A stretch of DNA of 64,000 nt, taken from NCBI GenBank assembly GCA_020638065.1, contig JACKJG010000013.1, forward strand, positions 19,058 through 83,057, read 5' to 3'. Under the pieces are notes generated by a model. It had not been told where the DNA came from, did not search any database, and saw only the letters and a list, made by a program, of their open reading frames with translations. A program made the translations under genes and the position numbers. Position 1 is the first letter of the stretch. Every line of letters begins with the position of its first letter. This stretch comes from Hyphomicrobiaceae bacterium. GTDB taxonomy: Bacteria > Pseudomonadota > Alphaproteobacteria > Rhizobiales > Devosiaceae. This document shows, in pieces, positions 1-64,000 of this stretch.

Positions 1-598
1 ATTCGACACCGTCTTCCTGCCTGGCTGGGAGGAAGGACTATTCCCCAATCAGCGCGCCCTCGACGAAACCGGCCGCGCCGGGCTCGAAGAAGAGCGCCGG
101 CTTGCTTACGTCGGCATCACCCGTGCCCGCAAACGTGCCCACATTTCGCTGGCGCAGAACCGGCGCACCCACGGCCTCTGGAACTCGGCCATCCCCTCGC
201 GCTTCCTCGATGAACTGCCAGAGGAAGTGGTCGAGATCACCGACACCGGCTTCTCCTATGGCGGGGTCAATTATGGCGGACGCAACTCCGCTTCCCGCTT
301 CGACACGTCCGACCCGTTCGACGCCATTTACGAAACACCGGGCTGGAAGCGCGCGCAAGCCAACCGCACCCGCAATGCCTCCCGCTCCCGCGACCGTGGC
401 CCGTTGACCATCGATGGCGAACTCGTCGCCCGCTCGGTCGATCACGGCTCCCCTTCGGCCTACAAGACCGGCGACAAAGTCCTTCACCTCAAATTCGGCC
501 CCGGCACGGTCGTGCATGTCGAAGGCAACAAACTCTCCATCGAGTTTGAAACGGTCGGACGGAAGAAGGTGTTGGACTCTTTTGTGAGGAAGGGGTGA
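1..598 (+). CDS. uvrD: UvrD/PcrA-type superfamily-1 DNA helicase, C-terminal part (5' end outside window)
   Basis: Frame 2 is open from the window edge to the stop at 596-598. Translation FDTVFLPGWEEGLFPNQRALDE..EERRLAYVGITRARKRAHIS..PSRFLDELPEE matches the motif VI region and tail of UvrD (E. coli: MEEGMFPS..EEERRLAYVGVTRA..PSRFIGELPEE). The C-terminal GDKVLHLKFGPGTVV..G.KKV is the usual UvrD C-terminal small domain. Confidence 0.88.
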   Translation, partial: FDTVFLPGWEEGLFPNQRALDETGRAGLEEERRLAYVGITRARKRAHISLAQNRRTHGLWNSAIPSRFLDELPEEVVEITDTGFSYGGVNYGGRNSASRFDTSDPFDAIYETPGWKRAQANRTRNASRSRDRGPLTIDGELVARSVDHGSPSAYKTGDKVLHLKFGPGTVVHVEGNKLSIEFETVGRKKVLDSFVRKG

Positions 599-767
599 GA
601 GACCGGTTGGCGCATAGCGCCAATACGGCGATCCAGTGAATCGCCGAAAGGTCTCGAACGCCGAGGAGGTGCAAAGCACCGGGGTCCCCGGCAGGGATGA
701 ACGCGAGGGCGGGTGCCGAAGGCACCGAACGGCGCGACGAGCGCAGTAACCTACCTGCACTCAATTC

Positions 768-1745
768 ATGAGTTTCGTTCGAAACTGGCGGGAGGCCGAC
801 GTGCTTTATCTACCCGAAATTCTAAATCGCCACAATTTGTTCTTGGCCTTAAACGGCCTCAATAAACCTACTCCAACATTTAGTGACCTAAAGGAGGCGA
901 TTATTAATCACGGATCCGATGCATTCCAACGCATGGAACGAATACGTGGACTGAATGAACGCATACTAGTTGAGTTTAGCTTGTTCGCAGACCAAATGCA
1001 TCTTATCAGTGAGGAAAGGGTGGTCTTTGCATCTCAGTCCATGGGATCAATCCTTACCGAGATATCGCCGTTCTTTGCGACGCTGCGGGTTCTTCAAAAC
1101 AAAATATTGGCCCTAATTAGTGCGTGGGAGAGTGTCCGACTCCCGTCGAGCATGAGCGACCTCTGCAAAAAACCTGAAAAGTACAATTTATCCGTTGAGG
1201 CGAGACAACTGATTCAAAAATACTGGGAAACGTCTGGAAAACACATCAAATTTTATCGCGATATTGATCAACACAATTTCAGCAGGACGGACCTCACTTC
1301 ACGATATTTCGTAAGATTTGTGCCTGAGCTCGTCACATATATTGAACTGCCTGATTATCAAGCGACGCGGAATGAGTCTGCTTTCACGTATGACAACAAA
1401 ATTAATGCGTTAGAGTTTTTAGATGAAGCCGCCTACCAGATTCACGAGCTCATCGAAAACCTTGCCAAGTCCTACGGCGCAACGCCTACGCCCCATCGTG
1501 ATAGTGTGCGTTTGGATCAACTCGGAGAGCTGGTCCCGCGGCGATACCGTACGATCGCGGTTATGTACGAAAGCAGAGTTCAGCATGTTGGTGACAAGAA
1601 CGTCCTAAATATCAAGGCCCTTCGCATTGACCAAAATGAGGATGGCAAGATGACTCTGCAACAAATGACTTTAGATGACGATCAACTGAAGAAGGCGTCA
1701 AGTCTTTACGGCATTGCGGGTGATCGACGGCCGGATGCTGAGTGA
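768..1745 (+). CDS. Hypothetical protein (325 aa), AT-rich orphan gene with no recognisable domain
   Basis: Uninterrupted 978-nt ORF in a stretch that is clearly AT-richer than all flanking DNA. Codon usage is A/T-ending rather than the G/C-ending usage of neighbouring genes. No Shine-Dalgarno is obvious upstream of the ATG at 768. I recognise no motif. Confidence 0.6.
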   Translation: MSFVRNWREADVLYLPEILNRHNLFLALNGLNKPTPTFSDLKEAIINHGSDAFQRMERIRGLNERILVEFSLFADQMHLISEERVVFASQSMGSILTEISPFFATLRVLQNKILALISAWESVRLPSSMSDLCKKPEKYNLSVEARQLIQKYWETSGKHIKFYRDIDQHNFSRTDLTSRYFVRFVPELVTYIELPDYQATRNESAFTYDNKINALEFLDEAAYQIHELIENLAKSYGATPTPHRDSVRLDQLGELVPRRYRTIAVMYESRVQHVGDKNVLNIKALRIDQNEDGKMTLQQMTLDDDQLKKASSLYGIAGDRRPDAE

Positions 1746-1884
1746 CCAGAATCCATTCGGCGCTTCGGCAAACCCCATCAACTAACCGGCGAAGGCCGGA
1801 ATCCATTGAACCCATCACCTGCTACGAGCCAAGATCAATCCACTCACGCAACCCACACCCGCGAAACCAGGTAGCGTGAATGGA

Positions 1885-2138
1885 CCCCGGCCTACGCCGG
1901 GGTGACGATTGAGTATGCCGCGCCCCTTCTGCCTTCCCTGCCCTCGGGGTCCGCCCTTCAGCCCGCTTAGGAGGCGCACCATGAGGGCTGCCGAATGGTT
2001 GTCTTCACCCATTCTCCGCACCGTCCCGGCCTCCGAGCCAGGACCTCGCGCAACCGATAGCGGCCCCGGATCAAGCCCGGGGTAGCGCGAGTTGTGGGCC
2101 CACAAACGCCACCGTAATTACCCGGCCTAGCGGGTAAT
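1885..2138. repeat. Cluster of GC-rich perfect hairpins / palindromes (REP-like or structured RNA)
   Basis: Four elements. CCCCGG-N6-CCGGGG at 1885-1902. Nested CTCGCGC..(CCCCGG-N-CCGGGG)..GCGCGAG at 2045-2091. A 14-nt perfect palindrome TTGTGGGCCCACAA at 2092-2105. ATTACCCG-GCCTAG-CGGGTAAT at 2117-2138. No convincing ORF covers them. Confidence 0.45.
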
Positions 2139-2226
2139 CCAGCATCGCAAATGTCCTTCAGTTTCGCGTCAGCTTCATGTGCCATGAGCGATCCGGGCGA
2201 TCCTGCCCGAACAGGGAATACTGAGT

Positions 2227-2403
2227 ATGAACGTATCTGGAGTATCTGGCGCATTGCCGGTCCGGAGCATTGCTCCAGCCGAAGCGTCGGAGGGGCCGGG
2301 ACCTGACAAGGTCAACGATCATGACGCCGACGATGTTGGCGCCGCCCCGGTTCAAGCCGCGACCCCTTCCAATGTGGGCCGGCTGGTCGATATTTCGGCC
2401 TGA
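2227..2403 (+). CDS. Small ORF, 58 aa (MNVSGVSGALP...NVGRLVDISA), paralog of 2924-3100
   Basis: Found by manual translation; it is below the ORF-track cutoff. An AGGGA-type purine-rich stretch lies about 10 nt upstream. It has the same length (177 nt), the same MNV start and the same G-x-[LF]-VDI-[SR]-A end as the ORF at 2924-3100. Confidence 0.3.
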   Translation: MNVSGVSGALPVRSIAPAEASEGPGPDKVNDHDADDVGAAPVQAATPSNVGRLVDISA

Positions 2404-2525
2404 CGCCTGACAGGGAGGCGTCCCTTGAATGCGGCTGCCGCTAAAATGGCGGCACTCAACTTAGCCTTTTCTTGACGTTCGGCGCGCAGCATGCCGCTCC
2501 GGCACTCCGTCCGGGAGGCATTCTG

Positions 2526-2771
2526 ATGACCGAAATGCTCTTTGGCGCACTCTCCATGGCCGTTTTGCTCGTGCGCATCATCAAGGGGCCATGGATGCGC
2601 AATCCGCAATATCTGGCTGCTGCGCTGGTGGGTGCCGTGGCGCTCTCACTGGGACTCGGCGCATTGTCCCCGGACCTCGAAAACGATCTCATCGTGGGCA
2701 CTCTCGCGGGTGGCGTTGGCGCCTGGATCGGTATCTATCTGTTCGATCTCACTCAGGCAGGTGATTTCTGA
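2526..2771 (+). CDS. Small two/three-helix membrane protein, possibly GlsB/YeaQ/YmgE (transglycosylase-associated) family
   Basis: ATG at 2526 is preceded by GGGAGG. The 81-aa product has hydrophobic segments with small-residue motifs (LIVGTLAGGVGAWIGIYLF) typical of that family. The family call is from memory. Confidence 0.5.
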   Translation: MTEMLFGALSMAVLLVRIIKGPWMRNPQYLAAALVGAVALSLGLGALSPDLENDLIVGTLAGGVGAWIGIYLFDLTQAGDF

Positions 2772-2923
2772 GGCCTTTTAGCCGCGTTGAATCGCCCTCT
2801 CAGCCGCCTCGGCCAACAACTTCAAAAGACTCGATTTCATTCAAATGCAATCGATCCTCGCAGCGCTTCGGTGACGCGTTGGCGCTAGTCTCGAAAACTC
2901 GTTCAGCTTGAGGGAGCAGACCG

Positions 2924-3100
2924 ATGAACGTTGGGGACGCAACCAACATTCCGCCGCAACGACCGACCGTACCGAGCGCACCGCTTGAGCCGGCACATGT
3001 CAAAAAGCAGGTGGAACAGCAAAAAACCGAGACATCCGACGCCGTGTCTGCACCGCCTCCGGCACCGCATACCGGCGCATTCGTCGATATCCGCGCCTGA
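2924..3100 (+). CDS. Small ORF, 58 aa (MNVGDATNIPP...HTGAFVDIRA), paralog of 2227-2403
   Basis: Manual translation. GAGGGAG lies 6-12 nt upstream of the ATG at 2924. The product is Pro/Ala-rich and low-complexity, with conserved MNV start and VDIRA end. The stop abuts the stop of the convergent gene at 3101. Confidence 0.35.
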   Translation: MNVGDATNIPPQRPTVPSAPLEPAHVKKQVEQQKTETSDAVSAPPPAPHTGAFVDIRA

Positions 3101-4177
3101 TCAGGCCTGCGGCTGCATCTCGATCGGTCCGGCCTCCGCCATCGCTCGGCAAAGGCTTGCGATCCCGTCGATGCGCGTCTGCACTTCCGGATCGGGATTG
3201 GGCCGGTTGATCATCTCCCAGAGGTTTCCCTCTTCCACGATGCCGAGCGCGCATTGGCAATAGCGCGTGCAATAGCCCGGCTCGCCGCCCTTGGCCCCGC
3301 AGGTCACCTCGCACTGCCCCTTGAAACCGGCCACCTGTTGCTCATGGCCAGGCTGCAGAAGCTGCGCCAGTCCAAACAGTACGCTGAAAATCACCAATTG
3401 GTGCAGAAGGTAAAGGATCAGGCTCCAGCGCCCGCACCAGATCAGGCCGCGCCAGATGAAATTGCCCGGCCGGAATGCGGCGAGCCTCGCGCCCCAGCCG
3501 CTATCGATCAGCACGCGACCAATCGCGACACCAACCAAAACCGCCCCGAATGACGGGAAAATTGGCACCAGGTCCTCGGTGTTGGGGTGCTCGGTCCAGA
3601 ACCCGATCCAGGCCAGCCACTTGTCGTTGAACATCGGGTTCGGCCAGAGATGCGGCGGCACGATGAAGATGGCGGAGGCAAGCAAGGTCAGCCAGACCGG
3701 CCAGCGCAGCGCCACAAGTCCCATCAGCGAATAGAGGGCGATGGCGTGCAGCACCCCGAAATAGACGAACGCGTCGCCAAAGGCGAAGAAGGTCACCAAC
3801 GTCACCGCCAGCGCCGCCGCCAGCAAGATCAGCCAGCGCCGCCAGAATTTTGGCCAGTCGACGCCATTGGCATGCGCCAGAACCAGACTCACCCCGACCA
3901 GTCCGAGAAAGGTGTTGACGAGAACCTTGGCAAACCCGAGCCAGATCGGGTCCCAGACCGGATCGAACGAGGTGAAGCTGAAGAAGCGCAGATCCCACAC
4001 GGTGTGGAACAGAATGACCCCGAGAATGGCCAGGCCCCGAACCACGTCGACAAGTTCGATGCGGGGCAAGCGGCGGCTTTCAGGCTCGGATTGGGTCAAC
4101 TTGGCTTCCGGAATCAAAACGGCGTCGCAACCATCATAGACGTCACGCCGGTGCACATCATCCCAAATCAAAGCCAT
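3101..4177 (-). CDS. DUF1624 / heparan-alpha-glucosaminide N-acetyltransferase-like polytopic membrane protein with Cys-rich C-terminal extension
   Basis: Start chosen at MALIWDD (ATG 4175-4177). RIELVDVVRGLAILGVILFHTVWDL plus about 8 further hydrophobic helices is the DUF1624 acyltransferase-like pattern. The C-terminal 72 aa are soluble with 6 Cys. Confidence 0.7.
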   Translation of the reverse strand: MALIWDDVHRRDVYDGCDAVLIPEAKLTQSEPESRRLPRIELVDVVRGLAILGVILFHTVWDLRFFSFTSFDPVWDPIWLGFAKVLVNTFLGLVGVSLVLAHANGVDWPKFWRRWLILLAAALAVTLVTFFAFGDAFVYFGVLHAIALYSLMGLVALRWPVWLTLLASAIFIVPPHLWPNPMFNDKWLAWIGFWTEHPNTEDLVPIFPSFGAVLVGVAIGRVLIDSGWGARLAAFRPGNFIWRGLIWCGRWSLILYLLHQLVIFSVLFGLAQLLQPGHEQQVAGFKGQCEVTCGAKGGEPGYCTRYCQCALGIVEEGNLWEMINRPNPDPEVQTRIDGIASLCRAMAEAGPIEMQPQA

Positions 4178-4252
4178 CCGTTTACCCCGCTTTGCGGCTG
4201 CGATTGACGCGCTGCATTCGAGGTGGGAAGGAAGGCACAACCGGAGACGGAA

Positions 4253-5152
4253 ATGTCCGAATTGCCGCCAAATTACGATCCGTTCGACCAGCCTGCGCGA
4301 AAAATCGCCGGAATGTCCCGCGCCGAGGCTTGGCAGCTTGTGGATGCCGTTTCCGAGCGCGACGATCTGGCGCTCAGCGCCGCAGCCTACGAACTCGAGG
4401 ACGGGTCATGGGCCATCGAAGCCACATGCGATGGCGAGCCGGAACTTGAATCGTTTTCTGAGCTGGCGCGCCAAACCCTTGGCGGCGACATCACTTTTTC
4501 AAAGGAGCGGGTCGATCCGGAAATCGACTGGGTGTCGCGCACACAAGAAGGTCTGGCGCCGGTTCTGGCCGGTGGCTTTTTCATTCACGGCAGCCATGAC
4601 CGGGCAAATGCACCCGCCGGAGCGCGCGCCATCGAAATCGACGCGGCCCAAGCGTTTGGAACCGGCCACCACGAGACGACGACGGGCTGCCTCGAAGCCA
4701 TCGATACGATCTTGAGAGTCGAGCGTCCGCGCCACGTGATCGATGTGGGAACGGGCACCGGCGTTCTGGCAATCGCGTTGGCCAAGAGACTCCGCCAGCC
4801 GATCATTGCCACTGACATCGATCCGGTTGCGGTCAGAATTGCATCACAAAACGCGAAAAAGAACGGCGTCGCCGCCTTCGTGCGCCCGTTTCAGGCGACC
4901 GGCATGGATCACGCCGAAATCATCAGGGAAGCGCCTTACGACCTGATCGTCGCCAATATTCTGGCAAAGCCGTTGGTTGCGCTTGCCGCCGACATGGCCG
5001 AACTTGCCACACCGCGGGCTCATCTTGTCCTGTCCGGACTTCTCACGGAGCAGGCGCCCCGCGTGCTCGCGGCCTATAGGGCCACGGGCTTCGTGCTCAA
5101 GCGCCGCCTCATTCGTGGGAACTGGGCGACGCTTATCCTTGGTCGCGGCTGA
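4253..5152 (+). CDS. prmA: Ribosomal protein L11 methyltransferase
   Basis: FGTGHHETTTGCLEAI and the SAM motif VIDVGTGTGVLAIALAK are PrmA hallmarks. ATG at 4253 is preceded by GGAGACGG; the ORF track starts at an upstream GTG at 4223. Confidence 0.88.
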   Translation: MSELPPNYDPFDQPARKIAGMSRAEAWQLVDAVSERDDLALSAAAYELEDGSWAIEATCDGEPELESFSELARQTLGGDITFSKERVDPEIDWVSRTQEGLAPVLAGGFFIHGSHDRANAPAGARAIEIDAAQAFGTGHHETTTGCLEAIDTILRVERPRHVIDVGTGTGVLAIALAKRLRQPIIATDIDPVAVRIASQNAKKNGVAAFVRPFQATGMDHAEIIREAPYDLIVANILAKPLVALAADMAELATPRAHLVLSGLLTEQAPRVLAAYRATGFVLKRRLIRGNWATLILGRG

Positions 5153-5284
5153 TTAGCGGCCGTTCTTCGGCGCGTCGAACTCGAACATGTGCCGGTAATG
5201 TGCGACTTCATATTCAGCCTGACGCTTGCGGGCTTCAACCATCGCATCATAGGCGCGGGCGAAGAAATTCTTGTGCTCAGACAT
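5153..5284 (-). CDS. Small ORF, 43 aa (MSEHKNFFARAYDAMVEARKRQAEYEVAHYRHMFEFDAPKNGR)
   Basis: Manual translation, below the ORF-track cutoff. A strong AAGGAGA Shine-Dalgarno lies 6 nt upstream of the ATG (5282-5284 on minus). It fills the prmA-pepP intergenic gap. Confidence 0.4.
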   Translation of the reverse strand: MSEHKNFFARAYDAMVEARKRQAEYEVAHYRHMFEFDAPKNGR

Positions 5285-5433
5285 GTCCGTCTCCTTCATT
5301 GTTAGCCGCCCTTGCGGCAACAGCTCAAAGATAGACCTGTTGCGAACCGCGAGTTAGGTCTTGCAACGCAATAGAGATATGCCACTCTCGCATACCGGAT
5401 TAACGATCCCTGAATTCCTGTTCGAGAGCCTGC

Positions 5434-7256
5434 ATGCCGAAGACTGATTTTCCCCCTGCCGTCTATCAATCTTTTGAGGAAAAGACCGATCCCGCCTCAG
5501 TCGCGCCCCGCATCGCGGCCCTGCGTGAATTGCTGAAGCGCGAGAATATCGATGCTTTCCTTGTGCCCCGAACCGATGCGCACCGGGGTGAAAACGTGCC
5601 GGAAAGCGAAGAACGGTTGGCCTACATTACCGGTTTCACCGGTTCGGCAGGCATCGCCGTCATCGCCCGCGAAAAGGCAGCCCTGTTCGTCGACGGCCGC
5701 TATCAATTGCAGGCCCCCGCCCAGACCGACACCAGCATTGTCCAGCTCATGAACATCCCAGAGGACAAGGTCAGCGACTGGATTACTGATAATCTGCACC
5801 CCGGCGCCATCGTCGGATACGATCCTTGGCTGCACACGGTTTCCGAAATCGCGACGCTCGCCAACGAAATCGGCGCCGCCGAAAAACTGCGCCCCATCCG
5901 CAACCTCATCGACGAGATCTGGACAGACCGCCCTGCCCCGCCCATGGGCCCGATCGAAATTCTCGGCACCAACCGTGCCGGCAAAGCCAGCCGGGTGAAA
6001 ATTAGCGACCTCGAAAGGGAACTGGCAAAGCATAAGGCCGACGCGCTGGTCATGAGCTTGCCCGAGAGCATCTGCTGGCTCTTCAACATCCGCGGCCGCG
6101 ACGTGCCACACACACCGGTTGCCCATTCCTATGCCATCGTGCCTGCTGCCGAGCGCCCACGCCTCTATGTCGACGCCGGCAAGCTTTCCGCGCCGATCCG
6201 CGAGGCACTGGCCGCCGACATCGACATCAAGGACCCGGAAGAGTTTATCGCCGACGTCGAAGCCCTGTCCCAAGCGGGCAAGGTGTTGTGGATCGATCCG
6301 TCAACTGCTCCGGTCGCCGTAAAGCATCTGATTGCCGAAAACGGCGGTCAATTGGTCGAGAACGCTGACCCGACCCACCACGCCAAGACCATCAAGAACG
6401 AGGTCGAGGTGGCCGGTATGCGCGAAGCGCACCATCGCCACGGCGTTGCGATGACCCGTTTCCTCAAATGGTTCGACGATGCCGTTGCAGCGGGCGAAAC
6501 ACTGAACGAAATCGGCATCGTCGACGCGCTTGAGAGCTTCACGCGCATGGACGACACGCTTGTCGATATCGGCTTCGATGCCATATCCGGCGCGGGGCCG
6601 GATGGCGCCATCATCCATTACCGCGTCACCGAGAAGTCCAACCGCGTGCTGGGCAAGAACGAGATCATGCTCGTCGATTGCGGCGGACAATATCTCTCCG
6701 GCACCACGGACATCACCCGCACCATGGCGACCGGCGCCCATTCGGCGCAGGAAAAGGACCACTTCACCCGAGTTCTCAAGGGCATGATCGGCATTTCAAC
6801 CCTTGTGTTCCCCAAGGGCACGAACGGCGCACAGATCGACGCAATTGCCCGCAAGGCGCTCTGGGACGTCGGCCTCGACTATCGTCACGGCACCGGCCAC
6901 GGCGTTGGCGCCTTTCTCGGTGTCCATGAATCCCCTCCAGGCATCGGCCCGCGCTACACCATGATCATCGAGTCCGGAATGATCCTGTCCAACGAACCGG
7001 GCTATTACCTCCCAGGCGCCTATGGCATCCGCATCGAGAACCTGATCCATGCGATCCCGCATCCCGAATTCGAGAACTTCATCGCTTTCGAAACCCTGAC
7101 GCTCGCGCCGATCGACACCAGACTGGTCGACATCTCCCTGCTGACCCCCGCGGAGCGAGACTGGCTGAACGCCTATCACGCGCGCGTGCTGTCCGAAATC
7201 GGTCCGTTGGTCGAGGAGGATGTGCGTGCGTGGCTGGAGAAAGCAACCAAAGCCAT

Positions 7257-7260
<4 letters not shown>
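5434..7260 (+). CDS. pepP: Xaa-Pro aminopeptidase (M24B family, aminopeptidase P type)
   Basis: 608 aa. The C-terminal pita-bread fold metal ligands are present in DCGGQY..TDITRT, HGTGHGVGAFLGVHE, SNEPGYY and IRIEN. An N-terminal creatinase-like domain is present. Confidence 0.9.
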
Positions 7261-11823
<4,563 letters not shown>

Positions 11824-11933
11824 GCGGACAGGCTGCTCCGGCAAACGAGAACAAATAGTGAATATTTGTAGCGGCAAACTCGCAATCCGGCAAGCGAAAC
11901 GCTGCGCTCAGCAATCCGCCTGCGGAATCGGAC

Positions 11934-12788
11934 TTAGCCGTTCAGGTTTACCGTATCGGAAATCCAGTTGCCCGCAACCTGTTCCGGCGCCAGTCCTTGT
12001 TGCTGCAACAGATTGAATGCGCGCTGATACCAGTCGCTCGACGGATAATTGAGGCCCAGAACCGCTGCCGCAGTCTTTGCTTCGTTGGTCAGCCCCAGGA
12101 TCAGGTAACCTTCGGTCAGACGGAACAGAGCTTCCTCGATATGTGTCGAGGTCTGGTACTTCTCCACCACCGTACGGAAACGGTTGATTGCAGCCGTCGT
12201 CTGGCCGTTGCCGAGATAATAGCGGCCAACGGACATTTCCTTGCCGGCCAGCTGATCGTAGGCGAGACGAATGCCCTCGCGTGCATCGTCGACATATTCC
12301 GACTGCGGATAGGTCGAAATCAGCAAACTGTAGGTATCGATCGTATCCTGCGCCAATTGCTGATCGCGGGTAATGTCCTTGATCTGCGCGTAGAGCGACG
12401 TGCCTTTGAGATAGAGAATATACGGCACTTCCGGCGACGACGGGTAGATGGCCAGATAACGATCGGCCGCCAGTACCGCGTCCTCATACTTGCCGCGACG
12501 GAAGTTGATGTAGACGGTCATCAACTTCGCCTTTTCGGCATATTCGGAATAGGGATGCTGGCGCTCGAGCTTTTCGAGATCGGAAATGGCAGTGTTGAAA
12601 TACTGCTTGTCCATGTTGTCCAGCGCCGACTGATAAAGTGTGTCGGCGGGGATGATCGGCTCTTCTTCGATTTTTTGCGGGCCGAAAAGGTTGAATCCGC
12701 TGCACGCAGCCAGAACCGTTACAAGGGCCAGGGCCATGGAAACGCGCACGGCCTGCCGTGCCAGAAACTTCAACTCATTCCGCTTCAC
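11934..12788 (-). CDS. bamD: Outer membrane protein assembly factor BamD (YfiO lipoprotein)
   Basis: Lipobox LAAC-S follows a basic n-region when started at GTG 12788 (VKRNELKFLARQ..). TPR-like content (YQSALDNMDKQYFNTAISDLEKL.., PYILYLKG..) is typical of BamD. The position between lpxC and recN is common in alphaproteobacteria. The start codon is uncertain; the track ORF begins at 12884. Confidence 0.82.
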   Translation of the reverse strand: MKRNELKFLARQAVRVSMALALVTVLAACSGFNLFGPQKIEEEPIIPADTLYQSALDNMDKQYFNTAISDLEKLERQHPYSEYAEKAKLMTVYINFRRGKYEDAVLAADRYLAIYPSSPEVPYILYLKGTSLYAQIKDITRDQQLAQDTIDTYSLLISTYPQSEYVDDAREGIRLAYDQLAGKEMSVGRYYLGNGQTTAAINRFRTVVEKYQTSTHIEEALFRLTEGYLILGLTNEAKTAAAVLGLNYPSSDWYQRAFNLLQQQGLAPEQVAGNWISDTVNLNG

Positions 12789-12974
12789 GAAGAACTTCCC
12801 CAACCTCGGCCGACGCCAATTCGTCTGTGGCTCCCAACGCGCATTGACGGCGGTACCGCAAGCAAATACCGGCCGCAACACCAATATGTTGCACCTTCAA
12901 ATTCCGGCAACAACTCATAGCAGTGCGGCCCTACGCTGGAAATAGTCCAAAACTGTGACACTGAAAAGTGAAGG

Positions 12975-13931
12975 CTAGCCTACCGCACGCAGATAGGGCC
13001 TGACCTCGAGTCCATCAGGCAGATCGTCGAGCGAATCGAACGCCAGCGGCAGGTCGTCGGCTTGAACCAGCTGGAAATTCTCGTCGCTGGCCAGTAGCGA
13101 GCGGAGCACCAGCGCATTGAGCGCATGTCCACCCTTGTACGAGCGGAACCGTCCGTAGATCGGATACCCGCCCAGCGCCAGGTCACCCACAGCGTCCAGC
13201 AGCTTGTGACGGACAAATTCATCCGGATAGCGAAGCGGCGTGGAATTGAGAATCTTGTCTTCTTCAACGAGAATCGAATTCTCCAGCGAAGAACCGAGTG
13301 CATATCCGGCCTGCTGAAGCGCGTTGCGGTCGCGCGCAAATCCAAACGTGCGGGCATGGCTGACATCTTCGGCGAACCGGCGCGGCGTCCAGTCGAGAAT
13401 CATGCGCTGTGACCCGATAACCGAATTGCCGAAGTCGATTTCCAGATCAAGCTCTCGGCCATTATAGGGTTCCAGAACCGCGAACGCATCGTTGTTGCGG
13501 ACCGTGATCTGACGATTGACCTTGAGGTACTTGCGGGCGGCCACCTGCACATCAATACCAACCGAAAGGATCGCATCAACGTAGGGCTTGGAACTGCCAT
13601 CAAGGATAGGGCATTCCTCGGCATCCACGCTGATCAGCGCATTGTCGATGCCAAGCCCGGAAAGCGCCGCCAGTGCGTGTTCCACCGTCGCCACGCTGGC
13701 TGATTCGCCCAGGTCGAGCGTGGTGCACAAGGTCGTTCGGGTGATGCGGGAAAAGTGAATTGGAACCGGACCGACGATACGTCCGTCTGAGAACTGCCGG
13801 ACAATCTGGAAACCGGAATCCGCAGGGGCCGGGTCTATTCGGAGATTGACCGGAACCGCACTGTGCACACCAATTCCTGAAAAAGCGATAGTACCGCCCA
13901 GAGTGCACTGACGTGCGGAAAGACGTTTCAT
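12975..13931 (-). CDS. lpxC: UDP-3-O-acyl-N-acetylglucosamine deacetylase
   Basis: QCTLGGTIAFSGIGVHS, TTLCTTL, VATVEHALAAL and HARTFGF..HKLLDAVGDLAL are LpxC signatures. Confidence 0.93.
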   Translation of the reverse strand: MKRLSARQCTLGGTIAFSGIGVHSAVPVNLRIDPAPADSGFQIVRQFSDGRIVGPVPIHFSRITRTTLCTTLDLGESASVATVEHALAALSGLGIDNALISVDAEECPILDGSSKPYVDAILSVGIDVQVAARKYLKVNRQITVRNNDAFAVLEPYNGRELDLEIDFGNSVIGSQRMILDWTPRRFAEDVSHARTFGFARDRNALQQAGYALGSSLENSILVEEDKILNSTPLRYPDEFVRHKLLDAVGDLALGGYPIYGRFRSYKGGHALNALVLRSLLASDENFQLVQADDLPLAFDSLDDLPDGLEVRPYLRAVG

Positions 13932-13971
13932 GACGCGACCCCGAAACTCCTGATCAGGAATCTGTTAAACA

Positions 13972-14004
13972 TAAAAAAGCCCGGTGCGGAACCCCGCGCC
14001 GGGC
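13972..14004 (-). terminator. Rho-independent terminator after ftsZ (minus strand)
   Basis: On the minus strand the sequence is GCCCGGCGCGGGGTTCCGCACCGGGC followed by TTTTTT. This gives a 10-bp stem with one mismatch, 26 nt downstream of the ftsZ stop. Confidence 0.55.
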
Positions 14005-14029
14005 ATTTTCATTGACGTAAACGGAAACC

Positions 14030-15658
14030 CTAGCCGTGCCGCTTCAAAAAGCTCGGGATTTCAAGCTGTTCGGTGTGTTGCCGATCCGCCACTTTCGGAC
14101 GGCCCTGATTGTCGAAACCGCCTTCGGCACCTTGCGGCTCGATTCGTTTGCGTTGCGGCTGTTCGATTGCATTGCGCGCAGCCAGGTCATCCGCTCCGGT
14201 CATGGCCCGCGCCTTGGCTTCGACTTCCTGCTTGAGGCTGAGGCCAACATTCGATGCCAGCCGCTTGAGCAGGGCGTGAGGCGTGTTGATCGCCGGCTTT
14301 TTGGGCTCTTCCATCTGGCGGCGAGCCGGTTGCGGTAATTCCTCTGCCCGCGGCATGCGGGCCGCAGGTTTGGTGCGCTGAGCCGCCTGGGGAACATAGG
14401 GGCTGGGCACGGGCCGCTCCTGCATGACAGGCGCCTCATGCGAGGCCATCGGGACCGCTTCGGGAATGTAGGGTTCAACCTCCACGTCGTCGCGGACGGC
14501 GCTCGACACTTGGCGCGCACGTTCTGACACGGCAGAAGCCATATCGGCCTCAAGCTCGTCGTTCTGAACGGCACTCGCCGGAATGGCCTGCGGCTGCGGA
14601 ACAGCCGGAGCGGGTTGTTGCGGTGCGCGATTGACCGTGATCGGCTTGCGGTTTGAATTCGGTTCGACAGGATCCATGGCCTGAACCATCGTCGCTTCGG
14701 TTCCGGTCGCAACGACCGACACGCGGATGCGATCGCCAAGCGTCTCATCAAACGTGGCGCCGACGATAATGTTGGCATCGCCACCCACCTGCTCGCGAAT
14801 GTAGCTGGCCGCCTCATCGAGTTCGTAAAGGGTCAGGCTGTCATTGCTACCCGTGACGGAAATCAGCAGGCCACGCGCGCCCTGAACCGACACATCGTCC
14901 TGCAGCGGATTGGAGATCGCGGCTTCCGCGGCGGCTGCGGCTCTGCCCTCGCCTTCGGCCTCGCCGGTGCCCATCATCGCCTTGCCCATGCCGCGCATGA
15001 CCGCCCGAACGTCGGCAAAATCGAGATTGATCAGGCCTTCCTTGACCATCAGGTCGGTGATGCAAGCTACGCCCGAATAGAGCACTTCGTCCGCCATCTT
15101 GAAGGCATCCGCGAAGGTGGTCTTTTCGTTGGCGACCCGGAAAAGGTTCTGGTTGGGGATGACAATCAACGTATCGACGTGACGGTGCATCTCGCCGATC
15201 CCGTCATCCGCCAGCGACATGCGGCGATTGCCTTCAAACTGGAAAGGCTTGGTAACGACGCCAACCGTCAGGATGCCTTGCTCGCGCGCCAGCCGCGCGA
15301 CAACCGGCGCTGCGCCGGTGCCCGTACCGCCACCCATGCCGGCCGTAATGAAAACCATATGTGCGCCCGAGAGATGATCATTGATCTCGTCAATGCTCTC
15401 CTCGGCGGCAGCCTTACCGACTTCCGGATGCGATCCGGCCCCGAGCCCTTCGGTGACCCCGACCCCAAGCTGCACGATGCGGCTGGCCTTGGATAGGGCA
15501 AGCGCTTGCGCGTCGGTGTTGGCAACAACGAAATCCACGCCCTCGAGCCCGGAATTGATCATGTTGTTGACCGCATTGCCGCCGGCTCCACCCACACCGA
15601 ACACGGTGATGCGTGGCTTCAGCTCCTGGATTTCGGGAATGGTTAAATTGATGCTCAT
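14030..15658 (-). CDS. ftsZ: Cell division GTPase FtsZ (long alphaproteobacterial linker form)
   Basis: Start at MSINLT. The tubulin signature [32 protein letters not shown] and the C-terminal conserved peptide LEIPSFLKR are present. Confidence 0.96.
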
Positions 15659-15798
15659 CGCGGGCCTCATGGATGCGTGTGAGCGCAATTTACCCGTCAA
15701 ATCGTTAATCGAGAGCTAACAAATTGAGGCATCGCCTTAGGATTTGTGCAATTTGCAAATGATCAGAGACGCTTGCTCAGAAATCATTAAGCATAGGC

Positions 15799-17115
15799 TC
15801 AGGCAAAACTGCTGCGCAGCCAGTGTGCTACACGCCGCACATAGCCATCTGTGCCCGTCAGGCGGGTGACGCCCCGCGGCTCAGTGAATTCGCGATGACA
15901 GATTTGCGGATAGACCAGCATGCCAACCGTTGCCGAAAAGGCAGGCCCCTTCGCCGTGGGCGGCAAACCGGCGATGCCGACCGGCCTCCCCGAGCGGACA
16001 TTGCGCGCCAGAACCCGCCGTGCCAGTTCCGGCAAACCCGTCAGGTCGCTGGCGCCGCCGGTTAGAATGAAACGCCGGCCGCACACGTCCATCATGCCCA
16101 TGGCATGCATCCGGTCGCGCACCGCGGTCAATGTCTCCTCGATACGTGGACGAATGATCCGCGTCAGTTTTTCGCGCGTGATCTGGAGCGGCACATCCTC
16201 GCTGCCGGCACCGACCTGCGAGACCTGAATGATATCGCGCTCGTCGCTTTGCCCCGGCAACACGCTGCCATAAACCGTCTTGATCCGCTCGGCATCCTCG
16301 ATGCTGACCGACAATTGCCGGGCAATGTCGAGGGTCAGATGATGTCCCCCGATCGCGATTGCGTCGGCGAAAACCATATGCCCCTGATTGAACACGGCCA
16401 CAGAGGTGGTCGCCCCGCCGAAATCGACCACGGCGACGCCAAGCATGCTCTCATCGTCAACCAGCGTTGCGAGCCCGCTGGCATAGGGCGTCGCGACCAG
16501 TGCCTCGACCTGCAGATGGCAGCGATTGAGCACCAGCTCGATATTGCGCATGGACAGCGTCTCGGCGGAAATCACCGCGACATCCAATCCCAACTGATCC
16601 CCGACAAGACCCAGCGGATCGGAAATGCCTTTCTGCCCGTCAAGCGCGTAGGAAATCGGCAAGGCGTGAATGATCGAGCGTTCCGGGCGGACCGAACGTT
16701 CGTTAACCGCATCGAGAACGCGATAGATGTCGCCGCGCTCGACCTCGGTGCCCGAAAGCGAGACCGACGCAGAAAAAGTTTCAGAGGAAAGCCGGCCGGA
16801 CGTGACGTTGACGATAACGGATTCTGCCGTGACCCCGGCCTGCCGCTCGGCCATGCCAACCACATTGCGCACCGCCTGCTCGGCTCGCGCCAGATCCGAA
16901 ATGACGCCGCTTTTCACACCATCGGATTTGCCATGTCCAAAACCGATCACCTCGGCAACGTGCGTGCGCTCCTTGAGCGCCTTGCGCTCCGGGCTCGGCA
17001 CGAGGCGCGCAATCACGCAGGCCATTTTGGTCGACCCGATATCGAGAACGGTCACCAGGGAGGATTTGCCCGGCTGCACCGGTTTCAGTCGCGCGGTCAT
17101 GGAATGGCTTATCAT
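15799..17115 (-). CDS. ftsA: Cell division protein FtsA
   Basis: Actin-fold motifs VLDIGSTKMACVIA, VVDFGGATTSVAVF and LTGGASDLTGLPELA are present, and the gene sits between ftsQ and ftsZ. Confidence 0.93.
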   Translation of the reverse strand: MISHSMTARLKPVQPGKSSLVTVLDIGSTKMACVIARLVPSPERKALKERTHVAEVIGFGHGKSDGVKSGVISDLARAEQAVRNVVGMAERQAGVTAESVIVNVTSGRLSSETFSASVSLSGTEVERGDIYRVLDAVNERSVRPERSIIHALPISYALDGQKGISDPLGLVGDQLGLDVAVISAETLSMRNIELVLNRCHLQVEALVATPYASGLATLVDDESMLGVAVVDFGGATTSVAVFNQGHMVFADAIAIGGHHLTLDIARQLSVSIEDAERIKTVYGSVLPGQSDERDIIQVSQVGAGSEDVPLQITREKLTRIIRPRIEETLTAVRDRMHAMGMMDVCGRRFILTGGASDLTGLPELARRVLARNVRSGRPVGIAGLPPTAKGPAFSATVGMLVYPQICHREFTEPRGVTRLTGTDGYVRRVAHWLRSSFA

Positions 17116-17133
17116 CTCAATCTTGCTTTCAAA

Positions 17134-18027
17134 CTATTCGTCGTCGCGCTTTGTCGGACTGATGGCAATCAGTCCGGGAACGCGCAGGTCGATCACGTCA
17201 ATGTCCCGGTCGAGGATTTGCGCCGAAGCCTGCTGTTCCTCGAGCAGGTTCAGTGCTTGTGCAAATCCGCGCTCGGGCATCTGCACCCGCAATCCCGTGT
17301 CATAGATGAAGTCCCAGCGCCGATCGGCAATCCGGCTGATCGCGGCCAGCCCCTGTTCCAGAACCGGATGCCGGTCGAGAACGGCGATAATGGTTGCCGC
17401 ATCATCTTGCGCACCGTCACCAATGACCAGCGGCAGCGTGTCGTCCGCCGGGTCGGCCACCGCCAATTGTTCGCCCTTGGCATCGATCAGAAACGTAACG
17501 CCGTCCACGCGCCAGCGGGCCACCGGGTCCGCCTCGGTGATATTGATCACCAGTTGCGAGGGATAGACCTTGCGGATCGTCGCGTCCTTGACCGCTGGCA
17601 GGTCCAGCAATCGCGCACGCGCCGCATCGGCATCGAACTGGAAGATTGTCGTGTTCGGGGTAATCTCGAGTGCATCCGCAATCTGCTTTTCCTGCGTCAC
17701 CGCCTGCCCCGAGATCGTAATCTCGGAAATGCCGACGCCTGCCGCCGCAAAACGCCCCGAAAGCAGGTGCCCCAGCGTCGTTCCCGCCTGCATGATGCCA
17801 CCGCGTGCCTGAAACAGGCCTGCCGCTAGAAGCGCAATGGCAATCCCGGCAAATGCATAGATGAACCAGCGGCGATGCAGCACCCATGCACGATTGACCG
17901 AGCGCTGCGCTCTGACCAGAGGGCCCGCACCCGCCGCGCGCACGGGCATTCGTGTCTGCTGCGGCGCCAGGATCAGCTGGTTTTTGGAAAGTGCGATTGT
18001 CCGCGACTGAGCCTTCAGCGATTGCAA
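17134..18027 (-). CDS. ftsQ: Cell division protein FtsQ
   Basis: A single TM segment (WFIYAFAGIAIALLAAGLF) is followed by a POTRA-like domain (ISEITISG..ARARLLDLPAVKDATIRKVYPSQLVINITE). The TTG start at 18027 is preceded by GGAGGA; an alternative ATG is at 17949. Confidence 0.85.
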   Translation of the reverse strand: MQSLKAQSRTIALSKNQLILAPQQTRMPVRAAGAGPLVRAQRSVNRAWVLHRRWFIYAFAGIAIALLAAGLFQARGGIMQAGTTLGHLLSGRFAAAGVGISEITISGQAVTQEKQIADALEITPNTTIFQFDADAARARLLDLPAVKDATIRKVYPSQLVINITEADPVARWRVDGVTFLIDAKGEQLAVADPADDTLPLVIGDGAQDDAATIIAVLDRHPVLEQGLAAISRIADRRWDFIYDTGLRVQMPERGFAQALNLLEEQQASAQILDRDIDVIDLRVPGLIAISPTKRDDE

Positions 18028-18935
18028 CTCGCGTCCTCCACGATCCAGCGCACAAGTTCTTCAAAACTGTGCCCGGCGTGCTGCGCGAGTTCAGGAACCA
18101 AAGACGTACCGGTCATGCCCGGCTGCGTATTGACCTCAAGGCAAACAAGTTCACCTTCCGGCCCCGCAAGATCGTTGTACCGAAAATCCGCTCGTGTCAC
18201 GCCACGACACCCCAGCGCCTCATGCGCTTTGAGCGCCATTTTCTGTACTTTTTCGTAAATATTCGATGAAATCTCGGCTGGGAGAATATGTCGCGACCCG
18301 CCAGATGCGTATTTTGCCTCATAATTGTAGAAATGCAGGTCCGTGACGATCTCGATCACACCCAGCGCAACGTCGCCCATCACCGCGCAGGTCAGCTCCC
18401 GGCCGGGCACGTAGCGCTCTGCCATCAAATACTCGCCGCCCAGCCAGTCTTCGCCGAGAATTTCCTGCGGCGGATGTGTGCTTTCCGATTTGACCAGAAA
18501 CACCCCGACGCTCGACCCTTCGGCGACCGGCTTGACCACGTAGGGCGGCTGCATGACGTGCGCCCGCGCGATGTCCGACCGGTGCGCAATCTTGTGATCG
18601 GTGACCGGTACGCCCACCGTTTTGAACGCAATCTTGGCGTGATGTTTGTTCATCGCCAGTGCGGACGACAGAACGCCGGAATGGGTATAGGGAATCTGCA
18701 TCGTTTCCAGCAGCCCCTGGATCAACCCGTCTTCGCCACCCTTGCCGTGTAGCCCATTGAGCGCGACGTCCGGTTTCACCTCGGCCAGCTTCTGCGCAAT
18801 ATCGCGCCCGACATCGATTTCGGTGACCTCGTATCCGGCTTCGCGTGCCCATTTCGCATAGAAGGCGCCGGTCCCCAGGGAGACCTCGCGTTCGGCGGAA
18901 AGCCCGCCCATCAGCACCGCAACATGCTTGGCCAT
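18015..18935 (-). CDS. ddl: D-alanine--D-alanine ligase
   Basis: VAVLMGGLSAEREVSL, LHGKGGEDGLIQGLLE, the ATP-grasp region and the C-terminal EVNTQPGMT are present. Confidence 0.93.
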   Translation of the reverse strand: MAKHVAVLMGGLSAEREVSLGTGAFYAKWAREAGYEVTEIDVGRDIAQKLAEVKPDVALNGLHGKGGEDGLIQGLLETMQIPYTHSGVLSSALAMNKHHAKIAFKTVGVPVTDHKIAHRSDIARAHVMQPPYVVKPVAEGSSVGVFLVKSESTHPPQEILGEDWLGGEYLMAERYVPGRELTCAVMGDVALGVIEIVTDLHFYNYEAKYASGGSRHILPAEISSNIYEKVQKMALKAHEALGCRGVTRADFRYNDLAGPEGELVCLEVNTQPGMTGTSLVPELAQHAGHSFEELVRWIVEDASCNR

Positions 18936-19912
18936 CACACCGCCCCCGTGAAGACATCACCATCAAGGAACTCCCGGATTTCCGCGCCTTGAACAAAGTG
19001 CCCCATGCGGCGGATTTCCCAGCGGAGCTCGATACCCGAATTCTCGCGCACCCGATTGCGGACCGTTTCACCCACCAACTCGATATCGTGTGCCGTCGCG
19101 CCGCCAAGATTGATCAGGAAATTGCAGTGCTGTTCGGACACCTGTGCGTTGCCGATCGTCAGCCCGCGGCAACCCGCTGCGTCGATCAGCTTCCAGCTCG
19201 AATGGCCTTCGGGATTCTTGAAGGTCGATCCACCCGTCCGCGCCTTGGTCGGCTGCGAACTTTCGCGGGTTTCCGTGATTTCCTTCATCCGGGCTCGAAT
19301 CTCGTCCGGATCGCCCGGTACGCCCTGATAGACCGCAGACGTGAAGACGACATCGCGCGGCCCGTTGGACTTGCGATATTTGTAGCCCATGTCCGCATTG
19401 CTGAGTTCGATGATCTCGCCCTGCCGGGTCACACCCCGAAGCGAGACCATCCGGTCGCGCGTTTCAGTGCCATAGCACCCCGCATTCATGTAAAGGGCGC
19501 CCCCAATGCCGCCGGGAATGCCGCGATAAAAGGTCAGCCCATCAATCCCGGCCTCCGCCGCAGCGGTCGCAGCCTTGACGTCCGGCAGGGCCGCCCCGAC
19601 TTCGATCCGGTGATCGTCGAGCGCCCTGGCGCCCCCAAAGCCCTTGGCCGGAAGGCGGATAACCACGCCATCAAGCCCGCCATCGCGGATCAGGAGATTG
19701 GACCCCAGCCCGATCACCGTGACCTTGATCTGTTCCGGCAGATTTCCGAGAAACAGCGCCAGGTCGGCTTCATCCGCCGGCATGAACAAGAGCTGAGCCG
19801 GACCGCCAACGCGAAAATTGGCCAACTCCGAGAGCATCTGGTTGGGTATCAGCTTGCCGCGCACCTCCGAGGTCCAGCCTCCCAATTCCGGCAACAGGTC
19901 GGGATGGGTCAT
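18935..19912 (-). CDS. murB: UDP-N-acetylenolpyruvoylglucosamine reductase
   Basis: The FAD-binding pattern [21 protein letters not shown] and [18 protein letters not shown], plus the C-terminal GSTFKNP, are present. Start MTHPDLL overlaps the murC stop (ATGA). Confidence 0.92.
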
Positions 19913-21327
19913 TCGGCGGCTCCCTTGAGCGTCACCTGCAACTGGCCGGGCAATTGCGCCGCCCAGGCGGTGATGTTCCCCGCCCCGAGGCAAACGACGT
20001 AATCACCTGCGGAAGCGCGTTCGCCGATCATCGGCGCCAGTTCCGCATCGCTTTCGATCGTGCGCACATCACGATGCCCGCGCGCGCGCATCTCGGCGGC
20101 GAGCGCATGGTGATCGACGCCTTCGATCGGGCTTTCACCTGCGGCATAGACGGGCGCAACGATGACACAATCCGCATCGTTGAAGCAGGCGGAAAACTCA
20201 TCCATCAGGCTTTCGAGGCGCGAATAGCGGTGCGGCTGCACCACGGCTATCACCTCGTTGTCGGCCGATTGCCGTGCCGCACTCAGAACCGCGGCGATTT
20301 CGACCGGGTGATGTCCGTAATCGTCGATGATCGTGACCCCGCCAACCTCGCCGACCCGGGTGAAGCGGCGTTTGACACCGCCAAAGCTCTTCAGCCCAGA
20401 GCGAATATCATCGGCGCTGACGCCAAGCTGATCGGCCACCACGATCGCCGCCGTCGCGTTCAGGACGTTATGCTGGCCCGGCATTGGCAATTCGATATCG
20501 GTGATGGAACGCTCGTCGCCCGTGCGCCGGTCGCGCACCACCACATCGAAATGCGACGCACCCCGCTCGGCGCGCAGATTGATGATGCGCACATCTGCCT
20601 GCGGATTGGTGCCATAGGAAACCACCCGCCGGTCCTCAATGTCACCCACCAGCGCCTGCACTTCGGGATGATCGAGGCACATGACCGCAAAGCCGTAGAA
20701 GGGCACATTCTCGACGAAGGAATGAAATGCCTGTTTGACCGCTTCGAAATTCTTGTAGTGGTCGAGGTGTTCCGGATCGATATTGGTCACCACAGCAATA
20801 TCTGCAGGCAATTTGACGAACGTTCCGTCACTCTCGTCTGCCTCGACCACCATCCATTCGCCCTTGCCCAGCCGCGCATTGGTGCCATAGGCGTTGATGA
20901 TACCGCCATTGATGACGGTCGGCTCCATCCGGCCAGCCTCGAGCAGCGCCGACACAAGTGAAGTCGTCGTGGTCTTGCCGTGCGTTCCGCCGATCGCGAT
21001 GGCGTTCTTGAATCGCATGATCTCAGCCAGCATTTCGGCACGCCGCACCACCGGCAACGACCGCCGCCGCGCTTCGGCCAGTTCCGGATTTCCGGACTTG
21101 ACCGCGGACGACACCACCACCACCGCCGCGTCCCGGAGATTATCCTCGGAATGTCCAACGACGACATCGATGCCCATCTCGCGCAGGCGCTGCACATTGG
21201 CGTTGGCCGCCTGATCGGATCCGCGCACCTTGTAGCCCTGCGAATGCAGGATCTCGGCGATCCCGCTCATGCCGATCCCGCCGATCCCGACAAAATGGAC
21301 CGGCCCGATTTCGGTTGGCATTTTCAT
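19909..21327 (-). CDS. murC: UDP-N-acetylmuramate--L-alanine ligase
   Basis: [18 protein letters not shown] and the Mur ligase P-loop [13 protein letters not shown] are present. Start is at MKMPTEIG, 13 nt after the murG stop. Confidence 0.93.
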
Positions 21328-21340
21328 TTGGTTTGTCCCG

Positions 21341-22441
21341 TCATTTGCGCTCGCCCGCCTCGGCGACGCGCTCCACCAGATCGGCCAGACGTTTGACGGC
21401 GTCCGGAAACCCCATCTGCGCGGCATGATCAGCGGCGTTTATCAGAGTCTTCGGCTCCGCCAAAAGTTCGACAAGCCTGCTCGCAAGAGATTGCGGTGAA
21501 AGATTGGCCTGATCGGCCAGCCATCCGCCCCCGCCCTGTTCGAAAAGCGTCGCATTCGCCCGCTGATCCTGATCCAGTGACCCTGGCAGCGGGATCAGGA
21601 TCGCCGGACGGCCAATCACGCCAAGCTCGGCAACCGTGGACGCACCCGAGCGCGAAATCACCAGATGCGAACCGGCCATGCGTTCGGGCAGATCGTCGAA
21701 AAACGTCGCCAATTGCACGTTCACATGCGCATCGCGATAGATTGCCGTCACGCGCTCAAGATCTTCCTCACGGCACTGCTGGGTCACGCGTACCCGTCTG
21801 CGCAGGATTTCCGGCAGAGGGGCAATCGCCGGCGGCACGAGGTCGGATAGAGCCCGCGCGCCCTGCGAACCGCCGAACACCAATAGTTCGATCGGCCCCT
21901 CGTCCGACAAATCCGGATAGGTCCGTCCCGATGCGGCAATCACCCGGTCGCGCACCGGGTTGCCGGTCACTTCGCGCAGCCCGGAAAATTTCTCGGCGTG
22001 CAAGGTTTTGTCGAAATGCAGCGCAAGCGCATTAGCGAACCGGGCCAGCGCCCGGTTGGCGCGGCCAAGCACAGCATTCTGTTCGTGAAGAACCCCCGGA
22101 ATTCCCATCAACGATGCCGCAAGAAACGGCGGAAAACAGGGATATCCACCAAACGCCACGACGGCGTCAGGGTCAATGTCACGCAAGGCGCCCCAGGCAA
22201 CGCCGATGCCTTTGAGAATGGTGAAACTCGCGCCGACGAACTTGATCGGGTTGCTGAGGGAGGGCGTTGCGGCGGGAATGATATGCACCTTTTTGGCAGG
22301 GAAGTCCTTGCCGTAGGATCGGACCCGTTCGTCGGTCGCCAGGTGAACCACGTGCCCGCGCCGGCCGAATTCCTGCGCAAGCGCCATGGCCGGAAAGAGG
22401 TGCCCTCCCGTGCCGCCAGCCATCAATACGAACGTCGCCAT
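21341..22441 (-). CDS. murG: UDP-N-acetylglucosamine--N-acetylmuramyl-(pentapeptide) pyrophosphoryl-undecaprenol GlcNAc transferase
   Basis: The N-terminal [17 protein letters not shown] and the GT28 C-terminal [24 protein letters not shown] are present. Confidence 0.93.
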
Positions 22442-22457
22442 GAAGTCCTGTCAGGTC

Positions 22458-23609
22458 CTAGCCTGCTGTCGCGCTGCGGAATGCGGGCAGACCGCTGATC
22501 TGCCGTTCCTCGGGTTTGCGCCGGGTCAGGCTGAGCACCATGCCCATGCCGAACGCCGTCGCGATCATCGAGGTGCCACCATAAGAGACAAATGGCAAGG
22601 TCATTCCCTTCGGGGGCAACAGGCTGAGATTGACCATCAGGTTGATGGTTGCCTGCATGCCGAATTGCAGCGCCAGGGCGCTGATCGCCAGTCTCGGGAA
22701 CAGGTTGGAACGTTGCTGGGCACCCCAGAGCGCCCGGACCACCACGAATCCGATTACGAAAACCAGAAGCATCGAAAACAGAATGCCGAATTCTCCAGCC
22801 GCTGCGGAAAACACGAAATCGGCATGCGCATCGGGCACGTAGCGGCGCACCATGGCCTCGCCCGGCCCCTGCCCGAACCAGCCACCCTCAAGCAACGATT
22901 GCAGCGCCTTGTTGACCTGGTAATTGCCGATCGCTTCGGGGTTGAGAAACAGGTCCACGCGCCGCGCCACGTGCGGGAAAAGCATGTAGGCCCCCGTCGA
23001 GAGCAACAGTGCCGCCGCACCGAAGCTGAGGATCAGCCACCAGCTGATCCCCGAAATGAACAGCACCACCGCAAAGGTTAGTGTCACCAGAACCGTCTGT
23101 CCAAAATCCGGTTGCAGCATCAGAAGCGACAGAATGATGCCCAAAAGACCGAATGCGATCAGCCGCGCCGGCATGTCGGGCTTTTGCATGTGTTCGGCAA
23201 ATAGCCAGGCGATGATCACCGCAAATGCCGGTTTGACGAATTCGGACGGCTGCACCGACGTACCCAGGATCAGAAGCCAGCGCCGGGCGCCCTTGATTTC
23301 GACGCCGAATTTCAGCGTGAGTGCAAGAAACGCAATACTCACCACCAGAACCGCGAGAGCCGTCCAGCGAATCTGTCTCACGCTCATCAGCGAAGTCAGA
23401 AACATCACGCCGATGGCCGGAAAAAGGAACAGAAAATGCCGGATGGTGAAATACCATTGGCCATATCCCAGCCGCTCGGCCACCGGCGGGCTCGCCGCGA
23501 AACTGAGGCCCATGCCGAACATCATCAGCAACAGGATGGCCGCCAGAAGCGTCCGGTCTACGGTGAACCACCATTCGGCTAAGGGAGTTTTTTGAGCACG
23601 CGAAAACAT
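22458..23609 (-). CDS. ftsW: SEDS-family peptidoglycan glycosyltransferase / cell division protein FtsW
   Basis: The 383-aa polytopic protein has QPSEFVKP, DFGQ and LPPKGMTLPFVSYGGTSM SEDS signatures and sits in the dcw cluster. Confidence 0.9.
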   Translation of the reverse strand: MFSRAQKTPLAEWWFTVDRTLLAAILLLMMFGMGLSFAASPPVAERLGYGQWYFTIRHFLFLFPAIGVMFLTSLMSVRQIRWTALAVLVVSIAFLALTLKFGVEIKGARRWLLILGTSVQPSEFVKPAFAVIIAWLFAEHMQKPDMPARLIAFGLLGIILSLLMLQPDFGQTVLVTLTFAVVLFISGISWWLILSFGAAALLLSTGAYMLFPHVARRVDLFLNPEAIGNYQVNKALQSLLEGGWFGQGPGEAMVRRYVPDAHADFVFSAAAGEFGILFSMLLVFVIGFVVVRALWGAQQRSNLFPRLAISALALQFGMQATINLMVNLSLLPPKGMTLPFVSYGGTSMIATAFGMGMVLSLTRRKPEERQISGLPAFRSATAG

Positions 23610-23706
23610 TCAACTCGTCCGGTCCGCCCGGAAGGGGCGTGAAAGATTGGTCGAATGTAGACCGGCAACTCTTACTATTTCGCAACCATAATTGCGCCGG
23701 GCGAAA

Positions 23707-24795
23707 TCAGCGCAGCTTGAGCGTGCTCAAACCGATCAGCGCCAAGACAAAAGCGATGATCCAGAACCGGATCACGATCTGGCTTTCGGTCCAGCCCATA
23801 TGCTCGAAATGATGGTGGATCGGCGCCATACGGAACACGCGCTTGCCCGTCAGCTTGAAACTGACCACCTGCACGATGACCGAGACGGTCTCCAGCACGA
23901 AAAGACCGCCGGTAATCGCCAGAACGATTTCATGCTTGGTCGCAACAGCGATCGACCCCAGCGCGCCGCCAAGCGCCAGAGACCCGGTGTCGCCCATGAA
24001 GATCTGCGCCGGGGGCGCATTGAACCACAAGAAGCCCAGTCCCGCGCCGATCAGCGCCCCGCACACCACGGCAAGTTCGCCCGTTCCGGGCACGAAATTG
24101 ATCAGCAGATAGTCTGAAAAGGTCTGGTTGCCGACCAGGTAGGCGATGAGCCCGAACACGGCGGCTGCGATCATCACCGGCACGATGGCAAGCCCGTCCA
24201 GACCGTCCGTCAGGTTCACCGCATTGCCCGCTGCAACGATGACGAAACCGCCAAAAAGGATGAAGAACCAGCTCAGATTGAGCGCAAGATCCTTGATGAA
24301 GGGAAACAGGAGCGACGACGAAAACGGCTGTTCGCCCATCTGCATGAAAACCAGACAGGCAATGCCGGCGATCAACGCTTCGAGTCCAAGCCGAACCCGG
24401 CCCGAAAAGCCGTTATAGTTCTTGTTGCTGGTGATCTTCAGATAATCGTCGTAGAACCCGATCGCACCAAAACCGATGGTTACGAACAGCACCATCCAGA
24501 CATAAAGATTGGTCAGATTAGCCCATAGAAGGGTCGACGCAACCGCCCCGGACAGGATCATCAGACCGCCCATGGTCGGTGTGCCGGCCTTGGCAACAAT
24601 GTGTCCCTGCGGGCCGTCTTCGCGAATAGGTTGGCCTTTGCCCTGCCGCGTCCTCAGGCTGCGGATCATCCAGGGTCCGAACAGGAATACGAAGAACAGG
24701 GCGGTAAGTATGGCGCCGCCTGTCCTGAACGTGATGTAGCGAAAAACGTTGAAGGCGCCGAGCCCGTCGCCGATCTGCCCCAGGAATTGCAGCAT
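23707..24795 (-). CDS. mraY: Phospho-N-acetylmuramoyl-pentapeptide transferase
   Basis: [34 protein letters not shown] and [10 protein letters not shown] are present. Confidence 0.95.
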
Positions 24796-24851
24796 TCACT
24801 CACTACTCCGCGCCGCGCCCGAAGGGCTGGCTGTCCCCTTGCCGGAATGAC

Positions 24852-26249
24852 CTATTGGTCGAACTGGCGGCGAATTTGTGTCACCAGTTTCGAAAGGCCA
24901 ACGCCGTTCGAACCTTTGAGCATAACAAGGTCGCCATAATCAAGCTGGCCCTTCAGCTTGTCGCCTGCAACGTTAACATCGAGAGCCGTGTCCGCCCGAA
25001 TTCCCTTTTTATCGAGCAGCGGCTGCAACCCAGCCATTTCCGATCCGACCAGGAGCAGATAGTCCGGCTGCCCTTCGATAATCAGGTCGAGCAACCCGCG
25101 ATGGAGCGCACTGGACTGGCTTCCGAGTTCCAGCATGTCGCCGAGAACGAGAACGCGCCGGCCAGCGCTGGGGCGCTCGGCGAAAACCCCTAGCGCCGCC
25201 CGCATCGATGTCGGATTGGCATTGTAGCTTTCGTCGAGCAGGGTCAGGACGCGACCGTCCTGCGCGAACTCAACGGCAATGCCGCGTCCGTCCGGCGCCG
25301 CGAATTTCGTGAGATGCGCAACCGCCGCCGGCAGCGGCAATTCGAGCGGCAGAGTTACCAGTGCAGCACCCACAGCGTTGGCCATCATGTGTCGGCCCGT
25401 CGCGGCAATCGAGATGTCAAACGGCTCCCCGTCGAGTTCAAAGCGCGCACGTGCGCCCGTCTCGGTCGATTTGTAGTCGCTGATGCGCACGTTGCCCTGC
25501 TCAAATCCATAGGTCAGCACCATCCGCGCACCAGCCTCATGCGCGGACGCAACCAATTGCCGTTCAAACGCATGATCGGCATTGATGATGGCCGCGCCAT
25601 GCGGCTGCAGCCCGAGAAAGATCTCCGACTTGGCCCGGGCGATGGCTTCCATCGATCCCAATTCGCCCAGATGCGCGGGCGCAATCGAAGTGATCATCGC
25701 GACGTGCGGCTGCACAAGCGCCGTCAATGGCGTGATTTCGCCTTCGTGGCTCATGCCCATTTCGAACACGCCAAACTGCGCATCCGCCGGCAGATTGGCC
25801 AGCATCAGCGGCACGCCCCAATGATTGTTGTAGCTCTTGATTGAGGCATGCACCTTGCCAAAGCCGGAGAGCATGGTCAGCAGGGCTTCCTTGGTCGACG
25901 TTTTGCCAACGCTTCCCGTCACCGCAATGATCCTTGCGTGCGACCTCATCCGGGCCGCATGCGCGATCTGCCGCAATCCTTCCAGCGGGTCCTCAACCAC
26001 CAGCATTGGCAGATTGCCGAATTCCTCAGCCTTTCCGGTGGAAACCATTGCCAGCGATGCGCCAGTGTCCACCGCGTCGGCTGCGAAATCGTGGCCGTCA
26101 TGCCGATCGCCCTTGATCGCCACGAACAGCGCCCCTTCCGGCACATTTCGCGAATCTATCACGATTTCAGAAATGCCTTCGGCATCCGAATTGCGGATGT
26201 CTCCGCCGGTGGCCGCAGCAAGCTCGGATAGTGTGAAAAGCATCGCCAA
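24852..26249 (-). CDS. murF: UDP-N-acetylmuramoyl-tripeptide--D-alanyl-D-alanine ligase
   Basis: The P-loop VTGSVGKTSTKE, DESYNANP and its position after murE support the call. Start is TTG 26249 or ATG 26243. Confidence 0.9.
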   Translation of the reverse strand: MAMLFTLSELAAATGGDIRNSDAEGISEIVIDSRNVPEGALFVAIKGDRHDGHDFAADAVDTGASLAMVSTGKAEEFGNLPMLVVEDPLEGLRQIAHAARMRSHARIIAVTGSVGKTSTKEALLTMLSGFGKVHASIKSYNNHWGVPLMLANLPADAQFGVFEMGMSHEGEITPLTALVQPHVAMITSIAPAHLGELGSMEAIARAKSEIFLGLQPHGAAIINADHAFERQLVASAHEAGARMVLTYGFEQGNVRISDYKSTETGARARFELDGEPFDISIAATGRHMMANAVGAALVTLPLELPLPAAVAHLTKFAAPDGRGIAVEFAQDGRVLTLLDESYNANPTSMRAALGVFAERPSAGRRVLVLGDMLELGSQSSALHRGLLDLIIEGQPDYLLLVGSEMAGLQPLLDKKGIRADTALDVNVAGDKLKGQLDYGDLVMLKGSNGVGLSKLVTQIRRQFDQ

Positions 26250-26263
26250 TCGCGCCCAGTCGC

Positions 26264-27706
26264 CTACGACCTCAGCGCATCGGCCACCACCTCATGGTCG
26301 GAAAACGGATGCTTGGTCGTTCCGATGATCTGATAATCCTCGTGCCCCTTGCCCGCAACCAGCAAAACGTCACCTTCGCCAAGTCCCGCAACGGCCGCTT
26401 TGATGGCTTCGGCCCGGTCACCGATCTCGGTGGCTCCTGCGCAGGCGGAAAGAACTTCCCGGCGAATTGCCGCCGCGTCTTCCGTTCGCGGATTGTCATC
26501 GGTCACAATCACATCGTCTGCAATTTCAGCGGCAATCCGGCCCATCAGGGGACGTTTGCCCGTGTCGCGGTCGCCGCCTGCGCCGAAGACGACCTTGAGC
26601 CTGCCCGAGGCATAGGGCTTGAGCGTTTTCAGGGCGACTTCCAAGGCATCGGGCGTATGCGCATAGTCGATGAAGATCGCGGCGCCGTCTTTGGTCCCGA
26701 CACGCTCCAGCCGCCCACGCGCGCCTTTGAGCATTTGCAGCGCCGGAATCACATTGTCTCGATGCGCACCGGCGGCCATCACCATCGCGGCGGCAACAAT
26801 CGCGTTGGAGACCTGAAAATCACCGGCGAGCGGCAGGGTGAACTCCAGCGGCTCGCCGACAAGCTTGCCGGACACTTTCTGGCCCCAGCCGTCCTGCTCG
26901 ACCGTGCTGACCTCGATATAGGCACCCTCGCGCCCCACCGTGAGAACCGTGGCACCACGCTCCAGCGCTGCGAACATGAACGGCATATGCTCCGGATCGT
27001 CGGCGTTGATCACCGCCGAACCACTCTCCTTGAGCAGGGTCGTGAACAGCCGCAATTTGGCGTCACGATAATCTTCCATCGTCGGATGGTAGTCGAGATG
27101 GTCGCGGCTGAGATTGGTGAAGCCGGCCACGTCGAAGGAAATCCCGTCGATCCGGCGTTGCGCGATCCCGTGGCTCGAAGCCTCCATGATCACATGGTTG
27201 ATCCCGTCGGCTTTGAGCGCCGCCAGGCGCCGGTGCAAGCTCAACGGATCGGGGGTCGTATGCGTGCCTGGCTCGATCTGATCACGAAACTGCACGCCCA
27301 AAGTGCCGATCGAGGCCGAAGCAAGTCCCATATTCTCCCAGATCTGCCGGACGAACGAAGCAACCGAGGTCTTGCCATTGGTACCCGTGATCCCGAACAT
27401 GGTTGCGGGTTGCGGTCCTGAGGTCCGCGCCGCGGCCAGCGCAAATGCCCGCCTCACATCCTCGACAATGACCACCGAAATGCCCGGATCGACGTTCGGC
27501 CGCCGGTCGGTCACCATCACGCGCGCGCCGCGTTCCGCTGCCTTTGCGGCGAAACTGTCGCCATGCTGCACAAACCCCGGCAAAGCAAAAAACGCCTCAC
27601 CCATCGCGAGCGCCCGGCTATCGGCGTGGACACCCGTCACGCGGATGCTTTCCAGTTTGCTCGTGTCGGTCGAGCCCTCAAGCAGATCGGCAAGCAGAAA
27701 TGACAT
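26264..27706 (-). CDS. murE: UDP-N-acetylmuramoyl-L-alanyl-D-glutamate--2,6-diaminopimelate ligase
   Basis: GITGTNGKTSV, IDYAHTPDAL and the DAP-specific DNPR motif (VTDDNPRTED) are present. Confidence 0.92.
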   Translation of the reverse strand: MSFLLADLLEGSTDTSKLESIRVTGVHADSRALAMGEAFFALPGFVQHGDSFAAKAAERGARVMVTDRRPNVDPGISVVIVEDVRRAFALAAARTSGPQPATMFGITGTNGKTSVASFVRQIWENMGLASASIGTLGVQFRDQIEPGTHTTPDPLSLHRRLAALKADGINHVIMEASSHGIAQRRIDGISFDVAGFTNLSRDHLDYHPTMEDYRDAKLRLFTTLLKESGSAVINADDPEHMPFMFAALERGATVLTVGREGAYIEVSTVEQDGWGQKVSGKLVGEPLEFTLPLAGDFQVSNAIVAAAMVMAAGAHRDNVIPALQMLKGARGRLERVGTKDGAAIFIDYAHTPDALEVALKTLKPYASGRLKVVFGAGGDRDTGKRPLMGRIAAEIADDVIVTDDNPRTEDAAAIRREVLSACAGATEIGDRAEAIKAAVAGLGEGDVLLVAGKGHEDYQIIGTTKHPFSDHEVVADALRS

Positions 27707-27721
27707 CGTGTTTTCCCGGCC

Positions 27722-29428
27722 CTAGCGCAAAACGGCGGGGACCAGCGATTGATCCACGCTTTCGTCGAACTCGGGCGCAATTCCTAACATGGGTGCGACT
27801 CGCTTGATAATTCTGCCCGCGACTTCGCCCGCATTCCACCCCGCCGTGTCCCCCGATTGCGGATTTTCCCGTTTCGGTTCGTCGATCACCACCACCAGCG
27901 CATATTGTGGATTGTCCAGCGGAAATGCAGCCGCGAAGGCGTTGAAATTCTTGTTCGATACGTAACGCCCGTTTTCAACCTTTTCCGCCGTCCCGGTCTT
28001 GCCGCCAGGCAGATAGCCATCAGCAATCCGGTTCATGTGGGTGGCCGTGCCTTCCATGGCATTGAGCCGTAGCAAATAACGCACCAGGGCGCTGGCCTCG
28101 GGCGAAATCACGTGGCGGCCGATTTCAGCCGCTTCTTCGGTGCTGCGCGGGAACAGGGTGGCTGGCAGATAGACGCCATCGTTGACGAATGCCGCAATTG
28201 CTGAGGCCATGTGCAATGGCGTCACCGAAATGCCGTGCCCGAACGAGGCCGTCGCCGCGACGATTTCTGAAAAATCGCTGGGAATGGTCGAACGCTTGGT
28301 TTCCGGCAATTCGATCGGCAGCGGCTCGTCAAATCCCATCCGGTGCAAAAAGGCGCGGTAATTGTCCTTGCCCCAGGCCTGCATCAGATGGATCGTGCCG
28401 ACGTTCGACGAATATTTGAAAATCTCCGGAACGCTCAGTACACGATGCTGGCCGTGAAAGTCATCGATCACGAACCGTCCGAACCGGACACCATGGGTCG
28501 CGTCGAAACGGTCGGTAATGTGTACTGCGCCGCTGTCCAGCGCCCCGGCAAAGGTCACGGTTTTGAAGGTCGAACCAAGTTCGAACGTGCCCGCAGTAAT
28601 TCGATTGATGCGGCCTTCTTCGAGCGCGGTCGCTGGCTCGTTCGGGTCGAAATCGGGGAGCGAGACCAGCCCCATGACCTCACCGGTCTTGACGTTGATC
28701 AGCACGCCGGCGGCGGCGATGGCCTGGTAACGCGTCATCGAATCTTCGAGTTCCGCATGCAGCGCGTGCTGGACCCTGAGATCGATCGAGAGTTGCACCT
28801 GATCCGGCCGTTCGGCATCTGTATTCAGAACCTTCCTGTCAAGGTAGCGCTCAATGCCGGAAATGCCCTGATTGTCGATATTGACCGTGCCGAGAAGGTG
28901 CGAAGCATCCGATCCGCCGGGATAATATCTCTTGGTTTCATTGACGAAATCGACACCCGGCAGGCCGAGCTGCAGAACCTTTTCCTGCATGGCGGGCGAC
29001 AATTCGCGCTCCAGCCAAACAAAGCCTTCGTCACCGTCCAGCCGTTGCCGCAGAAAATCCGTTGATAATTGCGGGAGAACCGAATGCAGTTTCTCAACAG
29101 CCTCGTCTATATCAATGATATTCTTAGGCTCAGCGTAAAGGCTCGGCGCCTCGATATCGAGCGCCAATGGCTCGCCATTACGGTCGACAAGCGCGGGCCG
29201 CGCCAGTGTCAATTCGCTATTGGCGCGCAGATATTCCGGATCGGCAGGCCTTTCGATGCCCAGTTGAATAAGCCGTCCGCAAATCACAGCGAAAACCAGA
29301 ACGAGAACGCCAACCGAAAACCAGATGCGCGATCGCGTGAGGTTCTTGCGGGCCTTGCGTCCGCCCTCAAGGGCGATTTCCGGATGCGCGCCGGAAAGGT
29401 CGGTCATCGTGGGATCGGCGACACTCAT
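27722..29428 (-). CDS. ftsI: Peptidoglycan D,D-transpeptidase FtsI (PBP3)
   Basis: An N-terminal TM segment, a PBP dimerisation domain and the transpeptidase triad STFK, SSN and KTGTA are present. Confidence 0.9.
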   Translation of the reverse strand: MSVADPTMTDLSGAHPEIALEGGRKARKNLTRSRIWFSVGVLVLVFAVICGRLIQLGIERPADPEYLRANSELTLARPALVDRNGEPLALDIEAPSLYAEPKNIIDIDEAVEKLHSVLPQLSTDFLRQRLDGDEGFVWLERELSPAMQEKVLQLGLPGVDFVNETKRYYPGGSDASHLLGTVNIDNQGISGIERYLDRKVLNTDAERPDQVQLSIDLRVQHALHAELEDSMTRYQAIAAAGVLINVKTGEVMGLVSLPDFDPNEPATALEEGRINRITAGTFELGSTFKTVTFAGALDSGAVHITDRFDATHGVRFGRFVIDDFHGQHRVLSVPEIFKYSSNVGTIHLMQAWGKDNYRAFLHRMGFDEPLPIELPETKRSTIPSDFSEIVAATASFGHGISVTPLHMASAIAAFVNDGVYLPATLFPRSTEEAAEIGRHVISPEASALVRYLLRLNAMEGTATHMNRIADGYLPGGKTGTAEKVENGRYVSNKNFNAFAAAFPLDNPQYALVVVIDEPKRENPQSGDTAGWNAGEVAGRIIKRVAPMLGIAPEFDESVDQSLVPAVLR

Positions 29429-29808
29429 TGCACAATCAACTCATTCAGTTTGTCGCCGATCGGATCGACACCCGCATCCAGCGCTTCGAGCAGCCGTGTC
29501 AGCGCCTCGTCGTTCACCTGTTGCGGCCGCATCGGGATATCGGTGATCGAGCCATATTGCTTGGCCGAAATGACTTTGAGCTCGAGGCTGTCCTCGTGCC
29601 GGATCACGATCGGCTCGATATGCGAAGGCTGGCTGAGATAGGCCCAGTCAGCGCGCAGAACGCTGAGATTTGTGTTTTGCTGGGCGATATCGCGTTGAAT
29701 CGCGACCTTCTCGTCGGCAATGGTTTCGGTCTGGTATTTGAGAACGTAAACCCCGGCCAAGGCCAGCACCGAGGTAAAAAACAGGATGACGTTGAGCGTG
29801 CGGATCAT
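29425..29808 (-). CDS. ftsL: Cell division protein FtsL (alphaproteobacterial type)
   Basis: The 127-aa bitopic protein (MIRTLNVILFFTSVLALAGVYVLKYQ + coiled segment) lies between rsmH and ftsI. It has ATGA overlaps on both sides. Confidence 0.7.
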   Translation of the reverse strand: MIRTLNVILFFTSVLALAGVYVLKYQTETIADEKVAIQRDIAQQNTNLSVLRADWAYLSQPSHIEPIVIRHEDSLELKVISAKQYGSITDIPMRPQQVNDEALTRLLEALDAGVDPIGDKLNELIVQ

Positions 29809-30806
29809 GCGGCACCCCGTAGTCTGACGTCCGGTACACCCAGCCCTGCATAGGAGACCGTCCGCGCCTCCGCGCCGCTTCGGCTTGCCGAGCGCAAAAT
29901 CGCAGATCTTGCCCGCGGGTTGCGTTCCAACTCGGCTTTGCCCGGCTTTGCCGGCTTGGCAACCGGGTCCCAACGCGCCGCTTCGGCCTTCTGTTCCGGC
30001 AGGTGCCGCGACCGGGCGCCCTGCCCAGCATCCACGCTGAAGAAGCGCTTGACGATACGGTCCTCGATTGAATGGAAGGTCACGACGCTGAGCACTCCGC
30101 CCGCCTGCAAAAGCCGTTCGGCGGCAAAAAGCCCTTCGACCAATTGTTCAAACTCGTGATTGACCGCAATCCTGAGCGCCTGAAAGCTGCGCGTCGCCGG
30201 ATGCGCCGCGCCCGGCTTGCGTCCGATGCTTTTCTCGATCAGCCCAGCCAGCTCCGCGGTCGATGAAATCGGATGTTCGGCGCGCCGGGTCACGATTGCC
30301 TTGGCGATCCGCCGCGATTTGCGCTCCTCGCCATAGCCGAAGAGCAAATTGGCGAGGTCCTCTTCCGCCAATTGGTTGACCAGATCCGATGCGCTCGGAC
30401 CCTCGCCGCCCATGCGCATATCGAGCGGTCCGTCGCGCATGAAGGAAAAACCACGCTCGGCCTCGTCGAGTTGCATCGAGCTGACCCCGATGTCGAGCAC
30501 CACCGCATCCACAGGTCCTGCGGCCAGCGCGTCCAGTTCTGAAAACGTGCCCCGCCGAAACGCGAACCTTTCAGGAAACTCGCTGGACAGACGGGCTGCG
30601 TGCACTTCGACAGACGGATCGCGATCGATGGCAATCACATTGGCACCAGCCTCAAGCAGTGCCCGCGAATAGCCGCCGGCCCCGAACGTTCCGTCCAGAA
30701 TGCGTTTGCCGGTCAGCGGCGTCAGTGAGGCGATCACCTCATCCAGCAAAACGGGCAAATGCGGCGGCATAACTCCGCCATCTGCCCTGTCGCGCCCTGA
30801 CGCCAT
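29805..30806 (-). CDS. rsmH: 16S rRNA (cytosine1402-N4)-methyltransferase RsmH (MraW)
   Basis: HLPVLLDEV, DGTFGAGGYSRALL, DLGVSSMQLD and SFHSIEDRIVK-type motifs (VVTFHSIEDRIVKRFF) are present. Start chosen at MASGRDRADGGVMPPH (ATG 30806). Confidence 0.92.
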   Translation of the reverse strand: MASGRDRADGGVMPPHLPVLLDEVIASLTPLTGKRILDGTFGAGGYSRALLEAGANVIAIDRDPSVEVHAARLSSEFPERFAFRRGTFSELDALAAGPVDAVVLDIGVSSMQLDEAERGFSFMRDGPLDMRMGGEGPSASDLVNQLAEEDLANLLFGYGEERKSRRIAKAIVTRRAEHPISSTAELAGLIEKSIGRKPGAAHPATRSFQALRIAVNHEFEQLVEGLFAAERLLQAGGVLSVVTFHSIEDRIVKRFFSVDAGQGARSRHLPEQKAEAARWDPVAKPAKPGKAELERNPRARSAILRSASRSGAEARTVSYAGLGVPDVRLRGAA

Positions 30807-30945
30807 TTGCAAAATACTCCAAGGACCCGGCAAAGGGACCTGACACAAACTTGAAATCATCGCTAAATTGTCACGAGGACGCTTAAGATTCGGTTTCCCA
30901 TAATTGCTATGGCGAACATGCGGCGCATTTGCGGGAGAATGCCAA

Positions 30946-31473
30946 ATGCCACGGCCCGATATCACTGAAGAAAACCCGATCCGAGAAGCCATCGCCGCCG
31001 ACCGGCCAGGGATCGTATCCATGCTGGAATCCATACAGCGGCTCAAACGCGGCCTGATCGGCTACCCGATGCGTGCCCCTGAACAGGCTACGCCCGAATA
31101 CGTCGCCGAGCTCTACGGACTGATCGAAGAAAATGACGGTTTGATCCTGGTCTATGAGATGCAGGATCAGGTCGCCGGGTTCATCGCCGGGTTCATCACG
31201 CGAGATGACGACATCAATGCCGAAGATGATTTTCGCGATCACGCCCTGATCGCCGACGTCTATGTCCGCACCAATCTGCGTGGTCTGGGCATTGCCCGCG
31301 CGCTGTTTTCGGCCTTCGAACAGCGCATGGCCCTGGCCGGCGCCAGGCATGTCCGTATCTGGGCCAAAGCCAAGAATGAAGGTGCCATGCTCGCTTGGCA
31401 GCGCCTCGGCTTCGAGCCCTATGAGACCGTGTTCGTCAAGGCAATCGGTCCCGAAGTAGAAAGTGCCAGTTGA
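30946..31473 (+). CDS. GNAT-family N-acetyltransferase
   Basis: The acetyl-CoA binding motif A is VYVRTNLRGLGIARALF (Q/R-x-x-G-x-G/A pattern), and length is typical at 175 aa. GGGAGA lies upstream of the ATG at 30946. Confidence 0.7.
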   Translation: MPRPDITEENPIREAIAADRPGIVSMLESIQRLKRGLIGYPMRAPEQATPEYVAELYGLIEENDGLILVYEMQDQVAGFIAGFITRDDDINAEDDFRDHALIADVYVRTNLRGLGIARALFSAFEQRMALAGARHVRIWAKAKNEGAMLAWQRLGFEPYETVFVKAIGPEVESAS

Positions 31474-31846
31474 CCTGTAAGCCGGGTTCTGTAGGGCCGC
31501 ACGCCGAAACGTGCGACGCGGTGGCCATTCATCTGCGACGTCCATCGCTGAACGCCTGGTGCAACCAACCCGGACCGCTGCTCCGAAAACGCGAGTGGAG
31601 TTGCCTCCGTGCGGTCCCTATTTGGTCTTGCTCCCGGTGGGGTTTACCCTGCCAGTCCCGTTGCCGGGCCCGCGGTGCGCTCTTACCGCACCCTTTCACC
31701 TTTTCCCGGCCGAAACCGGGTAGTTTGCTTTCTGTGGCACTTTCCCTGGGGTCGCCCCCGCCGGACTTTATCCGGCACCGTGTTTTCGTGGAGCCCGGAC
31801 TTTCCTCCCCCGCAAGCGGGAGCGGCCACCCGGTCAACTGGCGGCT
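31463..31846 (-). ncRNA. rnpB: RNase P RNA, bacterial type A
   Basis: The reverse complement reads ..GCCGCCAGUUGACCGGGUGGCC..GGGGGAGGAAAGUCCGGGCUCC..GGUGAAAGGGUGCGGUAAGAGCGCACC..ACAGAACCCGGCUUACAGGUCAACUGGC. Three universally conserved blocks match: GAGGAAAGUCCGGGCUCC, GGGUGCGGUAAGAGCGCACC and ACAGAACCCGGCUUA. The P1 helix pairs CCAGUUGACC with GGUCAACUGG. The ends are approximate, within a few nt. Confidence 0.92.
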
Positions 31847-31849
31847 CTG

Positions 31850-31878
31850 AAATAAGGTTTGCCGCACCAAAAGGTCAA
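31850..31878 (-). promoter_or_regulatory. Putative sigma-70 promoter of rnpB
   Basis: On the minus strand the sequence is TTGACC, a 17-nt spacer, then TTATTT. The -10 ends about 4-7 nt before the predicted 5' end of the P1 helix. Confidence 0.5.
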
Positions 31879-31892
31879 GAAGATGCGAAGCG

Positions 31893-32582
31893 CTAAAGTT
31901 TGCGCGTCTTGGCGAGGATGTCGTAGGCCTCGTTGATCGCCGCCAGTTTCGCCGTCGCCATGGTCACCAGTTCAGCCGGAACGCCATTCGCCATCAGCCG
32001 GTCGGGATGCAATTCGCTCACATGCGCGCGATAGGCCTTCTTGATGGCCGCGTCATCCATATCCGGATCGACACCGAGCACCAGATAGGGGTCGAGTCCG
32101 TCATCGCTGACCATGTGTTGGGCAGCGATCTGCTCGAACTGCTTCTCGCTGAAAGCGAAGATTTCGCTGACCTCCTGCAGATAGCCCAACTCGTCTTCAT
32201 GGATGAACCCGTCCGCCGCTGCGATCGCAAACAACAGTTCGAAAACGTGTTGCAGCGTCTCCGGACTGTCCTCGAACAGCCGCTTAACCCTTCGCGCATA
32301 GGACTCAAAACCTGCCACATCCTTTTGTGCCAGCTCGAAAAACCAGTCGACCTGTTCGGCCGATTCCGGTGCGACCTGCACAAGATCGCGGAACATCCTG
32401 ACTTCGGACGCAGACACGACCCCATCGGCCACCGCCATTTTTGCTGCAAGGGCCACAAGCGCGACGGTGAACGCCGCGTCGCGTCCGCCCATGAGCCAGC
32501 GTTCGGGATCGAGCAAGCTGAGAAGGGAATCCACCCGCCCCCGGAAGTCGATGATTTCGGAAATACGTTGCCAGACCGACAT
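31893..32582 (-). CDS. djlA: Co-chaperone DjlA (TerB-like domain + C-terminal J domain)
   Basis: The C-terminal J domain DPYLVLGVDPDMDDAAIKKAYRAHVSELHPDRLMANGVPAELVTMATAKLAAINEAYDIL aligns closely with E. coli DjlA (..[33 protein letters not shown]). A TerB-like middle is present (FAALAAKMAVADG-type). ATG is at 32582. Confidence 0.8.
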   Translation of the reverse strand: MSVWQRISEIIDFRGRVDSLLSLLDPERWLMGGRDAAFTVALVALAAKMAVADGVVSASEVRMFRDLVQVAPESAEQVDWFFELAQKDVAGFESYARRVKRLFEDSPETLQHVFELLFAIAAADGFIHEDELGYLQEVSEIFAFSEKQFEQIAAQHMVSDDGLDPYLVLGVDPDMDDAAIKKAYRAHVSELHPDRLMANGVPAELVTMATAKLAAINEAYDILAKTRKL

Positions 32583-32675
32583 GCGTCCCAACCGTCAGAA
32601 TTCGGGCAAATCACCCCGTTTCCGTTCAGTTTAGGCGATTGCCATCCCGCTTCAAGCGCTGATCTCGACCGCGCG

Positions 32676-33488
32676 TCATCGGCCCACGTTGCGCAGCGGG
32701 ATGGGGTGCGGCCGGGGGCCGTTTTCTACCTCAATCCAACTGACAAGATACGGAAGAACCGGCTGAGACCCGGATGCGACCGTCGTCTCGAGGTTGTTGC
32801 GCGCATTGACCTGATCAAGCCGCCGCGGCCAGCTGCCGTCGGCAAAATCACTGACCAGCGGATCGAGCGAGACAGAACGCGCCGCAACAATGGTCGCATC
32901 AACCGGCACCGGAACGGGCACCAGCCTCGGGCGGTTCTCCCGTGGCATCGGGATGGGCGGCGTCAGATCGATCGGGCCATCGCCTTCGTCAAAGTGAATG
33001 ACAGTGACCGGCTTCATATCGATCAGCGCGACTTCGACCTCGTCTGGCGACGGCGCAGCATCAATCGGGGCCGGAGCAGCCGGCACCGCCTCCGCCTCTG
33101 GCTCGGGCGGCACCTGGGGAGACGCTGGCTCTGAATTGGCAACGTTGAGACCAGCAACATTCGAGGCGAAATCGATCACGCGAACCGGGTTTTTCGGCAC
33201 GACCTGGCTGGAAACGCCCGGACTTTGAGAATTCGCGTCGTCAGGCATCGGGAACGCGCCGTCCGCGCCAGCAGACCCATTGTCGGATGCAACCGCGAAT
33301 TGCCCTTCCCCCGCAACCGGCATCGGACCGTAGACTTGCGCAGCGTCCGCGCCAGACGTTTGGTCTGCGCCTGACTGCAAAAGGGGTGGTGGTGCGGCCC
33401 AGTCTGCAACCGCGATGCCATGTGCAAGGCCAAGTGAAACAGCCGCCAGCGCGGCTCCCGCTGCGAGCGGGCGCACAAAGGATGCCAT
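32676..33488 (-). CDS. Secreted hypothetical protein, Pro/Ala-rich
   Basis: Start MASFVRPLAAGAALAAVSLGLAHGIAVA is a Sec signal with an AxA-like site, and GGGAG lies upstream. The low-complexity P/A/E-rich middle gives no recognised domain. Confidence 0.55.
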   Translation of the reverse strand: MASFVRPLAAGAALAAVSLGLAHGIAVADWAAPPPLLQSGADQTSGADAAQVYGPMPVAGEGQFAVASDNGSAGADGAFPMPDDANSQSPGVSSQVVPKNPVRVIDFASNVAGLNVANSEPASPQVPPEPEAEAVPAAPAPIDAAPSPDEVEVALIDMKPVTVIHFDEGDGPIDLTPPIPMPRENRPRLVPVPVPVDATIVAARSVSLDPLVSDFADGSWPRRLDQVNARNNLETTVASGSQPVLPYLVSWIEVENGPRPHPIPLRNVGR

Positions 33489-33569
33489 AATCTGCTCCCC
33501 GTCTGAGGCGCCCCCGCCACGGTCAAAATGCAAACCGCATAAAGCGGCGAGATTATGGTTAACGCAGGC

Positions 33570-34433
33570 TTAATGCCCCAGAAGCCGCGCCAGGGCGATA
33601 ACCAGTTCCGATCGATTCATGGTGAAGAAGTGGAAGGCCGTCACACCACCCTCCAGCAACTCCGTCACCTGTTGGGCCGCCGTGGCCGCTGCCAGCATGC
33701 CGTGCAGATCGGTCCCCGCTTCCACCCCTTCGAAACGGCGCGTCAATTCGCCGGGAATGCGTGCCTTGCACTTGGCCGCAAAACGGCTGACTTGCACAAA
33801 ATTGTGGATCGGCTGGATGCCCGGGACGATAGGCACCGAAATCCCCGCCTTGGTGCATCGGTCCAGGAACCGCCAATAGTCGGCATTGTCGAAAAACATC
33901 TGCGTGATCGCCCGGTTGGCCCCGGCATCCACTTTGCGCTTGAGATTGTCGATATCGAATTGCCAGTCCCGGCTTTCGGGGTGCTTTTCCGGATAGGCGG
34001 CAACCGAAATGTCGAAATCGCCGATCTTGCGGATACCCGCCACCAGGTCGGCGCCATCGCGATAACCATCAGGCCGGGTCTCGAACCTCTCGCCGATACC
34101 AGCGGGCGGATCTCCGCGCAGCGCGACGATGTGATTGATCCCCGCAGCCTGATAGCCGCGGACCACCTCATCGACTTCGTCGCGCGAAGCGCCCACGCAG
34201 GTCAGGTGCGCCGCGGCCTCCAATCCGGTGCGTTTCTTCACTTCGGACACCATACGTGTGGTGCGTTCGCGGTCCGACCCGCCAGCCCCATAGGTCACCG
34301 ACACCATGCTTGGTTTGAGCGGCGCCAAGGCTTCGAGACTTTGCCAGAACTTCTCTTCCGCCGCCTCGGTCTTGGGTGGAAAGAACTCGAATGACATGGT
34401 GACGCCGCGCGCCCGTTTGGCCTCAAATGTCAT
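33570..34433 (-). CDS. metF: 5,10-methylenetetrahydrofolate reductase
   Basis: SFEFFPPKT, SVTYGAGGS, HLTCVG and LRGDPP motifs are present. ATG 34433 is preceded by GGAGAG and overlaps the upstream regulator gene by 11 nt. Confidence 0.9.
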   Translation of the reverse strand: MTFEAKRARGVTMSFEFFPPKTEAAEEKFWQSLEALAPLKPSMVSVTYGAGGSDRERTTRMVSEVKKRTGLEAAAHLTCVGASRDEVDEVVRGYQAAGINHIVALRGDPPAGIGERFETRPDGYRDGADLVAGIRKIGDFDISVAAYPEKHPESRDWQFDIDNLKRKVDAGANRAITQMFFDNADYWRFLDRCTKAGISVPIVPGIQPIHNFVQVSRFAAKCKARIPGELTRRFEGVEAGTDLHGMLAAATAAQQVTELLEGGVTAFHFFTMNRSELVIALARLLGH

Positions 34434-35403
34434 CGCTATTTCTCTCCAGTTTGGCTTTTTCGAGCGTCCAGACACAGACCGTTAGTGCCTTGTCTCCTGC
34501 CCCTTTGGACGGCGGCAGGATAAGGCAGGATGAAACCTGCAGCCCCGCCCCGCTTGCCCAGATATTCATCTGATCTTCCGAAAGCCCCAATCGCCGATGC
34601 GCCTGTTCGGCACGCAGAAATTCCAGCTCGTGCGGCGCGAAATCGACCACGACAACCCGGCCGTTGGACCGAAGCAGTTCCGCCGCCCGCTCCAGCACCG
34701 CGCGCGGATGGTCGAAATAGTGAAGAACCTGATGAATTGTGATCAGGTCGGCCGCCTCACCCTCGAGATCGAGGCAGGTCACGTCACCATGCCGCACATG
34801 CGTCTGGGAAAGTCCGGCCTCGTTGATCCGCGCCCGCGCCACGGCCAGCATGTCTCTGCTGCTGTCAACGCCGATCCCGCGCACATAATGAGCGGCCAGA
34901 AGCTCGAGCATTCGGCCTGTGCCGGTCCCAAGATCCACCATCAGATCGTATTTGCGCTCGCCGACTGCCTTGAGAATTGCCGCCTCGACAGTTTCTTCGG
35001 AAACGTGAATCTTGCGCAACGCGTCCCAACTCTCGGCCACATCGGCAAAAAACGAATTGGCCCGCGCTCTTTGCTGGTCACGCAGTTTTTTCAGGGCTTC
35101 ATGATCCGCGCGCAACACTTCGTCATTGCTTCCCACAAGTTCAACCGCATATCTGGCCAGCCCACCCTTGCCGCCGATGTCTGCGAGCCGGAAATAGGCC
35201 CATGCCCCTTCCGAATGCCGTTCCACCAAACCGGCATCCGCCAACAGTTTCAGGTGCCGCGAAATACGCGGTTGGCTCTGGCCCAGAATGTCGGTGAGGT
35301 CCTTGACGGTCAGCTCCCCGGCGGACAAAAGTGCGAGCAGGCGCAGCCGCGTCGGCTCACCCGCCGCCTTCAGGGCATCCACACTTTGCTGCAATCCGGC
35401 CAT
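34423..35403 (-). CDS. sahR: ArsR-family HTH fused to SAM-methyltransferase-like domain (SahR-type regulator of methionine/SAM-cycle genes)
   Basis: The N-terminal ArsR wHTH is ALKAAGEPTRLRLLALLSAGELTVKDLTDILGQSQPRISRHLKLLADAGLV. The C-terminal class I MTase fold is VDLGTGTGRMLELLA. The fused architecture and position directly upstream of metF match the SahR regulators described in Proteobacteria. The symbol is given on that basis only. Confidence 0.72.
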   Translation of the reverse strand: MAGLQQSVDALKAAGEPTRLRLLALLSAGELTVKDLTDILGQSQPRISRHLKLLADAGLVERHSEGAWAYFRLADIGGKGGLARYAVELVGSNDEVLRADHEALKKLRDQQRARANSFFADVAESWDALRKIHVSEETVEAAILKAVGERKYDLMVDLGTGTGRMLELLAAHYVRGIGVDSSRDMLAVARARINEAGLSQTHVRHGDVTCLDLEGEAADLITIHQVLHYFDHPRAVLERAAELLRSNGRVVVVDFAPHELEFLRAEQAHRRLGLSEDQMNIWASGAGLQVSSCLILPPSKGAGDKALTVCVWTLEKAKLERNSDDI

Positions 35404-35414
35404 CCGCTCCTCGA

Positions 35415-35436
35415 GATATAAAGATATCTTTATATC
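35415..35436. promoter_or_regulatory. 22-bp perfect palindrome, candidate SahR/ArsR operator
   Basis: GATATAAAGAT|ATCTTTATATC lies 12 nt upstream of the sahR-like start codon, in the divergent sahR/uxaC intergenic region. It is the only AT-rich element there. Confidence 0.5.
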
Positions 35437-35558
35437 CTATCCAACCCGGCTGTCGAGTCGCGGTTGGCGTGTCAGCTTTTCGTCTGGTTGACCTTTACTC
35501 GTGGCTCAGGCTGGTGTCTGAACAGTGCCGGAACGCATTGACTGGATCTGAAACCGAT

Positions 35559-36965
35559 ATGAGCTTGCATCCCGATCGCTTTTTTAGCGGCGACGCCCAA
35601 TCCCGATCGGCCGCCCGCGAGATTTACGAATCCATCTCCGGTCTGCCGATTATTTCGCCTCACGGCCACACCGATCCAGAGTGGTTTGCCAGCAATCAGC
35701 CATTTTCGGATGCGGCCTCGCTATTCCTGACGCCCGACCATTACGTGTTGCGTATGCTGTTTTCGCAAGGATTGTCCTACGAAGACCTTGGAGTTCCGCG
35801 AAAAGATGGCACAGCGGTTGCCGACGGCCGCAGCGCGTGGCGAAGGTTCGCGGCCAATTATCACCTCTTCCTTGGCACGCCCTCGCGCACCTGGATCGAC
35901 CATTCTCTGCAATGGGCGTTCGGAATCTCCGAAACCCTCAGCACGGAAACCGCCGATCGAATCTTCGATCAGATCAACGAACGCCTGACCGAACCCGATT
36001 TTCTGCCGCGTGCCATTCTGGAAAAGGCCAAGGTCGAAACCATCGCGACCACCGAATTCGCCCTCGACCCGCTTCAGCATCATCAAAGTCTGAAACAACA
36101 AGGTTTGATCGGCCTTGTCCGGACCACTTACAGACCGGACGATGTCACCGATCCGGACAATCCCGGCTTTCTCGCCAACCTGGCGACGCTGGCCGAGACA
36201 ACCAATGAGGACACGCGGAACTGGCCGGGATTGATCGATGCTCACCGCAAGCGCCGTGCCCTCTTCCGCGAATTCGGTGCCACCGCCACCGACCATGCCG
36301 CACCAACGGCGCTGACCGCCGATCTGCCCGAACATGAAAAGCAGGCGCTACTCGACCGGCTCCATTGCGGCACCATTTCGCCGGAAGATGCCGAACTGTT
36401 TCGCGCGCAGATGCTCACCGAAATGGCCATGCTATCCGTCGAAGACGGGATGGTCATGCAGTTTCACGCCGGTTCGCGCCGCAATACAGATCCCGTCCTG
36501 ATGGCCCAACGCGGCCCCAATCTGGGTGCGGACATTCCGGTTCCCGTCGATCCGGTGCGCGGTCTCGAACCCTTGCTGCAAAAATTCGGCCGCTCGCCGG
36601 ACTTTCATATGATTTTCTTCTGCCTCGACGAGAGTGTGCTGGCCCGCGAACTTGCGCCGATGGCCGGCTATTGGCCCGCCCTGAAACTCGGACCGCCCTG
36701 GTGGTTCCACGACAGTCCGCGCGGTATCGCACGTTACCTTGATCGCGTCGTCGAAACCGCGGGCTTCTTCAATCTGGCAGGTTTCAACGACGACACCCGC
36801 GCCCTGCTCTCCATCCCTGCCCGGCACGATGTCTGGCGGAGATGTGTCGCCGACTTTCTCGCGCAGATGGTCACCGCAAACACTCTTGGAAAACCGGACG
36901 CCCTGCAGATTGCCGCCTGGCTGAGCTACGAGTCCGCCAAGGTTGCCTACAATATCCCGGCTTGA
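35559..36965 (+). CDS. uxaC: Glucuronate (uronate) isomerase
   Basis: The 468-aa product has SPHGHTDP (metal-binding HxH), DHYVLRML and the C-terminal GPPWWFHDS..FNDDTRALLSIPARHDVWRR. These parallel E. coli UxaC (DHYKWRAM, WWFND, TDSRSFLSY.RHEYFRR). Confidence 0.85.
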   Translation: MSLHPDRFFSGDAQSRSAAREIYESISGLPIISPHGHTDPEWFASNQPFSDAASLFLTPDHYVLRMLFSQGLSYEDLGVPRKDGTAVADGRSAWRRFAANYHLFLGTPSRTWIDHSLQWAFGISETLSTETADRIFDQINERLTEPDFLPRAILEKAKVETIATTEFALDPLQHHQSLKQQGLIGLVRTTYRPDDVTDPDNPGFLANLATLAETTNEDTRNWPGLIDAHRKRRALFREFGATATDHAAPTALTADLPEHEKQALLDRLHCGTISPEDAELFRAQMLTEMAMLSVEDGMVMQFHAGSRRNTDPVLMAQRGPNLGADIPVPVDPVRGLEPLLQKFGRSPDFHMIFFCLDESVLARELAPMAGYWPALKLGPPWWFHDSPRGIARYLDRVVETAGFFNLAGFNDDTRALLSIPARHDVWRRCVADFLAQMVTANTLGKPDALQIAAWLSYESAKVAYNIPA

Positions 36966-36970
36966 ATCAG

Positions 36971-36996
36971 AAAGGGTGGCCCTTGGACCACCCTTT
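36971..36996. terminator. Hairpin between convergent uxaC and the 37022-38155 gene (possible bidirectional terminator)
   Basis: AAAGGGTGG-N8-CCACCCTTT forms a 9-bp stem 6 nt after the uxaC stop. T/A runs are weak. Confidence 0.4.
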
Positions 36997-37021
36997 CAGC
37001 GCGACCTTTTTCAAGATGGCG

Positions 37022-38155
37022 TCAAGACGCCAAAAGCTCGGTCAATTCAGGAGTGATATTGTGCTTGCGGAACGCATGTGCGCGCCAGGACTCGAACGAA
37101 CGCTCGGCCTCACCCGGGTCGAGCCGGTCAAAACGCACCAAAGCGGTGTCGATGGCCGACTGTTCCGGCGTCTCGCGCCAGGGCAGAATGCGTAGTGTCC
37201 GCTCGAACATGTCCGGTGCCATGCCCATGGACCGGCAGGCAATGGTCATCGCCCGATAGTCCTGAGTTGCCAGCCACTTCACGAAGACTTCCTGCTTCAA
37301 ACCCAGCATCAGGGTGATGGCAGCACCCAGATGGTGGCCGTAGGCAAACTTGGCGAACCGTTCCAGCGCCCGGTCATCAAGCTGCCGGCGATCGGACAAT
37401 GCCTTGATCTGGTTCCAGGCAATGCTCCACTCATGGGCCGAAAAACCCGCCCGTGCATGCAGCCGGTTGAATGCGATCGTGCTCGCCTTTTCCATGGTCT
37501 GCGGATCGGCTGCCCGGGAAATGGTCTGGAGTTGACCCAGAACCTTTTGGCCAGCATCGCTGACACGGTTTGCAAGGGCAGACCAGTCCACCTTGCGGCG
37601 GCTGAGTTTTTGCGTGATTTCCGCGCTTTCCGCAGCCTTTTCAACCAGATCGCTCAGCGTATCATTTGTTAGCTGCGCAGTTTCGTTTTCGACCAGCCGG
37701 CCAATGGACGCGTCCTGGCCGTGATCGACGATGGCGTGCCCGACCCGATCGCTGACATCCTGCCGGCCGGCAATGATGACGCGATGGTCTTCGCTCTGCC
37801 CGGCCACGATTTCGATCAGATCGTCATCGCTCAGGACATTCGAGAATTCGAGCAACGGCCTGGCCACTTCGACCTCGTCATTGGCCAGTTTGATGACAAC
37901 CGTGCCCGGCGCCCGCTGTAGCGGCGCCAACAACTTGGCGACCTCGCCGCGGGCCTCGGCCTCGACGAGTTCGGCCAACTGGCACAAGACTTCGTCATAT
38001 TGTTCGACCTGATCGTCATCGCAACGATCGGACACGAACGTGAACAATTGCGCCATGTTGCGGAACAGTTGATCGCGTTCCGTGGCACCGGCATCACTGT
38101 CGAGCGCGCGAAAACTCGTGAATGCCCGCGCTGTCGTTTCAGTATTTTCCAACAT
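37022..38155 (-). CDS. Conserved hypothetical all-helical protein (possibly DUF2336 family)
   Basis: The 377-aa ORF has host-like codon usage and starts at MLENTETT. Repeated helical segments are present and there is no TM segment or signal peptide. The DUF2336 assignment is from memory and unverified. Confidence 0.5.
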   Translation of the reverse strand: MLENTETTARAFTSFRALDSDAGATERDQLFRNMAQLFTFVSDRCDDDQVEQYDEVLCQLAELVEAEARGEVAKLLAPLQRAPGTVVIKLANDEVEVARPLLEFSNVLSDDDLIEIVAGQSEDHRVIIAGRQDVSDRVGHAIVDHGQDASIGRLVENETAQLTNDTLSDLVEKAAESAEITQKLSRRKVDWSALANRVSDAGQKVLGQLQTISRAADPQTMEKASTIAFNRLHARAGFSAHEWSIAWNQIKALSDRRQLDDRALERFAKFAYGHHLGAAITLMLGLKQEVFVKWLATQDYRAMTIACRSMGMAPDMFERTLRILPWRETPEQSAIDTALVRFDRLDPGEAERSFESWRAHAFRKHNITPELTELLAS

Positions 38156-38348
38156 ACTTCCCTCCCGAGGGGTTCTCCGTGCTGTGCCACACAATGCCCG
38201 AAACCCTTGGACGAGACTTGAAACGCAAAAAGCAAGATTGAATAAAGTTTTATCAATCCGGCATTGGCCGAAATGCGGTTGACATTGCCGGTCAGCGCCC
38301 CCAACGTTGAAATCCTTTACAAAATGCTAACGCCACGGGGACGCGACG

Positions 38349-40154
38349 ATGGCGACATTTCTCGTAATCAACACCGACGATTCCGGGTCTGGCAGCCTTC
38401 GCGACGCGATCGACGCGGCAAACGCCAATCCGGATGCGGACAAGATCGAGTTCGCGCCGTGGCTGAGTGGCAGTGAAATCAATCTGCAATCGACGCTGAC
38501 CATTTCGTCGGGGACGCTGACCATCAACGGCGATATCGACGGTGACGGCAGCCCAGACATTACCATTTCAGGTGATCAGGACGATAATGGCGCCGATACA
38601 GGCGACCTTAGAAACCTGTTGACCGTCACTGCTCAGTCCGAAGTCACTCTCAACGCCCTGCATTTCACCGGAGCATATTTTGCGAGCTATCAGCAAGGTC
38701 TTGAAGCCGCGGTTGGCATACATAATGCCGGAATACTGACGATCAAAGATTCAATTTTATCGGACATGATCGCCGTCGGCGCTCATGGGTCAAGCATCAA
38801 CAGTGACTATGTTAGTGGTCACGACGGCACGGCGGGGATCGTCAATTTCGGAACCCTCACGATCTCCGACACAATGTTCGACGAGATGCGTGCTTCCGGC
38901 GGCGATGGAAATGTCTATGCTAACCTCGTCTATGGACATGGTGGGCGCGCGACCGCCGGGATCCGCAACAACGGCACCGTTTATGCAAGCGGCATCGGTA
39001 TCAGTAACGCATACGTTCGGGACGGCGGCGGCACTGTATCAGGTATTGGAGGCGATGCGATCGCCGGCATCCAAACGACCGGCCTGTTTTCAACTGCCAA
39101 CGTTACCGGCCCGGTTGCGGTTTACAACAATACCTTTGGTTATGGCAGTGGCAGCAATGGCGACCATCTTGAGGGCGGCATCTACGGTTCCGGGATCGTC
39201 GCACTTGCGATGCCGTCCATGTCGAACGGCGGTCAGTTGGCCTATGTCGGCTTCATGGGGACCTACTTTGGATTCGGCGGCAATGACCTCATCAACAATG
39301 GTCCGCCAGACGGCTACGGCAAACTTTACGGCCAGGGCGGCAACGATACGATCATCACCTATGGCTACGGCGCAAGGGCCTATGGCGGGTCCGGCAATGA
39401 CATAATTCGCAATGTGGGCATGCTCGCCTCGACAATGGATGGCGGCTCAGGGGTTGACCTGTTCGACCTTGCCGGAAACTTCTCCGGCTTGAATTTCACC
39501 CTCAATATGGCCACTGGCGTCAGCAACATCGGCACCGTCCGCAATTTTGAAAATGTCCTTGGCGAAAACAATGCGAGCCGAAGCGACAATATTCGCGGCA
39601 CCGACGGCGCCAACGTGATTGCCGGCCGTGATGGAGACGACATTCTCAAGGGACTGGGCGGCAACGACCAGATTCTGGGTGGCAAAGGCGACGACGATAT
39701 TCGTGGTGGTGATGCCAATGACATCCTGCGCGGCGGTAACAACACCGATACGCTGAGAGGCGACAACGGCAGCGACATTGTGCATGGCGGCTCCGGAGCC
39801 GACTTCCTGTTTGGCGGCAACGCCAACGACAGGTTGCGAGGTGGCGACGGCAGCGACGAATTGCAGGGCGACAAAGGCAACGACGTGCTGCGCGGCGGCG
39901 GCGGCAAGGACACCTTCATTTTCGGCAAGGGGTTCGACAAGGATTCTGTCCGCGACTTTACCGACAATACCGATCAGATCGCTCTCAACGACAATCTGTG
40001 GAAGGGCACATTGTCCAAGACCCAGATTCTGAACCAGTTCGCAACGCTCAAGGGCAATGGCGACGTCGTCTTCGATTTCGGCAACGGCGACATATTCACG
40101 ATCAAGGACGCCGGCAGTGTCGCGATCTTCAAGAACGACATGGTCATCGTGTAG
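38349..40154 (+). CDS. P1: beta-helix (Pmp-like Gly-rich repeat) / RTX calcium-binding protein, probable T1SS substrate
   Basis: The N-terminus MATFLVINTDDSGSGSLRDAI has no signal peptide. INGDIDGDGSPDITISGD follows, then AGIxNxGxL units. About 12 GGxGxDxUx nonapeptides are present (GGNDQILGGKGDDDIRGGDANDILRGGNNTDTL..). The tail is DTFIFGKGFDKDSVRDF..KNDMVIV. Confidence 0.88.
   Translation: MATFLVINTDDSGSGSLRDAIDAANANPDADKIEFAPWLSGSEINLQSTLTISSGTLTINGDIDGDGSPDITISGDQDDNGADTGDLRNLLTVTAQSEVTLNALHFTGAYFASYQQGLEAAVGIHNAGILTIKDSILSDMIAVGAHGSSINSDYVSGHDGTAGIVNFGTLTISDTMFDEMRASGGDGNVYANLVYGHGGRATAGIRNNGTVYASGIGISNAYVRDGGGTVSGIGGDAIAGIQTTGLFSTANVTGPVAVYNNTFGYGSGSNGDHLEGGIYGSGIVALAMPSMSNGGQLAYVGFMGTYFGFGGNDLINNGPPDGYGKLYGQGGNDTIITYGYGARAYGGSGNDIIRNVGMLASTMDGGSGVDLFDLAGNFSGLNFTLNMATGVSNIGTVRNFENVLGENNASRSDNIRGTDGANVIAGRDGDDILKGLGGNDQILGGKGDDDIRGGDANDILRGGNNTDTLRGDNGSDIVHGGSGADFLFGGNANDRLRGGDGSDELQGDKGNDVLRGGGGKDTFIFGKGFDKDSVRDFTDNTDQIALNDNLWKGTLSKTQILNQFATLKGNGDVVFDFGNGDIFTIKDAGSVAIFKNDMVIV
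39636..40154 (+). repeat. Near-identical ~520-bp 3' cassette, copy 1 (RTX block + C-terminal tail of P1)
   Basis: By-eye nucleotide alignment with 41504-42022 and 45242-45760 shows only scattered substitutions (for example GGCAAC/GGCCAC and AAAGGC/AGAGGC). Confidence 0.85.
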
Positions 40155-40171
40155 GACAGGAACCGGGACGC

Positions 40172-42022
40172 ATGACAACCTTTCTTGTCATCAACAACAA
40201 TGATAGCGGCTCCGGCAGCCTTCGTCAGGCAATCCTGAACGCGGAAGAAAGCTCCAGCCCGGGCAAGGACGTCATCGAATTCGCCTCGTGGATGAGCGGC
40301 CAAACCATCCAACTGCAATCAACCCTGCAAATCCAGACCGGCAAATTGTCGATGAATTTCGACCTCGACGGCGATGGTCTTGGCGACATCACCCTGTCCG
40401 GCGACAACGGAACGCAGGGATTTTACAAAGACGCCAGCGATATCGGTCTTCTGATTCAGGTTGGCGCATCCGCGAACGTGTCCATCAGCTCCCTTAATGC
40501 GGTCGGCGGAGGTGAAAACGCAACTCAGGGCGACCGAGCAATCGCCGGGATCCAAAACTACGGCATTCTGACGCTCACCGACTCCTACATGAGCCACCTC
40601 AAGGCCTATGGCGGAACAAATTACTATTCCGGCGGCAACGCGATCTCTGGCATACATAACCAAGGGACGCTGTACGTCTCGAACACCCAATTCAATGAAC
40701 TGCGCGCCCAGGGTGGGGCCGGCACCGCCCTGAACCTGAGTAGCTACACCTACGGTTATAATGGCGGGACCGCTGCGGTCGGCATTTTCAATAGCGGGAC
40801 GGGCGGCGTTGTCGTTGAACAATTCAACGTCAGCAATGCGCGGCTGTTTGGCGGAGACGGCGCAGGCGGGTCCGCACGCAACGGCGCCGGCGGCGACACA
40901 TATCTTGGTGTGACCACGTTCGCCGGTTCTGTGGCGGGCGATCTTGGCTGGCAAGCCGCACAAAACTATTCCGGCGACAGCGGCGCCGGCGGCGCGGCGC
41001 TTCAGCCGCCAAGCGTTGAGCACGAAAACCGTGGCACCAGCGGACTTGTTGCCCGAGCGCAACCCGAATTCGGAACCATGCTTGGCGATGGAATGTACTC
41101 GTACGGTGCGGGTGGCGTGTTGATCGGGCTCGCAGGTCGCGACCGATTGAACGATTTTGGCGGCGGCGGTTTCCTGTATGGTGGTGGCGGGAACGACTAC
41201 ATCTTGACCAAAGGGGCCAATGGCAAGGCCTATGGCGGCGCGGGAAACGATGTCATCAAGAACACATCCCTGCTGGCCATCACCATGAATGGCGGAGACG
41301 GGACCGACCTGCTTGATGTCTCACAAGACATCTGGAATTTCGAGTTCAACATGGTGACAGGTGTTGCGAAAACTGTCAGCCCGTCCAATTCGGCAAAATT
41401 CTTTGATAGTTCTGCCCTTAATTTCGAAAATGTGAACGGCACAAACCAGATCGACAAAATCACCGGCACAAACGGCGCCAACATCATCATCGGTAACGAC
41501 GGCGACGACATTCTCAAGGGACTGGGCGGCAACGACCAGATTCTGGGGGGCAAAGGCGACGACGATATTCGTGGTGGTGATGCCAATGACATCCTGCGCG
41601 GCGGTAACAACACCGATACGCTGAGAGGCGACAACGGCAGCGACATCGTGCACGGCGGCTCCGGAGCAGACTTCCTGTTTGGCGGCAACGCCAACGACAG
41701 GTTGCGAGGTGGCGACGGCAGCGACGAATTGCAGGGCGACAGAGGCAACGACGTGCTGCGCGGCGGCGGCGGCAAGGACACCTTCATTTTCGGCAAGGGG
41801 TTCGACAAGGACTCTGTCCGCGACTTTACCGACAATACCGATCAGATCGCTCTCAATGACAATCTGTGGAAGGGCACATTGTCCAAGACCCAGATTCTGA
41901 ACCAGTTCGCCACGCTCAAGGGCAATGGCGACGTCGTCTTCGATTTCGGCCACGGAGACATATTCACGATCAAGGACGCCGGCAGTGTCGCGATCTTCAA
42001 GAACGACATGGTGATTATCTAA
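40172..42022 (+). CDS. P2: beta-helix / RTX calcium-binding protein paralog
   Basis: Start MTTFLVINNNDSGSGSLRQAILNAEESS lies 17 nt after the P1 stop. It has the same architecture. The track ORF start at 39998 lies inside P1 and is rejected. Confidence 0.88.
   Translation: MTTFLVINNNDSGSGSLRQAILNAEESSSPGKDVIEFASWMSGQTIQLQSTLQIQTGKLSMNFDLDGDGLGDITLSGDNGTQGFYKDASDIGLLIQVGASANVSISSLNAVGGGENATQGDRAIAGIQNYGILTLTDSYMSHLKAYGGTNYYSGGNAISGIHNQGTLYVSNTQFNELRAQGGAGTALNLSSYTYGYNGGTAAVGIFNSGTGGVVVEQFNVSNARLFGGDGAGGSARNGAGGDTYLGVTTFAGSVAGDLGWQAAQNYSGDSGAGGAALQPPSVEHENRGTSGLVARAQPEFGTMLGDGMYSYGAGGVLIGLAGRDRLNDFGGGGFLYGGGGNDYILTKGANGKAYGGAGNDVIKNTSLLAITMNGGDGTDLLDVSQDIWNFEFNMVTGVAKTVSPSNSAKFFDSSALNFENVNGTNQIDKITGTNGANIIIGNDGDDILKGLGGNDQILGGKGDDDIRGGDANDILRGGNNTDTLRGDNGSDIVHGGSGADFLFGGNANDRLRGGDGSDELQGDRGNDVLRGGGGKDTFIFGKGFDKDSVRDFTDNTDQIALNDNLWKGTLSKTQILNQFATLKGNGDVVFDFGHGDIFTIKDAGSVAIFKNDMVII
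41504..42022 (+). repeat. Near-identical ~520-bp 3' cassette, copy 2 (P2)
   Basis: See copy 1. The encoded 172 aa differ from P1 at only a few positions (K/R, N/H, terminal VIV/VII). Confidence 0.85.
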
Positions 42023-42040
42023 AAGCGGAGACCCGGACAG

Positions 42041-43822
42041 ATGGCTACATTTCTCGTCATAAATACCAACGATTCAGGCGCTGGCAGTCTACGCGATGCT
42101 ATCGAGGCGGCGGCCGCCGACCCGGATGCGGACACGATCAAGTTCGCCTCCTGGCTGAGCGGCGAAACGATTTTCCTCCAGGATACACTGACCATCGAAT
42201 CCGGGACGGTGACCATCAACGGAGACATTAATGGTGATGGAGATCCGGATGTCATCATCTCTGGCGATGCGGGAGACGATGGCAAGTCTCTTGACGACGT
42301 TGGCATTCTGCTCCAGGTCCGGTCCGGAGCAAATGCCACGATCCAGTCCATGCATTTCACCGAGGCCTACGCGAAGGGGGCGAACGGATCAGGCTATTCT
42401 GGCGGCGGCACGGCCATCGCGGGTATTTCCAACCAGGGCGATCTCAGATTCTTCGATTCCGTGCTCCAGAATGCGCAAGCTTTCGGCGGCGATGGCGCAT
42501 CATCAACAATCTACGCACGCCATGGCGGCGATGGCTTCGCCGGCATCTACAATAGTGGCACGGCCTATATCCGAGATTCGCTTCTCACCACTGTATTTGC
42601 CTATGGTGGAGACGGCGCCGATGGGACTTTGGGAGGGGACGGTGGAAACGCAACCGCCGGCTTCTGGAATTTCGGCACGTTGAGGACCATCAATGCCGGC
42701 ATGAGTAGTTTCGGTGCATTCGCTGGCGCTGGCGGAGACTCCAGCACATCGGCTGACGGCGGCGACGGTGGCAACTCAAGACTGGGAATTCTGAATTACG
42801 GATCCTACCTGCCCCTGGGCCCTTCTGTGCATTCGGCCGGAGGTGCAAGTTTTGGGTTAGGGGGAACGTCCAACGGGGGTCAGAGCGGCGCCAATGGCAC
42901 CTTTCTGGAAAACTTCGCGGCATTGCAGGCAACATATACATCTGGGTTTTCCCAATTCGGCGATGTCATAACCGTCCCCATTGCACAAACTTTCATGGGC
43001 TTGGCGGGCGCCGATAGAATCGACAATTCTGGAGGCAGCGGAAAGCTCTATGGCGGCAGCGGCAACGATTACATCCTGACCAATGGCGCCAATGTTAAGG
43101 TCCAGGGCGGCTTGGGCGATGATTTCGTAAGAAATACCGGCATCGGCAATTCCACCATGATGTACGGGGGAAAAGGCAACGACACGCTTCAGCTCGACAA
43201 TGTCGGCCGCAATTTCACGCTGAACCTTTTGTCGGGCAATGCGATCAACAACAGCAACATTTACGGTTTTGAAAACATCATTGGCGACGACGACGCCAAT
43301 TTTACCGACCGCATCACCGGCGACAATAGCCGCAACATCCTCATCGGACGCAAGGGTGCCGACATCCTGAAGGGCATGAACGGCGACGATCAGCTATTTG
43401 GCGGCGACCAGGACGACAAGCTCTTCGGCGGCAACGATGATGATCACCTGTTCGGCGGGAACAACAACGACTCGCTGCAGGGCAACGACGGCAACGATCT
43501 GCTGTTCGGCGAAAACGGCAAGGACCTTCTGGACGGCGGCAGGAACGACGATCAGCTGGTTGGCGGCGGCAACAACGATCAGTTCAAGTTCGGCAAAGGC
43601 TACGACCGCGACGTGGTCATGGATTTCCAGGACAATATCGACACACTGGTCATCAACGACAATCTTTGGAAAGGCACGTTGTCCAGGAACCAGGTCCTCA
43701 TTCAATTCGCCACGCTCAAGAATAATGGTGACGTTGTCCTGAATTTCGGCAATGGCGACATTTTCAAGATCAAGGATGTCGGCAGCGTCGATGCTCTCAA
43801 GAACGACATGACAATCGTCTAG
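42041..43822 (+). CDS. P3: beta-helix / RTX calcium-binding protein paralog
   Basis: MATFLVINTNDSGAGSLRDAI, INGDINGDGDPDVIISGD and four AGIxNxG / GGDGG units are present, followed by an RTX block. The tail DQFKFGKGYDRDVVMDF..KNDMTIV is diverged from the cassette copies. Start is 18 nt after the P2 stop. Confidence 0.88.
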   Translation: MATFLVINTNDSGAGSLRDAIEAAAADPDADTIKFASWLSGETIFLQDTLTIESGTVTINGDINGDGDPDVIISGDAGDDGKSLDDVGILLQVRSGANATIQSMHFTEAYAKGANGSGYSGGGTAIAGISNQGDLRFFDSVLQNAQAFGGDGASSTIYARHGGDGFAGIYNSGTAYIRDSLLTTVFAYGGDGADGTLGGDGGNATAGFWNFGTLRTINAGMSSFGAFAGAGGDSSTSADGGDGGNSRLGILNYGSYLPLGPSVHSAGGASFGLGGTSNGGQSGANGTFLENFAALQATYTSGFSQFGDVITVPIAQTFMGLAGADRIDNSGGSGKLYGGSGNDYILTNGANVKVQGGLGDDFVRNTGIGNSTMMYGGKGNDTLQLDNVGRNFTLNLLSGNAINNSNIYGFENIIGDDDANFTDRITGDNSRNILIGRKGADILKGMNGDDQLFGGDQDDKLFGGNDDDHLFGGNNNDSLQGNDGNDLLFGENGKDLLDGGRNDDQLVGGGNNDQFKFGKGYDRDVVMDFQDNIDTLVINDNLWKGTLSRNQVLIQFATLKNNGDVVLNFGNGDIFKIKDVGSVDALKNDMTIV

Positions 43823-43840
43823 GGCAGGAGTGAAACTCCG

Positions 43841-45760
43841 ATGACTACTTTTCTTGTCATCAACAACAATGACAGCGGCTCCGGCAGCCTTCGTCAGGCA
43901 ATCCTGAACGCCGAAGAAAGCTCAAACCCGGGCGCCGATACGATCGAGTTTGCCCCGTGGATGACCGGCCAGACGATATTTCTTTCGGAAACGCTGACCA
44001 TCCAGTCGGGAAACCTGACAATCAATGGCGACATCAACGGCGATGGTGATCCTGACATCACAATTTCTGGTGATAGCGGGGACGATGGCCGATCTCCCGA
44101 CGATGTGGGCACACTGCTTCTTGTCGACTTCAATGCAACCGCCCGGATTAATTCTCTGATATTGGCCGACGGAACCTATTACGGAGCCAATACAGGCGGC
44201 ACCTATGGCCCGGGTTACATAACTCCGGTTGCGCGATCCGGTCTTGCAGGCATTGAAAATCGGGGAACTCTAACCCTGACCGACAATGTCATCACCAATA
44301 TGTATTCCAAGGGCGGCAACGGCGATAGCAGCTACGGCATTTACGGCCTCGCGGGGGGACAGGGGACGGCCGGCATTTTGAATTCGGGTCAGTTGACGAT
44401 CACTGACACAGCGCTGGAAGGCCTTACGGCCAAAGGCGGGAACGGTGCAAATGGCTATGGCGCCTACGATGGCGGCGATGGTGGACGCGCGCAGGTCGGC
44501 ATTCTGAATGGCTTCGGCAACATCAGCCTGCGAAACGTTGGCTTCAACAACATTAACGCGCTCGGTGGACAGGGTGGAGCGGGAGACGGCGCGGCGCGCA
44601 CGGGCGGCAATGGCGGAGAAGCGACTGCGGGAATTTGGATTTACAACGGAACCTATGTCAGCGTCGGCTATTCCGCACTGGGCGCGTTTACCGCAAATCC
44701 GGGCTCGGGCGGGTCTGGCCTGGGGGGCGCAGACCCCGGAGTCCCGGGCTATTACTATGCGCCTGTCCGAAGCGCGCCGGGAATTCTGACCGATTACGAT
44801 TCTGGGTTCACCCAGTCAGATGACACCCGCCCCACCACCGGACCGGGCCAGCGCATGTTCGGTTTTGCAGGAGACGATGTGCTGACCGACGGCTTTGGAG
44901 GCGGCAAGCTCTACGGCGGTAGCGGCGATGATTTTCTTTCGTCATATGGTGCAAACGTCATTGCCTATGGCGGGTCCGGGAACGACAGGATCAAAAACCT
45001 GTCACTGAACGCCAACACGATCATGGACGGCGGCAAAGGCAATGATCTGCTCGATGTGTCGGCGGATTCCTGGAGCTTCAAGCTCAACATGACCACCGGC
45101 AGCGCAAAAACAATCGATCCCAACAATCCAACCAACCTGTATGCGCTCACCGCCCGCAATTTCGAGAACGTCATCGGCACGAACCACGTGGACAACATCA
45201 CCGGCACCAATGGCGCCAATACCATCGCCGGCAATGACGGCGACGACAATCTCAAGGGGCTGGGCGGCAACGACCAGATTCTGGGTGGCAAAGGCGACGA
45301 CGATATTCGTGGTGGTGATGCCAACGACATCCTGCGCGGCGGCAACAACATTGATACACTGAGAGGCGACAACGGCAACGACATCGTGCATGGCGGCTCC
45401 GGAGCCGACTTCCTGTTTGGCGGCAACGCCAACGACAGGTTGCGCGGCGGTGACGGCAGCGACGAATTGCAGGGCGACAGAGGCAACGACGTGCTGCGCG
45501 GCGGCGGCGGCAAGGACACCTTCATTTTCGGCAAGGGGTTCGACAAGGATTCTGTCCGCGACTTTACCGACAATACCGATCAGATCGCTCTCAATGACAA
45601 TCTGTGGAAGGGCACATTGTCCAAGACCCAGATTCTGAACCAGTTCGCTACGCTCAAGGGCAATGGCGACGTCGTCTTCGATTTCGGCCACGGCGACATA
45701 TTCACGATCAAGGACGCCGGCAGTGTCGCGATCTTCAAGAACGACATGGTGATTATCTAG
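43841..45760 (+). CDS. P4: beta-helix / RTX calcium-binding protein paralog
   Basis: The MTTFLVINNNDSGSGSLRQAILNAEESS start is nearly identical in DNA to the P2 5' end. The central region is different, and the 3' cassette is identical in type to P1/P2. Start is 18 nt after the P3 stop. Confidence 0.88.
   Translation: MTTFLVINNNDSGSGSLRQAILNAEESSNPGADTIEFAPWMTGQTIFLSETLTIQSGNLTINGDINGDGDPDITISGDSGDDGRSPDDVGTLLLVDFNATARINSLILADGTYYGANTGGTYGPGYITPVARSGLAGIENRGTLTLTDNVITNMYSKGGNGDSSYGIYGLAGGQGTAGILNSGQLTITDTALEGLTAKGGNGANGYGAYDGGDGGRAQVGILNGFGNISLRNVGFNNINALGGQGGAGDGAARTGGNGGEATAGIWIYNGTYVSVGYSALGAFTANPGSGGSGLGGADPGVPGYYYAPVRSAPGILTDYDSGFTQSDDTRPTTGPGQRMFGFAGDDVLTDGFGGGKLYGGSGDDFLSSYGANVIAYGGSGNDRIKNLSLNANTIMDGGKGNDLLDVSADSWSFKLNMTTGSAKTIDPNNPTNLYALTARNFENVIGTNHVDNITGTNGANTIAGNDGDDNLKGLGGNDQILGGKGDDDIRGGDANDILRGGNNIDTLRGDNGNDIVHGGSGADFLFGGNANDRLRGGDGSDELQGDRGNDVLRGGGGKDTFIFGKGFDKDSVRDFTDNTDQIALNDNLWKGTLSKTQILNQFATLKGNGDVVFDFGHGDIFTIKDAGSVAIFKNDMVII
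45242..45760 (+). repeat. Near-identical ~520-bp 3' cassette, copy 3 (P4)
   Basis: See copy 1. Confidence 0.85.
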
Positions 45761-45958
45761 ACGGCAACGCGTTCAGTCTCAGCCTCGCCACAGCCTCTGA
45801 ACGAAGCCGGACCGTCCGCTGGACGGTGCCGCAATCGGCATTTTCCCCGTTTTATCTAGCCCGTCTCAGACCTTTGGCGCTCCAACTTGGGACCATCGGT
45901 CAATTGCCCGACAGACCTGATCCATTTGACAATTTGGCTCCGGCTTCAGGAGATCAAT

Positions 45959-47728
45959 ATGGCCACTTTTGTCGTTACAAACACCAATGACCAGGGCTCT
46001 GGCAGCTTGCGCGATGCCCTCGCGAAGGCCGAGCAGCACACAGGCACCGATACGATCGTCTTCAATTCCAACCTCGCTGGCCAGACGATATTCCTCGCTT
46101 CGACGTTGCAGATCAAAAGCGGAAACGTCATCATCAGTGGTGACACCAACGGCGACGGCGACGCCGATATCACGATTTCCGGCGACACGACGAACAATGG
46201 CCAGGGAGCCACGGATGTCGGCACGCTGCTTTCAATAGCAGGCCAGGCAACTGCCAGTATTGCCAGCTTCGTGTTCACGGACGGATATTCGCAAGGTTTG
46301 GCGTCGAACCAGGCCGGCGTTGCCGGCGAACGGGGAATGGCTGGCATCGTCAATAAGGGCCAGCTGTCCCTTTCAGACTCCATTGTCACCAACATGGTCG
46401 CCAAGGGCGGCACTGGCGGCGGCGATGCCGTCGATACCGATGATGGTGCCGACGCCTTTGCCGGGATCGACAATACGGGCACCCTGTCGATCTCCAACTC
46501 CTACATCGGCCAGAATAGCGCCTCCTCCGCAGACGCAAACAATGCGCTCAACAATGCCGGCGCCGGTGGGCTGGCGGTGGCGGGCATCCGAAACAAGGGC
46601 CAACTGGAAGCCGACGGCGTTCTGTTCACGGGAAACGTCGCTCTCGGAGGCGCTGGCGGACAAAGCATCAACCAGACCGGCGGCGACGGTGGCGCTGCCG
46701 GAGCAGGCATTTGGCAGGATGCGGGCTTTACGAGCGGCTATATCGGTCATGAAGCCGGCACGGCCACCGGCGGTGCTTACGGCCCGGGGAATCCCGGGCC
46801 GGGCGAGAATGGAAAGAGCTATGCGGGATTTCATGCCGAAGCTCCAAGCACGTCCAGTGTGGTCGTTTCGAATGAGGCCGTTTCAGATCATTTTGGCGGC
46901 ACGGGTATCGACCTGATCAACATCGCCGCAGGACAAAACGTTTTCGCCCTTCATGGCAACGACACCATCGACAACAGGGGACTTGATGTTGCCGGCATCA
47001 TTGTCCACGCCGGCAGCGGTAACGACAGGATCTATACCGGCACGCTCGACAGCTCGTTCGGTGACACCGGCAACGACAGGATTTTTGCTCAGGGCGACGC
47101 GACGGTGAACGCAGGCCTCGGGAATGATAAGGTCACGGTAACTGCGTTCACACCGGCCAGTTCGATGAAGGCGACCGGCAGCGCGGGCAATGACACCCTG
47201 GATTTCAGCGCAATCACGGGGCAGAATTTCAAACTTGATATGCAGACGGGACTGACCTCCGGCGCCGCAACATTTGCCAGGTTCGAGCGATTCATCGGAA
47301 TCGATGACGCGGGCTTCACCGACCGTATCAACGGAACCTCCGGCAAGAACAGCATAGATGGAATGGCCGGAGACGATATTCTGAGGGGGCAAGCCGGCAA
47401 CGACACGTTGCGAGGCGGCGCAGGCAGAGATTTTCTCGATGGGGGGACTCAAAATGACAAACTGCTTGGCGGTGCCGACAGCGACACGTTCAAATTCTCC
47501 AAGAAATACGGAATCGACGTGATCCTGGATTTTGCTGACGATGTCGACACCATCCTTCTCAACGACCGGCTCTGGAAAGGAACCATGACCAAGGCGCAGG
47601 TGCTTAGGCAATTCGCGACCCTTAACGACAATGGCAACGTCAAATTCGATTTCGGCAACGGCGACAAGCTCATCATCAAAGACGTTGGCAGCATCGACGT
47701 TTTAAAGAACGACCTCGTCATCATCTAG
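45959..47728 (+). CDS. P5: beta-helix / RTX calcium-binding protein paralog (most divergent of the + array)
   Basis: MATFVVTNTNDQGSGSLRDAL is preceded by AGGAG after a 198-nt gap. ISGDTNGDGDADITISGD, AGIxNxGxL units and a shorter RTX block are present. The tail is DTFKFSKKYGIDVILDF..KNDLVII. Confidence 0.87.
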   Translation: MATFVVTNTNDQGSGSLRDALAKAEQHTGTDTIVFNSNLAGQTIFLASTLQIKSGNVIISGDTNGDGDADITISGDTTNNGQGATDVGTLLSIAGQATASIASFVFTDGYSQGLASNQAGVAGERGMAGIVNKGQLSLSDSIVTNMVAKGGTGGGDAVDTDDGADAFAGIDNTGTLSISNSYIGQNSASSADANNALNNAGAGGLAVAGIRNKGQLEADGVLFTGNVALGGAGGQSINQTGGDGGAAGAGIWQDAGFTSGYIGHEAGTATGGAYGPGNPGPGENGKSYAGFHAEAPSTSSVVVSNEAVSDHFGGTGIDLINIAAGQNVFALHGNDTIDNRGLDVAGIIVHAGSGNDRIYTGTLDSSFGDTGNDRIFAQGDATVNAGLGNDKVTVTAFTPASSMKATGSAGNDTLDFSAITGQNFKLDMQTGLTSGAATFARFERFIGIDDAGFTDRINGTSGKNSIDGMAGDDILRGQAGNDTLRGGAGRDFLDGGTQNDKLLGGADSDTFKFSKKYGIDVILDFADDVDTILLNDRLWKGTMTKAQVLRQFATLNDNGNVKFDFGNGDKLIIKDVGSIDVLKNDLVII

Positions 47729-47733
47729 ACGGC

Positions 47734-47768
47734 AAAAAAACCCCGGCATGTTACCATGCCGGGGTTTT
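47734..47768. terminator. Bidirectional rho-independent terminator between P5 and katG
   Basis: AAAAAAA-CCCCGGCATG-TTAC-CATGCCGGGG-TTTT forms a perfect 10-bp stem flanked by an A-run and a T-run. It lies 6 nt after the P5 stop and 40 nt after the katG stop. Confidence 0.85.
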
Positions 47769-47807
47769 CATTTGCCGGTGGCCGGCATCGGGCTCGAAAC
47801 AGTGCGT

Positions 47808-50084
<2,277 letters not shown>

Positions 50085-50090
50085 CTAATC

Positions 50091-51005
50091 ATGAAACTGT
50101 CGCTCAAACAGCTCCACTATGCCATAGCGCTTGCCGACCACGGTCATTTCGGCCGGGCCGCTGAGGCAAGTCACGTCACCCAGTCCGCTCTTTCTCAGCA
50201 GATCGCCCTGCTCGAACAGGCTTGCCGCGTGCCGGTCTTCGATCGGGGCCAGCGGCCCGTCGTCCCTACCCCGTTTGGCCGCGAATTTCTGGCGCGGGCA
50301 CGTCAGCTATTGACCGAGGCCGATGCGCTCGAGACCTTTGCTCTCAGCGCCAGCGGACTGCCCGACCGTCCCCTGCGCTTCGGTCTTATTCCGACCATTG
50401 CGCCCTATCTGCTACCGACCATCTACCCGGCCCTTGCCACCGCGCGTCCGAACATCAGCCTCAGTGTTGTCGAGCGGCAAACCGACGATCTTCAAACCGA
50501 GTTGGTGGATGGAAGTCTCGACCTCGCGATGATCGCGACCGACCTTCCTGCCGACCTGCCTCTGACTGGTGAATCATTGTTTGCCGACCCGTTCGTGCTG
50601 GCCACGCCAAAGGACCTTCTTATCGCCGACCCTGCGCCGATCGCCGACCTGCCGCACGACCACCTCTTGCTGCTCGAAGAGGGTCACTGTTTTCGCGATC
50701 AGGCATTGGCGGCTTGCGGGCTTGACCGGAACGGCAGGCCCCACCCGTTTTCGGCGACCTCGCTGTCAACGATCGTAGAGTTCGTCGCTAATGGCCAGGG
50801 CATTACGCTGCTGCCGGCCATTTCGCTCCGCAAGGAAGCAAGCAACAGCCGTGTCTCCATTCACGCCCTCGCCGCACCGGGCGCGAGCCGCACGCTGTCG
50901 CTCGTCTGGCGTCGCGGTTCGCCGTTCGAAACCGTTTTCCGGGACATGGCAACACTGATCCGCGAAGCAACGAAGGATCAGTTGGCCGAGCCGATTTCTG
51001 CCTAG
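50091..51005 (+). CDS. oxyR: LysR-family hydrogen peroxide-inducible activator OxyR
   Basis: The N-terminal HTH is LKQLHYAIALADHGHFGRAAEASHVTQSALSQQI. The redox Cys pair context is LLLEEGHCFRDQALAAC (E. coli: LEDGHCLRDQAMGFC). It is divergent from katG. Confidence 0.85.
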   Translation: MKLSLKQLHYAIALADHGHFGRAAEASHVTQSALSQQIALLEQACRVPVFDRGQRPVVPTPFGREFLARARQLLTEADALETFALSASGLPDRPLRFGLIPTIAPYLLPTIYPALATARPNISLSVVERQTDDLQTELVDGSLDLAMIATDLPADLPLTGESLFADPFVLATPKDLLIADPAPIADLPHDHLLLLEEGHCFRDQALAACGLDRNGRPHPFSATSLSTIVEFVANGQGITLLPAISLRKEASNSRVSIHALAAPGASRTLSLVWRRGSPFETVFRDMATLIREATKDQLAEPISA

Positions 51006-51811
51006 CCCAAGCGCGCGACAACCAGATGGCCCGGCGTCGGCCGACCGTCCTGCATGCGCACATTGATATCGTCCATCGCGACAATCTCGAACCCGGCATC
51101 GGCCAGGCACGCCTGCACGTAGTCCGCCGCGTGCACAAAGCGCTGATGCGGCGCGACCCTGAATGGCCGCCCGCCCATGTCCCCCAGCGTCTCCGAGGAA
51201 AAGACCAACAATCCACCCGGAACGAGATTGTCCGCCGCGCCCTCAAATAGCGGATCGAGCTCTCCGAGATATGGCAACACGTCACAGGCCGTGATCAGGT
51301 CGAACTGTTCCTCGTCATTGTCGGCGAGAAATTCCTCGACCTCCCCGCAATAGAGGCCCTCATAGATATCCTTGTCTTCGCAGATATCGATCATGCGCGA
51401 GCTGATATCGATGCCGATCATGTCCGTCACGCGGTCGCGCAGGGCCTCGGCGGCAAGCCCGGTCCCACAGCCAAGATCCAGAACGCGCTCGAACGGCCCC
51501 AGACCAAGCGCATCAAGCTTCTTTCGCACGAGATTGGGCACGTCATAGCCCAACTGTTCGACCAGAATGTCTTCGAACGCGTCTGCATGCTGGTCGAACA
51601 GAACCTCGACATAGGAATCGGGCGCCTTGGCCGGCACCGCGCCGCGTTCGAGCGCTGCAAGGCGCACCGCTGCACCACCATGATCCTGCGGATCGAGCTC
51701 CAGATAGGCTTTGAGCGCGGCCACCGCGCCTTCGATGTCGCCCGACTCTTCCAGCTCGAGCGCAAGGTTGTACGCGTCGGCAACGGCCGGCTCATCGAGC
51801 TTGCGGCCCAT
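51002..51811 (-). CDS. Class I SAM-dependent methyltransferase with N-terminal TPR-like segment
   Basis: SAM motif I VLDLGCGTGLAAEAL is present, plus the post-I acidic residue IGIDIS and motif II-like FDLITACDVLPY. Confidence 0.75.
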   Translation of the reverse strand: MGRKLDEPAVADAYNLALELEESGDIEGAVAALKAYLELDPQDHGGAAVRLAALERGAVPAKAPDSYVEVLFDQHADAFEDILVEQLGYDVPNLVRKKLDALGLGPFERVLDLGCGTGLAAEALRDRVTDMIGIDISSRMIDICEDKDIYEGLYCGEVEEFLADNDEEQFDLITACDVLPYLGELDPLFEGAADNLVPGGLLVFSSETLGDMGGRPFRVAPHQRFVHAADYVQACLADAGFEIVAMDDINVRMQDGRPTPGHLVVARLG

Positions 51812-52407
51812 CAGGCACTCTCCTCTGCGCCGGGATAGATCCAGTGTTCCCAGATGCGGATCTTCACCGCCTCACCCATCGCAATGGTCCCTGCCCGTTC
51901 GACCCAGCCGACAAGGCCGCGCCGGTGCCGGGCGACCTTGGGAAACAGGAACCTGATGTCCTCGCGCCCCTCGAAATGGCTGGCGATCGATGCACCCGAA
52001 TAGGAACACGGACCATTGTCGCCGTCGATCCGGACCGAAACACCACCTTCGAACATCAGGATGGAGCGCGGCGGCAAGAGGCTGAGATGAGGCACACCGG
52101 AAAGGGTGATACTGGCGCCGATCCATTCCGGTTCTATCCGGTCGATTTGCATGTCACGCGCCACCCCGGCCAGTTCCGTCCGGCAGACAATCGACAATTG
52201 CCGTTCATTGCGCATCTCGGTTCCACGCTTGTACCAGGGCTCACGAGCGCCGCTTTCGCGCAGCAGACCGGCGTGCCGGTCTCCCGGAACGCCCTCATAT
52301 GTCAGCGTCAATTGGTCCACCGGCTCGCTCACGAACGTGTCACCCAACGCTTCAAACAATCCGTCGACTTCGGCCTCGATTGTCCGCGCTGGCGCAAACT
52401 CAACCAT
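51811..52407 (-). CDS. MOSC domain-containing protein
   Basis: GVPGDRHAG, RQLSIV and the conserved Cys context GDNGPC fit MOSC (YiiM-like) beta-barrel proteins. It overlaps both neighbours and is probably in an operon with rarD. Confidence 0.6.
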   Translation of the reverse strand: MVEFAPARTIEAEVDGLFEALGDTFVSEPVDQLTLTYEGVPGDRHAGLLRESGAREPWYKRGTEMRNERQLSIVCRTELAGVARDMQIDRIEPEWIGASITLSGVPHLSLLPPRSILMFEGGVSVRIDGDNGPCSYSGASIASHFEGREDIRFLFPKVARHRRGLVGWVERAGTIAMGEAVKIRIWEHWIYPGAEESA

Positions 52408-53353
52408 CGGTCACAATCTCCCGTTCCAGACGCCGTTTGCGCCGCTGCCGGAGACTATCATGTGTGTAGACGACAAGTGACATCCAGATCAAAGCGAAGC
52501 TGATCAGGCGAACCGCATTGATCTCTTCATGGAACAGAAAAACCGCGATCAGAAACTGCATCGAGGGCGCGAGATACTGAATCATGCCGATTGTCGTCAG
52601 CCGCAACTGCCGGGCGCCATAGGCAAAAAACATCAGAGCGCCCGCCGTAGCGGGCCCGGTGGCAATCAACCAGAACATGCTCCAGGGGTCGGTGTAAAAA
52701 CCGGTGCCAATTTCGGATGCGGAATAGACGGCGTAACCGATCGCAAACGGAAACAGAACAAGGGTTTCAACCGCGAGCCCCGGTGATGAGCGCACATTCA
52801 CGGTTTTTCGAATGAAACCATAAACTCCGAACGTGCCTGCCAAGGTCAGCGAAATCCAGGGCAAACCGCCAATCGCCTGCGCCTGCAGAGCCACCGCCGC
52901 GGCCGCGATTGCGATCGCGACCCATTGCTGCCGGTTCTGGCGTTCTCCCAGGAACACCATGCCCAGCAGCACATTGACCAGCGGATTGATGTAATACCCG
53001 AAGCTGGTAGCCAGAACCTGTCCGGTTTCGACCGACCAAACATAAACGAGCCAGTTCACGCTGAGAAACAGGGTGGCCGCGAAAATGGTCAACAGCGTTC
53101 TGGGGTCGCGCATCGCGGCCCAGACTTCGCCAAGCCGCTTCTGAAAATAGAGGATGGCGTAAACGAAGAACAGCGACCAGATGATCCGATGTGCAACGAT
53201 CAGGGTCGAAGGCACAGCTTCGAGCGCCCGGAACATGAGCGGAAACAGGCCCCACATGACGTAGGCGCCCAGCGCGGCGGATACCCCGCGCCCGATATCC
53301 TTTTGCTGCTCGTCGGACATCTCACCGGCCTTGTGAACCGGCGCGGCCGGCAT
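52400..53353 (-). CDS. rarD: EamA/DMT-family transporter RarD
   Basis: The product is collinear with E. coli RarD. Examples: GVSAALGAYVMWGLFPLMF (E. coli GVLLALAAYFIWGIAPAYF), HRIIWSLFF, GYYINPLVNVLLGMVFLGER and RLTTIGMIQYLAPSMQFL. Confidence 0.9.
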   Translation of the reverse strand: MPAAPVHKAGEMSDEQQKDIGRGVSAALGAYVMWGLFPLMFRALEAVPSTLIVAHRIIWSLFFVYAILYFQKRLGEVWAAMRDPRTLLTIFAATLFLSVNWLVYVWSVETGQVLATSFGYYINPLVNVLLGMVFLGERQNRQQWVAIAIAAAAVALQAQAIGGLPWISLTLAGTFGVYGFIRKTVNVRSSPGLAVETLVLFPFAIGYAVYSASEIGTGFYTDPWSMFWLIATGPATAGALMFFAYGARQLRLTTIGMIQYLAPSMQFLIAVFLFHEEINAVRLISFALIWMSLVVYTHDSLRQRRKRRLEREIVTDG

Positions 53354-53475
53354 CAGTCAACCGATAGCAACAATCGGCACGCTCAGCCAATCAGCTTTTG
53401 TGATGGTCCGATGCAGTCGCTGAATGGGACAGCAACAGAAGGCGATGTGTTCGCCCGCTTTCGTCCGGTGCACCC

Positions 53476-55371
53476 TTAAACGATCTGAATATCGTCCTTC
53501 AGCGCGCTGATGTTTCCGAAACCATCGAGACTCAATTCATCCTTGCCGAAATCCAGGACCACCTCGCCATTCACCTTTTTGGCGAACTGATTGAGAACCT
53601 GTTTTTTGGTCAGGTTGCCGTTCCACAGGTTGTGGTCCAGAACGATGGTATCGACATTGTTCTGAAAGTCTTCAACCACATCTTTGCCGTCCTTTTTGTT
53701 GAACCAGAACCTGTCGGCCCCAAGGCCACCAGTCAGACTGTCGTTCTGACGTCCCCCGCTCAGACTATCGTTTCCAGCACCGCCATCAAGCCGGTCCCGA
53801 CCGGTGCCGCCTGCCAGGATATCCTCGTTAGCACCTCCGAACAGCACGTCGTTTCCTTTGCCGCCCAAGAGGTTGTCGAGGCCCTTTCCTCCGTGCAGAT
53901 CATCATTGCCGTTTTGGCCGAACAGCTCATCATTGTTCGCGCCGCCGACGAGCAAGTCATTGCCGCCGCGGCCATGCATCATGTCATTTCCGGCAAGTCC
54001 CTGTATGACGTTTCGTGAATTCGTTCCGCTGATGTCGTCCTGCTCAGCGGCGCTGTCCGCTCCGATGAAGTTCTCGAAATCAACACCATAAAAGGCGGAG
54101 AAGTTCGACGGATTGGCCTGATTGAACGAACGTCCAAGCCCGGTTTCCATGTCAAGAAAGAACGAGAGATTGTTCTGGCTGACATCGAGCCCGTCCACGC
54201 CGGAGCCCCCATAGAGCTGAGCGGCGCCGTGGTTGGCGTGAACGATCATGTCGTCCCCTTCCGCTGCGATCACGGTCATGCCCGCGCCCTGAATATTGAT
54301 CACATCGTTGCCGCTTCCGGCATTGACATAACCACCACCGCCCTGATGCGTGAGCGTGTCATTGCCCCCCATGCTGTAGAAATTCGTGCCCACCGCGATC
54401 ATTTCACGGTCATCGCTCGCTGTTCCAAACAGGGATCCCGCAAGCTCGCTGGTCGCCAGATAGCTTGGGCCGCTGAGCTGCGAGGTCGCTGTCGACCCCG
54501 CGGGGGAATAGAACGGCCCACCCGCGATCAGTCCGCCGCTGCCACCCGTCAGCGTGCCTGTCTTGCTGGCAAACGTACCGCTTGAATAGGAACTGCCCCC
54601 GATGACGGGCCCGCCGACGGCATTGCCGCCGCCGCCACCATTAAAGGTATTGCTGTTGCCGCCATCGCCTCCCTTGACATAATTCGAGGCAAACAAGGCG
54701 CGGGTCATGCTGACGTTGCCGCCGGACGCCAAGACACCCGCATATGCGTTTCCGCCGTCACCGCCATAATAGCTGTCAGAGGATCCGCCCTGTCCTCCAA
54801 TGGCACCCAACCCGTTGAATGAGGTGTCGCGGATTGTCAGGTTTCCGCCCGTCGACAGGATTCCGGCAAACGCATTGCCGCCCTCCCCGGCATCGGTCCC
54901 TACGCCATTTGCGGCAGCACCGCCCCTGGCAATCATGTAGGTCAGAGCAGAGTTGGAAATCGTCAGATTGCCGCTGTTGAGTATGCCGGCAACTGCGGCA
55001 CCGCCCGCCTCGCCGTCGCTACTCCCTGCACTTCCTGCGCTGTAGGCGCCGTAAAAGACCATGGATTCAATGAAAACGTTGGCTCCGGATGAAACAGTCA
55101 GAAGGCCCGAAAGATCACCGCTACCCAGGCCGCCACCATCGGTATTGCCGGAGATGTAGATGTCCGGATCGCCATCCCCATCGACATCGCCATTGATGGT
55201 CACCTCTCCAGACCCAATACTCAGCGCGGAACTCAGAACAATCGGCTGGGTACCGAGCCAGGACACGAACGAAATCGTATCTGCACCGCTACTTGCCTCC
55301 GCGTCGGCAAGAGCCTGCCGCAAACTGCCAGTGCCGCTGTCGAAGTTATTGATGACCAGAAAATTCGCCAT
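53476..55371 (-). CDS. P6: beta-helix / RTX calcium-binding protein paralog
   Basis: Start MANFLVINNFDSGTGSLRQAL has GGAGAG upstream. INGDVDGDGDPDIYISGN and units such as AVAGILNSGNLTISNS..ARGG and GGDGGNAYAGVLASGGN are present. After the RTX block, the tail is DRFWFNKKDGKDVVEDF..KDDIQIV. Confidence 0.87.
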   Translation of the reverse strand: MANFLVINNFDSGTGSLRQALADAEASSGADTISFVSWLGTQPIVLSSALSIGSGEVTINGDVDGDGDPDIYISGNTDGGGLGSGDLSGLLTVSSGANVFIESMVFYGAYSAGSAGSSDGEAGGAAVAGILNSGNLTISNSALTYMIARGGAAANGVGTDAGEGGNAFAGILSTGGNLTIRDTSFNGLGAIGGQGGSSDSYYGGDGGNAYAGVLASGGNVSMTRALFASNYVKGGDGGNSNTFNGGGGGNAVGGPVIGGSSYSSGTFASKTGTLTGGSGGLIAGGPFYSPAGSTATSQLSGPSYLATSELAGSLFGTASDDREMIAVGTNFYSMGGNDTLTHQGGGGYVNAGSGNDVINIQGAGMTVIAAEGDDMIVHANHGAAQLYGGSGVDGLDVSQNNLSFFLDMETGLGRSFNQANPSNFSAFYGVDFENFIGADSAAEQDDISGTNSRNVIQGLAGNDMMHGRGGNDLLVGGANNDELFGQNGNDDLHGGKGLDNLLGGKGNDVLFGGANEDILAGGTGRDRLDGGAGNDSLSGGRQNDSLTGGLGADRFWFNKKDGKDVVEDFQNNVDTIVLDHNLWNGNLTKKQVLNQFAKKVNGEVVLDFGKDELSLDGFGNISALKDDIQIV

Positions 55372-55429
55372 CTGACTCTCCATGATCCTTGGGAGGGTAA
55401 CCAAAGCAATGCATGTCACAAAAATCGCC

Positions 55430-55441
55430 TAGCAATTGCTA
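55430..55441. promoter_or_regulatory. 12-bp perfect palindrome TAGCAATTGCTA in the divergent P6/LuxR-type intergenic region
   Basis: It is the only perfect palindrome in the 102-nt region between two divergent start codons. It is a candidate operator only. Confidence 0.3.
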
Positions 55442-55473
55442 TGGAGACTGGCTATCCGCTAAAGAATTGACCC

Positions 55474-56241
55474 ATGATAATACTTGAAAAACTATACAAC
55501 AGTGCGGAATGCCATCTGGGCAACTCCAAGCCTGACTGGCCCGCCTTTGCCGCCGACGTCAAACAGGCGCTCGGTTCGGAATTGCTATTCTACCATCTCG
55601 CGCCAGTTGCTCGAGTGTCCGGCGCGCAAATGCCGGCGCCAAGGTGGTCAGAGCGGGTGACCGTCATCGCAACCAGCAACCCCGAAGCGGTGAGTGACTA
55701 TCTCAGTCAGGACTATCAGCAGGAACCCCCGGTCGCCGAAGACGCGCTGGCACCTCTCGAGCCGGTGCTGAGGACGGACTTTCTTTCGGATGACGAGTTC
55801 CGCGCCCTCGGCCCCATAGCGGACCACCAGATCAGGCTTGGCGTCTTTCATAACGCAATGGTGCCCGCCAGACTGACCGATGGTTCAACCATTCACCTGC
55901 TCCTCTGGCGTTCCGAAGAAGAGGAAAATTACAGCGAGCGCGACCGGCAGCGGCTGGCCCTGTTCATGCGCTATCTTCTCGCCTTGGTTGACACGCAGTT
56001 TCTGGCGGCCGATGCACCGGACAAGGCCGTATTGTCGTTCGGACAAAGGCATGGCCTCACCGGCGCAGAAACCAGCATTCTGTCCGATCTGCTTCAGGGG
56101 CGCTCGCCACGGGACATCGCTCACCAATCCGAAAGAAGTTATGGCACCGTCCGCTGGCACATCCAGAACATTCTGGAAAAGTGTCAGGTCGGCTCACAAA
56201 AGGATTTGCTGCGCGAGTTCTATCGACTTATCCACCACTAG
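55474..56241 (+). CDS. LuxR/FixJ-type (GerE HTH) transcriptional regulator with uncharacterised N-terminal domain
   Basis: The C-terminal LTGAETSILSDLLQGRSPRDIAHQSERSYGTVRWHIQNILEKCQVGSQKDLL is a LuxR_C-like HTH. The N-terminal 190 aa show no receiver Asp pocket or obvious autoinducer-binding motifs. The 5' end is AT-richer than the surroundings. Confidence 0.78.
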   Translation: MIILEKLYNSAECHLGNSKPDWPAFAADVKQALGSELLFYHLAPVARVSGAQMPAPRWSERVTVIATSNPEAVSDYLSQDYQQEPPVAEDALAPLEPVLRTDFLSDDEFRALGPIADHQIRLGVFHNAMVPARLTDGSTIHLLLWRSEEEENYSERDRQRLALFMRYLLALVDTQFLAADAPDKAVLSFGQRHGLTGAETSILSDLLQGRSPRDIAHQSERSYGTVRWHIQNILEKCQVGSQKDLLREFYRLIHH

Positions 56242-56311
56242 GCGGACAGCTGAGCCTGTCACAAACACCGGCATCCCCGCGAGACCCTTTTACACATTTC
56301 CTTGAAACGCT

Positions 56312-58309
56312 TTAGATGATGATATCGGTCCCGCCGATATCCTTGAGGTCAGCGCCCATGATCTTGATCTTGGTGCCGTTCGACTCAAAGATGACTTTGT
56401 CGTCGTTCGTTCCGTTCCACTCGCTGAAGTGACTAAGGGCGGCCTTTTTGTTGGAAAAACCGAAGGCCCTGAGGTCGAAACGATCCAAGCCGTCCCGGTA
56501 ATCCTTCACGGTGTCGATGCCGTCCTTCTTGCCGAATATCAGGATGTCATTTCCAGCCCCGGAACTGATGGTGTCGTTGCCGGCACCTGCATCGATTTTG
56601 TCGTTGCCCGAACCCCCAACGACCTTGTCCTTTCCGCGCCCTCCGGAAAGTGTGTCGTTGTCAGCACCGCCAAAAATAGTGTCGTCATTATCGCCACCGC
56701 TTATGACATCCCGGCCGTCCTCGCCCTTGAGGACATCTTTTCCCTTGTTTCCGTTGATCGTATCGGCACCGGTCCCGCCAAACGCCGCATCGTCGCCCCT
56801 TCCGCCATTGATCGTATCGCCACCGCCGTCCCCGAACAGCCTGTCGTTGTCGTCGTCGCCATTCAGTTGATCGGCCTGCCCGCCGCCCCGAAGCACATCG
56901 TTGCCGGAACCCCCGAAAAGAATGTCGGCGCCAGCCCGCCCTTCGATCGTGTTCTTTGCGCTCGTACCAACTACCGTGTCCTGAAAATTTTTGTTGTCAA
57001 CGCCGATGAAGTTTTCGAAGTTCATCGCCGTGCCCCAGCCCGACGTCAATACTCCGCTCGTCATATCGAACGACGCGCTTCCCGTGTCACCGGAAACATC
57101 GAGCGTGTCGATGCCCGACCCGCCATCCATCGTGGCATAGAAGGTATAGGTATTGACGATAGTATCATTTCCGGAACCGCCATAGGCCTTGGCCCCACTG
57201 CCGCTTGTGGTGATCGTGTCATCGCCCGATCCGCCATAGCAAATGCCCTGGCCCGCCGAATTGTCGATCACATCATCGCCCTGCAGACCGAAATAGGTGC
57301 CCCCATTTGCCACCGTGGCGTTGTCGGCCCCATAGGTGCCAAATCGATGGGCGGAGGAATCATGCTGAAAATCCAGTCCCGAATGATCACCAGAGCGAAA
57401 AATCGTGGATGTGTTCTGGCCAGATTGACCGGGTGTTCCAAAAGTCGGATCTGCATGTCCCTCGCCTCCGGCAGCACCCCCTCCGCCATTTGAGCCCAGA
57501 ATTCCGCTCGCGGTACCACCATTCAGCAACAATGCGCTAACCGCATCCCCGCCATCACCGCCCCAATTGTAGGCGTTGCCGCCGTTGCCACCGTTGGAAG
57601 ACGAACCCTGCGACATGGTTCGGTTGAGCACCAGCAAAGAAGACGCGCCGCCCGAATAAATCCCCGCAACGCCATCGCCACCATCGCCACCAAAGTTATA
57701 GCCATATGCCGCGGCGGCGCCGTCTGCACGATTGTTCAGCAAGAGCGAATCCGTCATCGTCAGGCTGCCACGATTGAAGACTGAGCCGAAGGCGCTCGCC
57801 CCATCCTGCGAATGACCATCAAAGTTAAAAAGGGGGCCTCCGCTGGCGCCGGCCCTCGCAAGATTGTCCCGAATGATCGAGTCCGTGATGGTCAGCGTCC
57901 CGTCATTGCGGATGCCGGCAATCGCGTCCTCGCCAGCTTGACCGGCGTTCGTCGCGTCCGCGCCTTTGGCATAGCCATCGGCGAACACAAGCGATCGCAC
58001 ATTCGCCGTCGCACCCACATTGACTTTCAGTAAGATGCCAACATCCGCCTGATCGGCACCGTCATTGCCCGTATCGCCAGAAATTGTGATGTCCGGATCA
58101 CCGTCACCATCAAGATCGCCGTCGATGGTCACGGTGCCTTGAGTGATCGTCAGTGTCGAGCCGAGATAGATGCTTTTGTCACTCACGCCAGCCAGGCTTT
58201 TGTCGAACACGATCGTGTCGACGTTTGCACTTGCGTTGGCCTGCTCGATAGCGGCCCGCAGACTGCCCGTACCGGAATCATTGAAATTGGTGACAACAAG
58301 TCTGGCCAT
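56312..58309 (-). CDS. P7: beta-helix / RTX calcium-binding protein paralog
   Basis: MARLVVTNFNDSGTGSLRAAI, IDGDLDGDGDPDITISGD, AIAGIRNDGTLTITDS and GGDGGDGVAGIYSGG are present. A long RTX block follows. The tail ILIFGKKDGIDTVKDY..GGTDIII is the most divergent of the family. Confidence 0.87.
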   Translation of the reverse strand: MARLVVTNFNDSGTGSLRAAIEQANASANVDTIVFDKSLAGVSDKSIYLGSTLTITQGTVTIDGDLDGDGDPDITISGDTGNDGADQADVGILLKVNVGATANVRSLVFADGYAKGADATNAGQAGEDAIAGIRNDGTLTITDSIIRDNLARAGASGGPLFNFDGHSQDGASAFGSVFNRGSLTMTDSLLLNNRADGAAAAYGYNFGGDGGDGVAGIYSGGASSLLVLNRTMSQGSSSNGGNGGNAYNWGGDGGDAVSALLLNGGTASGILGSNGGGGAAGGEGHADPTFGTPGQSGQNTSTIFRSGDHSGLDFQHDSSAHRFGTYGADNATVANGGTYFGLQGDDVIDNSAGQGICYGGSGDDTITTSGSGAKAYGGSGNDTIVNTYTFYATMDGGSGIDTLDVSGDTGSASFDMTSGVLTSGWGTAMNFENFIGVDNKNFQDTVVGTSAKNTIEGRAGADILFGGSGNDVLRGGGQADQLNGDDDNDRLFGDGGGDTINGGRGDDAAFGGTGADTINGNKGKDVLKGEDGRDVISGGDNDDTIFGGADNDTLSGGRGKDKVVGGSGNDKIDAGAGNDTISSGAGNDILIFGKKDGIDTVKDYRDGLDRFDLRAFGFSNKKAALSHFSEWNGTNDDKVIFESNGTKIKIMGADLKDIGGTDIII

Positions 58310-58341
58310 TGGTCGCGTCCTGGTCGAGAAATTCGTGGGTC

Positions 58342-58370
58342 ATTACAGGGGTGCACCAGGCCGAGGTCAA
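58342..58370 (-). promoter_or_regulatory. Putative sigma-70 promoter for P7
   Basis: On the minus strand the sequence is TTGACC, a 17-nt spacer, then TGTAAT, about 32 nt upstream of the P7 ATG. It lies in the 104-nt gap after the sulfotransferase stop. Confidence 0.4.
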
Positions 58371-58413
58371 GTCACAAACGGGCATGCGCGCGTGGGAATT
58401 TGACAAATATCCG

Positions 58414-59262
58414 CTACTTCCCGGCCGATTTCATCGTGATCCGGTTGGCCTTGGTCGGGTGATTTTCGTTCCAGAACTGCAGCCCCTCGAACTGCTTGAA
58501 CAGATCGGGTGGCAACACGGTGTTGCGCGGTTTCCACTCGACCTTCTTGCGCACCGTATGCAGGTCCTTGGCCATCATGAAATTATCGAAATCCTCGGCC
58601 TGATATTCGACATCGTCAAAATCATGCTTGAACTCATCGAGCCCGGTGAACTGGTAGATCAGTTCCATCGTATCGGCCGGATATTTGACGAGGAGGTCGT
58701 ATTCAACCAGCAGCAGTTTGTCCGCATGCTCGCCAAAATAGGCTTCCTTGAGCGCCGACCAGGCAAACCCGATCATCCGGTCGCGGCGCTGCAATGCGTC
58801 CGCCCGGCTGAACACGGTTGAACTTTCCGCGTCCGAAAACATCCGCGAATGATCAAGCGCGTTCTTGCGGATCAGGACCTCGACCGAATCGAGGATCCAG
58901 GCCGGGTTGCGGACACAGCAGATGACCTTTGAACCGGGAAAGAGCTCCTGCAGGATGGCCATCCGAGTGGTCCACAGCCGGTTCGTGTCGAAGATGATCT
59001 CGCGCGGTTCGTCCATCTCACCATAATAGGAATCGAAAACCGATCTGAGGATCGCCCGCTTCTGCCGCTCGGTCAGAAAGATGGCGAATTCGTTCCCCGC
59101 GCCCATTGACGAGAAAATCGACCGGAAAATGTGCCCGATCGGGCTCGACATGCCCGCATGAATTTTCGGATTCTGCCGCAGGATAGCGGACAGAAGGGTC
59201 GACCCGCTGCGCGGCAACCCCGAAATGAAATGAAATGTATGGTCCACGGAATCCCCAAACAT
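58414..59262 (-). CDS. PAPS-dependent sulfotransferase family protein
   Basis: The 5'-PSB loop is ISGLPRSGSTLLSAIL (PRSGST). A 3'-PB-like segment is VICCVRNPAWILDS. Length is 282 aa and the protein is cytoplasmic (no signal peptide or TM segment). The ATG at 59262 follows the in-frame TTG at 59265 used by the track. Confidence 0.8.
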   Translation of the reverse strand: MFGDSVDHTFHFISGLPRSGSTLLSAILRQNPKIHAGMSSPIGHIFRSIFSSMGAGNEFAIFLTERQKRAILRSVFDSYYGEMDEPREIIFDTNRLWTTRMAILQELFPGSKVICCVRNPAWILDSVEVLIRKNALDHSRMFSDAESSTVFSRADALQRRDRMIGFAWSALKEAYFGEHADKLLLVEYDLLVKYPADTMELIYQFTGLDEFKHDFDDVEYQAEDFDNFMMAKDLHTVRKKVEWKPRNTVLPPDLFKQFEGLQFWNENHPTKANRITMKSAGK

Positions 59263-59376
59263 CAATCTGGTGTTCCGTGGACCCTACGTGAAGGTCCCTC
59301 GCCTGTCAGCACCCAAACACCCCGACGGCTGCGTGATTGCCGGTCGCCGGTAAAAACTTGCAGGCCGGCGGGCGGG

Positions 59377-61269
59377 TCAAACGAAATCCATGTCGTTCTT
59401 GATCTCGTCGACCGTGCTGGCACCCTTGACCGTCAGCTTGTCGCCGTTGCCGAAGTCAAACACCACGTTGCCGTTCGAATTCAACACGGCAAACTCCTTG
59501 AGAAAACTGGCCTTCGACTGTCCGGCGCTCGATTTCAGATTGCTGGAAAACTGGATCGTGTCGATATCGTCCTCGAAATCCAGGAAGGTGTCGCGATCAT
59601 AACCCTTTTTGTAGACGATCGTGTCGGCTCCGGCCTCTCCCTTGACCCTGTCATTATCCCGCCCACCATCCAGCAAATCGCCGTCATCCCCACCGAAAAG
59701 CCGGTCAATGCCGTTATTGCCGCGCAGAATGTCTACTCCGGTTCCGCCGGTCACGGTGTCGTTTCCTCTGCCGCCATTGATCTGATCATCCTGGTCTCCG
59801 CCAAGAATGATGTCCGCTCCCCGGCCTCCGACCAATATGTCGTTGCCATTGCGGCCGGAAATGAAGTCAGCACCGTTGGTGCCAATAATCTGATCCGAAA
59901 AACCGGCATCATTGATCCCGTAAACCTTTTCAAATCCGGCGAATGTGGATCCGTTGGTCGCGTTTCCGGTCCGCATGTCGAGGCTGAGATTGAGACCTGT
60001 GGTTTCGAAAATCAAAGTGTCGTTGCCAAGGCCACCATTGGCACCCATTCCGCTGAACGAGGAAACGTGGAATATGTCGTTCCCTCGGTTGCCGTGGGCG
60101 TAAAGCGCATTTGAGAGCACGAAGGAATCGTCCCCCGCCCCGCCATAGTTCAGGGTCCCAAGACCGGTGGAGGTAATGTTGTCGTGACCAGCGCCGCCGC
60201 GGATCGTCACGCTATAACCCGAACTGTTGTCAATCGTGTCATCGCCATCCAACCCAAAAATGACATCCCAGGGATCGGAGCTGACAACAATATTGTTGCT
60301 TCCAGAGGTTCCAAACGCGTTATAGACGGACTCGTTCCAGGCCTGTGTGGCTGGATCGATGGTTCCGCCAAGCTGATAGATGGAGGCACTGTCAGAACCG
60401 GCCGCGCCAGCCGTTCCTAAATTTGTTCCGCCTCCTGCCCCGGCCACTCTGATCCCGCCGGAATATCCGATGATCGCATCGACGTTACCGCTCGTCTGGA
60501 AGATGCCCGCCGCCGCATGCCCCCCCTGGCCCGCGGTGAATGCATATGAATATCCGCCGGTACCGCCGAACGCATAATTGTTGACGAACAAGACCCCAAT
60601 GGCCTCCAGATTACCCGCGTTCAGGATGCCGGACACGCCCCGGCCGCCATCACCGGCGGCAAATTCAGATGCCCCGGCGGCCCTGCCGAATGCGTGGTTT
60701 GCCTCGAAATAGCTGTCGCTGATTATCAGGGTTCCGGAATTGTAGATGCCGGCCGTCGCCGATGCGGCGTCTTCGGATCCCGACGGACTGATCGTGTAGC
60801 CCCCGGAAAGGCCACCATATGCGTAACTGCCGCTGAAGTGGCTGTTCTCGATCGTCAGCGAACCCTTATTGAAGATGCCGGCGACAGCATCTTCGCCGGC
60901 TTCTCCCGGGTTGATGCCATTGGCACCCTTGGCAAAAGCATTCACGAACTGGAGTGAACTCAGTGTGACGTCGGCCGCCGAATTTACCTGAACCAGAACG
61001 CCGAGGTCCGTGACCTCCCCTGTGCCGCTGTCGTCAGAGTCCCCGGACAGGAATATGTCGGCCTCACCGTCACCATCGATGTCGCCATCAATCGTGACGT
61101 TTCCCCGTTTGATCGTCAGCGTGTTTTGCAGGAAGATAGACTGACCGGTCAACGAGGCGTCAAACTGGATCGTATCCGCGCCGTCCCCGTTTTTGTTCGC
61201 AAGATTGATTGCTCGCCGCAGGCTTCCAGCACCGGAATCTGCTGTGCTTGTAACAAGAAAAGTTGCCAT
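59377..61269 (-). CDS. P8: beta-helix / RTX calcium-binding protein paralog
   Basis: MATFLVTSTADSGAGSLRRAI has GGAGGA upstream. IDGDIDGDGEADIFLSGD and four AGI[FYL]NxGxL..GG units are present, followed by an RTX block. The tail is DTIVYKKGYDRDTFLDF..KNDMDFV. Confidence 0.87.
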   Translation of the reverse strand: MATFLVTSTADSGAGSLRRAINLANKNGDGADTIQFDASLTGQSIFLQNTLTIKRGNVTIDGDIDGDGEADIFLSGDSDDSGTGEVTDLGVLVQVNSAADVTLSSLQFVNAFAKGANGINPGEAGEDAVAGIFNKGSLTIENSHFSGSYAYGGLSGGYTISPSGSEDAASATAGIYNSGTLIISDSYFEANHAFGRAAGASEFAAGDGGRGVSGILNAGNLEAIGVLFVNNYAFGGTGGYSYAFTAGQGGHAAAGIFQTSGNVDAIIGYSGGIRVAGAGGGTNLGTAGAAGSDSASIYQLGGTIDPATQAWNESVYNAFGTSGSNNIVVSSDPWDVIFGLDGDDTIDNSSGYSVTIRGGAGHDNITSTGLGTLNYGGAGDDSFVLSNALYAHGNRGNDIFHVSSFSGMGANGGLGNDTLIFETTGLNLSLDMRTGNATNGSTFAGFEKVYGINDAGFSDQIIGTNGADFISGRNGNDILVGGRGADIILGGDQDDQINGGRGNDTVTGGTGVDILRGNNGIDRLFGGDDGDLLDGGRDNDRVKGEAGADTIVYKKGYDRDTFLDFEDDIDTIQFSSNLKSSAGQSKASFLKEFAVLNSNGNVVFDFGNGDKLTVKGASTVDEIKNDMDFV

Positions 61270-61444
61270 GGTGATGCGTCCTCCAGCTCATGGCCAATTT
61301 TGAGAAAAGCACCATTTCCGCAGACGTGACGCAATGCAAGCGGCTTTTTTTGCATGGTCCGCATTGAGAACACTGCCCTCGCCAAAGTCGCCCTATTGTC
61401 TAAATTTCTGAAGCGGGCGGCAAACTCTCACATCGAGAGGAAAG

Positions 61445-62848
61445 TCAGACAAACGCAATGTCGTTCTTGAGCGCGGAGAGATTGCCAACGCCATCCACGA
61501 CGAGCCTGTCGCCGTCGCCGAATTTGAAAACGGCATCACCGTTCTGGACGGAAGCAAAAGCGGCGATGAACTCGGATTTCTTCATCGATCCGGCATTCAG
61601 GCGCTTTGCGAAATAGATCGTGTCCCGATCGTTTTCGAAGTCTTTGATGACGTCGACATCGTATCCCCGGTCGAAGAAGAATTGGTCTGCGCCACGCCCT
61701 CCATAAAGCTGGTCGTGTCCCGTGCCTGCACCGAGCGCATCTGCACCGCGTCCCCCGGCAATTCGGTCATTGCCTCCCGCCCCGAAAATCTCGTCGTTGC
61801 CGCCCAAACCATCGATAAAGTCCCTTTTTCCGCTGCCCAGAAGCTGGTCATCATAGGTGTCCTCTCCGAACAGGAAGACGCGGTCTGTTTTCTCGTTTTT
61901 CAGAAAGGCATTCTGTTTCAGGTTCGAACTGACCACGCCGTCGCGGAAATCAAATATCGCAACATCATCGACCTGAATGATCTTGTCGAATTGCGACTTG
62001 TAAATCCGCGTGAGCGCGTCACCCATGCCATAATTGCTGTGCGCCCAATTATGGTTCTTGATGTTGAACGACGTTTTGGCGTCATTGTTGCCGTAGTCGA
62101 AATACCAGCGCCAGGTCCCGTTATCGCTGTGACTGCGAATCTCGAATTCGAACATTTTGCGGAGTGCGCTTCCGCTTGGAAGCGCCTCGACATCCGAATT
62201 CTTTACAAAGAACAGATCCGCAAACGTATCGTAAGTGCCAAGCGCTGGGTCAGTATCGTCGTAATTCTTCTTGTAGGTATTGTACGATTGAAACAGCCAA
62301 TCGTTCGCAGCGCCAATATTCAATACGGAACCGTCTTTGACAACATATTCCGACCCAAATGAAACAAAAGTGGCGTTTGCCTTCTTGATATCGAAGTGAT
62401 CGGAAAACGATCTGGACAATTCGTTGGTAGCCACGCCACCGAGGCTGAAACCGGTCACCAGGAGCTTCGAAGATGGCGTCATGATGCCGTCCAGAGCACG
62501 ATAGACCTCGCCGAAATCGTCGGCATAATCTGTGTTGAACTGCGGCGGAGCCGGCAGGATTTCGGGAAACACCTTTTTCAAATCGGAATAGGTGATGGGC
62601 GTGAATGCGATGGCATACTTGCCAGGGTGCTTGGTGTCCTTGAACACGCTAAGGCCGATATCGCTGTTGTAGCTCGACGCGAAGAACTTTCGCCCAGACT
62701 TGCCACTCAAGCCAAGTTCACCCGCCGTCATGGGCTCCCAGGAGCCTGTCTTTTGGGGAACAATTCCGGTGCTGATGTACTTGAATGCCTTGATCAAACC
62801 AATGGCCGCCGTAACGAAGGAGCGGCTGGCCATTTCATCGAAATTCAT
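61445..62848 (-). CDS. Lipase (class 3 / alpha-beta hydrolase)-like domain fused to RTX repeats and the family C-terminal tail
   Basis: The nucleophile elbow LLVTGFSLGGVATNEL (GxSxG) lies in an approximately 330-aa N-terminal domain. RTX repeats GGNDEIFGAGGNDRIAGGRGADALGAGTGHDQLYGGRGAD follow. The tail is DQFFFDRGYDVDVIKDF..KNDIAFV. There is no signal peptide. The N-terminal domain is AT-richer than the RTX part. Confidence 0.8.
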   Translation of the reverse strand: MNFDEMASRSFVTAAIGLIKAFKYISTGIVPQKTGSWEPMTAGELGLSGKSGRKFFASSYNSDIGLSVFKDTKHPGKYAIAFTPITYSDLKKVFPEILPAPPQFNTDYADDFGEVYRALDGIMTPSSKLLVTGFSLGGVATNELSRSFSDHFDIKKANATFVSFGSEYVVKDGSVLNIGAANDWLFQSYNTYKKNYDDTDPALGTYDTFADLFFVKNSDVEALPSGSALRKMFEFEIRSHSDNGTWRWYFDYGNNDAKTSFNIKNHNWAHSNYGMGDALTRIYKSQFDKIIQVDDVAIFDFRDGVVSSNLKQNAFLKNEKTDRVFLFGEDTYDDQLLGSGKRDFIDGLGGNDEIFGAGGNDRIAGGRGADALGAGTGHDQLYGGRGADQFFFDRGYDVDVIKDFENDRDTIYFAKRLNAGSMKKSEFIAAFASVQNGDAVFKFGDGDRLVVDGVGNLSALKNDIAFV

Positions 62849-63078
62849 AATGGATTATGCCCTGATTAGCCGGAAAAAACCTGCAATTCAGATTTGTAGG
62901 GACCCGTCTGCGGCGAAGTCAAGCAGCCAGCCTTCCTCAGAGCGCGTCCAGAGAAATGCAAAAATCTTTTGGTGCCGAATGCGGCAAGCAATCAGGCAAC
63001 GGACAGCCGGGCGCGCCGGAAATGGATTTGCTTCGAACCAAGGCTCGTTTCGTGCGCAACAACAGAAAACGGCGAATA

Positions 63079-64000
63079 TCAAACGATGCTGATATCATCG
63101 TAGAGCTGAGAGACCGAACTCAGGCCCTTGATGGTGATGGATTCATTGGGCGAAAACGTCAACACCACGTTTCCATCAGCATCAAGGCTGGAAAAGTGGT
63201 AGAGCACGTCTGCGACGCTCAGGGTTCCCGACCACAATTTGTGATTGAGCACCAAAGTGTCTGTGTTGTCGGTGAAATCGAGAACGGTGTCGTGTCCGCC
63301 GCCCTTCTTGAAGACAAACAGGTCGCTGCCCGTGCCGCCGGTCAGAGTGTCGTTGCCTGCCTCGCCGTTCAGCGTGTCATTGCCGGCGCCGCCATTGATC
63401 TTGTCTTTGCCGGACCCGCCAAAAGCCTCGTCCTTTCCGGAATCACAGTTCAACGTGTCGTTGTTGTTTCCGCCGTAAAGCTTGTCGTTGCCGCCACCGC
63501 CTGAAAGCTTATCATTTCCGGCGTCGCCCTTGAGTACATCCTTCCCGCCGTCACCGCCGAGCACGTCTTTGCCGGCGCCACCCTGAAGCTTGTCGTTTCC
63601 TGCGCCGCCCCGGATTTTGTCGTTTCCGTTGTCACCTTTCACGATGTCGCGGTCCCCGTCACCAAAGAGCTTGTCGTTGCCGGCCCCTCCGGAGAACTTG
63701 TCATTGCCGTTGCCGCCCTTGACGTTGTCGTCTCCGCTTCCGCCATTGGCCGAGTCCCGGCCCCCACCCAGAACCAGTTTGTCGTTTCCGCCATCTCCCT
63801 TCACGACGTCGCTGCCTGCGCCACTCGAAAGCGTGTCCTTGCCATTGCCACCATTCAGGCGATCGTTCCCGCTGTCGCCCCAGACCTGGTCATTGCCGGA
63901 ACCGCCTTTGAGAACGTCGTTGCCGCCGTCCCCGTGAACCTGGTCGTTGCCGCCGCCGCCATCCACATTGTCCGATGCACTTCCACCGAACAACTTGTCT
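63079..64000 (-). CDS. RTX calcium-binding repeat protein, C-terminal part (5' end beyond window)
   Basis: The frame stays open to the window edge (..DKLFGGSASDNVDGGGGNDQV..). There are more than 20 consecutive GGxGxDxUx nonapeptides, then the family tail DLFVFKKGGGHDTVLDF..YDDISIV. Confidence 0.85.
   Translation of the reverse strand, partial: DKLFGGSASDNVDGGGGNDQVHGDGGNDVLKGGSGNDQVWGDSGNDRLNGGNGKDTLSSGAGSDVVKGDGGNDKLVLGGGRDSANGGSGDDNVKGGNGNDKFSGGAGNDKLFGDGDRDIVKGDNGNDKIRGGAGNDKLQGGAGKDVLGGDGGKDVLKGDAGNDKLSGGGGNDKLYGGNNNDTLNCDSGKDEAFGGSGKDKINGGAGNDTLNGEAGNDTLTGGTGSDLFVFKKGGGHDTVLDFTDNTDTLVLNHKLWSGTLSVADVLYHFSSLDADGNVVLTFSPNESITIKGLSSVSQLYDDISIV

What the first reader, a model, noticed from the sequence alone, without database searches (positions are those of the whole stretch)
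38349..47728. Five-gene tandem array of paralogous signal-less beta-helix/RTX proteins
Five same-strand ORFs of 589-639 aa are separated by only 17, 18, 18 and 198 nt. All begin directly, with no Sec/Tat signal, with M-[AT]-T-F-[LV]-V-x-N-x-x-D-x-G-x-G-S-L-R-x-A-[IL], followed by ING-D-x-[DN]-G-D-G-x-[PA]-D-[IV]-x-I-S-G-D. Next come 3-5 Gly-rich units (A-G-I-x-N-x-G-x-L-x-[IL]-x-[DN]-S ... A-x-G-G ... G-G-[DN]-G-G). Two blocks of GGxGxDxUx nonapeptides and an ~80-aa tail complete the protein. From memory, the N-terminal motif resembles the CSLREA-type cap of parallel beta-helix proteins, and the units resemble polymorphic-membrane-protein (GGAI/FxxN) repeats. A secreted beta-helix module plus RTX module in clustered, recombining paralogs recalls the AlgE mannuronan C-5 epimerase family. 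This specific combination, copy number and tight operon packing is not something I can assign to a described system. Function (adhesin, surface-layer component, polysaccharide-modifying enzyme or toxin) is open.
Basis: partly seen in the sequence, partly recalled or inferred. Interest (0 to 1): 0.75.

Follow-up and report, generated by a model that had tools for sequence, protein, structure and literature searches.

The report
Tandem secreted beta-helix RTX protein family
Five back-to-back genes, plus three more copies nearby, encode calcium-dependent rod-shaped proteins that look built for one-step (type I) export; their front half belongs to a widespread class of bacterial surface beta-helix proteins with no known function, so this is a real but moderately novel gene family that has been reshuffled by recombination.

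Summary
Five same-strand ORFs of 601, 616, 593, 639 and 589 aa are separated by 17, 18, 18 and 198 nt and carry the motifs described.

Each protein has four parts:
- a signal-less N-terminal cap;
- four to five ~40-aa Gly-rich coils, modelled by AlphaFold2 as a beta-solenoid (pLDDT 93);
- two RTX beta-roll blocks;
- an ~80-aa tail like those of type I secreted proteases and lipases.

The N-domain misses every Pfam and NCBIfam threshold. A profile built from it nevertheless links it to the choice-of-anchor Q / POMP-repeat / Rhombotarget A (CSLREA) beta-helix class and to the cap of the lyase VexL.

The beta-helix plus RTX architecture is common in databases but has no characterised member. The array is bigger than reported: three more family members and two other RTX genes with the same tail lie at 53.4-64 kb. 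A related genome has three copies at the same locus.

The C-terminal ~190 codons of copies 1, 2 and 4 were homogenised by gene conversion. A 1-kb core of copy 1 is near-identical between the two species.

Most likely these are type I secreted, calcium-folded, non-enzymatic surface or matrix-binding proteins. A polysaccharide-active enzyme is the main rival. No secretion genes lie in the window.

The parts
38195..38348 (+). Intergenic region between the divergent DUF2336 gene and par1; the probable promoter/operator for the par1-par4 operon.
   Evidence: It contains a ~60-nt block that is almost invariant between the window and the related MAG locus L008, while flanking DNA is 75-85% identical. 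No function was tested.
38349..40154 (+). par1, 601 aa: signal-less cap, beta-helix coils, two RTX blocks and a C-terminal tail.
   Evidence: ORF; HemolysinCabind 79.2 bits; 81% identical to the L008 ortholog overall; mosaic structure.
38600..39600 (+). A ~1-kb tract inside par1 that is 95-99% nucleotide-identical to the ortholog in a different MAG species.
   Evidence: Sliding nucleotide identity. dS is 0.11 for codons 96-300 against 0.70-1.51 in flanking genes. This points to recent inter-lineage recombination; MAG chimerism is not excluded.
39584..40147 (+). par1 copy of the homogenised C-terminal block (second RTX block plus tail).
   Evidence: 95% nucleotide identity to par2 over 564 nt and 91% to par4 over 615 nt. 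Identity drops sharply upstream. The tail is 98% identical to par2 and par4 but only 49% to its own ortholog.
40172..42022 (+). par2, 616 aa.
   Evidence: Ortholog L8_b is 64.5% identical by BLASTP (65% in the global alignment).
41452..42015 (+). par2 copy of the homogenised C-terminal block.
   Evidence: Against par4 the similarity extends to 41228-42021 (86% over 797 nt).
42041..43822 (+). par3, 593 aa. It is identical to NCBI protein KDJ19_05080 (P0005) and has no ortholog in the three-gene locus. It is the protein modelled full-length.
   Evidence: AF2 layout: cap strand 3-6 and helix 17-25, coils to about residue 290, low-confidence linker 291-301, RTX rolls about 305-530, and a C-terminal cap with helices 549-556 and 583-586.
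43841..45760 (+). par4, 639 aa. It has no ortholog in the three-gene locus, and its N-domain was modelled separately.
45148..45753 (+). par4 copy of the homogenised C-terminal block.
45761..45958 (+). 198-nt spacer before par5 with two short GC hairpins followed by a T-rich run; a possible terminator and separate par5 promoter.
   Evidence: The RNA fold gives -34.5 kcal/mol, z = -1.91. A spacer of similar length (202 nt) sits before the par5 ortholog in L008 and shares its 3' half. It was not picked up by the consensus terminator scan.
45959..47728 (+). par5, 589 aa, identical to KDJ19_05130 (P0004). It is the most divergent of the five, with a shorter second RTX block.
   Evidence: It is 68% identical to P0001 in the related MAG.
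53476..55371 (-). d1, a sixth family member (631 aa from the conserved MANFLV start).
   Evidence: Full-length BLASTP to par1-5 at 36-41% identity; HemolysinCabind.
55474..56241 (+). LuxR-type (GerE HTH) regulator lying between d1 and d2.
   Evidence: PF00196, 29 bits. Any link to the family is inferred from position only.
56312..58309 (-). d2, a seventh family member (665 aa) with a longer RTX region and a different tail.
58414..59265 (-). Sulfotransferase gene between d2 and d3, found at the same place in the related MAG.
   Evidence: PF13469 and PF00685. 97% amino-acid identity to L008 with dS 1.38 and dN/dS 0.014.
59377..61269 (-). d3, an eighth family member (630 aa).
61445..62848 (-). 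d4, 467 aa: an unrelated N-domain with a GFSLGG (GxSxG) motif, followed by RTX repeats and the same type of C-terminal tail.
   Evidence: The tail is 38-41% identical to those of par1-5.
63079..63993 (-). d5: an RTX-rich ORF with the same type of tail. Its true start probably lies beyond the window end.
   Evidence: HemolysinCabind 167 bits; tail similarity.

Best explanation
The five genes encode members of an uncharacterised family of RTX exoproteins of the type I secretion (T1SS) substrate type. Their passenger is a right-handed parallel beta-helix of the choice-of-anchor Q / POMP-repeat / Rhombotarget A class.

Proposed mechanism:
1. par1-par4 are co-transcribed (17-18 nt spacers, each with a purine-rich ribosome-binding site). 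par5 has its own upstream region.
2. Each product lacks an N-terminal signal, has no cysteine and is strongly acidic. It would be recognised through its ~80-aa C-terminal domain, which ends in D/N-D-x-x-I-[IV].
3. An ABC / membrane-fusion / TolC system encoded elsewhere in the genome would export it unfolded and C-terminus first.
4. Outside the cell, Ca2+ would fold the C-terminal cap and the two RTX beta-rolls. These would template the N-terminal solenoid, which carries its own D-x-[DN]-G-D-G-x-x-D loop of the calcium-binding type.
5. The result is a rigid acidic rod.

The solenoid body has no polar residues conserved across the family, and its solved relative is a cell-surface protein with no known activity. 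The most likely role is therefore non-enzymatic: binding or building material at the cell surface or in the extracellular matrix, with each paralog showing a different face.

The family evolves by copy-number change (3 versus 5 copies at this locus), by gene conversion of the shared export module, and by exchange of core segments between lineages.

Shown: gene structure, domain order, RTX repeats, remote homology, predicted fold, recombination tracts. Inferred: export route, calcium-driven folding, operon structure, binding function.
For: - RTX repeats score above threshold in all five. The C-terminal halves align right to the C-termini of the serralysin, ZapA, PueAB lipase and EglC models.
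- Composition fits T1SS substrates: 0 Cys, net charge -31 to -41 in the five paralogs (to -48 across the eight members), 17-20% Gly. There is no signal peptide.
- AF2 gives a beta-solenoid with pLDDT 93 and 88.8.
- Foldseek matches the C-half to CyaA RTX, lipases, serralysins and AlgE R-modules. It matches the N-domain only to right-handed beta-helix proteins, with VexL best at 1.7e-4.
- An exhaustive HMM search with the N-domain profile gives 18,393 representatives at E<=1e-3 and 104 at E<=1e-30, many starting at residue 1. 46 of 49 top representatives carry HemolysinCabind.
- Among 61 homologs, 16 match choice_anch_Q, 7 POMP_repeat and 5 GlyGly_RbtA. The broader profile hits PDB Rhombotarget A at 1.2e-11.
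- RbtA is described as a cell-surface protein whose beta-helix is the first structure solved for its class, with no function assigned (PMC12643943).
- Conserved columns in the coils are Gly, Ile, Asn, Leu and Ala only. Conserved charged residues cluster in the cap.
- The same tail sits on unrelated passengers d4 and d5, which shows it is a portable export module.
- The tail tree conflicts with the coil tree: par1 coils are 97% identical to ortholog L8a, but the par1 tail is 98% identical to par2 and par4 and 49% to L8a.
Against: - No ABC transporter, membrane-fusion protein or TolC gene lies in the 64-kb window. Every ORF of 400 aa or more is accounted for (dcw cluster, LigA, RecN, M24 peptidase, UxaC, KatG and the RTX genes). 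T1SS genes were also not linked within 10 kb in related loci. Export is therefore inferred from substrate features only.
- The window proteins fail every curated threshold for the beta-helix families, and the RbtA link needs the broader profile. The narrow profile A2 did not reach RbtA.
- Foldseek TM-scores for the N-domain are low (0.2-0.3), and the best matches are enzymes, not adhesins.
- A missing conserved catalytic cluster is negative evidence from alignments of repetitive sequence, which can be misaligned.
- No model coordinates were available to check surfaces or calcium sites.
Confidence: 0.55

Rival explanations
1. The N-terminal beta-helices are polysaccharide-active enzymes (lyase, epimerase or hydrolase). 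The paralog set would tailor an acidic or sulfated exopolysaccharide outside the cell, as the seven AlgE mannuronan C-5 epimerases do in Azotobacter or the T1SS-secreted glycanases PlyA/PlyB/EglC do in rhizobia.
For: - The best fold matches of the N-domain are polysaccharide lyases and hydrolases: VexL, RbmB, PfPL1, polygalacturonases, PL6 lyases, AlgG and phage tailspike depolymerases.
- The cap is sequence-homologous to that of VexL (E 1.3e-7).
- The architecture and clustering parallel AlgE (A-module beta-helix, RTX R-modules, no signal peptide).
- A strongly conserved sulfotransferase and an EamA transporter lie among the downstream family members in both genomes.
Against: - No hit to any PL, GH or AlgE-type model at E<=10, and no DPH[DE] motif.
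- No charged or histidine residue in the coils is conserved across the five paralogs except one Asp in the first coil. None is conserved across 49 diverse representatives.
- Fold matches have TM 0.2-0.3, which fits the shared beta-helix fold rather than a specific family.
- The nearest sequence-detectable solved relative, RbtA, has no reported activity.
Confidence: 0.25
2. They are subunits of a calcium-dependent surface layer or another self-assembling lattice or fibre, like T1SS-secreted RTX S-layer proteins such as Caulobacter RsaA.
For: - The export type, acidity and calcium dependence are the same.
- There is a weak Foldseek match to RsaA (E 0.025, probability 0.16-0.20).
- Rigid rods are suited to packing.
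Against: - S-layers are normally built from one very abundant protein. Here there are eight paralogs with 34-48% identical N-domains.
- The RsaA match is not significant.
- The copy number differs between close relatives.
Confidence: 0.1
3. They are RTX toxins or bacteriocins.
For: Sub-threshold NCBIfam similarity to RTX hemolysin models (40-101 bits against a cut-off of 1000), confined to the repeat region.
Against: - No hydrophobic pore-forming domain and no adjacent acyltransferase or immunity gene.
- The hits cover only the RTX repeats.
- The N-domain is a beta-helix.
Confidence: 0.03
4. The five-gene array or its mosaic pattern is an artefact of metagenome assembly across repeated sequence.
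For: - The window is from a short-read MAG.
- The NCBI version is split inside the par4 tail.
- par1 and par4 are not on record as exact proteins in other assemblies.
- The two MAGs compared come from neighbouring sequencing runs.
Against: - Contigs from four other samples reproduce par3 with its junctions to par2 and par4, and reproduce par5.
- The repeated blocks differ at 2-9% of positions, mostly synonymous, so they can be assembled.
- A related genome has the same locus with three copies on a 938-kb contig.
Confidence: 0.04

Closest known systems
Rhombotarget A (RbtA) of Acinetobacter baumannii and the CSLREA / choice-of-anchor Q / POMP-repeat beta-helix class (PDB 9CDU/9CDV)
   Same: Both have an N-terminal cap of the x-V-T-N-x-x-D-x-G-x-G-S-L-R-x-A type, followed by GG[AI]I...FxxN-like coils that form a right-handed beta-helix. 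Both are extracellular or surface proteins with no known activity. The broad family profile hits RbtA at E 1.2e-11, and 5 of 61 homologs match TIGR04212.
   Different: RbtA has a Sec signal, is exported by the type II system and is anchored through a GlyGly-CTERM/rhombosortase signal. The window proteins have no signal peptide and carry RTX repeats plus a T1SS-type tail. The window proteins do not reach the thresholds of TIGR04212, TIGR04214, NF041518, TIGR01376 or PF02415. They have Gly where CSLREA has Cys.
AlgE1-7 mannuronan C-5 epimerases of Azotobacter vinelandii
   Same: Both are signal-less, with an N-terminal beta-helix followed by RTX modules and presumed T1SS export, both depend on calcium, and both form a multi-gene, partly clustered and recombining paralog family. 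The RTX part matches the AlgE6 R2 and R3 structures in Foldseek (E 1e-3 to 2e-2).
   Different: The beta-helix is not an A-module. There is no HMM hit and no DPH[DE] catalytic motif, the coils are thinner and Gly-rich, and the alginate epimerase/lyase entry 8ja4 does not appear among the top 50 N-domain-only fold matches.
Serralysin / lipase (LipA, PueAB) class of T1SS substrates
   Same: They share the RTX beta-roll, a C-terminal capping domain that aligns to the very end of those models, and a last-residue pattern of an acidic residue followed by hydrophobic residues. The terminal-motif rule itself is from my own knowledge of this class.
   Different: The passenger domain is a beta-helix rather than a metalloprotease or an alpha/beta hydrolase. 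No cognate transporter is encoded nearby.
VexL, the Vi-antigen depolymerase (PDB 6FI2), and pectate-lyase-like beta-helix enzymes
   Same: The cap is homologous (E 1.3e-7), and VexL is the best N-domain fold match (E 1.7e-4, probability 0.99).
   Different: The TM-score is 0.22, and no catalytic residues could be mapped.

Membership tests
RTX proteins secreted by type I systems | Tandem GGxGxDxUx calcium-binding nonapeptides in the C-terminal half | tested here: met
   PF00353 scores 49.6-80.3 bits (cut-off 23) in all five. AF2 models beta-rolls, and Foldseek matches CyaA RTX, serralysins and lipases.
RTX proteins secreted by type I systems | No cleavable N-terminal signal; uncleaved C-terminal secretion domain | tested here: met
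   The ORFs start at the cap strand. The tails align to the C-terminal ends of the serralysin, PueAB and ZapA models. The proteins end in ND[ML][VT]I[IV]. The secretion function itself was not tested.
RTX proteins secreted by type I systems | Acidic, Cys-poor, Gly/Asp-rich composition | tested here: met
   0 Cys, net charge -31 to -41, Gly 17-20% and Asp 9-11% in the five paralogs.
RTX proteins secreted by type I systems | Cognate ABC transporter, membrane-fusion protein and TolC-like channel | not testable with these tools
   None lies in the 64-kb window or within 10 kb of relatives. The rest of the genome is not available. Unlinked transporters are common in alphaproteobacteria (PrsDE; PMC3034196).
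CSLREA_Nterm (TIGR04214) | HMM score at or above 25 bits; C-S-L-R-E-A motif | tested here: not met
   Only par1 gives a hit, at 12.2 bits and E 0.13. The motif here is G-S-L-R-[DQ]-A.
Choice-of-anchor Q (NF041518), POMP_repeat (TIGR01376), Chlam_PMP (PF02415) and Beta_helix (PF13229) | HMM match above the curated cut-off | tested here: not met
   The window proteins give no hit even at E<=10. The link is transitive: homologs found at E 1e-10 to 1e-23 with the window profile carry these domains.
Rhombotarget A (TIGR04212) | Beta-helix plus GlyGly-CTERM sorting signal | tested here: not met
   There is no GlyGly-CTERM; the C-terminus is RTX plus a T1SS-type tail. The beta-helix is related only through the broad profile.
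AlgE mannuronan C-5 epimerases | A-module with the catalytic DPH[DE]-type motif | tested here: not met
   The motif is absent. There is no family hit. Fold similarity is limited to the R-modules.
Right-handed parallel beta-helix (pectate-lyase-like) fold | Stacked three-strand coils with an N-terminal capping helix | tested here: met
   The AF2 strand pattern has ~40-residue periodicity and a cap helix at 17-25. The N-domain Foldseek list is dominated by proteins of this fold. This rests on predictions only.

The most novel reading that the evidence does not exclude
The family could be a new class of secreted, calcium-activated beta-helix glycan-binding or glycan-modifying modules that act on a sulfated or acidic matrix polysaccharide. 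The locus would then be a recombination hot spot where export modules are homogenised within a genome while functional cores are swapped between co-resident species. That would be a diversification system for extracellular matrix proteins in a free-living bacterium, comparable to the variable surface-protein families of pathogens.
Probability: 0.15. Interest if true: 0.6.

Novelty: new variant of a known kind. Interest (0 to 1): 0.4.

Why it matters
The choice-of-anchor Q / RbtA-type beta-helix is among the more common bacterial surface modules, with about 18,000 representative clusters detectable using this profile. No function is known for it, and its first structure was published only in 2025.

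This locus shows the module in a type I / RTX setting. It offers eight natural variants in one genome, a three-copy comparison genome and clear recombination tracts. Together these give a compact system for asking what the module binds or does, and how export modules and passengers are shuffled.

It does not reveal a new secretion principle or a new fold.

Tried and rejected
- Direct family assignment. Pfam and NCBIfam scans of the full proteins and of the N-domains alone at E<=10 gave nothing beyond RTX.
- Single-sequence homolog search with the par4 N-domain. It found only three proteins, because Gly-rich words swamp the candidate list. The profile search was needed.
- PDB sequence search with the narrow profile A2. 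It gave only spurious OspB hits and VexL at E 0.18.
- Foldseek with the full-length model. The RTX half dominated it and it said nothing about the N-domain, so a second model of the N-domain alone was made.
- Search for T1SS genes in the window and next to relatives. None was found.
- Literature searches. 'choice-of-anchor Q' and 'Pmp-like' plus RTX returned nothing.
- Consensus promoter and terminator scan. It did not exceed the shuffled expectation.
- Exact-protein look-ups of par1 and par4 in other assemblies. They returned nothing, so the par1 mosaic lacks independent assembly support.
- Toxin, antifreeze and assembly-artefact readings. All were considered and judged unlikely.

Full report
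**Observation.**
- par1 38349-40154, 601 aa
- par2 40172-42022, 616 aa
- par3 42041-43822, 593 aa
- par4 43841-45760, 639 aa
- par5 45959-47728, 589 aa

All lie on the + strand, separated by 17, 18, 18 and 198 nt. The protein alignment shows the invariant start M-x-T-F-x-V-x-N-x-x-D-x-G-x-G-S-L-R-x-A and the D-x-[DN]-G-D-G-x-x-D...S-G-D block. It also shows Gly-rich ~40-aa units, of which I count four to five per protein, two blocks of RTX nonapeptides and a conserved ~80-aa tail. par1, par3 and par4 cannot extend upstream. The upstream extensions of the mechanical ORFs for par2 and par5 are not signal-like, and orthologs are annotated from the conserved Met.

**Provenance and reality of the array.** par3 and par5 are 100% identical to NCBI proteins KDJ19_05080 and KDJ19_05130 of a Hyphomicrobiaceae MAG. 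Window 32041-45713 and 45727-48849 are identical to contigs JAGRKP010000070.1 and JAGRKP010000071.1 of GCA_020442265.1. The NCBI copy is split inside the par4 tail. Contigs from other ENA and Logan samples independently carry par3 with the end of par2 and the start of par4, and carry par5.

A second Hyphomicrobiaceae MAG (GCA_020638095.1, a 938-kb contig) has the same neighbourhood: UxaC, divergent DUF2336, the array, then KatG and a LysR regulator. It holds only three copies, orthologous to par1 (80%), par2 (64.5%) and par5 (68%). par3 and par4 are therefore extra copies in the window genome.

**Domain content.** Pfam finds only HemolysinCabind (49.6-80.3 bits). The NCBIfam hits are all sub-threshold and confined to the RTX region and tail. 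They do run to the C-terminal ends of the serralysin, ZapA, PueAB lipase and EglC models. The N-terminal ~320 aa hit nothing, except that par1 gives a 12.2-bit match to CSLREA_Nterm against a cut-off of 25. The proteins have no cysteine, net charges of -31 to -41 and 17-20% glycine.

**Structure.** AlphaFold2 models full-length par3 with mean pLDDT 93 and pTM 0.85. The model is laid out as follows:
- a first strand at residues 3-6 and a capping helix at 17-25;
- regular three-strand coils to about residue 290;
- an unconfident linker at 291-301;
- RTX rolls from about 305 to 530;
- a C-terminal cap with two short helices.

The par4 N-domain alone gives pLDDT 88.8. In Foldseek the full-length model matches CyaA RTX blocks, family I.3 lipases, serralysins and AlgE R-modules. 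The N-domain matches only right-handed beta-helix proteins: VexL at E 1.7e-4, then RbmB, PfPL1, polygalacturonases, tailspikes, AlgG and PL6 lyases. All have low TM-scores of 0.2-0.3.

**Family relations.** A profile of the N-domains finds 342 proteins in the word-indexed search. Some of these carry PF02415 (Chlam_PMP), PF13229 (Beta_helix) or DUF4347, or are named 'choice-of-anchor Q' or 'predicted outer membrane repeat protein'.

The exhaustive HMMER search gives 18,393 representative proteins at E<=1e-3, 2,358 at E<=1e-10 and 104 at E<=1e-30. Many have the domain starting at residue 1. Of 49 top representatives, 46 also have RTX repeats, and their consensus reproduces the whole architecture including the tail. 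Of 61 homologs, 16 match choice_anch_Q, 7 POMP_repeat, 5 GlyGly_RbtA, 9 NosD and 1 CSLREA_Nterm.

The 61-sequence profile hits two solved structures. Rhombotarget A (9CDU) matches at E 1.2e-11 over the coils. RbtA is described as a recently identified A. baumannii cell-surface protein whose beta-helix is the first structure of its class; no function is given (PMC12643943). A CSLREA-domain protein is a type II secretion substrate in Acinetobacter (bioRxiv 10.1101/2022.02.01.478765).

A genome scan finds the cap motif in cyanobacteria, Acidobacteriota, Planctomycetota, Chloroflexota and Pseudomonadota. It sits either at residue ~3 together with RTX repeats, or at residue ~22-50 where a signal peptide would fit, or inside giant proteins. 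Adjacent pairs of such genes are common, and T1SS genes are not linked.

**Wider locus.** The window holds three more full-length family members on the minus strand: d1 53476-55371, d2 56312-58309 and d3 59377-61269. They are 35-41% identical to par1-5. Two other RTX proteins carry the same kind of tail on different passengers: d4 61445-62848, which has a GxSxG motif, and d5 63079-63993. A LuxR-type regulator and a sulfotransferase lie among them. No T1SS component is in the window; upstream are the dcw cell-division cluster, ligA and recN.

**Evolution.** The N-domains of all eight members are about equally diverged (34-48% identity), so the paralogs are old.

By contrast, the last ~500-560 nt of par1, par2 and par4 are 93-100% identical in 60-nt bins, with a sharp drop upstream. 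dS among them is 0.15-0.17 and dN/dS is 0.08-0.19. The trees conflict. par1 coils are 97% identical to ortholog L8a, yet the par1 tail is 98% identical to par2 and par4 and 49% to L8a. This shows gene conversion of the C-terminal export module after the two species split.

Separately, window ~38600-39600 inside par1 is 95-99% nucleotide-identical to the other MAG, against a 75-85% background. dS there is 0.11, against 0.70-1.51 in flanking genes. This indicates recent exchange between lineages, with MAG chimerism as a caveat. The right edge of this tract coincides with the start of the conversion tract.

**Mechanism.** I infer type I export that is C-terminus first and driven by the tail, then calcium-triggered folding of the RTX rolls, which templates the N-terminal solenoid. 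The solenoid has its own DxDxDG-type loop. The end product would be an acidic rod. The solenoid coils have no polar residues conserved across paralogs or across the wider family. Their nearest solved relative is a surface protein without known activity. I therefore favour a non-enzymatic binding or matrix role (confidence about 0.55 for the whole statement, higher for the export class alone).

The main rival is a polysaccharide-active enzyme family in the manner of AlgE (0.25). It is supported by the enzyme-rich fold matches, the VexL cap homology and the conserved sulfotransferase nearby. It is weakened by the lack of any catalytic signature (no DPH[DE], no PL or GH model hit). S-layer, toxin and assembly-artefact readings are less likely.

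**Novelty.** Both modules are known, and the fusion is frequent in sequence databases. However, no member is characterised, and I found no paper describing it. I classify it as a new variant of a known kind: an RTX exoprotein with an RbtA-class beta-helix passenger. The points of interest are the eight-member local expansion and the two kinds of recombination tract.

Noticed in passing
window 38600-39600 (inside par1) versus L008 about 6370-7370: A ~1-kb tract is 95-99% nucleotide-identical between two MAG species whose flanking genes are 75-85% identical. dS is 0.11 against 0.70-1.51. This looks like recent inter-lineage recombination of the beta-helix core. Its right edge coincides with the start of the intragenomic conversion tract. 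MAG chimerism is not excluded.
   Followed up: partly
window 53476-63993, minus strand: A second cluster of RTX genes holds three more members of the same family (d1, d2, d3), a GxSxG (lipase-like) RTX protein (d4) and an RTX-only ORF cut by the window end (d5). Four of the five (not d2) share the same type of C-terminal tail. That makes ten RTX genes in 26 kb.
   Followed up: partly
window 58414-59265 (-): A sulfotransferase gene sits between d2 and d3, at the same position in the related MAG. It is 97% amino-acid identical with dS 1.38 and dN/dS 0.014, far more constrained than its neighbours.
   Followed up: partly
window 55474-56241 (+): A LuxR-type (GerE HTH) regulator lies between d1 and d2. 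Both d1 and this regulator are absent from the syntenic region of the related MAG.
   Followed up: no
window 38195-38348: The divergent intergenic region between DUF2336 and par1 contains a ~60-nt block (GAAACCCTTGGA.GAGACTTGAAACGCA....GCAAGATTGA.TAAAGTTTTATC) that is nearly invariant between the two MAGs. It is better conserved than the surrounding coding DNA and may be a regulatory site.
   Followed up: partly
window 45713-45727: The NCBI copy of this MAG is split into two contigs with 13 nt missing inside the par4 tail, whereas the window reads through with an intact ORF. par1 and par4 are also not retrievable as exact proteins from the contig index, although they are listed as called genes on L001.
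   Followed up: partly
window 32007-33134 (+) and 33555-34394 (+): Two ORFs of 375 and 279 aa have no Pfam match. The second overlaps a 301-aa ORF on the opposite strand, and the MAG annotation calls minus-strand genes in this region instead (270 aa with no Pfam hit, and MTHFR). They may not be real genes.
   Followed up: no

Follow-up and report, generated by a model that had tools for sequence, protein, structure and literature searches.

Probable gene conversion among the RTX tails of a tandem paralog array in an uncultured alphaproteobacterium

The window analysed here is a stretch of 64,000 nucleotides from a metagenome-assembled genome (MAG) of a Hyphomicrobiaceae bacterium, an uncultured wastewater-type alphaproteobacterium. 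It contains an array of five tandem paralogs, P1 to P5, all located on the + strand. Every copy is an intact full-length open reading frame (ORF) with a start codon; the gaps between genes comprise 17-18 nt (198 nt before P5) and GGAG/GGA-like purine-rich motifs are found upstream. Homology places the start of P2 at the ATG at 40172 and not at the upstream GTG at 39998. A scan of genome contigs for the array matched one sister genome (L002), which holds only orthologs of P1, P2 and P5, designated Q1, Q2 and Q3, in a syntenic array between DUF2336 and katG. The features of the locus are as follows.

38349..40154, + strand: P1, 601 aa; a mosaic of three parts, namely a P3-like N-terminus, a central module near-identical to the L002 ortholog and the tail cassette
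38496..39600, + strand: central beta-helix-like module of P1, compared with Q1 of L002
39636..40154, + strand: cassette copy 1 (P1 tail), RTX beta-roll and C-terminal tail, 172 aa
40172..42022, + strand: P2, 616 aa, ortholog Q2
40172..40308, + strand: 5' homology block of P2, common to P4 43841-43977 with 86% identity (first 90 nt 93%)
38348-38471 and 42040-42163: the counterpart 5' block of P1 and P3, 81% identity
41504..42022, + strand: cassette copy 2 (P2 tail)
42041..43822, + strand: P3, 593 aa, interleaved in the array, tail diverged
43841..45760, + strand: P4, 639 aa, N-terminus P2/Q2-like (84-87%)
44963..45241, + strand: pre-cassette stretch of P4, 63-88% identical to P2 41228-41503
45242..45760, + strand: cassette copy 3 (P4 tail)
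45959..47728, + strand: P5, 589 aa, ortholog of L002 Q3, with a tail of its own
47741..47772, no strand: G+C-rich hairpin CCCCGGCATG-TTAC-CATGCCGGGG with an A-run and a T-run on its flanks, read from the sequence

The hairpin sits between the convergent genes P5 and katG and is likely a bidirectional terminator closing the array. When 37900-48200 was scanned for promoters and terminators the counts stayed inside shuffle expectation, and an Rfam scan found RNase P RNA only, with no match in or near the array.

All five proteins begin directly with a conserved N-terminal cap (MATFLVINxNDSGSGSLRxAI). A divergent passenger resembling a parallel beta-helix comes next, and each protein closes with a calcium-binding RTX beta-roll and a C-terminal tail of a type known from type I secretion substrates. 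Pfam PF00353 is found in each of P1-P5 (49.6-80.3 bits against a cut-off of 23, E = 1e-13 to 1e-23) and places them among the RTX proteins. In the AlphaFold2 model of P1 a beta-helix is joined to an RTX beta-roll from about residue 413-430, corresponding to the cassette boundary; the beta-roll has a regular 9-residue strand period over residues 432-524 with a pLDDT of about 81-95. Best Foldseek matches of this model are the CyaA RTX blocks (E 9e-7), followed by weak matches to beta-helix polysaccharide enzymes. For the naming of the passenger domain, searches against Pfam, NCBIfam and PDB profiles gave no significant match and Foldseek a resemblance in fold class only. Family assignments that were considered and rejected are the SMc04171 family calcium-binding repeat protein (NF046115; best score 92.5 bits against an equivalog cut-off of 625), the CSLREA family (TIGR04214; 12.3 bits where 25 are required, E 0.11, the match lying on the GSLRDAIDAA helix) and choice-of-anchor Q (NF041518), which is carried by only one distant passenger-family relative (P0163).

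The tail ends hydrophobic (NDMVIV/II) and is common to a lipase-like RTX protein at 61445-62848; curated tail models gave no match to the array tails. The array proteins are regarded as putative substrates of type I secretion. No gene for a type I secretion ABC protein, membrane fusion protein or TolC-like protein was revealed when 30 flanking ORFs were scanned with Pfam; the scans cover most of the 64 kb, with a few ORFs at about 29.4-33.1 kb and 63079-63993 lying outside. Type I secretion genes may be located elsewhere in the genome.

A preliminary description of the locus had reported three near-identical 3' cassettes in P1, P2 and P4, a diverged tail in P3 and only distantly related central regions, and pairwise alignment bears this out. 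The three 519-nt segments, at exactly the coordinates given there, align base for base with zero indels, the identity being 504/519 (97.1%) for P1-P2, 499/519 (96.1%) for P1-P4 and 501/519 (96.5%) for P2-P4, and each encodes the final 172 aa, which consist of the regular block of RTX nonapeptides together with the C-terminal tail. These values are far above those of the middles of the same genes, which are 50-53% identical over the whole middle and 30-55% in most sliding windows. Identity to the cassette is 66-67% for the P3 tail, which is 18 codons shorter, and 66% for the P5 tail. Self-BLAST of the 64 kb window showed no additional or partial cassette copies.

Sliding-window identity among P1, P2 and P4 starts to climb before the cassette and is 93-100% within it. 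At 39600-39636 it rises from about 60% to more than 95% across about 40-100 nt, marking a discrete tract boundary. Between P2 and P4 the similarity extends about 280 nt 5' of the cassette (41228-42021 against 44963-45759, 86% over 797 nt); the P4 stretch 44963..45241 could represent an earlier conversion tract that has since decayed, or reflect ancestry common to P2 and P4. At the other end, the last 10 nt of P1 (40145-40154) contain 4 P1-private differences, and differ from P2 at 5 positions counting the stop codon. Altogether the three cassettes differ at 26 sites. All of the 11 P4-private variants lie in the 5' 40% of the cassette, only at the equivalents of 39643-39845, and the P1-private variants are found mostly at 39874-40151. 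The private variants are thus spatially sorted into a sub-tract structure, which points to at least two conversion tracts, although the longest exact runs shared by the cassettes, 98-114 nt, are near short-read length and the assignment of each of the 26 sites to a copy, hence also this sub-tract inference, may in part be an assembler choice.

Synonymous divergence within the cassette is low. Among P1, P2 and P4 the cassette has a dS of 0.096-0.131 and a dN of 0.008-0.016, compared with a dS of 1.05-1.30 for the cassette region against the P3 tail, at least 0.9 for other tail comparisons and saturated values of at least 1.9 for the middles. Fisher tests on synonymous divergence gave p = 6e-12 to 4e-36. 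A test for recombination in the array, which had been recommended earlier, is positive: in a GENECONV-style permutation of polymorphic sites, the concordant runs of 48-82 sites for P1-P2, P1-P4 and P2-P4 were reached in 0/2000 permutations (p <= 0.0005).

Comparison with L002 reveals separate histories for the parts of the genes. The N-termini group P1 with P3, and P2 with P4 and Q2; the middles group P1 with Q1, P2 with Q2, and P5 with Q3; and the tails group P1, P2 and P4, and P3 with Q1. The grouping thus changes from segment to segment, which makes the genes recombinant mosaics in conflict with their ortholog relationships. For instance, the N-terminus of P3 is closest to that of P1 (82%) and its tail is closest to that of Q1 (71%), and Q1 combines the middle of P1 with this P3-type tail and not with the cassette. 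The tails of Q1, Q2 and Q3 are only 60-65% identical to each other (Q1-Q2 65%); they are not homogenised, and homogenisation is therefore specific to the window lineage. Among themselves the P1, P2 and P4 tails share 96-97% identity, against 63-71% with the Q1/Q2 tails, as expected for concerted evolution. The explanation given in the preliminary description, homogenised ends and divergent middles by gene conversion, is accordingly upheld by the low cassette dS, the incongruent groupings and the unhomogenised L002 tails.

P2 is 77% identical to Q2 in the N-terminus, 67% in the middle and 70% in the tail. Over its full length P2 seems to have been inherited vertically, and its lineage is therefore the likely source of the cassette. 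The divergence of the cassette from the Q2 tail (69-71% identity), set beside the 67% of the P2-Q2 middles, is at ortholog level. No ortholog of the P3 or P4 middle is present in L002. This genome lacks exactly the 3738-bp unit lying between the P2 and P4 cassettes, which fits the plausible suggestion, made earlier, that unequal recombination may delete or add whole genes. The P4 middle has no relative in a 5.8-billion-protein database except the partial record of P4 itself; a scan of metagenome contigs for the array gave one distant RTX match (L004), and a scan of a plasmid collection matched katG only. As only two genomes carry the array, donor and recipient are not rigorously polarised.

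The central module of P1 is 92% identical to Q1 overall, with 92-98% in most 150-nt windows and a dip to 85-87% at 39144-39368, and the dS of the P1-Q1 middle is 0.20. Housekeeping genes flanking the array are 70-86% identical between the window and L002 (dS 0.68-1.62). The P1-Q1 middle is far closer than these flanking genes, which implies a recent module exchange between lineages. The exchanged module is bounded by breakpoints at about 38495 and within 39601-39636, the 3' end being within 35 nt of the cassette edge; in the protein they correspond to about codon 50 and to the first regular RTX repeat, i.e. the cassette edge. Exchange of cassettes, which had been named as an alternative to concerted evolution, therefore holds in part, namely for the middle. 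Neither the P4 middle nor the P1 middle led to further carriers in protein searches, and the direction of passenger exchange is consequently not polarised. A tentative extension is that the 5' cap and the RTX/secretion tail serve as portable homology arms by which whole passenger modules are repeatedly swapped among paralogs and co-occurring species; so far it is based on one event, that of the P1 passenger, and we consider it possible but doubtful. If true, it would mean a modular swap which diversifies the type I secretome with the export module staying uniform.

Alternatives to gene conversion concern selection, the assembly and the history of the middles. The cassette is under purifying selection (dN/dS about 0.1), and among the eight paralogs of the window conservation is highest in the last ~80 aa; the tails could hence be alike by very strong purifying selection on the RTX/secretion module, without recombination. 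However, selective constraint does not explain the likeness because synonymous divergence is also low (dS 0.10-0.13). Synonymous sites are near-identical as well, with a pS of 0.09-0.12 within the cassette against 0.53-0.62 for the same region compared with P3, P5, Q1 and Q2, and the L002 tails are only 60-65% identical to each other, so that this explanation is already refuted. Another alternative lies in the source of the sequence, since a collapsed or re-used repeat path in a metagenome bin would suggest three cassettes where the true copies are fewer or more different. Four other assemblies end or start at cassette edges. Contig 70 of GCA_020442265.1 stops at 45713 and its contig 71 begins at 45727, both within the P4 cassette, and Logan contigs of two other runs have the start position 45730. 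Scaffold L003, which spans cassette to cassette, has the same hybrid variant path at both its ends from 39779 on, and 9/9 of its mismatches are of the opposite paralog type, the P1 tail having bases of P2 type and the P2 tail bases of P1 type; an assembler path choice would look alike. An exact-sequence look-up of full-length P4 gave no match, because the public MAG cuts P4 off inside the cassette. Nevertheless, contig L001 crosses from P1 through the first cassette, P2, the second cassette and P3 to P4 and into the third cassette with 100% identity to the window. Each cassette joins different unique sequence on both sides, all frames are open, the copies are distinct at their 26 variable sites and the junction from cassette to P5 is present in three further assemblies. 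Moreover, true repeats make assemblers break, but assemblers do not create repeats. An artefact is therefore very improbable. The early warning of mis-assembly is still pertinent: short-read assemblies are interrupted at the cassettes and in one of the assemblies the variants are phased differently, which makes copy-specific cassette variants uncertain. Repeats of 519 bp at 96-97% identity make short-read assemblies break and paralog-specific phasing unreliable, and array copy number and chimeras are therefore not trustworthy without long reads.

The remaining alternative reverses the order of events, P1, P2 and P4 being recent duplicates of one gene which share its tail and whose middles were later swapped within the conserved ends. 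One such swap is essentially demonstrated for the P1 middle, its 3' breakpoint adjoins the cassette edge, and the middles of P3 and P4 stand without L002 orthologs, that of P4 without any other database relative. But P2 appears vertically inherited throughout, and the N-terminus of P1 is P3-type and not P2/P4-type, so that a simple duplicate origin needs further exchanges. Three independent swaps of the middle are also less parsimonious than two or three conversions of the tail, and the sorted private variants in the cassette point to repeated short tracts. Replacement of the passengers is for these reasons unlikely as the origin of the shared tails, and in any case it involves the same homology blocks and homologous recombination, differing from tail conversion in direction and not in kind.

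Gene conversion among the tandem RTX paralogs is thus the likely explanation of the homogenised tails. In the window lineage, misaligned paralogs would undergo non-reciprocal homologous recombination, for which we infer a RecA-type mechanism. By this the RTX-plus-tail module of the P2 lineage, the inferred donor, would be copied over the matching part of P1, and conversion would also take place between P2 and P4, at least twice in all and with differing tract ends. The 3' ends of the tracts would lie near the stop codon, where homology ceases, and the 5' ends where the regular RTX block begins and paralog similarity drops. The conserved 5' ~135 nt would act likewise on a smaller scale. Conversion at the tails and, to a smaller extent, at the 5' ends would account for the separate histories of N-terminus, passenger and tail, and the same conserved ends may have let the P1 passenger module be exchanged recently with a related species. 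The proteins would presumably be secreted via a single type I system, and a uniform secretion module may bring a selective benefit.

Conserved terminal segments that are recombination substrates around a varying core are known from the Campylobacter fetus sapA homologs and from flagellin-type genes. The C. fetus sap products are type I secretion substrates, and programmed antigenic variation in the sap system relies on an invertible promoter together with conserved 5' regions. In contrast, no programmed system of the invertible-promoter type is seen at the array. Programmed antigenic-variation cassettes (pilE/pilS, sap or msp2 type) were rejected, there being no silent or truncated copies in the 64 kb and all copies being full-length ORFs. 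A diversity-generating or hypermutation origin of the middles was also dismissed, the differences consisting of indels and saturated synonymous change and not of targeted substitutions.

Among duplicated bacterial genes, tuf is reportedly a named example of concerted evolution. Cases of the tuf type differ from the array in that whole core-function genes evolve in concert over long periods, whereas here one module is concerned, recently and in one lineage. In general, gene conversion renders within-genome paralogs closer than between-genome orthologs (PMC6053082).

The Azotobacter vinelandii mannuronan C-5-epimerases AlgE1-7 are clustered paralogs with a right-handed beta-helix A-module and RTX R-modules, secreted and calcium-dependent (PMC7385640). 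The P1 model shows weak Foldseek matches to the alginate epimerase/lyase 8jaz (E 4e-4) and the AlgE6 A-module 5lw3 (E 1e-2), but with TM-scores <0.2 so that P1 and the A-module have only the general fold class in common. An AlgE-type epimerase was rejected: residues 1-300 have no Pfam/NCBIfam match and a PDB profile search gave nothing relevant. In Neisseria meningitidis, the frpA/frpC-like genes encode RTX proteins exported via type I secretion, which are polymorphic with large identical portions and have unrelated N-terminal parts ascribed to inserted foreign DNA (PMC3034196). In sequence, their likeness to the array consists in the RTX repeats; the Frp proteins are, however, much larger, vary in RTX block number and carry other passengers. 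A literature search for gene conversion specifically among RTX/type I secretion paralogs found nothing directly comparable.

The same anatomy as in the array genes is known from Helicobacter pylori babA/babB/babC, with N-terminal homology, a divergent middle and a C-terminal homology of >90%, where intragenomic gene conversion gives chimeras (PMC4552749). Chimeras by gene conversion are common to both. The bab loci differ in being dispersed, in encoding outer-membrane adhesins and in CT-repeat phase variation, and their chimeras were seen directly in isolates; the array is tandem, encodes putative type I secretion substrates and has no phase-variation repeat. The array appears as ordinary gene conversion among paralogs without a new mechanism, following a logic well documented for H. 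pylori bab, meningococcal frp and other surface or secreted protein families. As a clean and quantifiable case in which concerted evolution acts at the level of modules, within a family of putative type I secretion substrates, it suggests that recombination keeps the export module, the RTX beta-roll with its tail, uniform, with passengers that are very divergent and one of which moved between species.

The DNA is chromosomal, has a G+C content of 59% and belongs to an uncultured Hyphomicrobiaceae bacterium; contig JAGRKP010000070.1 (MAG GCA_020442265.1) corresponds to positions 31743-45713 at 100% identity. Five RTX paralogs (P1-P5), all in the same orientation, are bracketed by a DUF2336 gene and katG. 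The upstream side of this array comprises the dcw cell-division/cell-wall cluster, ligA, recN, the RNase P RNA, metF, uxaC and the DUF2336 gene, the downstream side katG and a divergent LysR regulator. The complete dcw cluster shows that the array occupies core chromosomal sequence rather than a mobile element. The gaps between P1 and P4 measure 17-18 nt, and P5 is preceded by a 198-nt spacer.

Features of the locus (window positions, strand)
12975-29428, minus: complete dcw cluster (PBP3, murE, murF, mraY, ftsW, murG, murC, murB, ddl, ftsQ, ftsA, ftsZ, lpxC)
31462-31841, minus: bacterial RNase P class A RNA (Rfam RF00010, 302.7 bits)
38349-40154, plus: P1
40172-42022, plus: P2
42041-43822, plus: P3
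43841-45760, plus: P4
45959-47728, plus: P5
47741-47772: predicted hairpin terminator 3' of P5
53476-55419, minus: further family paralog (cap/beta-helix/RTX/tail)
55474-56241, plus: LuxR/GerE-type regulator
56312-58309, minus: further family paralog (cap/beta-helix/RTX/tail)
58414-59265, minus: NoeE-like sulfotransferase (weak NCBIfam match, 29 bits)
59377-61269, minus: further family paralog (cap/beta-helix/RTX/tail)
61445-62848, minus: lipase-like RTX protein with the same C-terminal tail type

P1-P5 share a four-part layout consisting of a conserved cap (MATFLVINxNDSGSGSLRxAI), a divergent, glycine-rich middle, RTX nonapeptide repeats (PF00353) and a conserved C-terminal tail of about 80 aa with the final residues NDMVIV/II. 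P1 was modelled with AlphaFold2 (mean pLDDT 75.5), which predicts a parallel beta-helix-like N-terminal half and a regular RTX beta-roll from about residue 413-430 onward. CyaA RTX blocks were the best Foldseek matches of this model; beta-helix polysaccharide enzymes were matched weakly. Neither Pfam nor NCBIfam has a model for the N-terminal passenger domain (residues 1-300 of the eight family paralogs P1-P8, e.g. window 38349-39248). Its matches number 17,600 representative proteins for E <= 1e-3, of which 2,036 reach <= 1e-10; most of the relatives checked are RTX-linked, and many matches start at residue 1 of RTX proteins. The passenger belongs to a large, uncurated domain family. The sulfotransferase and the LuxR/GerE-type regulator amid the minus-strand paralogs may point to a link with polysaccharide modification or with regulation of the family. 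A further member (P0005, 632 aa) exists in a third lineage (GCA_964498695.1, contig CAZCJD010000122.1) next to EamA and MOSC genes, at a locus syntenic with the paralog at 53476-55419 and its neighbours (51811-53353). A minus-strand ORF (63079-63993) contains a weak internal direct repeat (63349-63730) with 64% identity across some 300 nt at an offset of 81 nt.

The preliminary description had reported near-identical 3' ends in P1, P2 and P4, divergent middles and a diverged P3 tail, and all three observations hold. The 519-nt cassettes (P1, 39636-40154; P2, 41504-42022; P4, 45242-45760) align without a gap at 97.1% (P1-P2), 96.1% (P1-P4) and 96.5% (P2-P4), whereas the middles of these genes are 50-53% identical. 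The tails of P3 and P5 reach 66-67% identity to the cassette, that of P3 being 18 codons short. Across the three copies, 26 sites vary. When polymorphic sites were permuted, P1-P2, P1-P4 and P2-P4 all had p <= 0.0005. No further copy was found in the window; the cassette is absent from the three minus-strand paralogs and the lipase-like RTX protein, with tails 50-61% identical. All 11 variants private to P4 are confined to the 5' 40% of the cassette and those private to P1 are mostly located 3', a spatial sorting which suggests at least two tracts. Upstream of the cassette, similarity between P2 and P4 continues for about 280 nt with decaying identity.

The synonymous sites rule out constraint as the cause of this similarity and argue for recombination. 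Synonymous divergence among the cassettes is 0.096-0.131 (dN 0.008-0.016), compared with a dS of 1.05-1.30 between the cassette region and P3 and of at least 1.9 in the middles (Fisher tests, p = 1e-12 to 1e-36). The only other genome with the array, Hyphomicrobiaceae MAG HK-STAS-PROT-32 (L002), is syntenic with the window, its flanking genes being 70-86% identical (dS 0.68-1.62), and carries three genes, Q1, Q2 and Q3, orthologous to P1, P2 and P5. Their tails are mutually 60-65% identical. The cassette shares 69-71% with the Q2 tail, near the value for the P2 and Q2 middles (67%), and thus belongs with the P2 tail lineage; the Q1 tail differs from it and is nearest to that of P3 (71%). The non-homogenised L002 tails, together with the similarity of the cassette to Q2, show that homogenisation was recent and lineage-specific. 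Furthermore, groupings of gene segments are incongruent: N-termini form {P1,P3} (82%) and {P2,P4,Q2} (77-87%), middles {P1,Q1} (92%), {P2,Q2} (67%) and {P5,Q3} (69%) with P3 and P4 each alone, and tails {P1,P2,P4} and {P3,Q1}. Gene conversion as the process behind the shared tails, proposed earlier from inspection of the sequence, is thus supported by low cassette dS, unhomogenised L002 tails and incongruent segments.

The passenger part of P1 seems to have a separate history. Its middle (about 38496-39600) is 92% identical to that of Q1 (L002 about 10148-11255), with 92-98% in most 150-nt windows and a dS of 0.20, far closer than the flanking housekeeping genes and than the remainder of the gene (first 41 codons 68%, tail 63%). 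This implies a recent exchange of the passenger module alone between the two lineages, or its acquisition by both from a third source; no third carrier was found in a database of 5.8 billion proteins. The 3' breakpoint lies at most 35 nt from the 5' edge of the cassette, which in the P1 model coincides with the start of the regular RTX roll. The conserved ends thus serve as recombination substrates within as well as between genomes. L002 also lacks precisely the unit (3738 bp, with P3 and the body of P4) that is bounded by corresponding positions in the P2 and P4 cassettes, and the region downstream of Q2 is colinear with that downstream of P4. This difference would fit a deletion via unequal crossing-over or the reverse insertion.

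The repeats are difficult for short-read assembly; the preliminary description had asked for a check against mis-assembly. The source samples (SAMN08389171, SRR776449, SRR12358675) are sludge. Four short-read assembly sequences are broken at the P4 cassette (45713-45730): MAG GCA_020442265.1 stops inside it at 45713 (contig 70) and resumes at 45727 (contig 71), and the Logan assemblies of SRR776449 and SRR12358675 both begin at 45730. Both Logan contigs terminate at 47843-47862, within the 3' end of katG. An independent ENA metagenome scaffold (L003, window 39654-42021) begins inside the P1 cassette and stops where that of P2 ends. It has nine mismatches, all of them in the cassettes and all matching the other paralog's base; they may reflect either a path choice of the assembler or genuine conversion variants among the population. 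Contig L001, 100% identical to the window, fully traverses two cassettes and enters the third, so three copies with distinct flanks are well supported. The assignment of variants to individual copies is less secure, given L003 and the breaks.

A programmed cassette system is ruled out by the absence of silent copies in the window. The clustered AlgE enzymes, with beta-helix plus RTX parts (PMC7385640), are similar to P1-P5 in architecture; Pfam, NCBIfam, PDB profile and Foldseek searches did not support membership in that family. The comparison is based on two genomes and the window is of MAG origin, both of which lower the modest interest of the array, and the passenger exchange between lineages adds slightly to it. 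The pattern of the array matches systems already known: the bab paralogs of H. pylori have homology regions at both the N- and the C-terminus with a variable middle, and gene conversion makes chimeras of them (PMC4552749), and the meningococcal frpA/frpC RTX family shares large identical portions joined to unrelated N-termini (PMC3034196).

Follow-up and report, generated by a model that had tools for sequence, protein, structure and literature searches.

To our knowledge, RaxST is the only characterised bacterial protein-tyrosine sulfotransferase, and the one system from which we know bacterial protein tyrosine sulfation is the RaxST-RaxX pair of Xanthomonas. RaxX is sulfated by RaxST in the cytoplasm and is then exported by a type I secretion system (T1SS) (PMC6637879, PMC9372746). 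What the scattered raxST homologues act on is a question acknowledged as open by Liu et al. (2019). According to an unpublished observation mentioned by Stewart and Ronald (2022), bacterial TPST genes are often found close to genes whose products are exported. The locus described here is an island of predicted T1SS substrates that includes a gene of the RaxST family. We infer, at about even odds (a probability near 0.5), that proteins of this island are tyrosine-sulfated in the cytoplasm before export.

Nine of the exoprotein genes in the island are diverged paralogues and encode a single type of protein, which combines a beta-helix with RTX repeats. The island lies on the chromosome of a Hyphomicrobiaceae bacterium and covers 38.3-64 kb of the window (the whole stretch of DNA that was analysed, 64,000 nucleotides) and 1.5 kb beyond it (Table 1). 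Gene order and strands in 53476-64000 are as given in a first-pass annotation. That annotation is partly confirmed: its observation was largely right, while two of its labels, "RTX-only partial" and "lipase", were wrong or unsupported.

Table 1. Features of the exoprotein island, in window coordinates.
Feature	Position	Strand	Description and basis
Array 1	38349..47728	+	P1-P5
P1	38349-40154	+	
P2	40172-42022	+	
P3	42041-43822	+	
P4	43841-45760	+	
P5	45959-47728	+	
P6	53476..55371	-	631 aa from ATG 55371; beta-helix N-domain, RTX and C-terminal secretion tail; P1-P8 alignment; N-domain HMM E 1.5e-108; PF00353 2e-19
12-bp perfect palindrome TAGCAATTGCTA	55430..55441	.	Divergent luxR/P6 intergenic region; candidate operator
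LuxR-type (GerE HTH) regulator	55474..56241	+	255 aa; divergent from P6
P7	56312..58309	-	665 aa; N-domain HMM E 2e-114; PF00353 1.3e-39
RaxST-family PAPS-dependent sulfotransferase	58414..59262	-	Putative tyrosylprotein sulfotransferase; between P8 and P7
P8	59377..61269	-	630 aa; beta-helix/RTX member; N-domain HMM E 9e-121
Tenth RTX protein	61445..62848	-	Orphan N-domain aa 1-330; PF00353 1.5e-11; tail ends NDIAFV
P9, 3' part	63079..64000	-	Ninth member, 792 aa; start about 1457 nt past the window end

The enzyme encoded between P8 and P7 is a member of the RaxST (tyrosylprotein sulfotransferase) family, and its catalytic activity is putative. In BLASTP it is 42% identical to Xoo RaxST over 263 aa, which is the full length (E 3e-72; reference sequence from PMC6637879 Fig. 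S6), and it matches PF13469 at 2.8e-17. Its R12 and S120 correspond to the catalytic Arg-11 and Ser-118 of RaxST (the 5'-PSB Arg and the 3'-PB Ser), and the motifs GLPRSGSTLL and CCVRNPAWxxDS are invariant among 17 homologues. TPST1/2 are its best sequence matches in the PDB. When the AF2 model (pLDDT 79, pTM 0.81) was searched with Foldseek, each of the top 13 matches was a TPST, namely TPST2, TPST1 or the tick enzyme (E 1e-10 to 3e-8, with a TM of only about 0.5), and the best non-TPST match had E 1e-6. The catalytic Glu of the TPSTs is not alignable in this enzyme. Counted from ATG 59262 the protein has 282 aa; homology points to a start at GTG 59247, which gives 277 aa.

The paralogues form a real family with a common architecture. 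P6-P8 had been described as sharing the architecture of P1-P5, and they do: the proteins align end to end at 40-60% identity and possess the same N-cap, Gly-rich coils, RTX block and tail. In each of the nine the N-terminal part is a right-handed beta-helix that carries a DxDGDGxxD loop, followed by an RTX Ca2+-binding beta-roll and a common C-terminal tail. Matches of P1-P8 to the family N-domain HMM range from E 1e-105 to 1e-122, and P9 matches at E 1e-82. The supposed partial RTX-only protein at the end of the window is an edge artefact. A contig that is 100% identical to window 51621-64000 continues beyond it, and the gene there is P9, which begins VATFLVINNKDSGAGSLRQAL. P9 is complete on this contig and has the family N-domain, and therefore the family has nine members, in about 27 kb, rather than the at least eight within 26 kb that were first counted. 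The P6 open frame extends to GTG 55419, and the MAG annotation gives 631 aa. P1-P4 are likely to be one operon because the gaps between them are only 17-18 nt. A related 938-kb contig carries an orthologue of P6. The search for full-length homologues of P7 was swamped by RTX repeats, and several "Hyphomicrobiaceae MAG" homologues of P7 were rejected, having proved to be genes of the window itself that are present in a fragmented assembly. In the AF2 model of P1 the beta-helix occupies residues 1-265 and the beta-roll 300-525, followed by the tail; with this model Foldseek found generic beta-helix and CyaA RTX matches only. The beta-helix N-domain matches no Pfam or NCBIfam family, even at E<=5. 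Apart from the link to the sulfotransferase, the array is an ordinary if large cluster of RTX paralogues.

The tenth protein has an orphan N-domain on an RTX/tail module homologous to that of P1-P9. The first-pass annotation called it a lipase-RTX fusion, a label for which the sole support was GFSLGG, a motif resembling a nucleophile elbow. Its N-domain (aa 1-330) matches no Pfam family at E<=5, and only two relatives, at about 50% identity, were found in an index of 5.8 billion proteins. PDB lipase matches reach the RTX part only; 2z8x, for example, aligns with aa 331-457. Identity as a lipase or alpha/beta-hydrolase (family I.3 or class-3 lipases) is not supported: these sequence searches gave no catalytic-domain homology to known lipases.

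All ten proteins look like substrates of type I secretion. PF00353 RTX repeats (tandem GGxGxDxUx nonapeptides) are found in each of them (E 1e-11 to 5e-50), and every C-terminus consists of an acidic residue followed by three or four hydrophobic residues (for example NDMVIV, DDIQIV, NDMDFV, NDIAFV). Such an ending is characteristic of type I secretion substrates of the Prt/Apr/Lip type. The N-termini (MATFLVINT...) have no h-region or signal peptide on inspection. As previously observed, there are no ABC transporter, membrane-fusion or TolC-like genes in the 64 kb, judging from ORFs of at least 250 aa. The secretion genes had been expected elsewhere or past the right edge, and they do not lie within 7 kb of that edge: the next 7 kb contain hydrolases, a DMT transporter and a BglII-type restriction-modification pair, so that no T1SS genes are present across 71 kb (the window plus these 7 kb). 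Linkage of T1SS genes is not obligatory for RTX proteins.

RaxST homologues are adjacent to genes for large exoproteins in several bacterial groups. An ORF of at least 600 aa directly follows the homologue on the same strand in 55 of 71 loci (77%), which come from four bacterial groups, versus 67 of 710 control ORFs (9%), a difference with an odds ratio of 33 (p 1e-35, each locus counted as independent). In alphaproteobacteria and cyanobacteria the partners are RTX proteins, and in gammaproteobacteria they are giant adhesins with DUF4347, Big_12 or cadherin domains. Most syntenic partners elsewhere carry DUF4347, unlike P1-P9; an ad hoc HMM built from three Pfam-confirmed examples did not detect this domain in P1-P9 or in the tenth protein. 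At a Pseudomonas locus the pair is flanked by HlyD-like adaptors and a TolC-like outer membrane protein (OEP), and an M50-HlyD fusion is also present; there is no ABC transporter in the part of this locus that was read. At another locus a 77%-identical homologue lies among RTX genes, one of which has the family beta-helix N-domain (E 4e-41). In the reverse search, with the N-domain profile, a RaxST-like gene was found directly upstream in three of 21 metagenome loci.

The LuxR-type gene is best described as encoding a GerE-HTH regulator with an uncharacterised N-terminal sensor domain. Its GerE HTH is matched by PF00196 at 8e-07 (29 bits versus a Pfam cut-off of 23.5). The autoinducer-binding domain PF03472 does not reach its cut-off (E 0.13, 12 bits versus 23), and a GAF_2 match at 0.006-0.01 is also below cut-off. 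In another organism (L133) a full-length orthologue with 48% identity is divergently paired with a family member, P0001; no orthologue was found in the other loci examined. This conserved synteny suggests that the regulator probably controls at least P6 and itself. Control of P7 or P8 is unsupported. The palindrome is the only exact copy of TAGCAATTGCTA in the window, its occurrence alone is not above chance, and the intergenic region of the orthologous pair in L133 does not conserve it. No motif common to the upstream regions of the paralogues exceeds chance, and the palindrome is confined to the luxR/P6 intergenic region. A GTTTTTCCGGC-like element upstream of the sulfotransferase gene, the tenth gene and P9 was considered as a common regulatory motif and rejected, since it is within shuffled expectation. 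Scans of 53-64 kb for sigma-70 promoters and intrinsic terminators gave the same counts as shuffled sequences. The gaps flanking the sulfotransferase gene are 104-130 nt, which is not operon-tight. Overall, the idea that the block is a functional module and not a set of scattered paralogues gains support from the RaxST-family enzyme, the cross-phylum synteny with exoproteins and the recurring pair of regulator and family member.

A sequence of events can be proposed in which sulfation precedes export. The sulfotransferase, using PAPS, would O-sulfate one or more tyrosines on one or more of the neighbouring exoproteins in the cytoplasm, where the RTX proteins would remain unfolded at low Ca2+. 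A T1SS encoded elsewhere would then export the modified proteins through their C-terminal signal, and they would fold upon binding extracellular Ca2+. The sulfotyrosine displayed on their beta-helix, of an adhesin-like or matrix kind, would provide a negatively charged determinant of interaction. More tentatively, RaxST-family enzymes may be general partners of type I-secreted proteins, each sulfating the adjacent RTX, beta-helix or DUF4347 exoprotein, in alpha-, beta- and gammaproteobacteria and cyanobacteria. If so, bacterial adhesins and matrix proteins would widely carry sulfotyrosine, a modification not recognised in them until now, and the island, in which nine candidate substrates surround a single enzyme, would lend itself naturally to a test. 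The locus and the census name concrete candidate substrates, namely RTX/beta-helix exoproteins and DUF4347 giant adhesins, and the substrate question is therefore directly testable. If confirmed, sulfation would join HlyC-type acylation as the second type of modification that T1SS substrates undergo in the cytoplasm before export, with relevance to adhesion, to biofilm matrix chemistry and to the engineering of sulfated secreted proteins.

It is unlikely that the acceptor is instead a non-protein molecule (exopolysaccharide, LPS or capsule sugar, lipid or small molecule), with only an indirect link to the beta-helix/RTX proteins. These could, for instance, bind, cleave or epimerise a sulfated polymer, as AlgE-type enzymes act on alginate. 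Many carbohydrate sulfotransferases belong to PF13469 and PF00685, and there is a weak match to the Nod-factor sulfotransferase NoeE (3.9e-07, far below cut-off). However, the tyrosine-sulfating activity of RaxST, to which the enzyme is 42% identical over its full length, is demonstrated, and TPSTs are ahead of carbohydrate sulfotransferases by at least four orders of magnitude in Foldseek E-value and in the sequence search. One 76%-identical homologue lies near genes for UDP-glucose dehydrogenase, epimerases, polysaccharide functions and a second sulfotransferase; across phyla, though, what the partner proteins have in common is export and not a glycan-active domain. The P1 model is generically similar to the AlgE4 A-module, the alginate epimerase/lyase 8ja4 and VexL, yet the TM of these matches is low (0.1-0.2), and the searches revealed no catalytic family. 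The absence from P1-P9 of an invariant Tyr and of a conserved acidic-Tyr ([DE]Y) context favours a non-protein acceptor and speaks against tyrosine sulfation of the neighbours.

Quite improbable is a substrate encoded elsewhere, either a RaxX-like RiPP or another protein, with the island being a hotspot of accessory genes that have no common function. Lateral transfer of raxST homologues and their "diverse genetic contexts" (Liu et al. 2019) are in keeping with it, as are the number of array 1 paralogues, which differs among relatives (3 versus 5), the restriction-modification system just past the island, and intergenic gaps that permit independent transcription. Against it, same-strand adjacency to exoproteins is far above background and is also recovered from the N-domain side, no RaxX-like small ORF lies beside the sulfotransferase gene, and the window has no RaxA or RaxB homologue. 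The notion that the paralogues are decaying or silent duplicates and not a functional module agrees with the lack of a linked secretion system in the window and 7 kb beyond but is very improbable, because all nine frames are intact (589-792 aa) and have SD-like sequences, independent assemblies of at least four samples yielded identical DNA, synteny of the array extends to a related MAG, and the secretion tails of P1, P2 and P4 are held alike by gene conversion, their 3' ends being 90-97% identical at the DNA level.

Several known systems are similar to the island in part. The N-cap resembles CSLREA-type and Pmp-like beta-helix caps, with D-S-G-x-G-S-L-R-x-A-I followed by repeated GGxA-x-G-I-x-N coils, and 17,855 representative proteins match its profile at E<=1e-3. 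In contrast to those caps, it is fused to RTX and not to autotransporter or sorting domains, TIGR04214 matches at only E 0.29, and there is no curated model for it in Pfam or NCBIfam. The rhizobial PrsDE-secreted RTX proteins (Rap adhesins, PlyA/B, ExsH/EglC) and the SMc04171 Ca-binding repeat family are likewise alphaproteobacterial multi-paralogue RTX exoproteins with an unlinked T1SS. The island proteins partially match the NCBIfam models NF046115 and NF052454, although with 72-126 bits versus a cut-off of 625. These matches lie mainly in the RTX part, in P6 they extend partly into the Gly-rich region, and in no case is the entire N-domain covered. The mannuronan C-5 epimerases AlgE1-7 of Azotobacter vinelandii are also clustered secreted paralogues with right-handed beta-helix and RTX modules, and their T1SS is encoded elsewhere, as is predicted for the island. 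They differ in that A-module homology is not detectable (Foldseek 2pyg and 2pyh, prob 0.2-0.28, TM 0.10-0.16), the island has no alginate genes, and its N-domain is Gly-rich with short coils and no known catalytic motif. HlyC and CyaC provide a parallel in concept, since these are dedicated cytoplasmic enzymes whose genes stand next to an RTX gene and which act on the substrate while it is unfolded, ahead of type I secretion; their reaction is acylation of Lys as opposed to the proposed O-sulfation of Tyr, and the enzyme folds are unrelated. Compared with raxX-raxSTAB, the island has no RaxX-like 60-aa precursor and no plausible small ORF flanking the sulfotransferase gene, it has no linked RaxA/RaxB (PCAT-type) exporter, and the neighbours are RTX proteins of 590-790 aa with C-terminal signals and not a peptide with a double-glycine leader; substrate recognition would have to differ. 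The two loci nevertheless agree in that the island enzyme is a full-length RaxST homologue, predicted to be cytoplasmic, in which both the 5'-PSB Arg and the 3'-PB Ser are retained, and in that its gene stands beside genes for proteins exported, or in the island predicted to be exported, by type I secretion.

The chromosomal window (see table) carries an island of nine beta-helix/RTX paralogues (P1 to P9) with C-termini resembling those of type I secretion (T1SS) substrates. Inside the island lies a gene of the RaxST family; RaxST is the Xanthomonas tyrosylprotein sulfotransferase (TPST) that acts on RaxX before T1SS export. End-to-end alignment of P6-P8 with P1-P5 gives 40-60% identity, so the common architecture proposed in the first-pass annotation holds. 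P1-P8 share the N-cap motif D-S-G-x-G-S-L-R-x-A-I, three to four Gly-rich coils (GGxAxAGIxNxGxLTIxDS), an RTX block, and a tail, and all have a DxDGDGxxD loop. All reading frames are intact and have SD-like sequences upstream. The AlphaFold model of P1 (pLDDT 75) consists of a right-handed beta-helix (1-265), a disordered linker, an RTX beta-roll (300-525), and a small C-terminal domain, and Foldseek matched it only to generic beta-helix proteins and the CyaA RTX domain. No model in Pfam or NCBIfam covers the beta-helix N-domain. A profile of this domain hits 17,855 representative proteins at E<=1e-3, and in many cases the hit lies at residue 1 of a larger protein.

Features of the window, with coordinates where defined
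Feature	Position	Strand	Content
dcw cell-division cluster	first 31 kb		ligA, recN, bamD, lpxC, ftsZAQ, ddl, mur genes, ftsW, mraY, PBP3, mraW
Genes between dcw cluster and array 1			metF, ArsR-methyltransferase, uxaC, DUF2336 gene
Array 1 (P1-P5)	from 38349	plus	five co-directional RTX genes; gaps P1-P4 just 17-18 nt
P1, 90-97% identical 3' end	39584-40154		
P2, 90-97% identical 3' end	41452-42022		
P4, 90-97% identical 3' end	45190-45760		
Spacer	5.7 kb after array 1		katG, LysR gene, methyltransferase, MOSC gene, EamA transporter
katG-LysR pair	47808-51005	divergent	catalase-peroxidase, OxyR-like regulator
P6	53476-55371	minus	
Regulator	55474-56241	plus	GerE-type
P7	56312-58309	minus	
Sulfotransferase	58414-59262	minus	RaxST family
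P8	59377-61269	minus	
Tenth protein	61445-62848	minus	RTX protein with differing N-domain
P9	63079-64000	minus	gene cut by window end

The earlier description of the second array stands in part, and two of its labels had to be corrected. Window positions 51621-64000 are 100% identical to a contig (L001) of the Hyphomicrobiaceae MAG GCA_020442265.1 that extends 7 kb further, and there the supposed partial "RTX-only" gene is seen to encode 792 aa, to have the N-domain of P1-P8, and so to be a ninth member of the family. The "lipase" label of the tenth protein is unsupported: its N-terminal 330 aa have no Pfam match even at E<=5, PDB lipases align with the RTX part alone, and the sole hydrolase hint is a GFSLGG motif. 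Only two relatives of this N-domain were found in an index of 5.8 billion proteins. It has unusually many tyrosines in acidic contexts (TDYADD, GEVY, EDTYDD, RGYDVD), while P1-P9 have few.

Secretion genes are absent within reach of the island. As first reported, the window has no ABC transporter, membrane-fusion protein, or TolC-like gene, here among ORFs of at least 250 aa. The suggestion that the machinery lies past the right edge fails for the next 7 kb, where L001 has two hydrolases, a DMT transporter, and a BglII-type restriction-modification pair but no secretion genes. The pair is a convergent BglII-like restriction endonuclease and MT-A70 methyltransferase (L001:102-1486, about 5.6-7 kb past the window), adjoined by a Host_attach/baeRF-like gene and the two alpha/beta-hydrolases.

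In a related Hyphomicrobiaceae MAG (GCA_020638095.1, 938-kb contig L090), the flanks match window 37022-55371 (DUF2336 gene, then katG, LysR, methyltransferase, MOSC, EamA, and a P6-like gene), and array 1 has three paralogues rather than five; copy number is therefore evolving. The divergent katG-LysR arrangement between the two arrays is also kept there. Over their 3' 500-600 nt, P1, P2, and P4 have 90-97% DNA identity, while their N-domains are only 48-60% identical in protein, which indicates that gene conversion has recently acted on the RTX-tail/secretion module inside array 1. In GCA_020442265.1 the assembly of region 38349-64000 breaks at the paralogue repeats, which leaves it on contigs JAGRKP010000070 and JAGRKP010000219 (14 kb and 19 kb), so several database "homologues from a Hyphomicrobiaceae MAG" are the window's own genes.

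The regulator is conserved beside a family member. It has a GerE helix-turn-helix and no recognisable autoinducer-binding domain. A full-length orthologue (48% identical) on an unrelated metagenome contig is divergent from P0001, a family member 46% identical to P7, and thus the regulator/exoprotein pair is conserved. The luxR/P6 intergenic region contains a perfect palindrome, TAGCAATTGCTA, which has no copies upstream of the other paralogues and is not kept in the orthologous intergenic region; control of P7-P9 by the regulator is therefore unsupported.

The sulfotransferase belongs with the TPSTs in both sequence and predicted structure. Among PDB sequences it matches human TPSTs best. It shares 42% identity over 263 residues (E 3e-72) with RaxST of Xanthomonas oryzae, whose sequence was taken from Liu et al. 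2019 (PMC6637879, Fig. S6), and its R12 (in GLPRSGSTLL) and S120 (in CCVRNPAWILDS) correspond to the catalytic Arg-11 and Ser-118 of that enzyme. The top 13 Foldseek matches of its AlphaFold model (pLDDT 79, pTM 0.81) are TPST2, TPST1, and tick TPST (E 1e-10 to 3e-8), and the best non-TPST match is at 1e-6. At the positions of RaxST His-50 and Arg-129, both required for RaxX-dependent activity, it has Asn and Asp, and these are kept in the clade of the window enzyme; this fits a substrate other than RaxX. Proteobacterial and cyanobacterial raxST homologues of about 40% identity, for which no substrate is known, have been noted (Liu et al. 2019, PMC6637879), and bacterial TPST genes are mentioned, as an unpublished observation, to adjoin exported-protein genes often (Stewart and Ronald 2022, PMC9372746).

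RaxST-family genes are linked to genes for large exported proteins across phyla, and the synteny is strong and reciprocal. Three homologues with 62-77% identity, on unrelated contigs, all adjoin large RTX genes with differing N-domains. The one in locus L005 (77%), among the three closest whose neighbourhood was read, lies inside an RTX cluster, one member of which has the P1-P9 beta-helix N-domain (E 4e-41). When one genome of each species (GTDB representatives) was scanned, at least 378 relatives were obtained, and the analysis took in the 80 best loci together with the earlier ones. A large ORF (within 700 nt downstream, same strand, at least 600 aa or truncated where the locus ends) directly follows 55 of the 71 homologue genes with a downstream neighbour, compared with 67 of 710 other ORFs in the same loci (odds ratio 33, Fisher p 1e-35). 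Reciprocally, the N-domain profile identified 39 metagenome loci, and in 3 of the 21 with at least 2.2 kb of upstream sequence a RaxST-family gene is directly upstream of the beta-helix protein on the same strand.

The partners are RTX proteins in alphaproteobacteria and cyanobacteria, and DUF4347/Big_12/cadherin-repeat giant proteins in Pseudomonas, Gilvimarinus, Photobacterium, and many others. An ad hoc HMM places DUF4347 at the N-terminus of 46 of the 55 large neighbours (Pfam confirms three). Such giants follow the homologue almost always in gamma- and betaproteobacteria and in many cyanobacteria (L009-L088; for example L046:9950-18149, L028:9977-18347, and L039:9908-14997). Some loci have two RaxST-family genes: in L008 (19777-20661) both flank one 2830-aa cadherin/beta-helix/RTX gene, and in L013 and L016 they are near RTX genes of 620-720 aa. 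In Pseudomonas congelans (L046) the sulfotransferase-adhesin pair has three HlyD-like adaptor genes on one side and a TolC-like OEP gene on the other (3947-8141 and 18226-19737). One of the adaptors is fused to an M50/HExxH intramembrane protease, and no ABC transporter is present in the part read. A histidine kinase and a c-di-GMP phosphodiesterase are encoded upstream. Another Pseudomonas locus has a downstream ORF (L059:19177-19974) that reads as APS-kinase-like from its sequence alone.

In the cytoplasm, the RaxST-like enzyme may sulfate tyrosines of the proteins encoded beside it, which would then leave through an unlinked T1SS. We put the probability of direct protein sulfation at about 0.4-0.5. 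The tenth protein could be the preferred substrate, and DUF4347 may be a docking or target domain for these enzymes. A real rival is that the acceptor is a glycan or something else, since P1-P9 have no conserved acceptor tyrosine, the intergenic spacing is loose, one homologue lies in a polysaccharide context, and no secretion genes are within reach. The earlier proposal of a functional module rather than scattered paralogues is partly supported, by the RaxST-family gene inside the island, the cross-phylum synteny, and the conserved regulator pairing. The prediction that the neighbouring proteins are sulfated is directly testable. Taken by itself, the array is a conventional, if large, cluster of RTX paralogues, and what sets the island apart from such clusters is the embedded RaxST homologue with its generalisable link to T1SS substrates.

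Follow-up and report, generated by a model that had tools for sequence, protein, structure and literature searches.

A TPST-like sulfotransferase gene kept beside genes for large secreted RTX and DUF4347 proteins in bacteria

In Xanthomonas oryzae, type I export of RaxX is preceded by its sulfation in the cytoplasm by the sulfotransferase RaxST, and to our knowledge RaxX is the only bacterial product so far with demonstrated tyrosine sulfation. HlyC acylates proHlyA before export, and the sulfotransferases of rhizobial LPS and capsule are precedents for the sulfation of polysaccharides. Homologs of raxST that are approximately 40% identical occur in the same phyla as the enzymes described below and in ‘diverse genetic contexts’ (Liu et al. 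2019), and the hint in the literature at the linkage reported here is one sentence, an ‘unpublished observation’ remark (Stewart & Ronald 2022). Literature searches for DUF4347 combined with sulfotransferase, or for tail collar combined with sulfotransferase and hydroxylase, returned nothing relevant. What is new here is the partner of a TPST/RaxST-like sulfotransferase: in place of a RiPP, it is a large secreted protein of the RTX, beta-helix or DUF4347 kind.

The sulfotransferase gene (ST) lies in a 64,000-nt stretch of DNA from a Hyphomicrobiaceae bacterium (GCA_020638065.1, JACKJG010000013.1:19058-83057), hereafter the window. Counted from the first letter of the window, the features are:

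58414..59265, minus strand: sulfotransferase (ST), 283 aa from TTG; Sulfotransfer_3, TPST-like, predicted to be cytoplasmic, PAPS motifs intact
59377..61269, minus strand: P8, upstream neighbour of ST, 630 aa; head (MATFLVTSTADSGAGSLRRAI...), RTX repeats and a type-I-secretion-like C-terminal tail
56312..58309, minus strand: P7, downstream neighbour of ST, 665 aa; head, RTX repeats and C-terminal tail, as in P8
53476..55419, minus strand: P6, paralog, 647 aa; head and RTX repeats
38349..47728, plus strand: array of five further head and RTX paralogs, candidate additional substrates
38349-40154, 39998/40169-42022, 42041-43822, 43841-45760 and 45887/45959-47728, plus strand: the members of this array, with head and RTX repeats
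55474..56241, plus strand: LuxR/GerE-family regulator, divergent, between P6 and P7
61445..62848, minus strand: RTX protein whose N-terminal part is lipase-like (GFSLG serine hydrolase), upstream of P8 and co-directional with it
63079..63993, minus strand: RTX-repeat protein, C-terminal part cut by the window end

The ST reading frame is intact and gives 283 aa if read from TTG; the gene end at 59262 given in the preliminary description is the next ATG inside the frame. Given that ST homologs begin ‘MDHTFHF’ and that a GGGGA motif stands 4 nt 5' of GTG 59247, this GTG is the likely true start, with a predicted product of 277 aa. A database protein of the same length (P0001, 277 aa) is identical to the ST frame over 98% of its length. 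Pfam assigns ST to Sulfotransfer_3 (PF13469, E=2.8e-17) and more weakly to Sulfotransfer_1 (PF00685, 4.2e-09). Both hallmarks of the PAPS-dependent sulfotransferase superfamily, the 5'-PSB loop and the 3'-PB Arg...Ser, are present: neither the loop GLPRSGSTLL nor the 3'-PB segment (CCVRNPAWILDS in ST, with ‘VRNPAWILDS’) varies among 23 aligned members of the family. The PSB loop begins approximately 10 residues from the protein start and the sequence has no hydrophobic leader; lacking an N-terminal hydrophobic segment, ST is therefore predicted to be cytoplasmic. Hence, Pfam and motifs agree with the preliminary description, which had read ST as a PAPS-type sulfotransferase with a PRSGST 5'-PSB loop and no signal peptide, and judged from its sequence ST is such a cytoplasmic enzyme.

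The placement of ST co-directionally between P8 and P7, previously given with gaps of 112 and 104 nt, also holds. The P8-ST gap is 111 nt from the TTG (114 from the ATG, 129 from the GTG), the ST-P7 gap is 104 nt, and neither gap contains a terminator-like site. P7 is the likeliest candidate for a co-transcribed partner or a substrate of ST. Both flanking proteins have HemolysinCabind matches in Pfam and belong to a set of eight paralogs (P1-P8) that share one architecture, five on the plus strand (38349-47728) and three on the minus strand (at 53476, 56312 and 59377). Each consists of an N-terminal module of approximately 300 aa, here called the head, which starts ‘MATFLV(I/T)N..DSG.GSLR.AI’, followed by RTX nonapeptide repeats and a C-terminal tail of the kind seen in type I secretion substrates. 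The head is predicted to be a right-handed parallel beta-helix (pLDDT 88) and is very common, with 17,480 matches at E<=1e-3 in a profile search of 1.8 billion representative proteins. Its PDB matches are weak (TM-score ~0.3) and include PL6 alginate lyases, VexL, RbmB, AlgE4, tailspikes and Rhombotarget A; being weak and generic, these beta-helix matches are not decisive for the head as a recognisable glycan-active enzyme. The LuxR/GerE-family regulator at 55474..56241 may control the cluster. Within the 64-kb window there is no ABC signature (Walker A plus LSGGQ), no match to HlyD or TolC models and no cysC, and the other large reading frames are housekeeping genes (dcw cluster, ligA, recN, katG, oxyR).

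To place the enzyme, ST was compared with solved structures by sequence, by profile and by predicted fold. With the single ST sequence searched against all PDB chains, TPST2 comes first (E=2e-5), followed by TPST1 (2e-3), and the best other sulfotransferase is heparan sulfate NDST at 0.9. A family profile puts TPST1 first and TPST1/2 at 8e-6 to 5e-5, with the next classes at 0.01-0.02 (PKS sulfotransferase domains 0.01, NDST 0.016). The AlphaFold model of ST (pLDDT 89, pTM 0.87) was searched against the PDB with Foldseek, where ranks 1-13 are all TPSTs (E=3e-11 to 9e-9), followed by the sulfotransferase domains of the olefin synthase (OLS) and CurM polyketide synthases (2e-7 to 8e-7) and, at lower ranks, by heparan sulfate enzymes and cytosolic SULTs at ~1e-5 or weaker. 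TPST1/2 are the closest solved relatives of ST in all three comparisons, which therefore place ST in the TPST-like branch, the branch to which RaxST has been assigned too (PMC9372746). The relation is remote, at ~21% identity and a TM-score of ~0.56. In the HMMER alignment the TPST2 catalytic base Glu99 falls on Ser40 of ST, and the family consensus here is ‘HAxM(T/S)SP’, without an acidic residue; ST thus has no equivalent of this base in the sequence alignment, and its catalytic base may lie elsewhere than the Glu99 position.

Other sulfotransferase classes fared less well. Among Pfam models at E<=0.01, ST matches PF13469 and PF00685 and neither Stf0 nor Sulfotransfer_2. Its sole NCBIfam match is NoeE, at 29 bits against a cut-off of 500 bits and confined to the N-terminal 118 residues, the region of the PSB loop. 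No NodH/NoeE-type similarity was detected with tblastn either, given that a search of 72,556 plasmids with ST returned no Rhizobium or Sinorhizobium record at E<=1e-5. We consequently rejected ST as a NodH/NoeE/Stf0-type enzyme on the missing Stf0 match, the sub-cut-off NoeE match and the missing rhizobial plasmid record. The HMM classification proposed in the preliminary description thereby resolves to Sulfotransfer_3/TPST-like, and Stf0, NodH/NoeE-type and Sulfotransfer_2 assignments find no support.

The ST family is large, with more than 7,400 database proteins at E<=1e-5, many of them 55-78% identical to the window ST. Conservation of the linkage was evaluated in a forward test on 80 loci, taken from one-genome-per-species contigs at an ST identity of 49-75% and analyzed by six-frame HMM searches; they cover alpha-, beta- and gammaproteobacteria, cyanobacteria and one Bacteroidota genome. 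In 58 of the 80 loci (Pfam-confirmed in two of the 58), ST is followed downstream, on its own strand, by a DUF4347 domain whose start lies 60-1600 nt away, mostly 60-450 nt. This domain forms the N-terminus of proteins of ~960 to more than 3300 aa, many of them cut by contig ends, and in roughly half of these giants a head-like segment follows directly. Proteins with RTX repeats (at least 3 motifs) and/or the head domain adjoin ST in 16 more loci, mostly of alphaproteobacteria and Nostoc. Six loci have neither kind of partner, and two of these six are cut by contig ends. Overall, ST stands beside a DUF4347, head or RTX protein, mostly upstream of it and co-directional with it, in 74/80 loci, in the window and in 5/5 close-relative contexts.

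Individual loci resemble the window to varying degrees. In Nostoc, ST genes alternate with genes for head + cadherin + RTX proteins of ~630 aa, a window-like arrangement. One 77%-identical ST lies amid RTX proteins (1361, 1063 and 1546 aa), with a head (E=6e-23) in the protein downstream, and a second 77%-identical ST, from another lineage, is followed by a protein of more than 990 aa with repeats and RTX motifs. The ST of Coraliihabitans (59% identical) precedes a 1425-aa RTX protein. Plasmid contexts from Acetobacter and Caballeronia were also covered and proved uninformative. After a 60%-identical ST comes a 2830-aa protein with three Collar, three head, cadherin and RTX domains, and a second ST stands at the far end of this locus.

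A reverse test started from the partner, with metagenomic loci sampled by their DUF4347 domain. ST lies directly upstream of DUF4347 in 47 of the 73 informative loci. Sorted by identity to the Pseudomonas-type DUF4347, ST is found in 43/43 loci at >=48% and in 4/30 more distant ones, so it accompanies a large subset of DUF4347 proteins, not all. The preliminary description had singled out absence of the linkage from related genomes as the outcome that would speak against it; in both tests the pair is kept across phyla. The ST-secreted-giant pair is a conserved cross-phylum partnership found in dozens of genera, rather than a local accident.

To identify recurrent neighbours of ST, all reading frames of the 80 loci were clustered and then checked against Pfam and NCBIfam. 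An APS kinase, CysC, is present in 18/80 loci, and its recurrence near ST implies a real PAPS demand. GNAT proteins recur in 22 loci, a second Sulfotransfer_3 protein in 13, an Asp/Asn beta-hydroxylase (PF05118) in 12, one to three phage-tail-Collar proteins in 25 and, in Pseudomonas, a PMT_2 transferase in 6. Export-related genes comprise an M50/daptide-like HExxH protease fused to HlyD (12/80), an HlyD protein (10/80) and TolC (8/80). The recurrent neighbours of ST are PAPS-supply and protein- or peptide-modifying families, and glycan-assembly genes are outside the conserved set.

The export features of the partners differ. Cyanobacterial and alphaproteobacterial giants have RTX tails, and several gammaproteobacterial giants have a Sec signal and a Gly-rich hydrophobic basic C-terminus, that is, an anchor-like tail. 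Coupling to type I secretion has therefore been dropped as the conserved principle, given that many of the conserved partners have a Sec signal and anchor-like tail and not RTX repeats.

The search for a sulfation site covered both the window paralogs and the DUF4347 partners. The motifs ‘AYGGDGADG’ and ‘GYYYAP’, named previously as candidate Tyr sites, were found in the paralogs at 42041 and 43841; both are single-paralog motifs and are unconserved among the eight. In the head domains of P1-P8 no Tyr is invariant; the eight proteins also lack a canonical acidic Tyr cluster, and acidic Tyr contexts are few. Tyrosines in the context ‘x-Y-G-G-S-G-N-D’ are semi-conserved (4-6 of 8 paralogs). A conserved ‘D-Y’ just after DUF4347 was rejected as a universal sulfation site because it reads ‘D-F’ in several ST-positive loci.

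The conserved linkage between ST and giant proteins suggests that bacteria sulfate such secreted or surface proteins before export. For the window we see an even chance that ST is a cytoplasmic PAPS-dependent RaxST/TPST-like protein (peptide) sulfotransferase that modifies the neighbouring unfolded secreted proteins ahead of their export. The substrates would be P7 and P8, and possibly all eight head and RTX paralogs. With little calcium in the cytoplasm, these RTX proteins would remain unfolded up to their type I export, and ST, presumably acting at this stage, would grip an extended segment of the unfolded protein in a TPST-like manner. Sulfate would then be moved from PAPS to a hydroxyl, most likely that of Tyr and possibly that of Ser or Thr, and the exported protein would carry permanent negative charges, with effects on calcium binding, adhesion or the recognition of partners. 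Given that RTX proteins are unfolded in the cytoplasm and that TPSTs bind extended peptides, sulfation before export is mechanistically plausible. That Tyr is the acceptor residue of ST we propose tentatively, with somewhat less than even confidence. The preliminary description had offered sulfation of the neighbours before export as one of two hypotheses; TPST kinship, the conserved linkage and the PAPS-supply and protein-modifying neighbours argue for it. On the other side, the Tyr motifs are unconserved, and neither a RaxX-like peptide nor an exporter of the RaxA/RaxB type is encoded in the window.

The other hypothesis, that ST sulfates a surface polysaccharide, LPS or lipid precursor in the cytoplasm and that the beta-helix/RTX neighbours bind, cleave or anchor to the sulfated polymer, appears unlikely. 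It would suit a beta-helix head with weak PDB matches to polysaccharide lyases, depolymerases and epimerases, but at a TM-score of ~0.3 these matches are themselves weak, and the conserved partner is the giant protein itself. Two loci point towards polysaccharides: in L001 an ST 75% identical to that of the window directly follows a Wzy_C O-antigen-ligase-like gene, and in L044, from a Geminicoccaceae relative, ST follows a Polysacc_synt (Wzx-type) flippase with another sulfotransferase nearby. Against this, the window cluster has no glycosyltransferase, polymerase or flippase gene, and the great majority of the 80 loci likewise lack any. Carbohydrate sulfotransferases also stand well below the TPSTs by sequence and fold, and neither the Pfam search (Stf0, Sulfotransfer_2) nor the tblastn search of 72,556 plasmids (rhizobial records, E<=1e-5) linked ST to them. 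A variant in which ST sulfates a glycan that is later attached to the secreted proteins, making these carriers of sulfated glycans and not the direct acceptor, seems improbable to us. Cyanobacterial RTX surface proteins such as oscillin are glycoproteins, PMT_2 (protein O-mannosyltransferase-like) genes are found in 6 Pseudomonas loci, and the Wzy_C protein that precedes ST in L001 has the fold of O-oligosaccharyltransferases. However, no glycosyltransferase set is conserved with ST and none stands beside it in the window, and the closest relatives of ST act on peptides.

We also regard it as very unlikely that ST acts on a small peptide, a natural product or an unrelated substrate and owes its position between RTX genes to co-transfer in a mobile cassette. 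Lateral transfer of raxST homologs has been described (Liu et al. 2019), and Pseudomonas loci with the daptide-like HExxH protease-HlyD fusion, HlyD and TolC resemble a RiPP-type export set. On 133 megaplasmid records of Ralstonia solanacearum, a 46%-identical homolog is found in an ST-cysC-NRPS arrangement, in which the NRPS is cytoplasmic; a peptide substrate would fit here, whereas a secreted giant would not. Nevertheless, hitch-hiking does not account for an adjacency to giants that persists on the same strand across three phyla and at 49-77% identity. In the window, moreover, the gaps beside ST, at 104-129 nt, are too short for a RaxX-like precursor, and there is no NRPS or RiPP machinery.

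Extended from the window to the family, the proposal that ST sulfates its protein neighbours becomes broader, and we put it forward with due reserve, as a possibility somewhat short of an even chance: protein sulfation, most likely on Tyr, would be widespread but so far unrecognised on the giant surface and RTX proteins of bacteria, and a TPST-like enzyme that spreads laterally would introduce it in the cytoplasm, ahead of export. ST would work, in many gamma- and betaproteobacteria, alongside an Asp/Asn beta-hydroxylase, a GNAT, a second sulfotransferase and a PMT-like transferase; together they might be regarded as the bacterial equivalent of the modifications made along the secretory pathway of eukaryotes. 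The P1-P8 array would then be one compact alphaproteobacterial version of it. If the ST family does sulfate the adjacent secreted giants, protein sulfation would be a common bacterial modification that reaches the adhesins and RTX proteins of Pseudomonas, Shewanella, Massilia, roseobacter-like alphaproteobacteria, Nostoc, Microcoleus and others. It would matter for calcium binding, interactions in the biofilm matrix, host mimicry and the annotation of secretomes by mass spectrometry, and the engineering of sulfated proteins would gain soluble TPST-like enzymes from bacteria. The conserved ST-giant pair makes the long-standing question of how far protein sulfation is spread in bacteria directly testable.

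Among known systems, the rhizobial enzymes NodH, NoeE, LpsS and KpsS are, like ST, alphaproteobacterial and PAPS-dependent, and they act on the cell surface. Near ST there are no nod, lps or kps genes. The HlyC/HlyA pair resembles the mechanism proposed here in that a small cytoplasmic modifier, encoded beside an RTX gene, acts on the unfolded pro-protein before type I secretion. The chemistry (lysine acylation versus sulfation) and the fold are unrelated, and the likeness would be one of analogy only. The metazoan TPST1 and TPST2 (PDB 3AP1, 5WRI) share with ST the 5'-PSB ‘PRSG(S/T)T’ and the 3'-PB Arg/Ser. They are Golgi type II membrane proteins, whereas ST is predicted to be soluble and cytoplasmic; the match leaves the C-terminal third of ST (residues ~210-283) uncovered, and TPST2 Glu99 is not conserved.

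The ST locus is outside the RaxX-RaxSTAB system. Beside ST there is no small precursor with a double-glycine leader, the flanking genes instead encoding RTX proteins of 630 and 665 aa, and both the peptidase-ABC exporter (RaxB) and the membrane fusion protein (RaxA) are missing. Unlike RaxX, the partners of the ST family are proteins of 600 to more than 3000 aa. RaxST and ST are nevertheless alike as cytoplasmic, non-membrane, PAPS-dependent enzymes of the TPST-like branch, the location of ST being predicted. The distance from the catalytic Arg of the 5'-PSB to the Ser of the 3'-PB is almost the same (Arg-11...Ser-118, 107 residues, in RaxST; R19...S127, 108, in ST), and the ST family and the raxST homologs both have a patchy distribution over proteobacteria and cyanobacteria (Liu et al.). 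The likeness of ST to RaxST (WP_027703307) is thus one of motif spacing, branch and phyletic pattern, and in both cases the sulfotransferase gene adjoins those of exported products.

Three of the eight window paralogs (P1-P8, each with an N-terminal beta-helix head, RTX repeats and a C-terminal secretion tail) have near-identical 3' DNA, and the window also holds a regulator gene and a further RTX protein gene:

Window 38349-40154, paralog with near-identical 3' DNA
Window 39998-42022, paralog with near-identical 3' DNA
Window 43841-45760, paralog with near-identical 3' DNA
Window 55474-56241 (+), LuxR/GerE-family regulator with weak EpsA-like similarity
Window 61445-62848 (-), RTX protein with a GFSLG serine-hydrolase motif in its N-terminal part

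The final 550-600 nt of the three paralogs, encoding the RTX repeats and the secretion tail, are 94-95% identical at the DNA level, whereas their beta-helix halves share only about 40% protein identity, a difference suggesting that the export module underwent gene conversion recently. The LuxR/GerE-family gene lies divergently between two paralogs, and its product may regulate the array. Just upstream of P8, and co-directional with it, is the gene of the further RTX protein, which looks like a lipase or esterase given its GFSLG motif.

Homologs of the TPST-like cytoplasmic sulfotransferase (ST) encoded beside P8 occur in other genomes, often just upstream of large secreted or surface proteins with a DUF4347 domain (DUF4347 giants):

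L087:10001-11026, ST homolog of 341 aa (P0066)
L089:11044-19536, protein of 2830 aa encoded downstream of an ST
L038, L049, L053, L058, L067, L068 and others, gamma- and betaproteobacterial loci sharing a neighbourhood around ST and a DUF4347 giant
L091, Ralstonia solanacearum OE1-1 megaplasmid, 145607-146521 and downstream, ST homolog of 46% identity

P0066, whose gene is followed by that of a 780-aa RTX protein, is extended at its C-terminus by about 60 aa resembling the secretion tail of RTX proteins; the extension may be either a genuine fusion or the remnant of a frameshift. The 2830-aa protein combines three Collar and three head beta-helix domains in one chain and is a Rosetta-stone link, since the gammaproteobacterial Collar proteins are encoded by separate genes beside ST. 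The shared gamma/beta neighbourhood contains one to three such phage-tail-Collar proteins, several enzymes (CysC, a second sulfotransferase, an Asp/Asn beta-hydroxylase, GNAT and PMT_2) and export-type genes (HlyD, TolC and a daptide-like HExxH (M50) protease fused to HlyD); we found no description of this conserved arrangement in the literature. The 46%-identical homolog occurs in 133 megaplasmid records of Ralstonia; in OE1-1, the one record whose gene context was examined, ST, cysC and a multimodular NRPS of >5000 aa stand in a row, which suggests a sulfated non-ribosomal peptide.

Several gammaproteobacterial DUF4347 giants (L022, L064) begin with a Sec signal peptide, and at their C-terminus a Gly-rich segment is followed by a hydrophobic helix and a basic tail. 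These C-termini look like a GlyGly-CTERM/rhombosortase-type sorting signal, and together with the Sec signal they imply an export route different from that of the RTX partners. In the DUF4347 domain itself, the Cys of 'YGC' is invariant and 'SHG' near-invariant (alignment A3, L039:11148-11642 and 14 other loci), and both follow hydrophobic strands. This His/Cys pattern is reminiscent of clan CD peptidases, caspase- or MARTX-CPD-like, and for that reason the domain might, speculatively, process itself.
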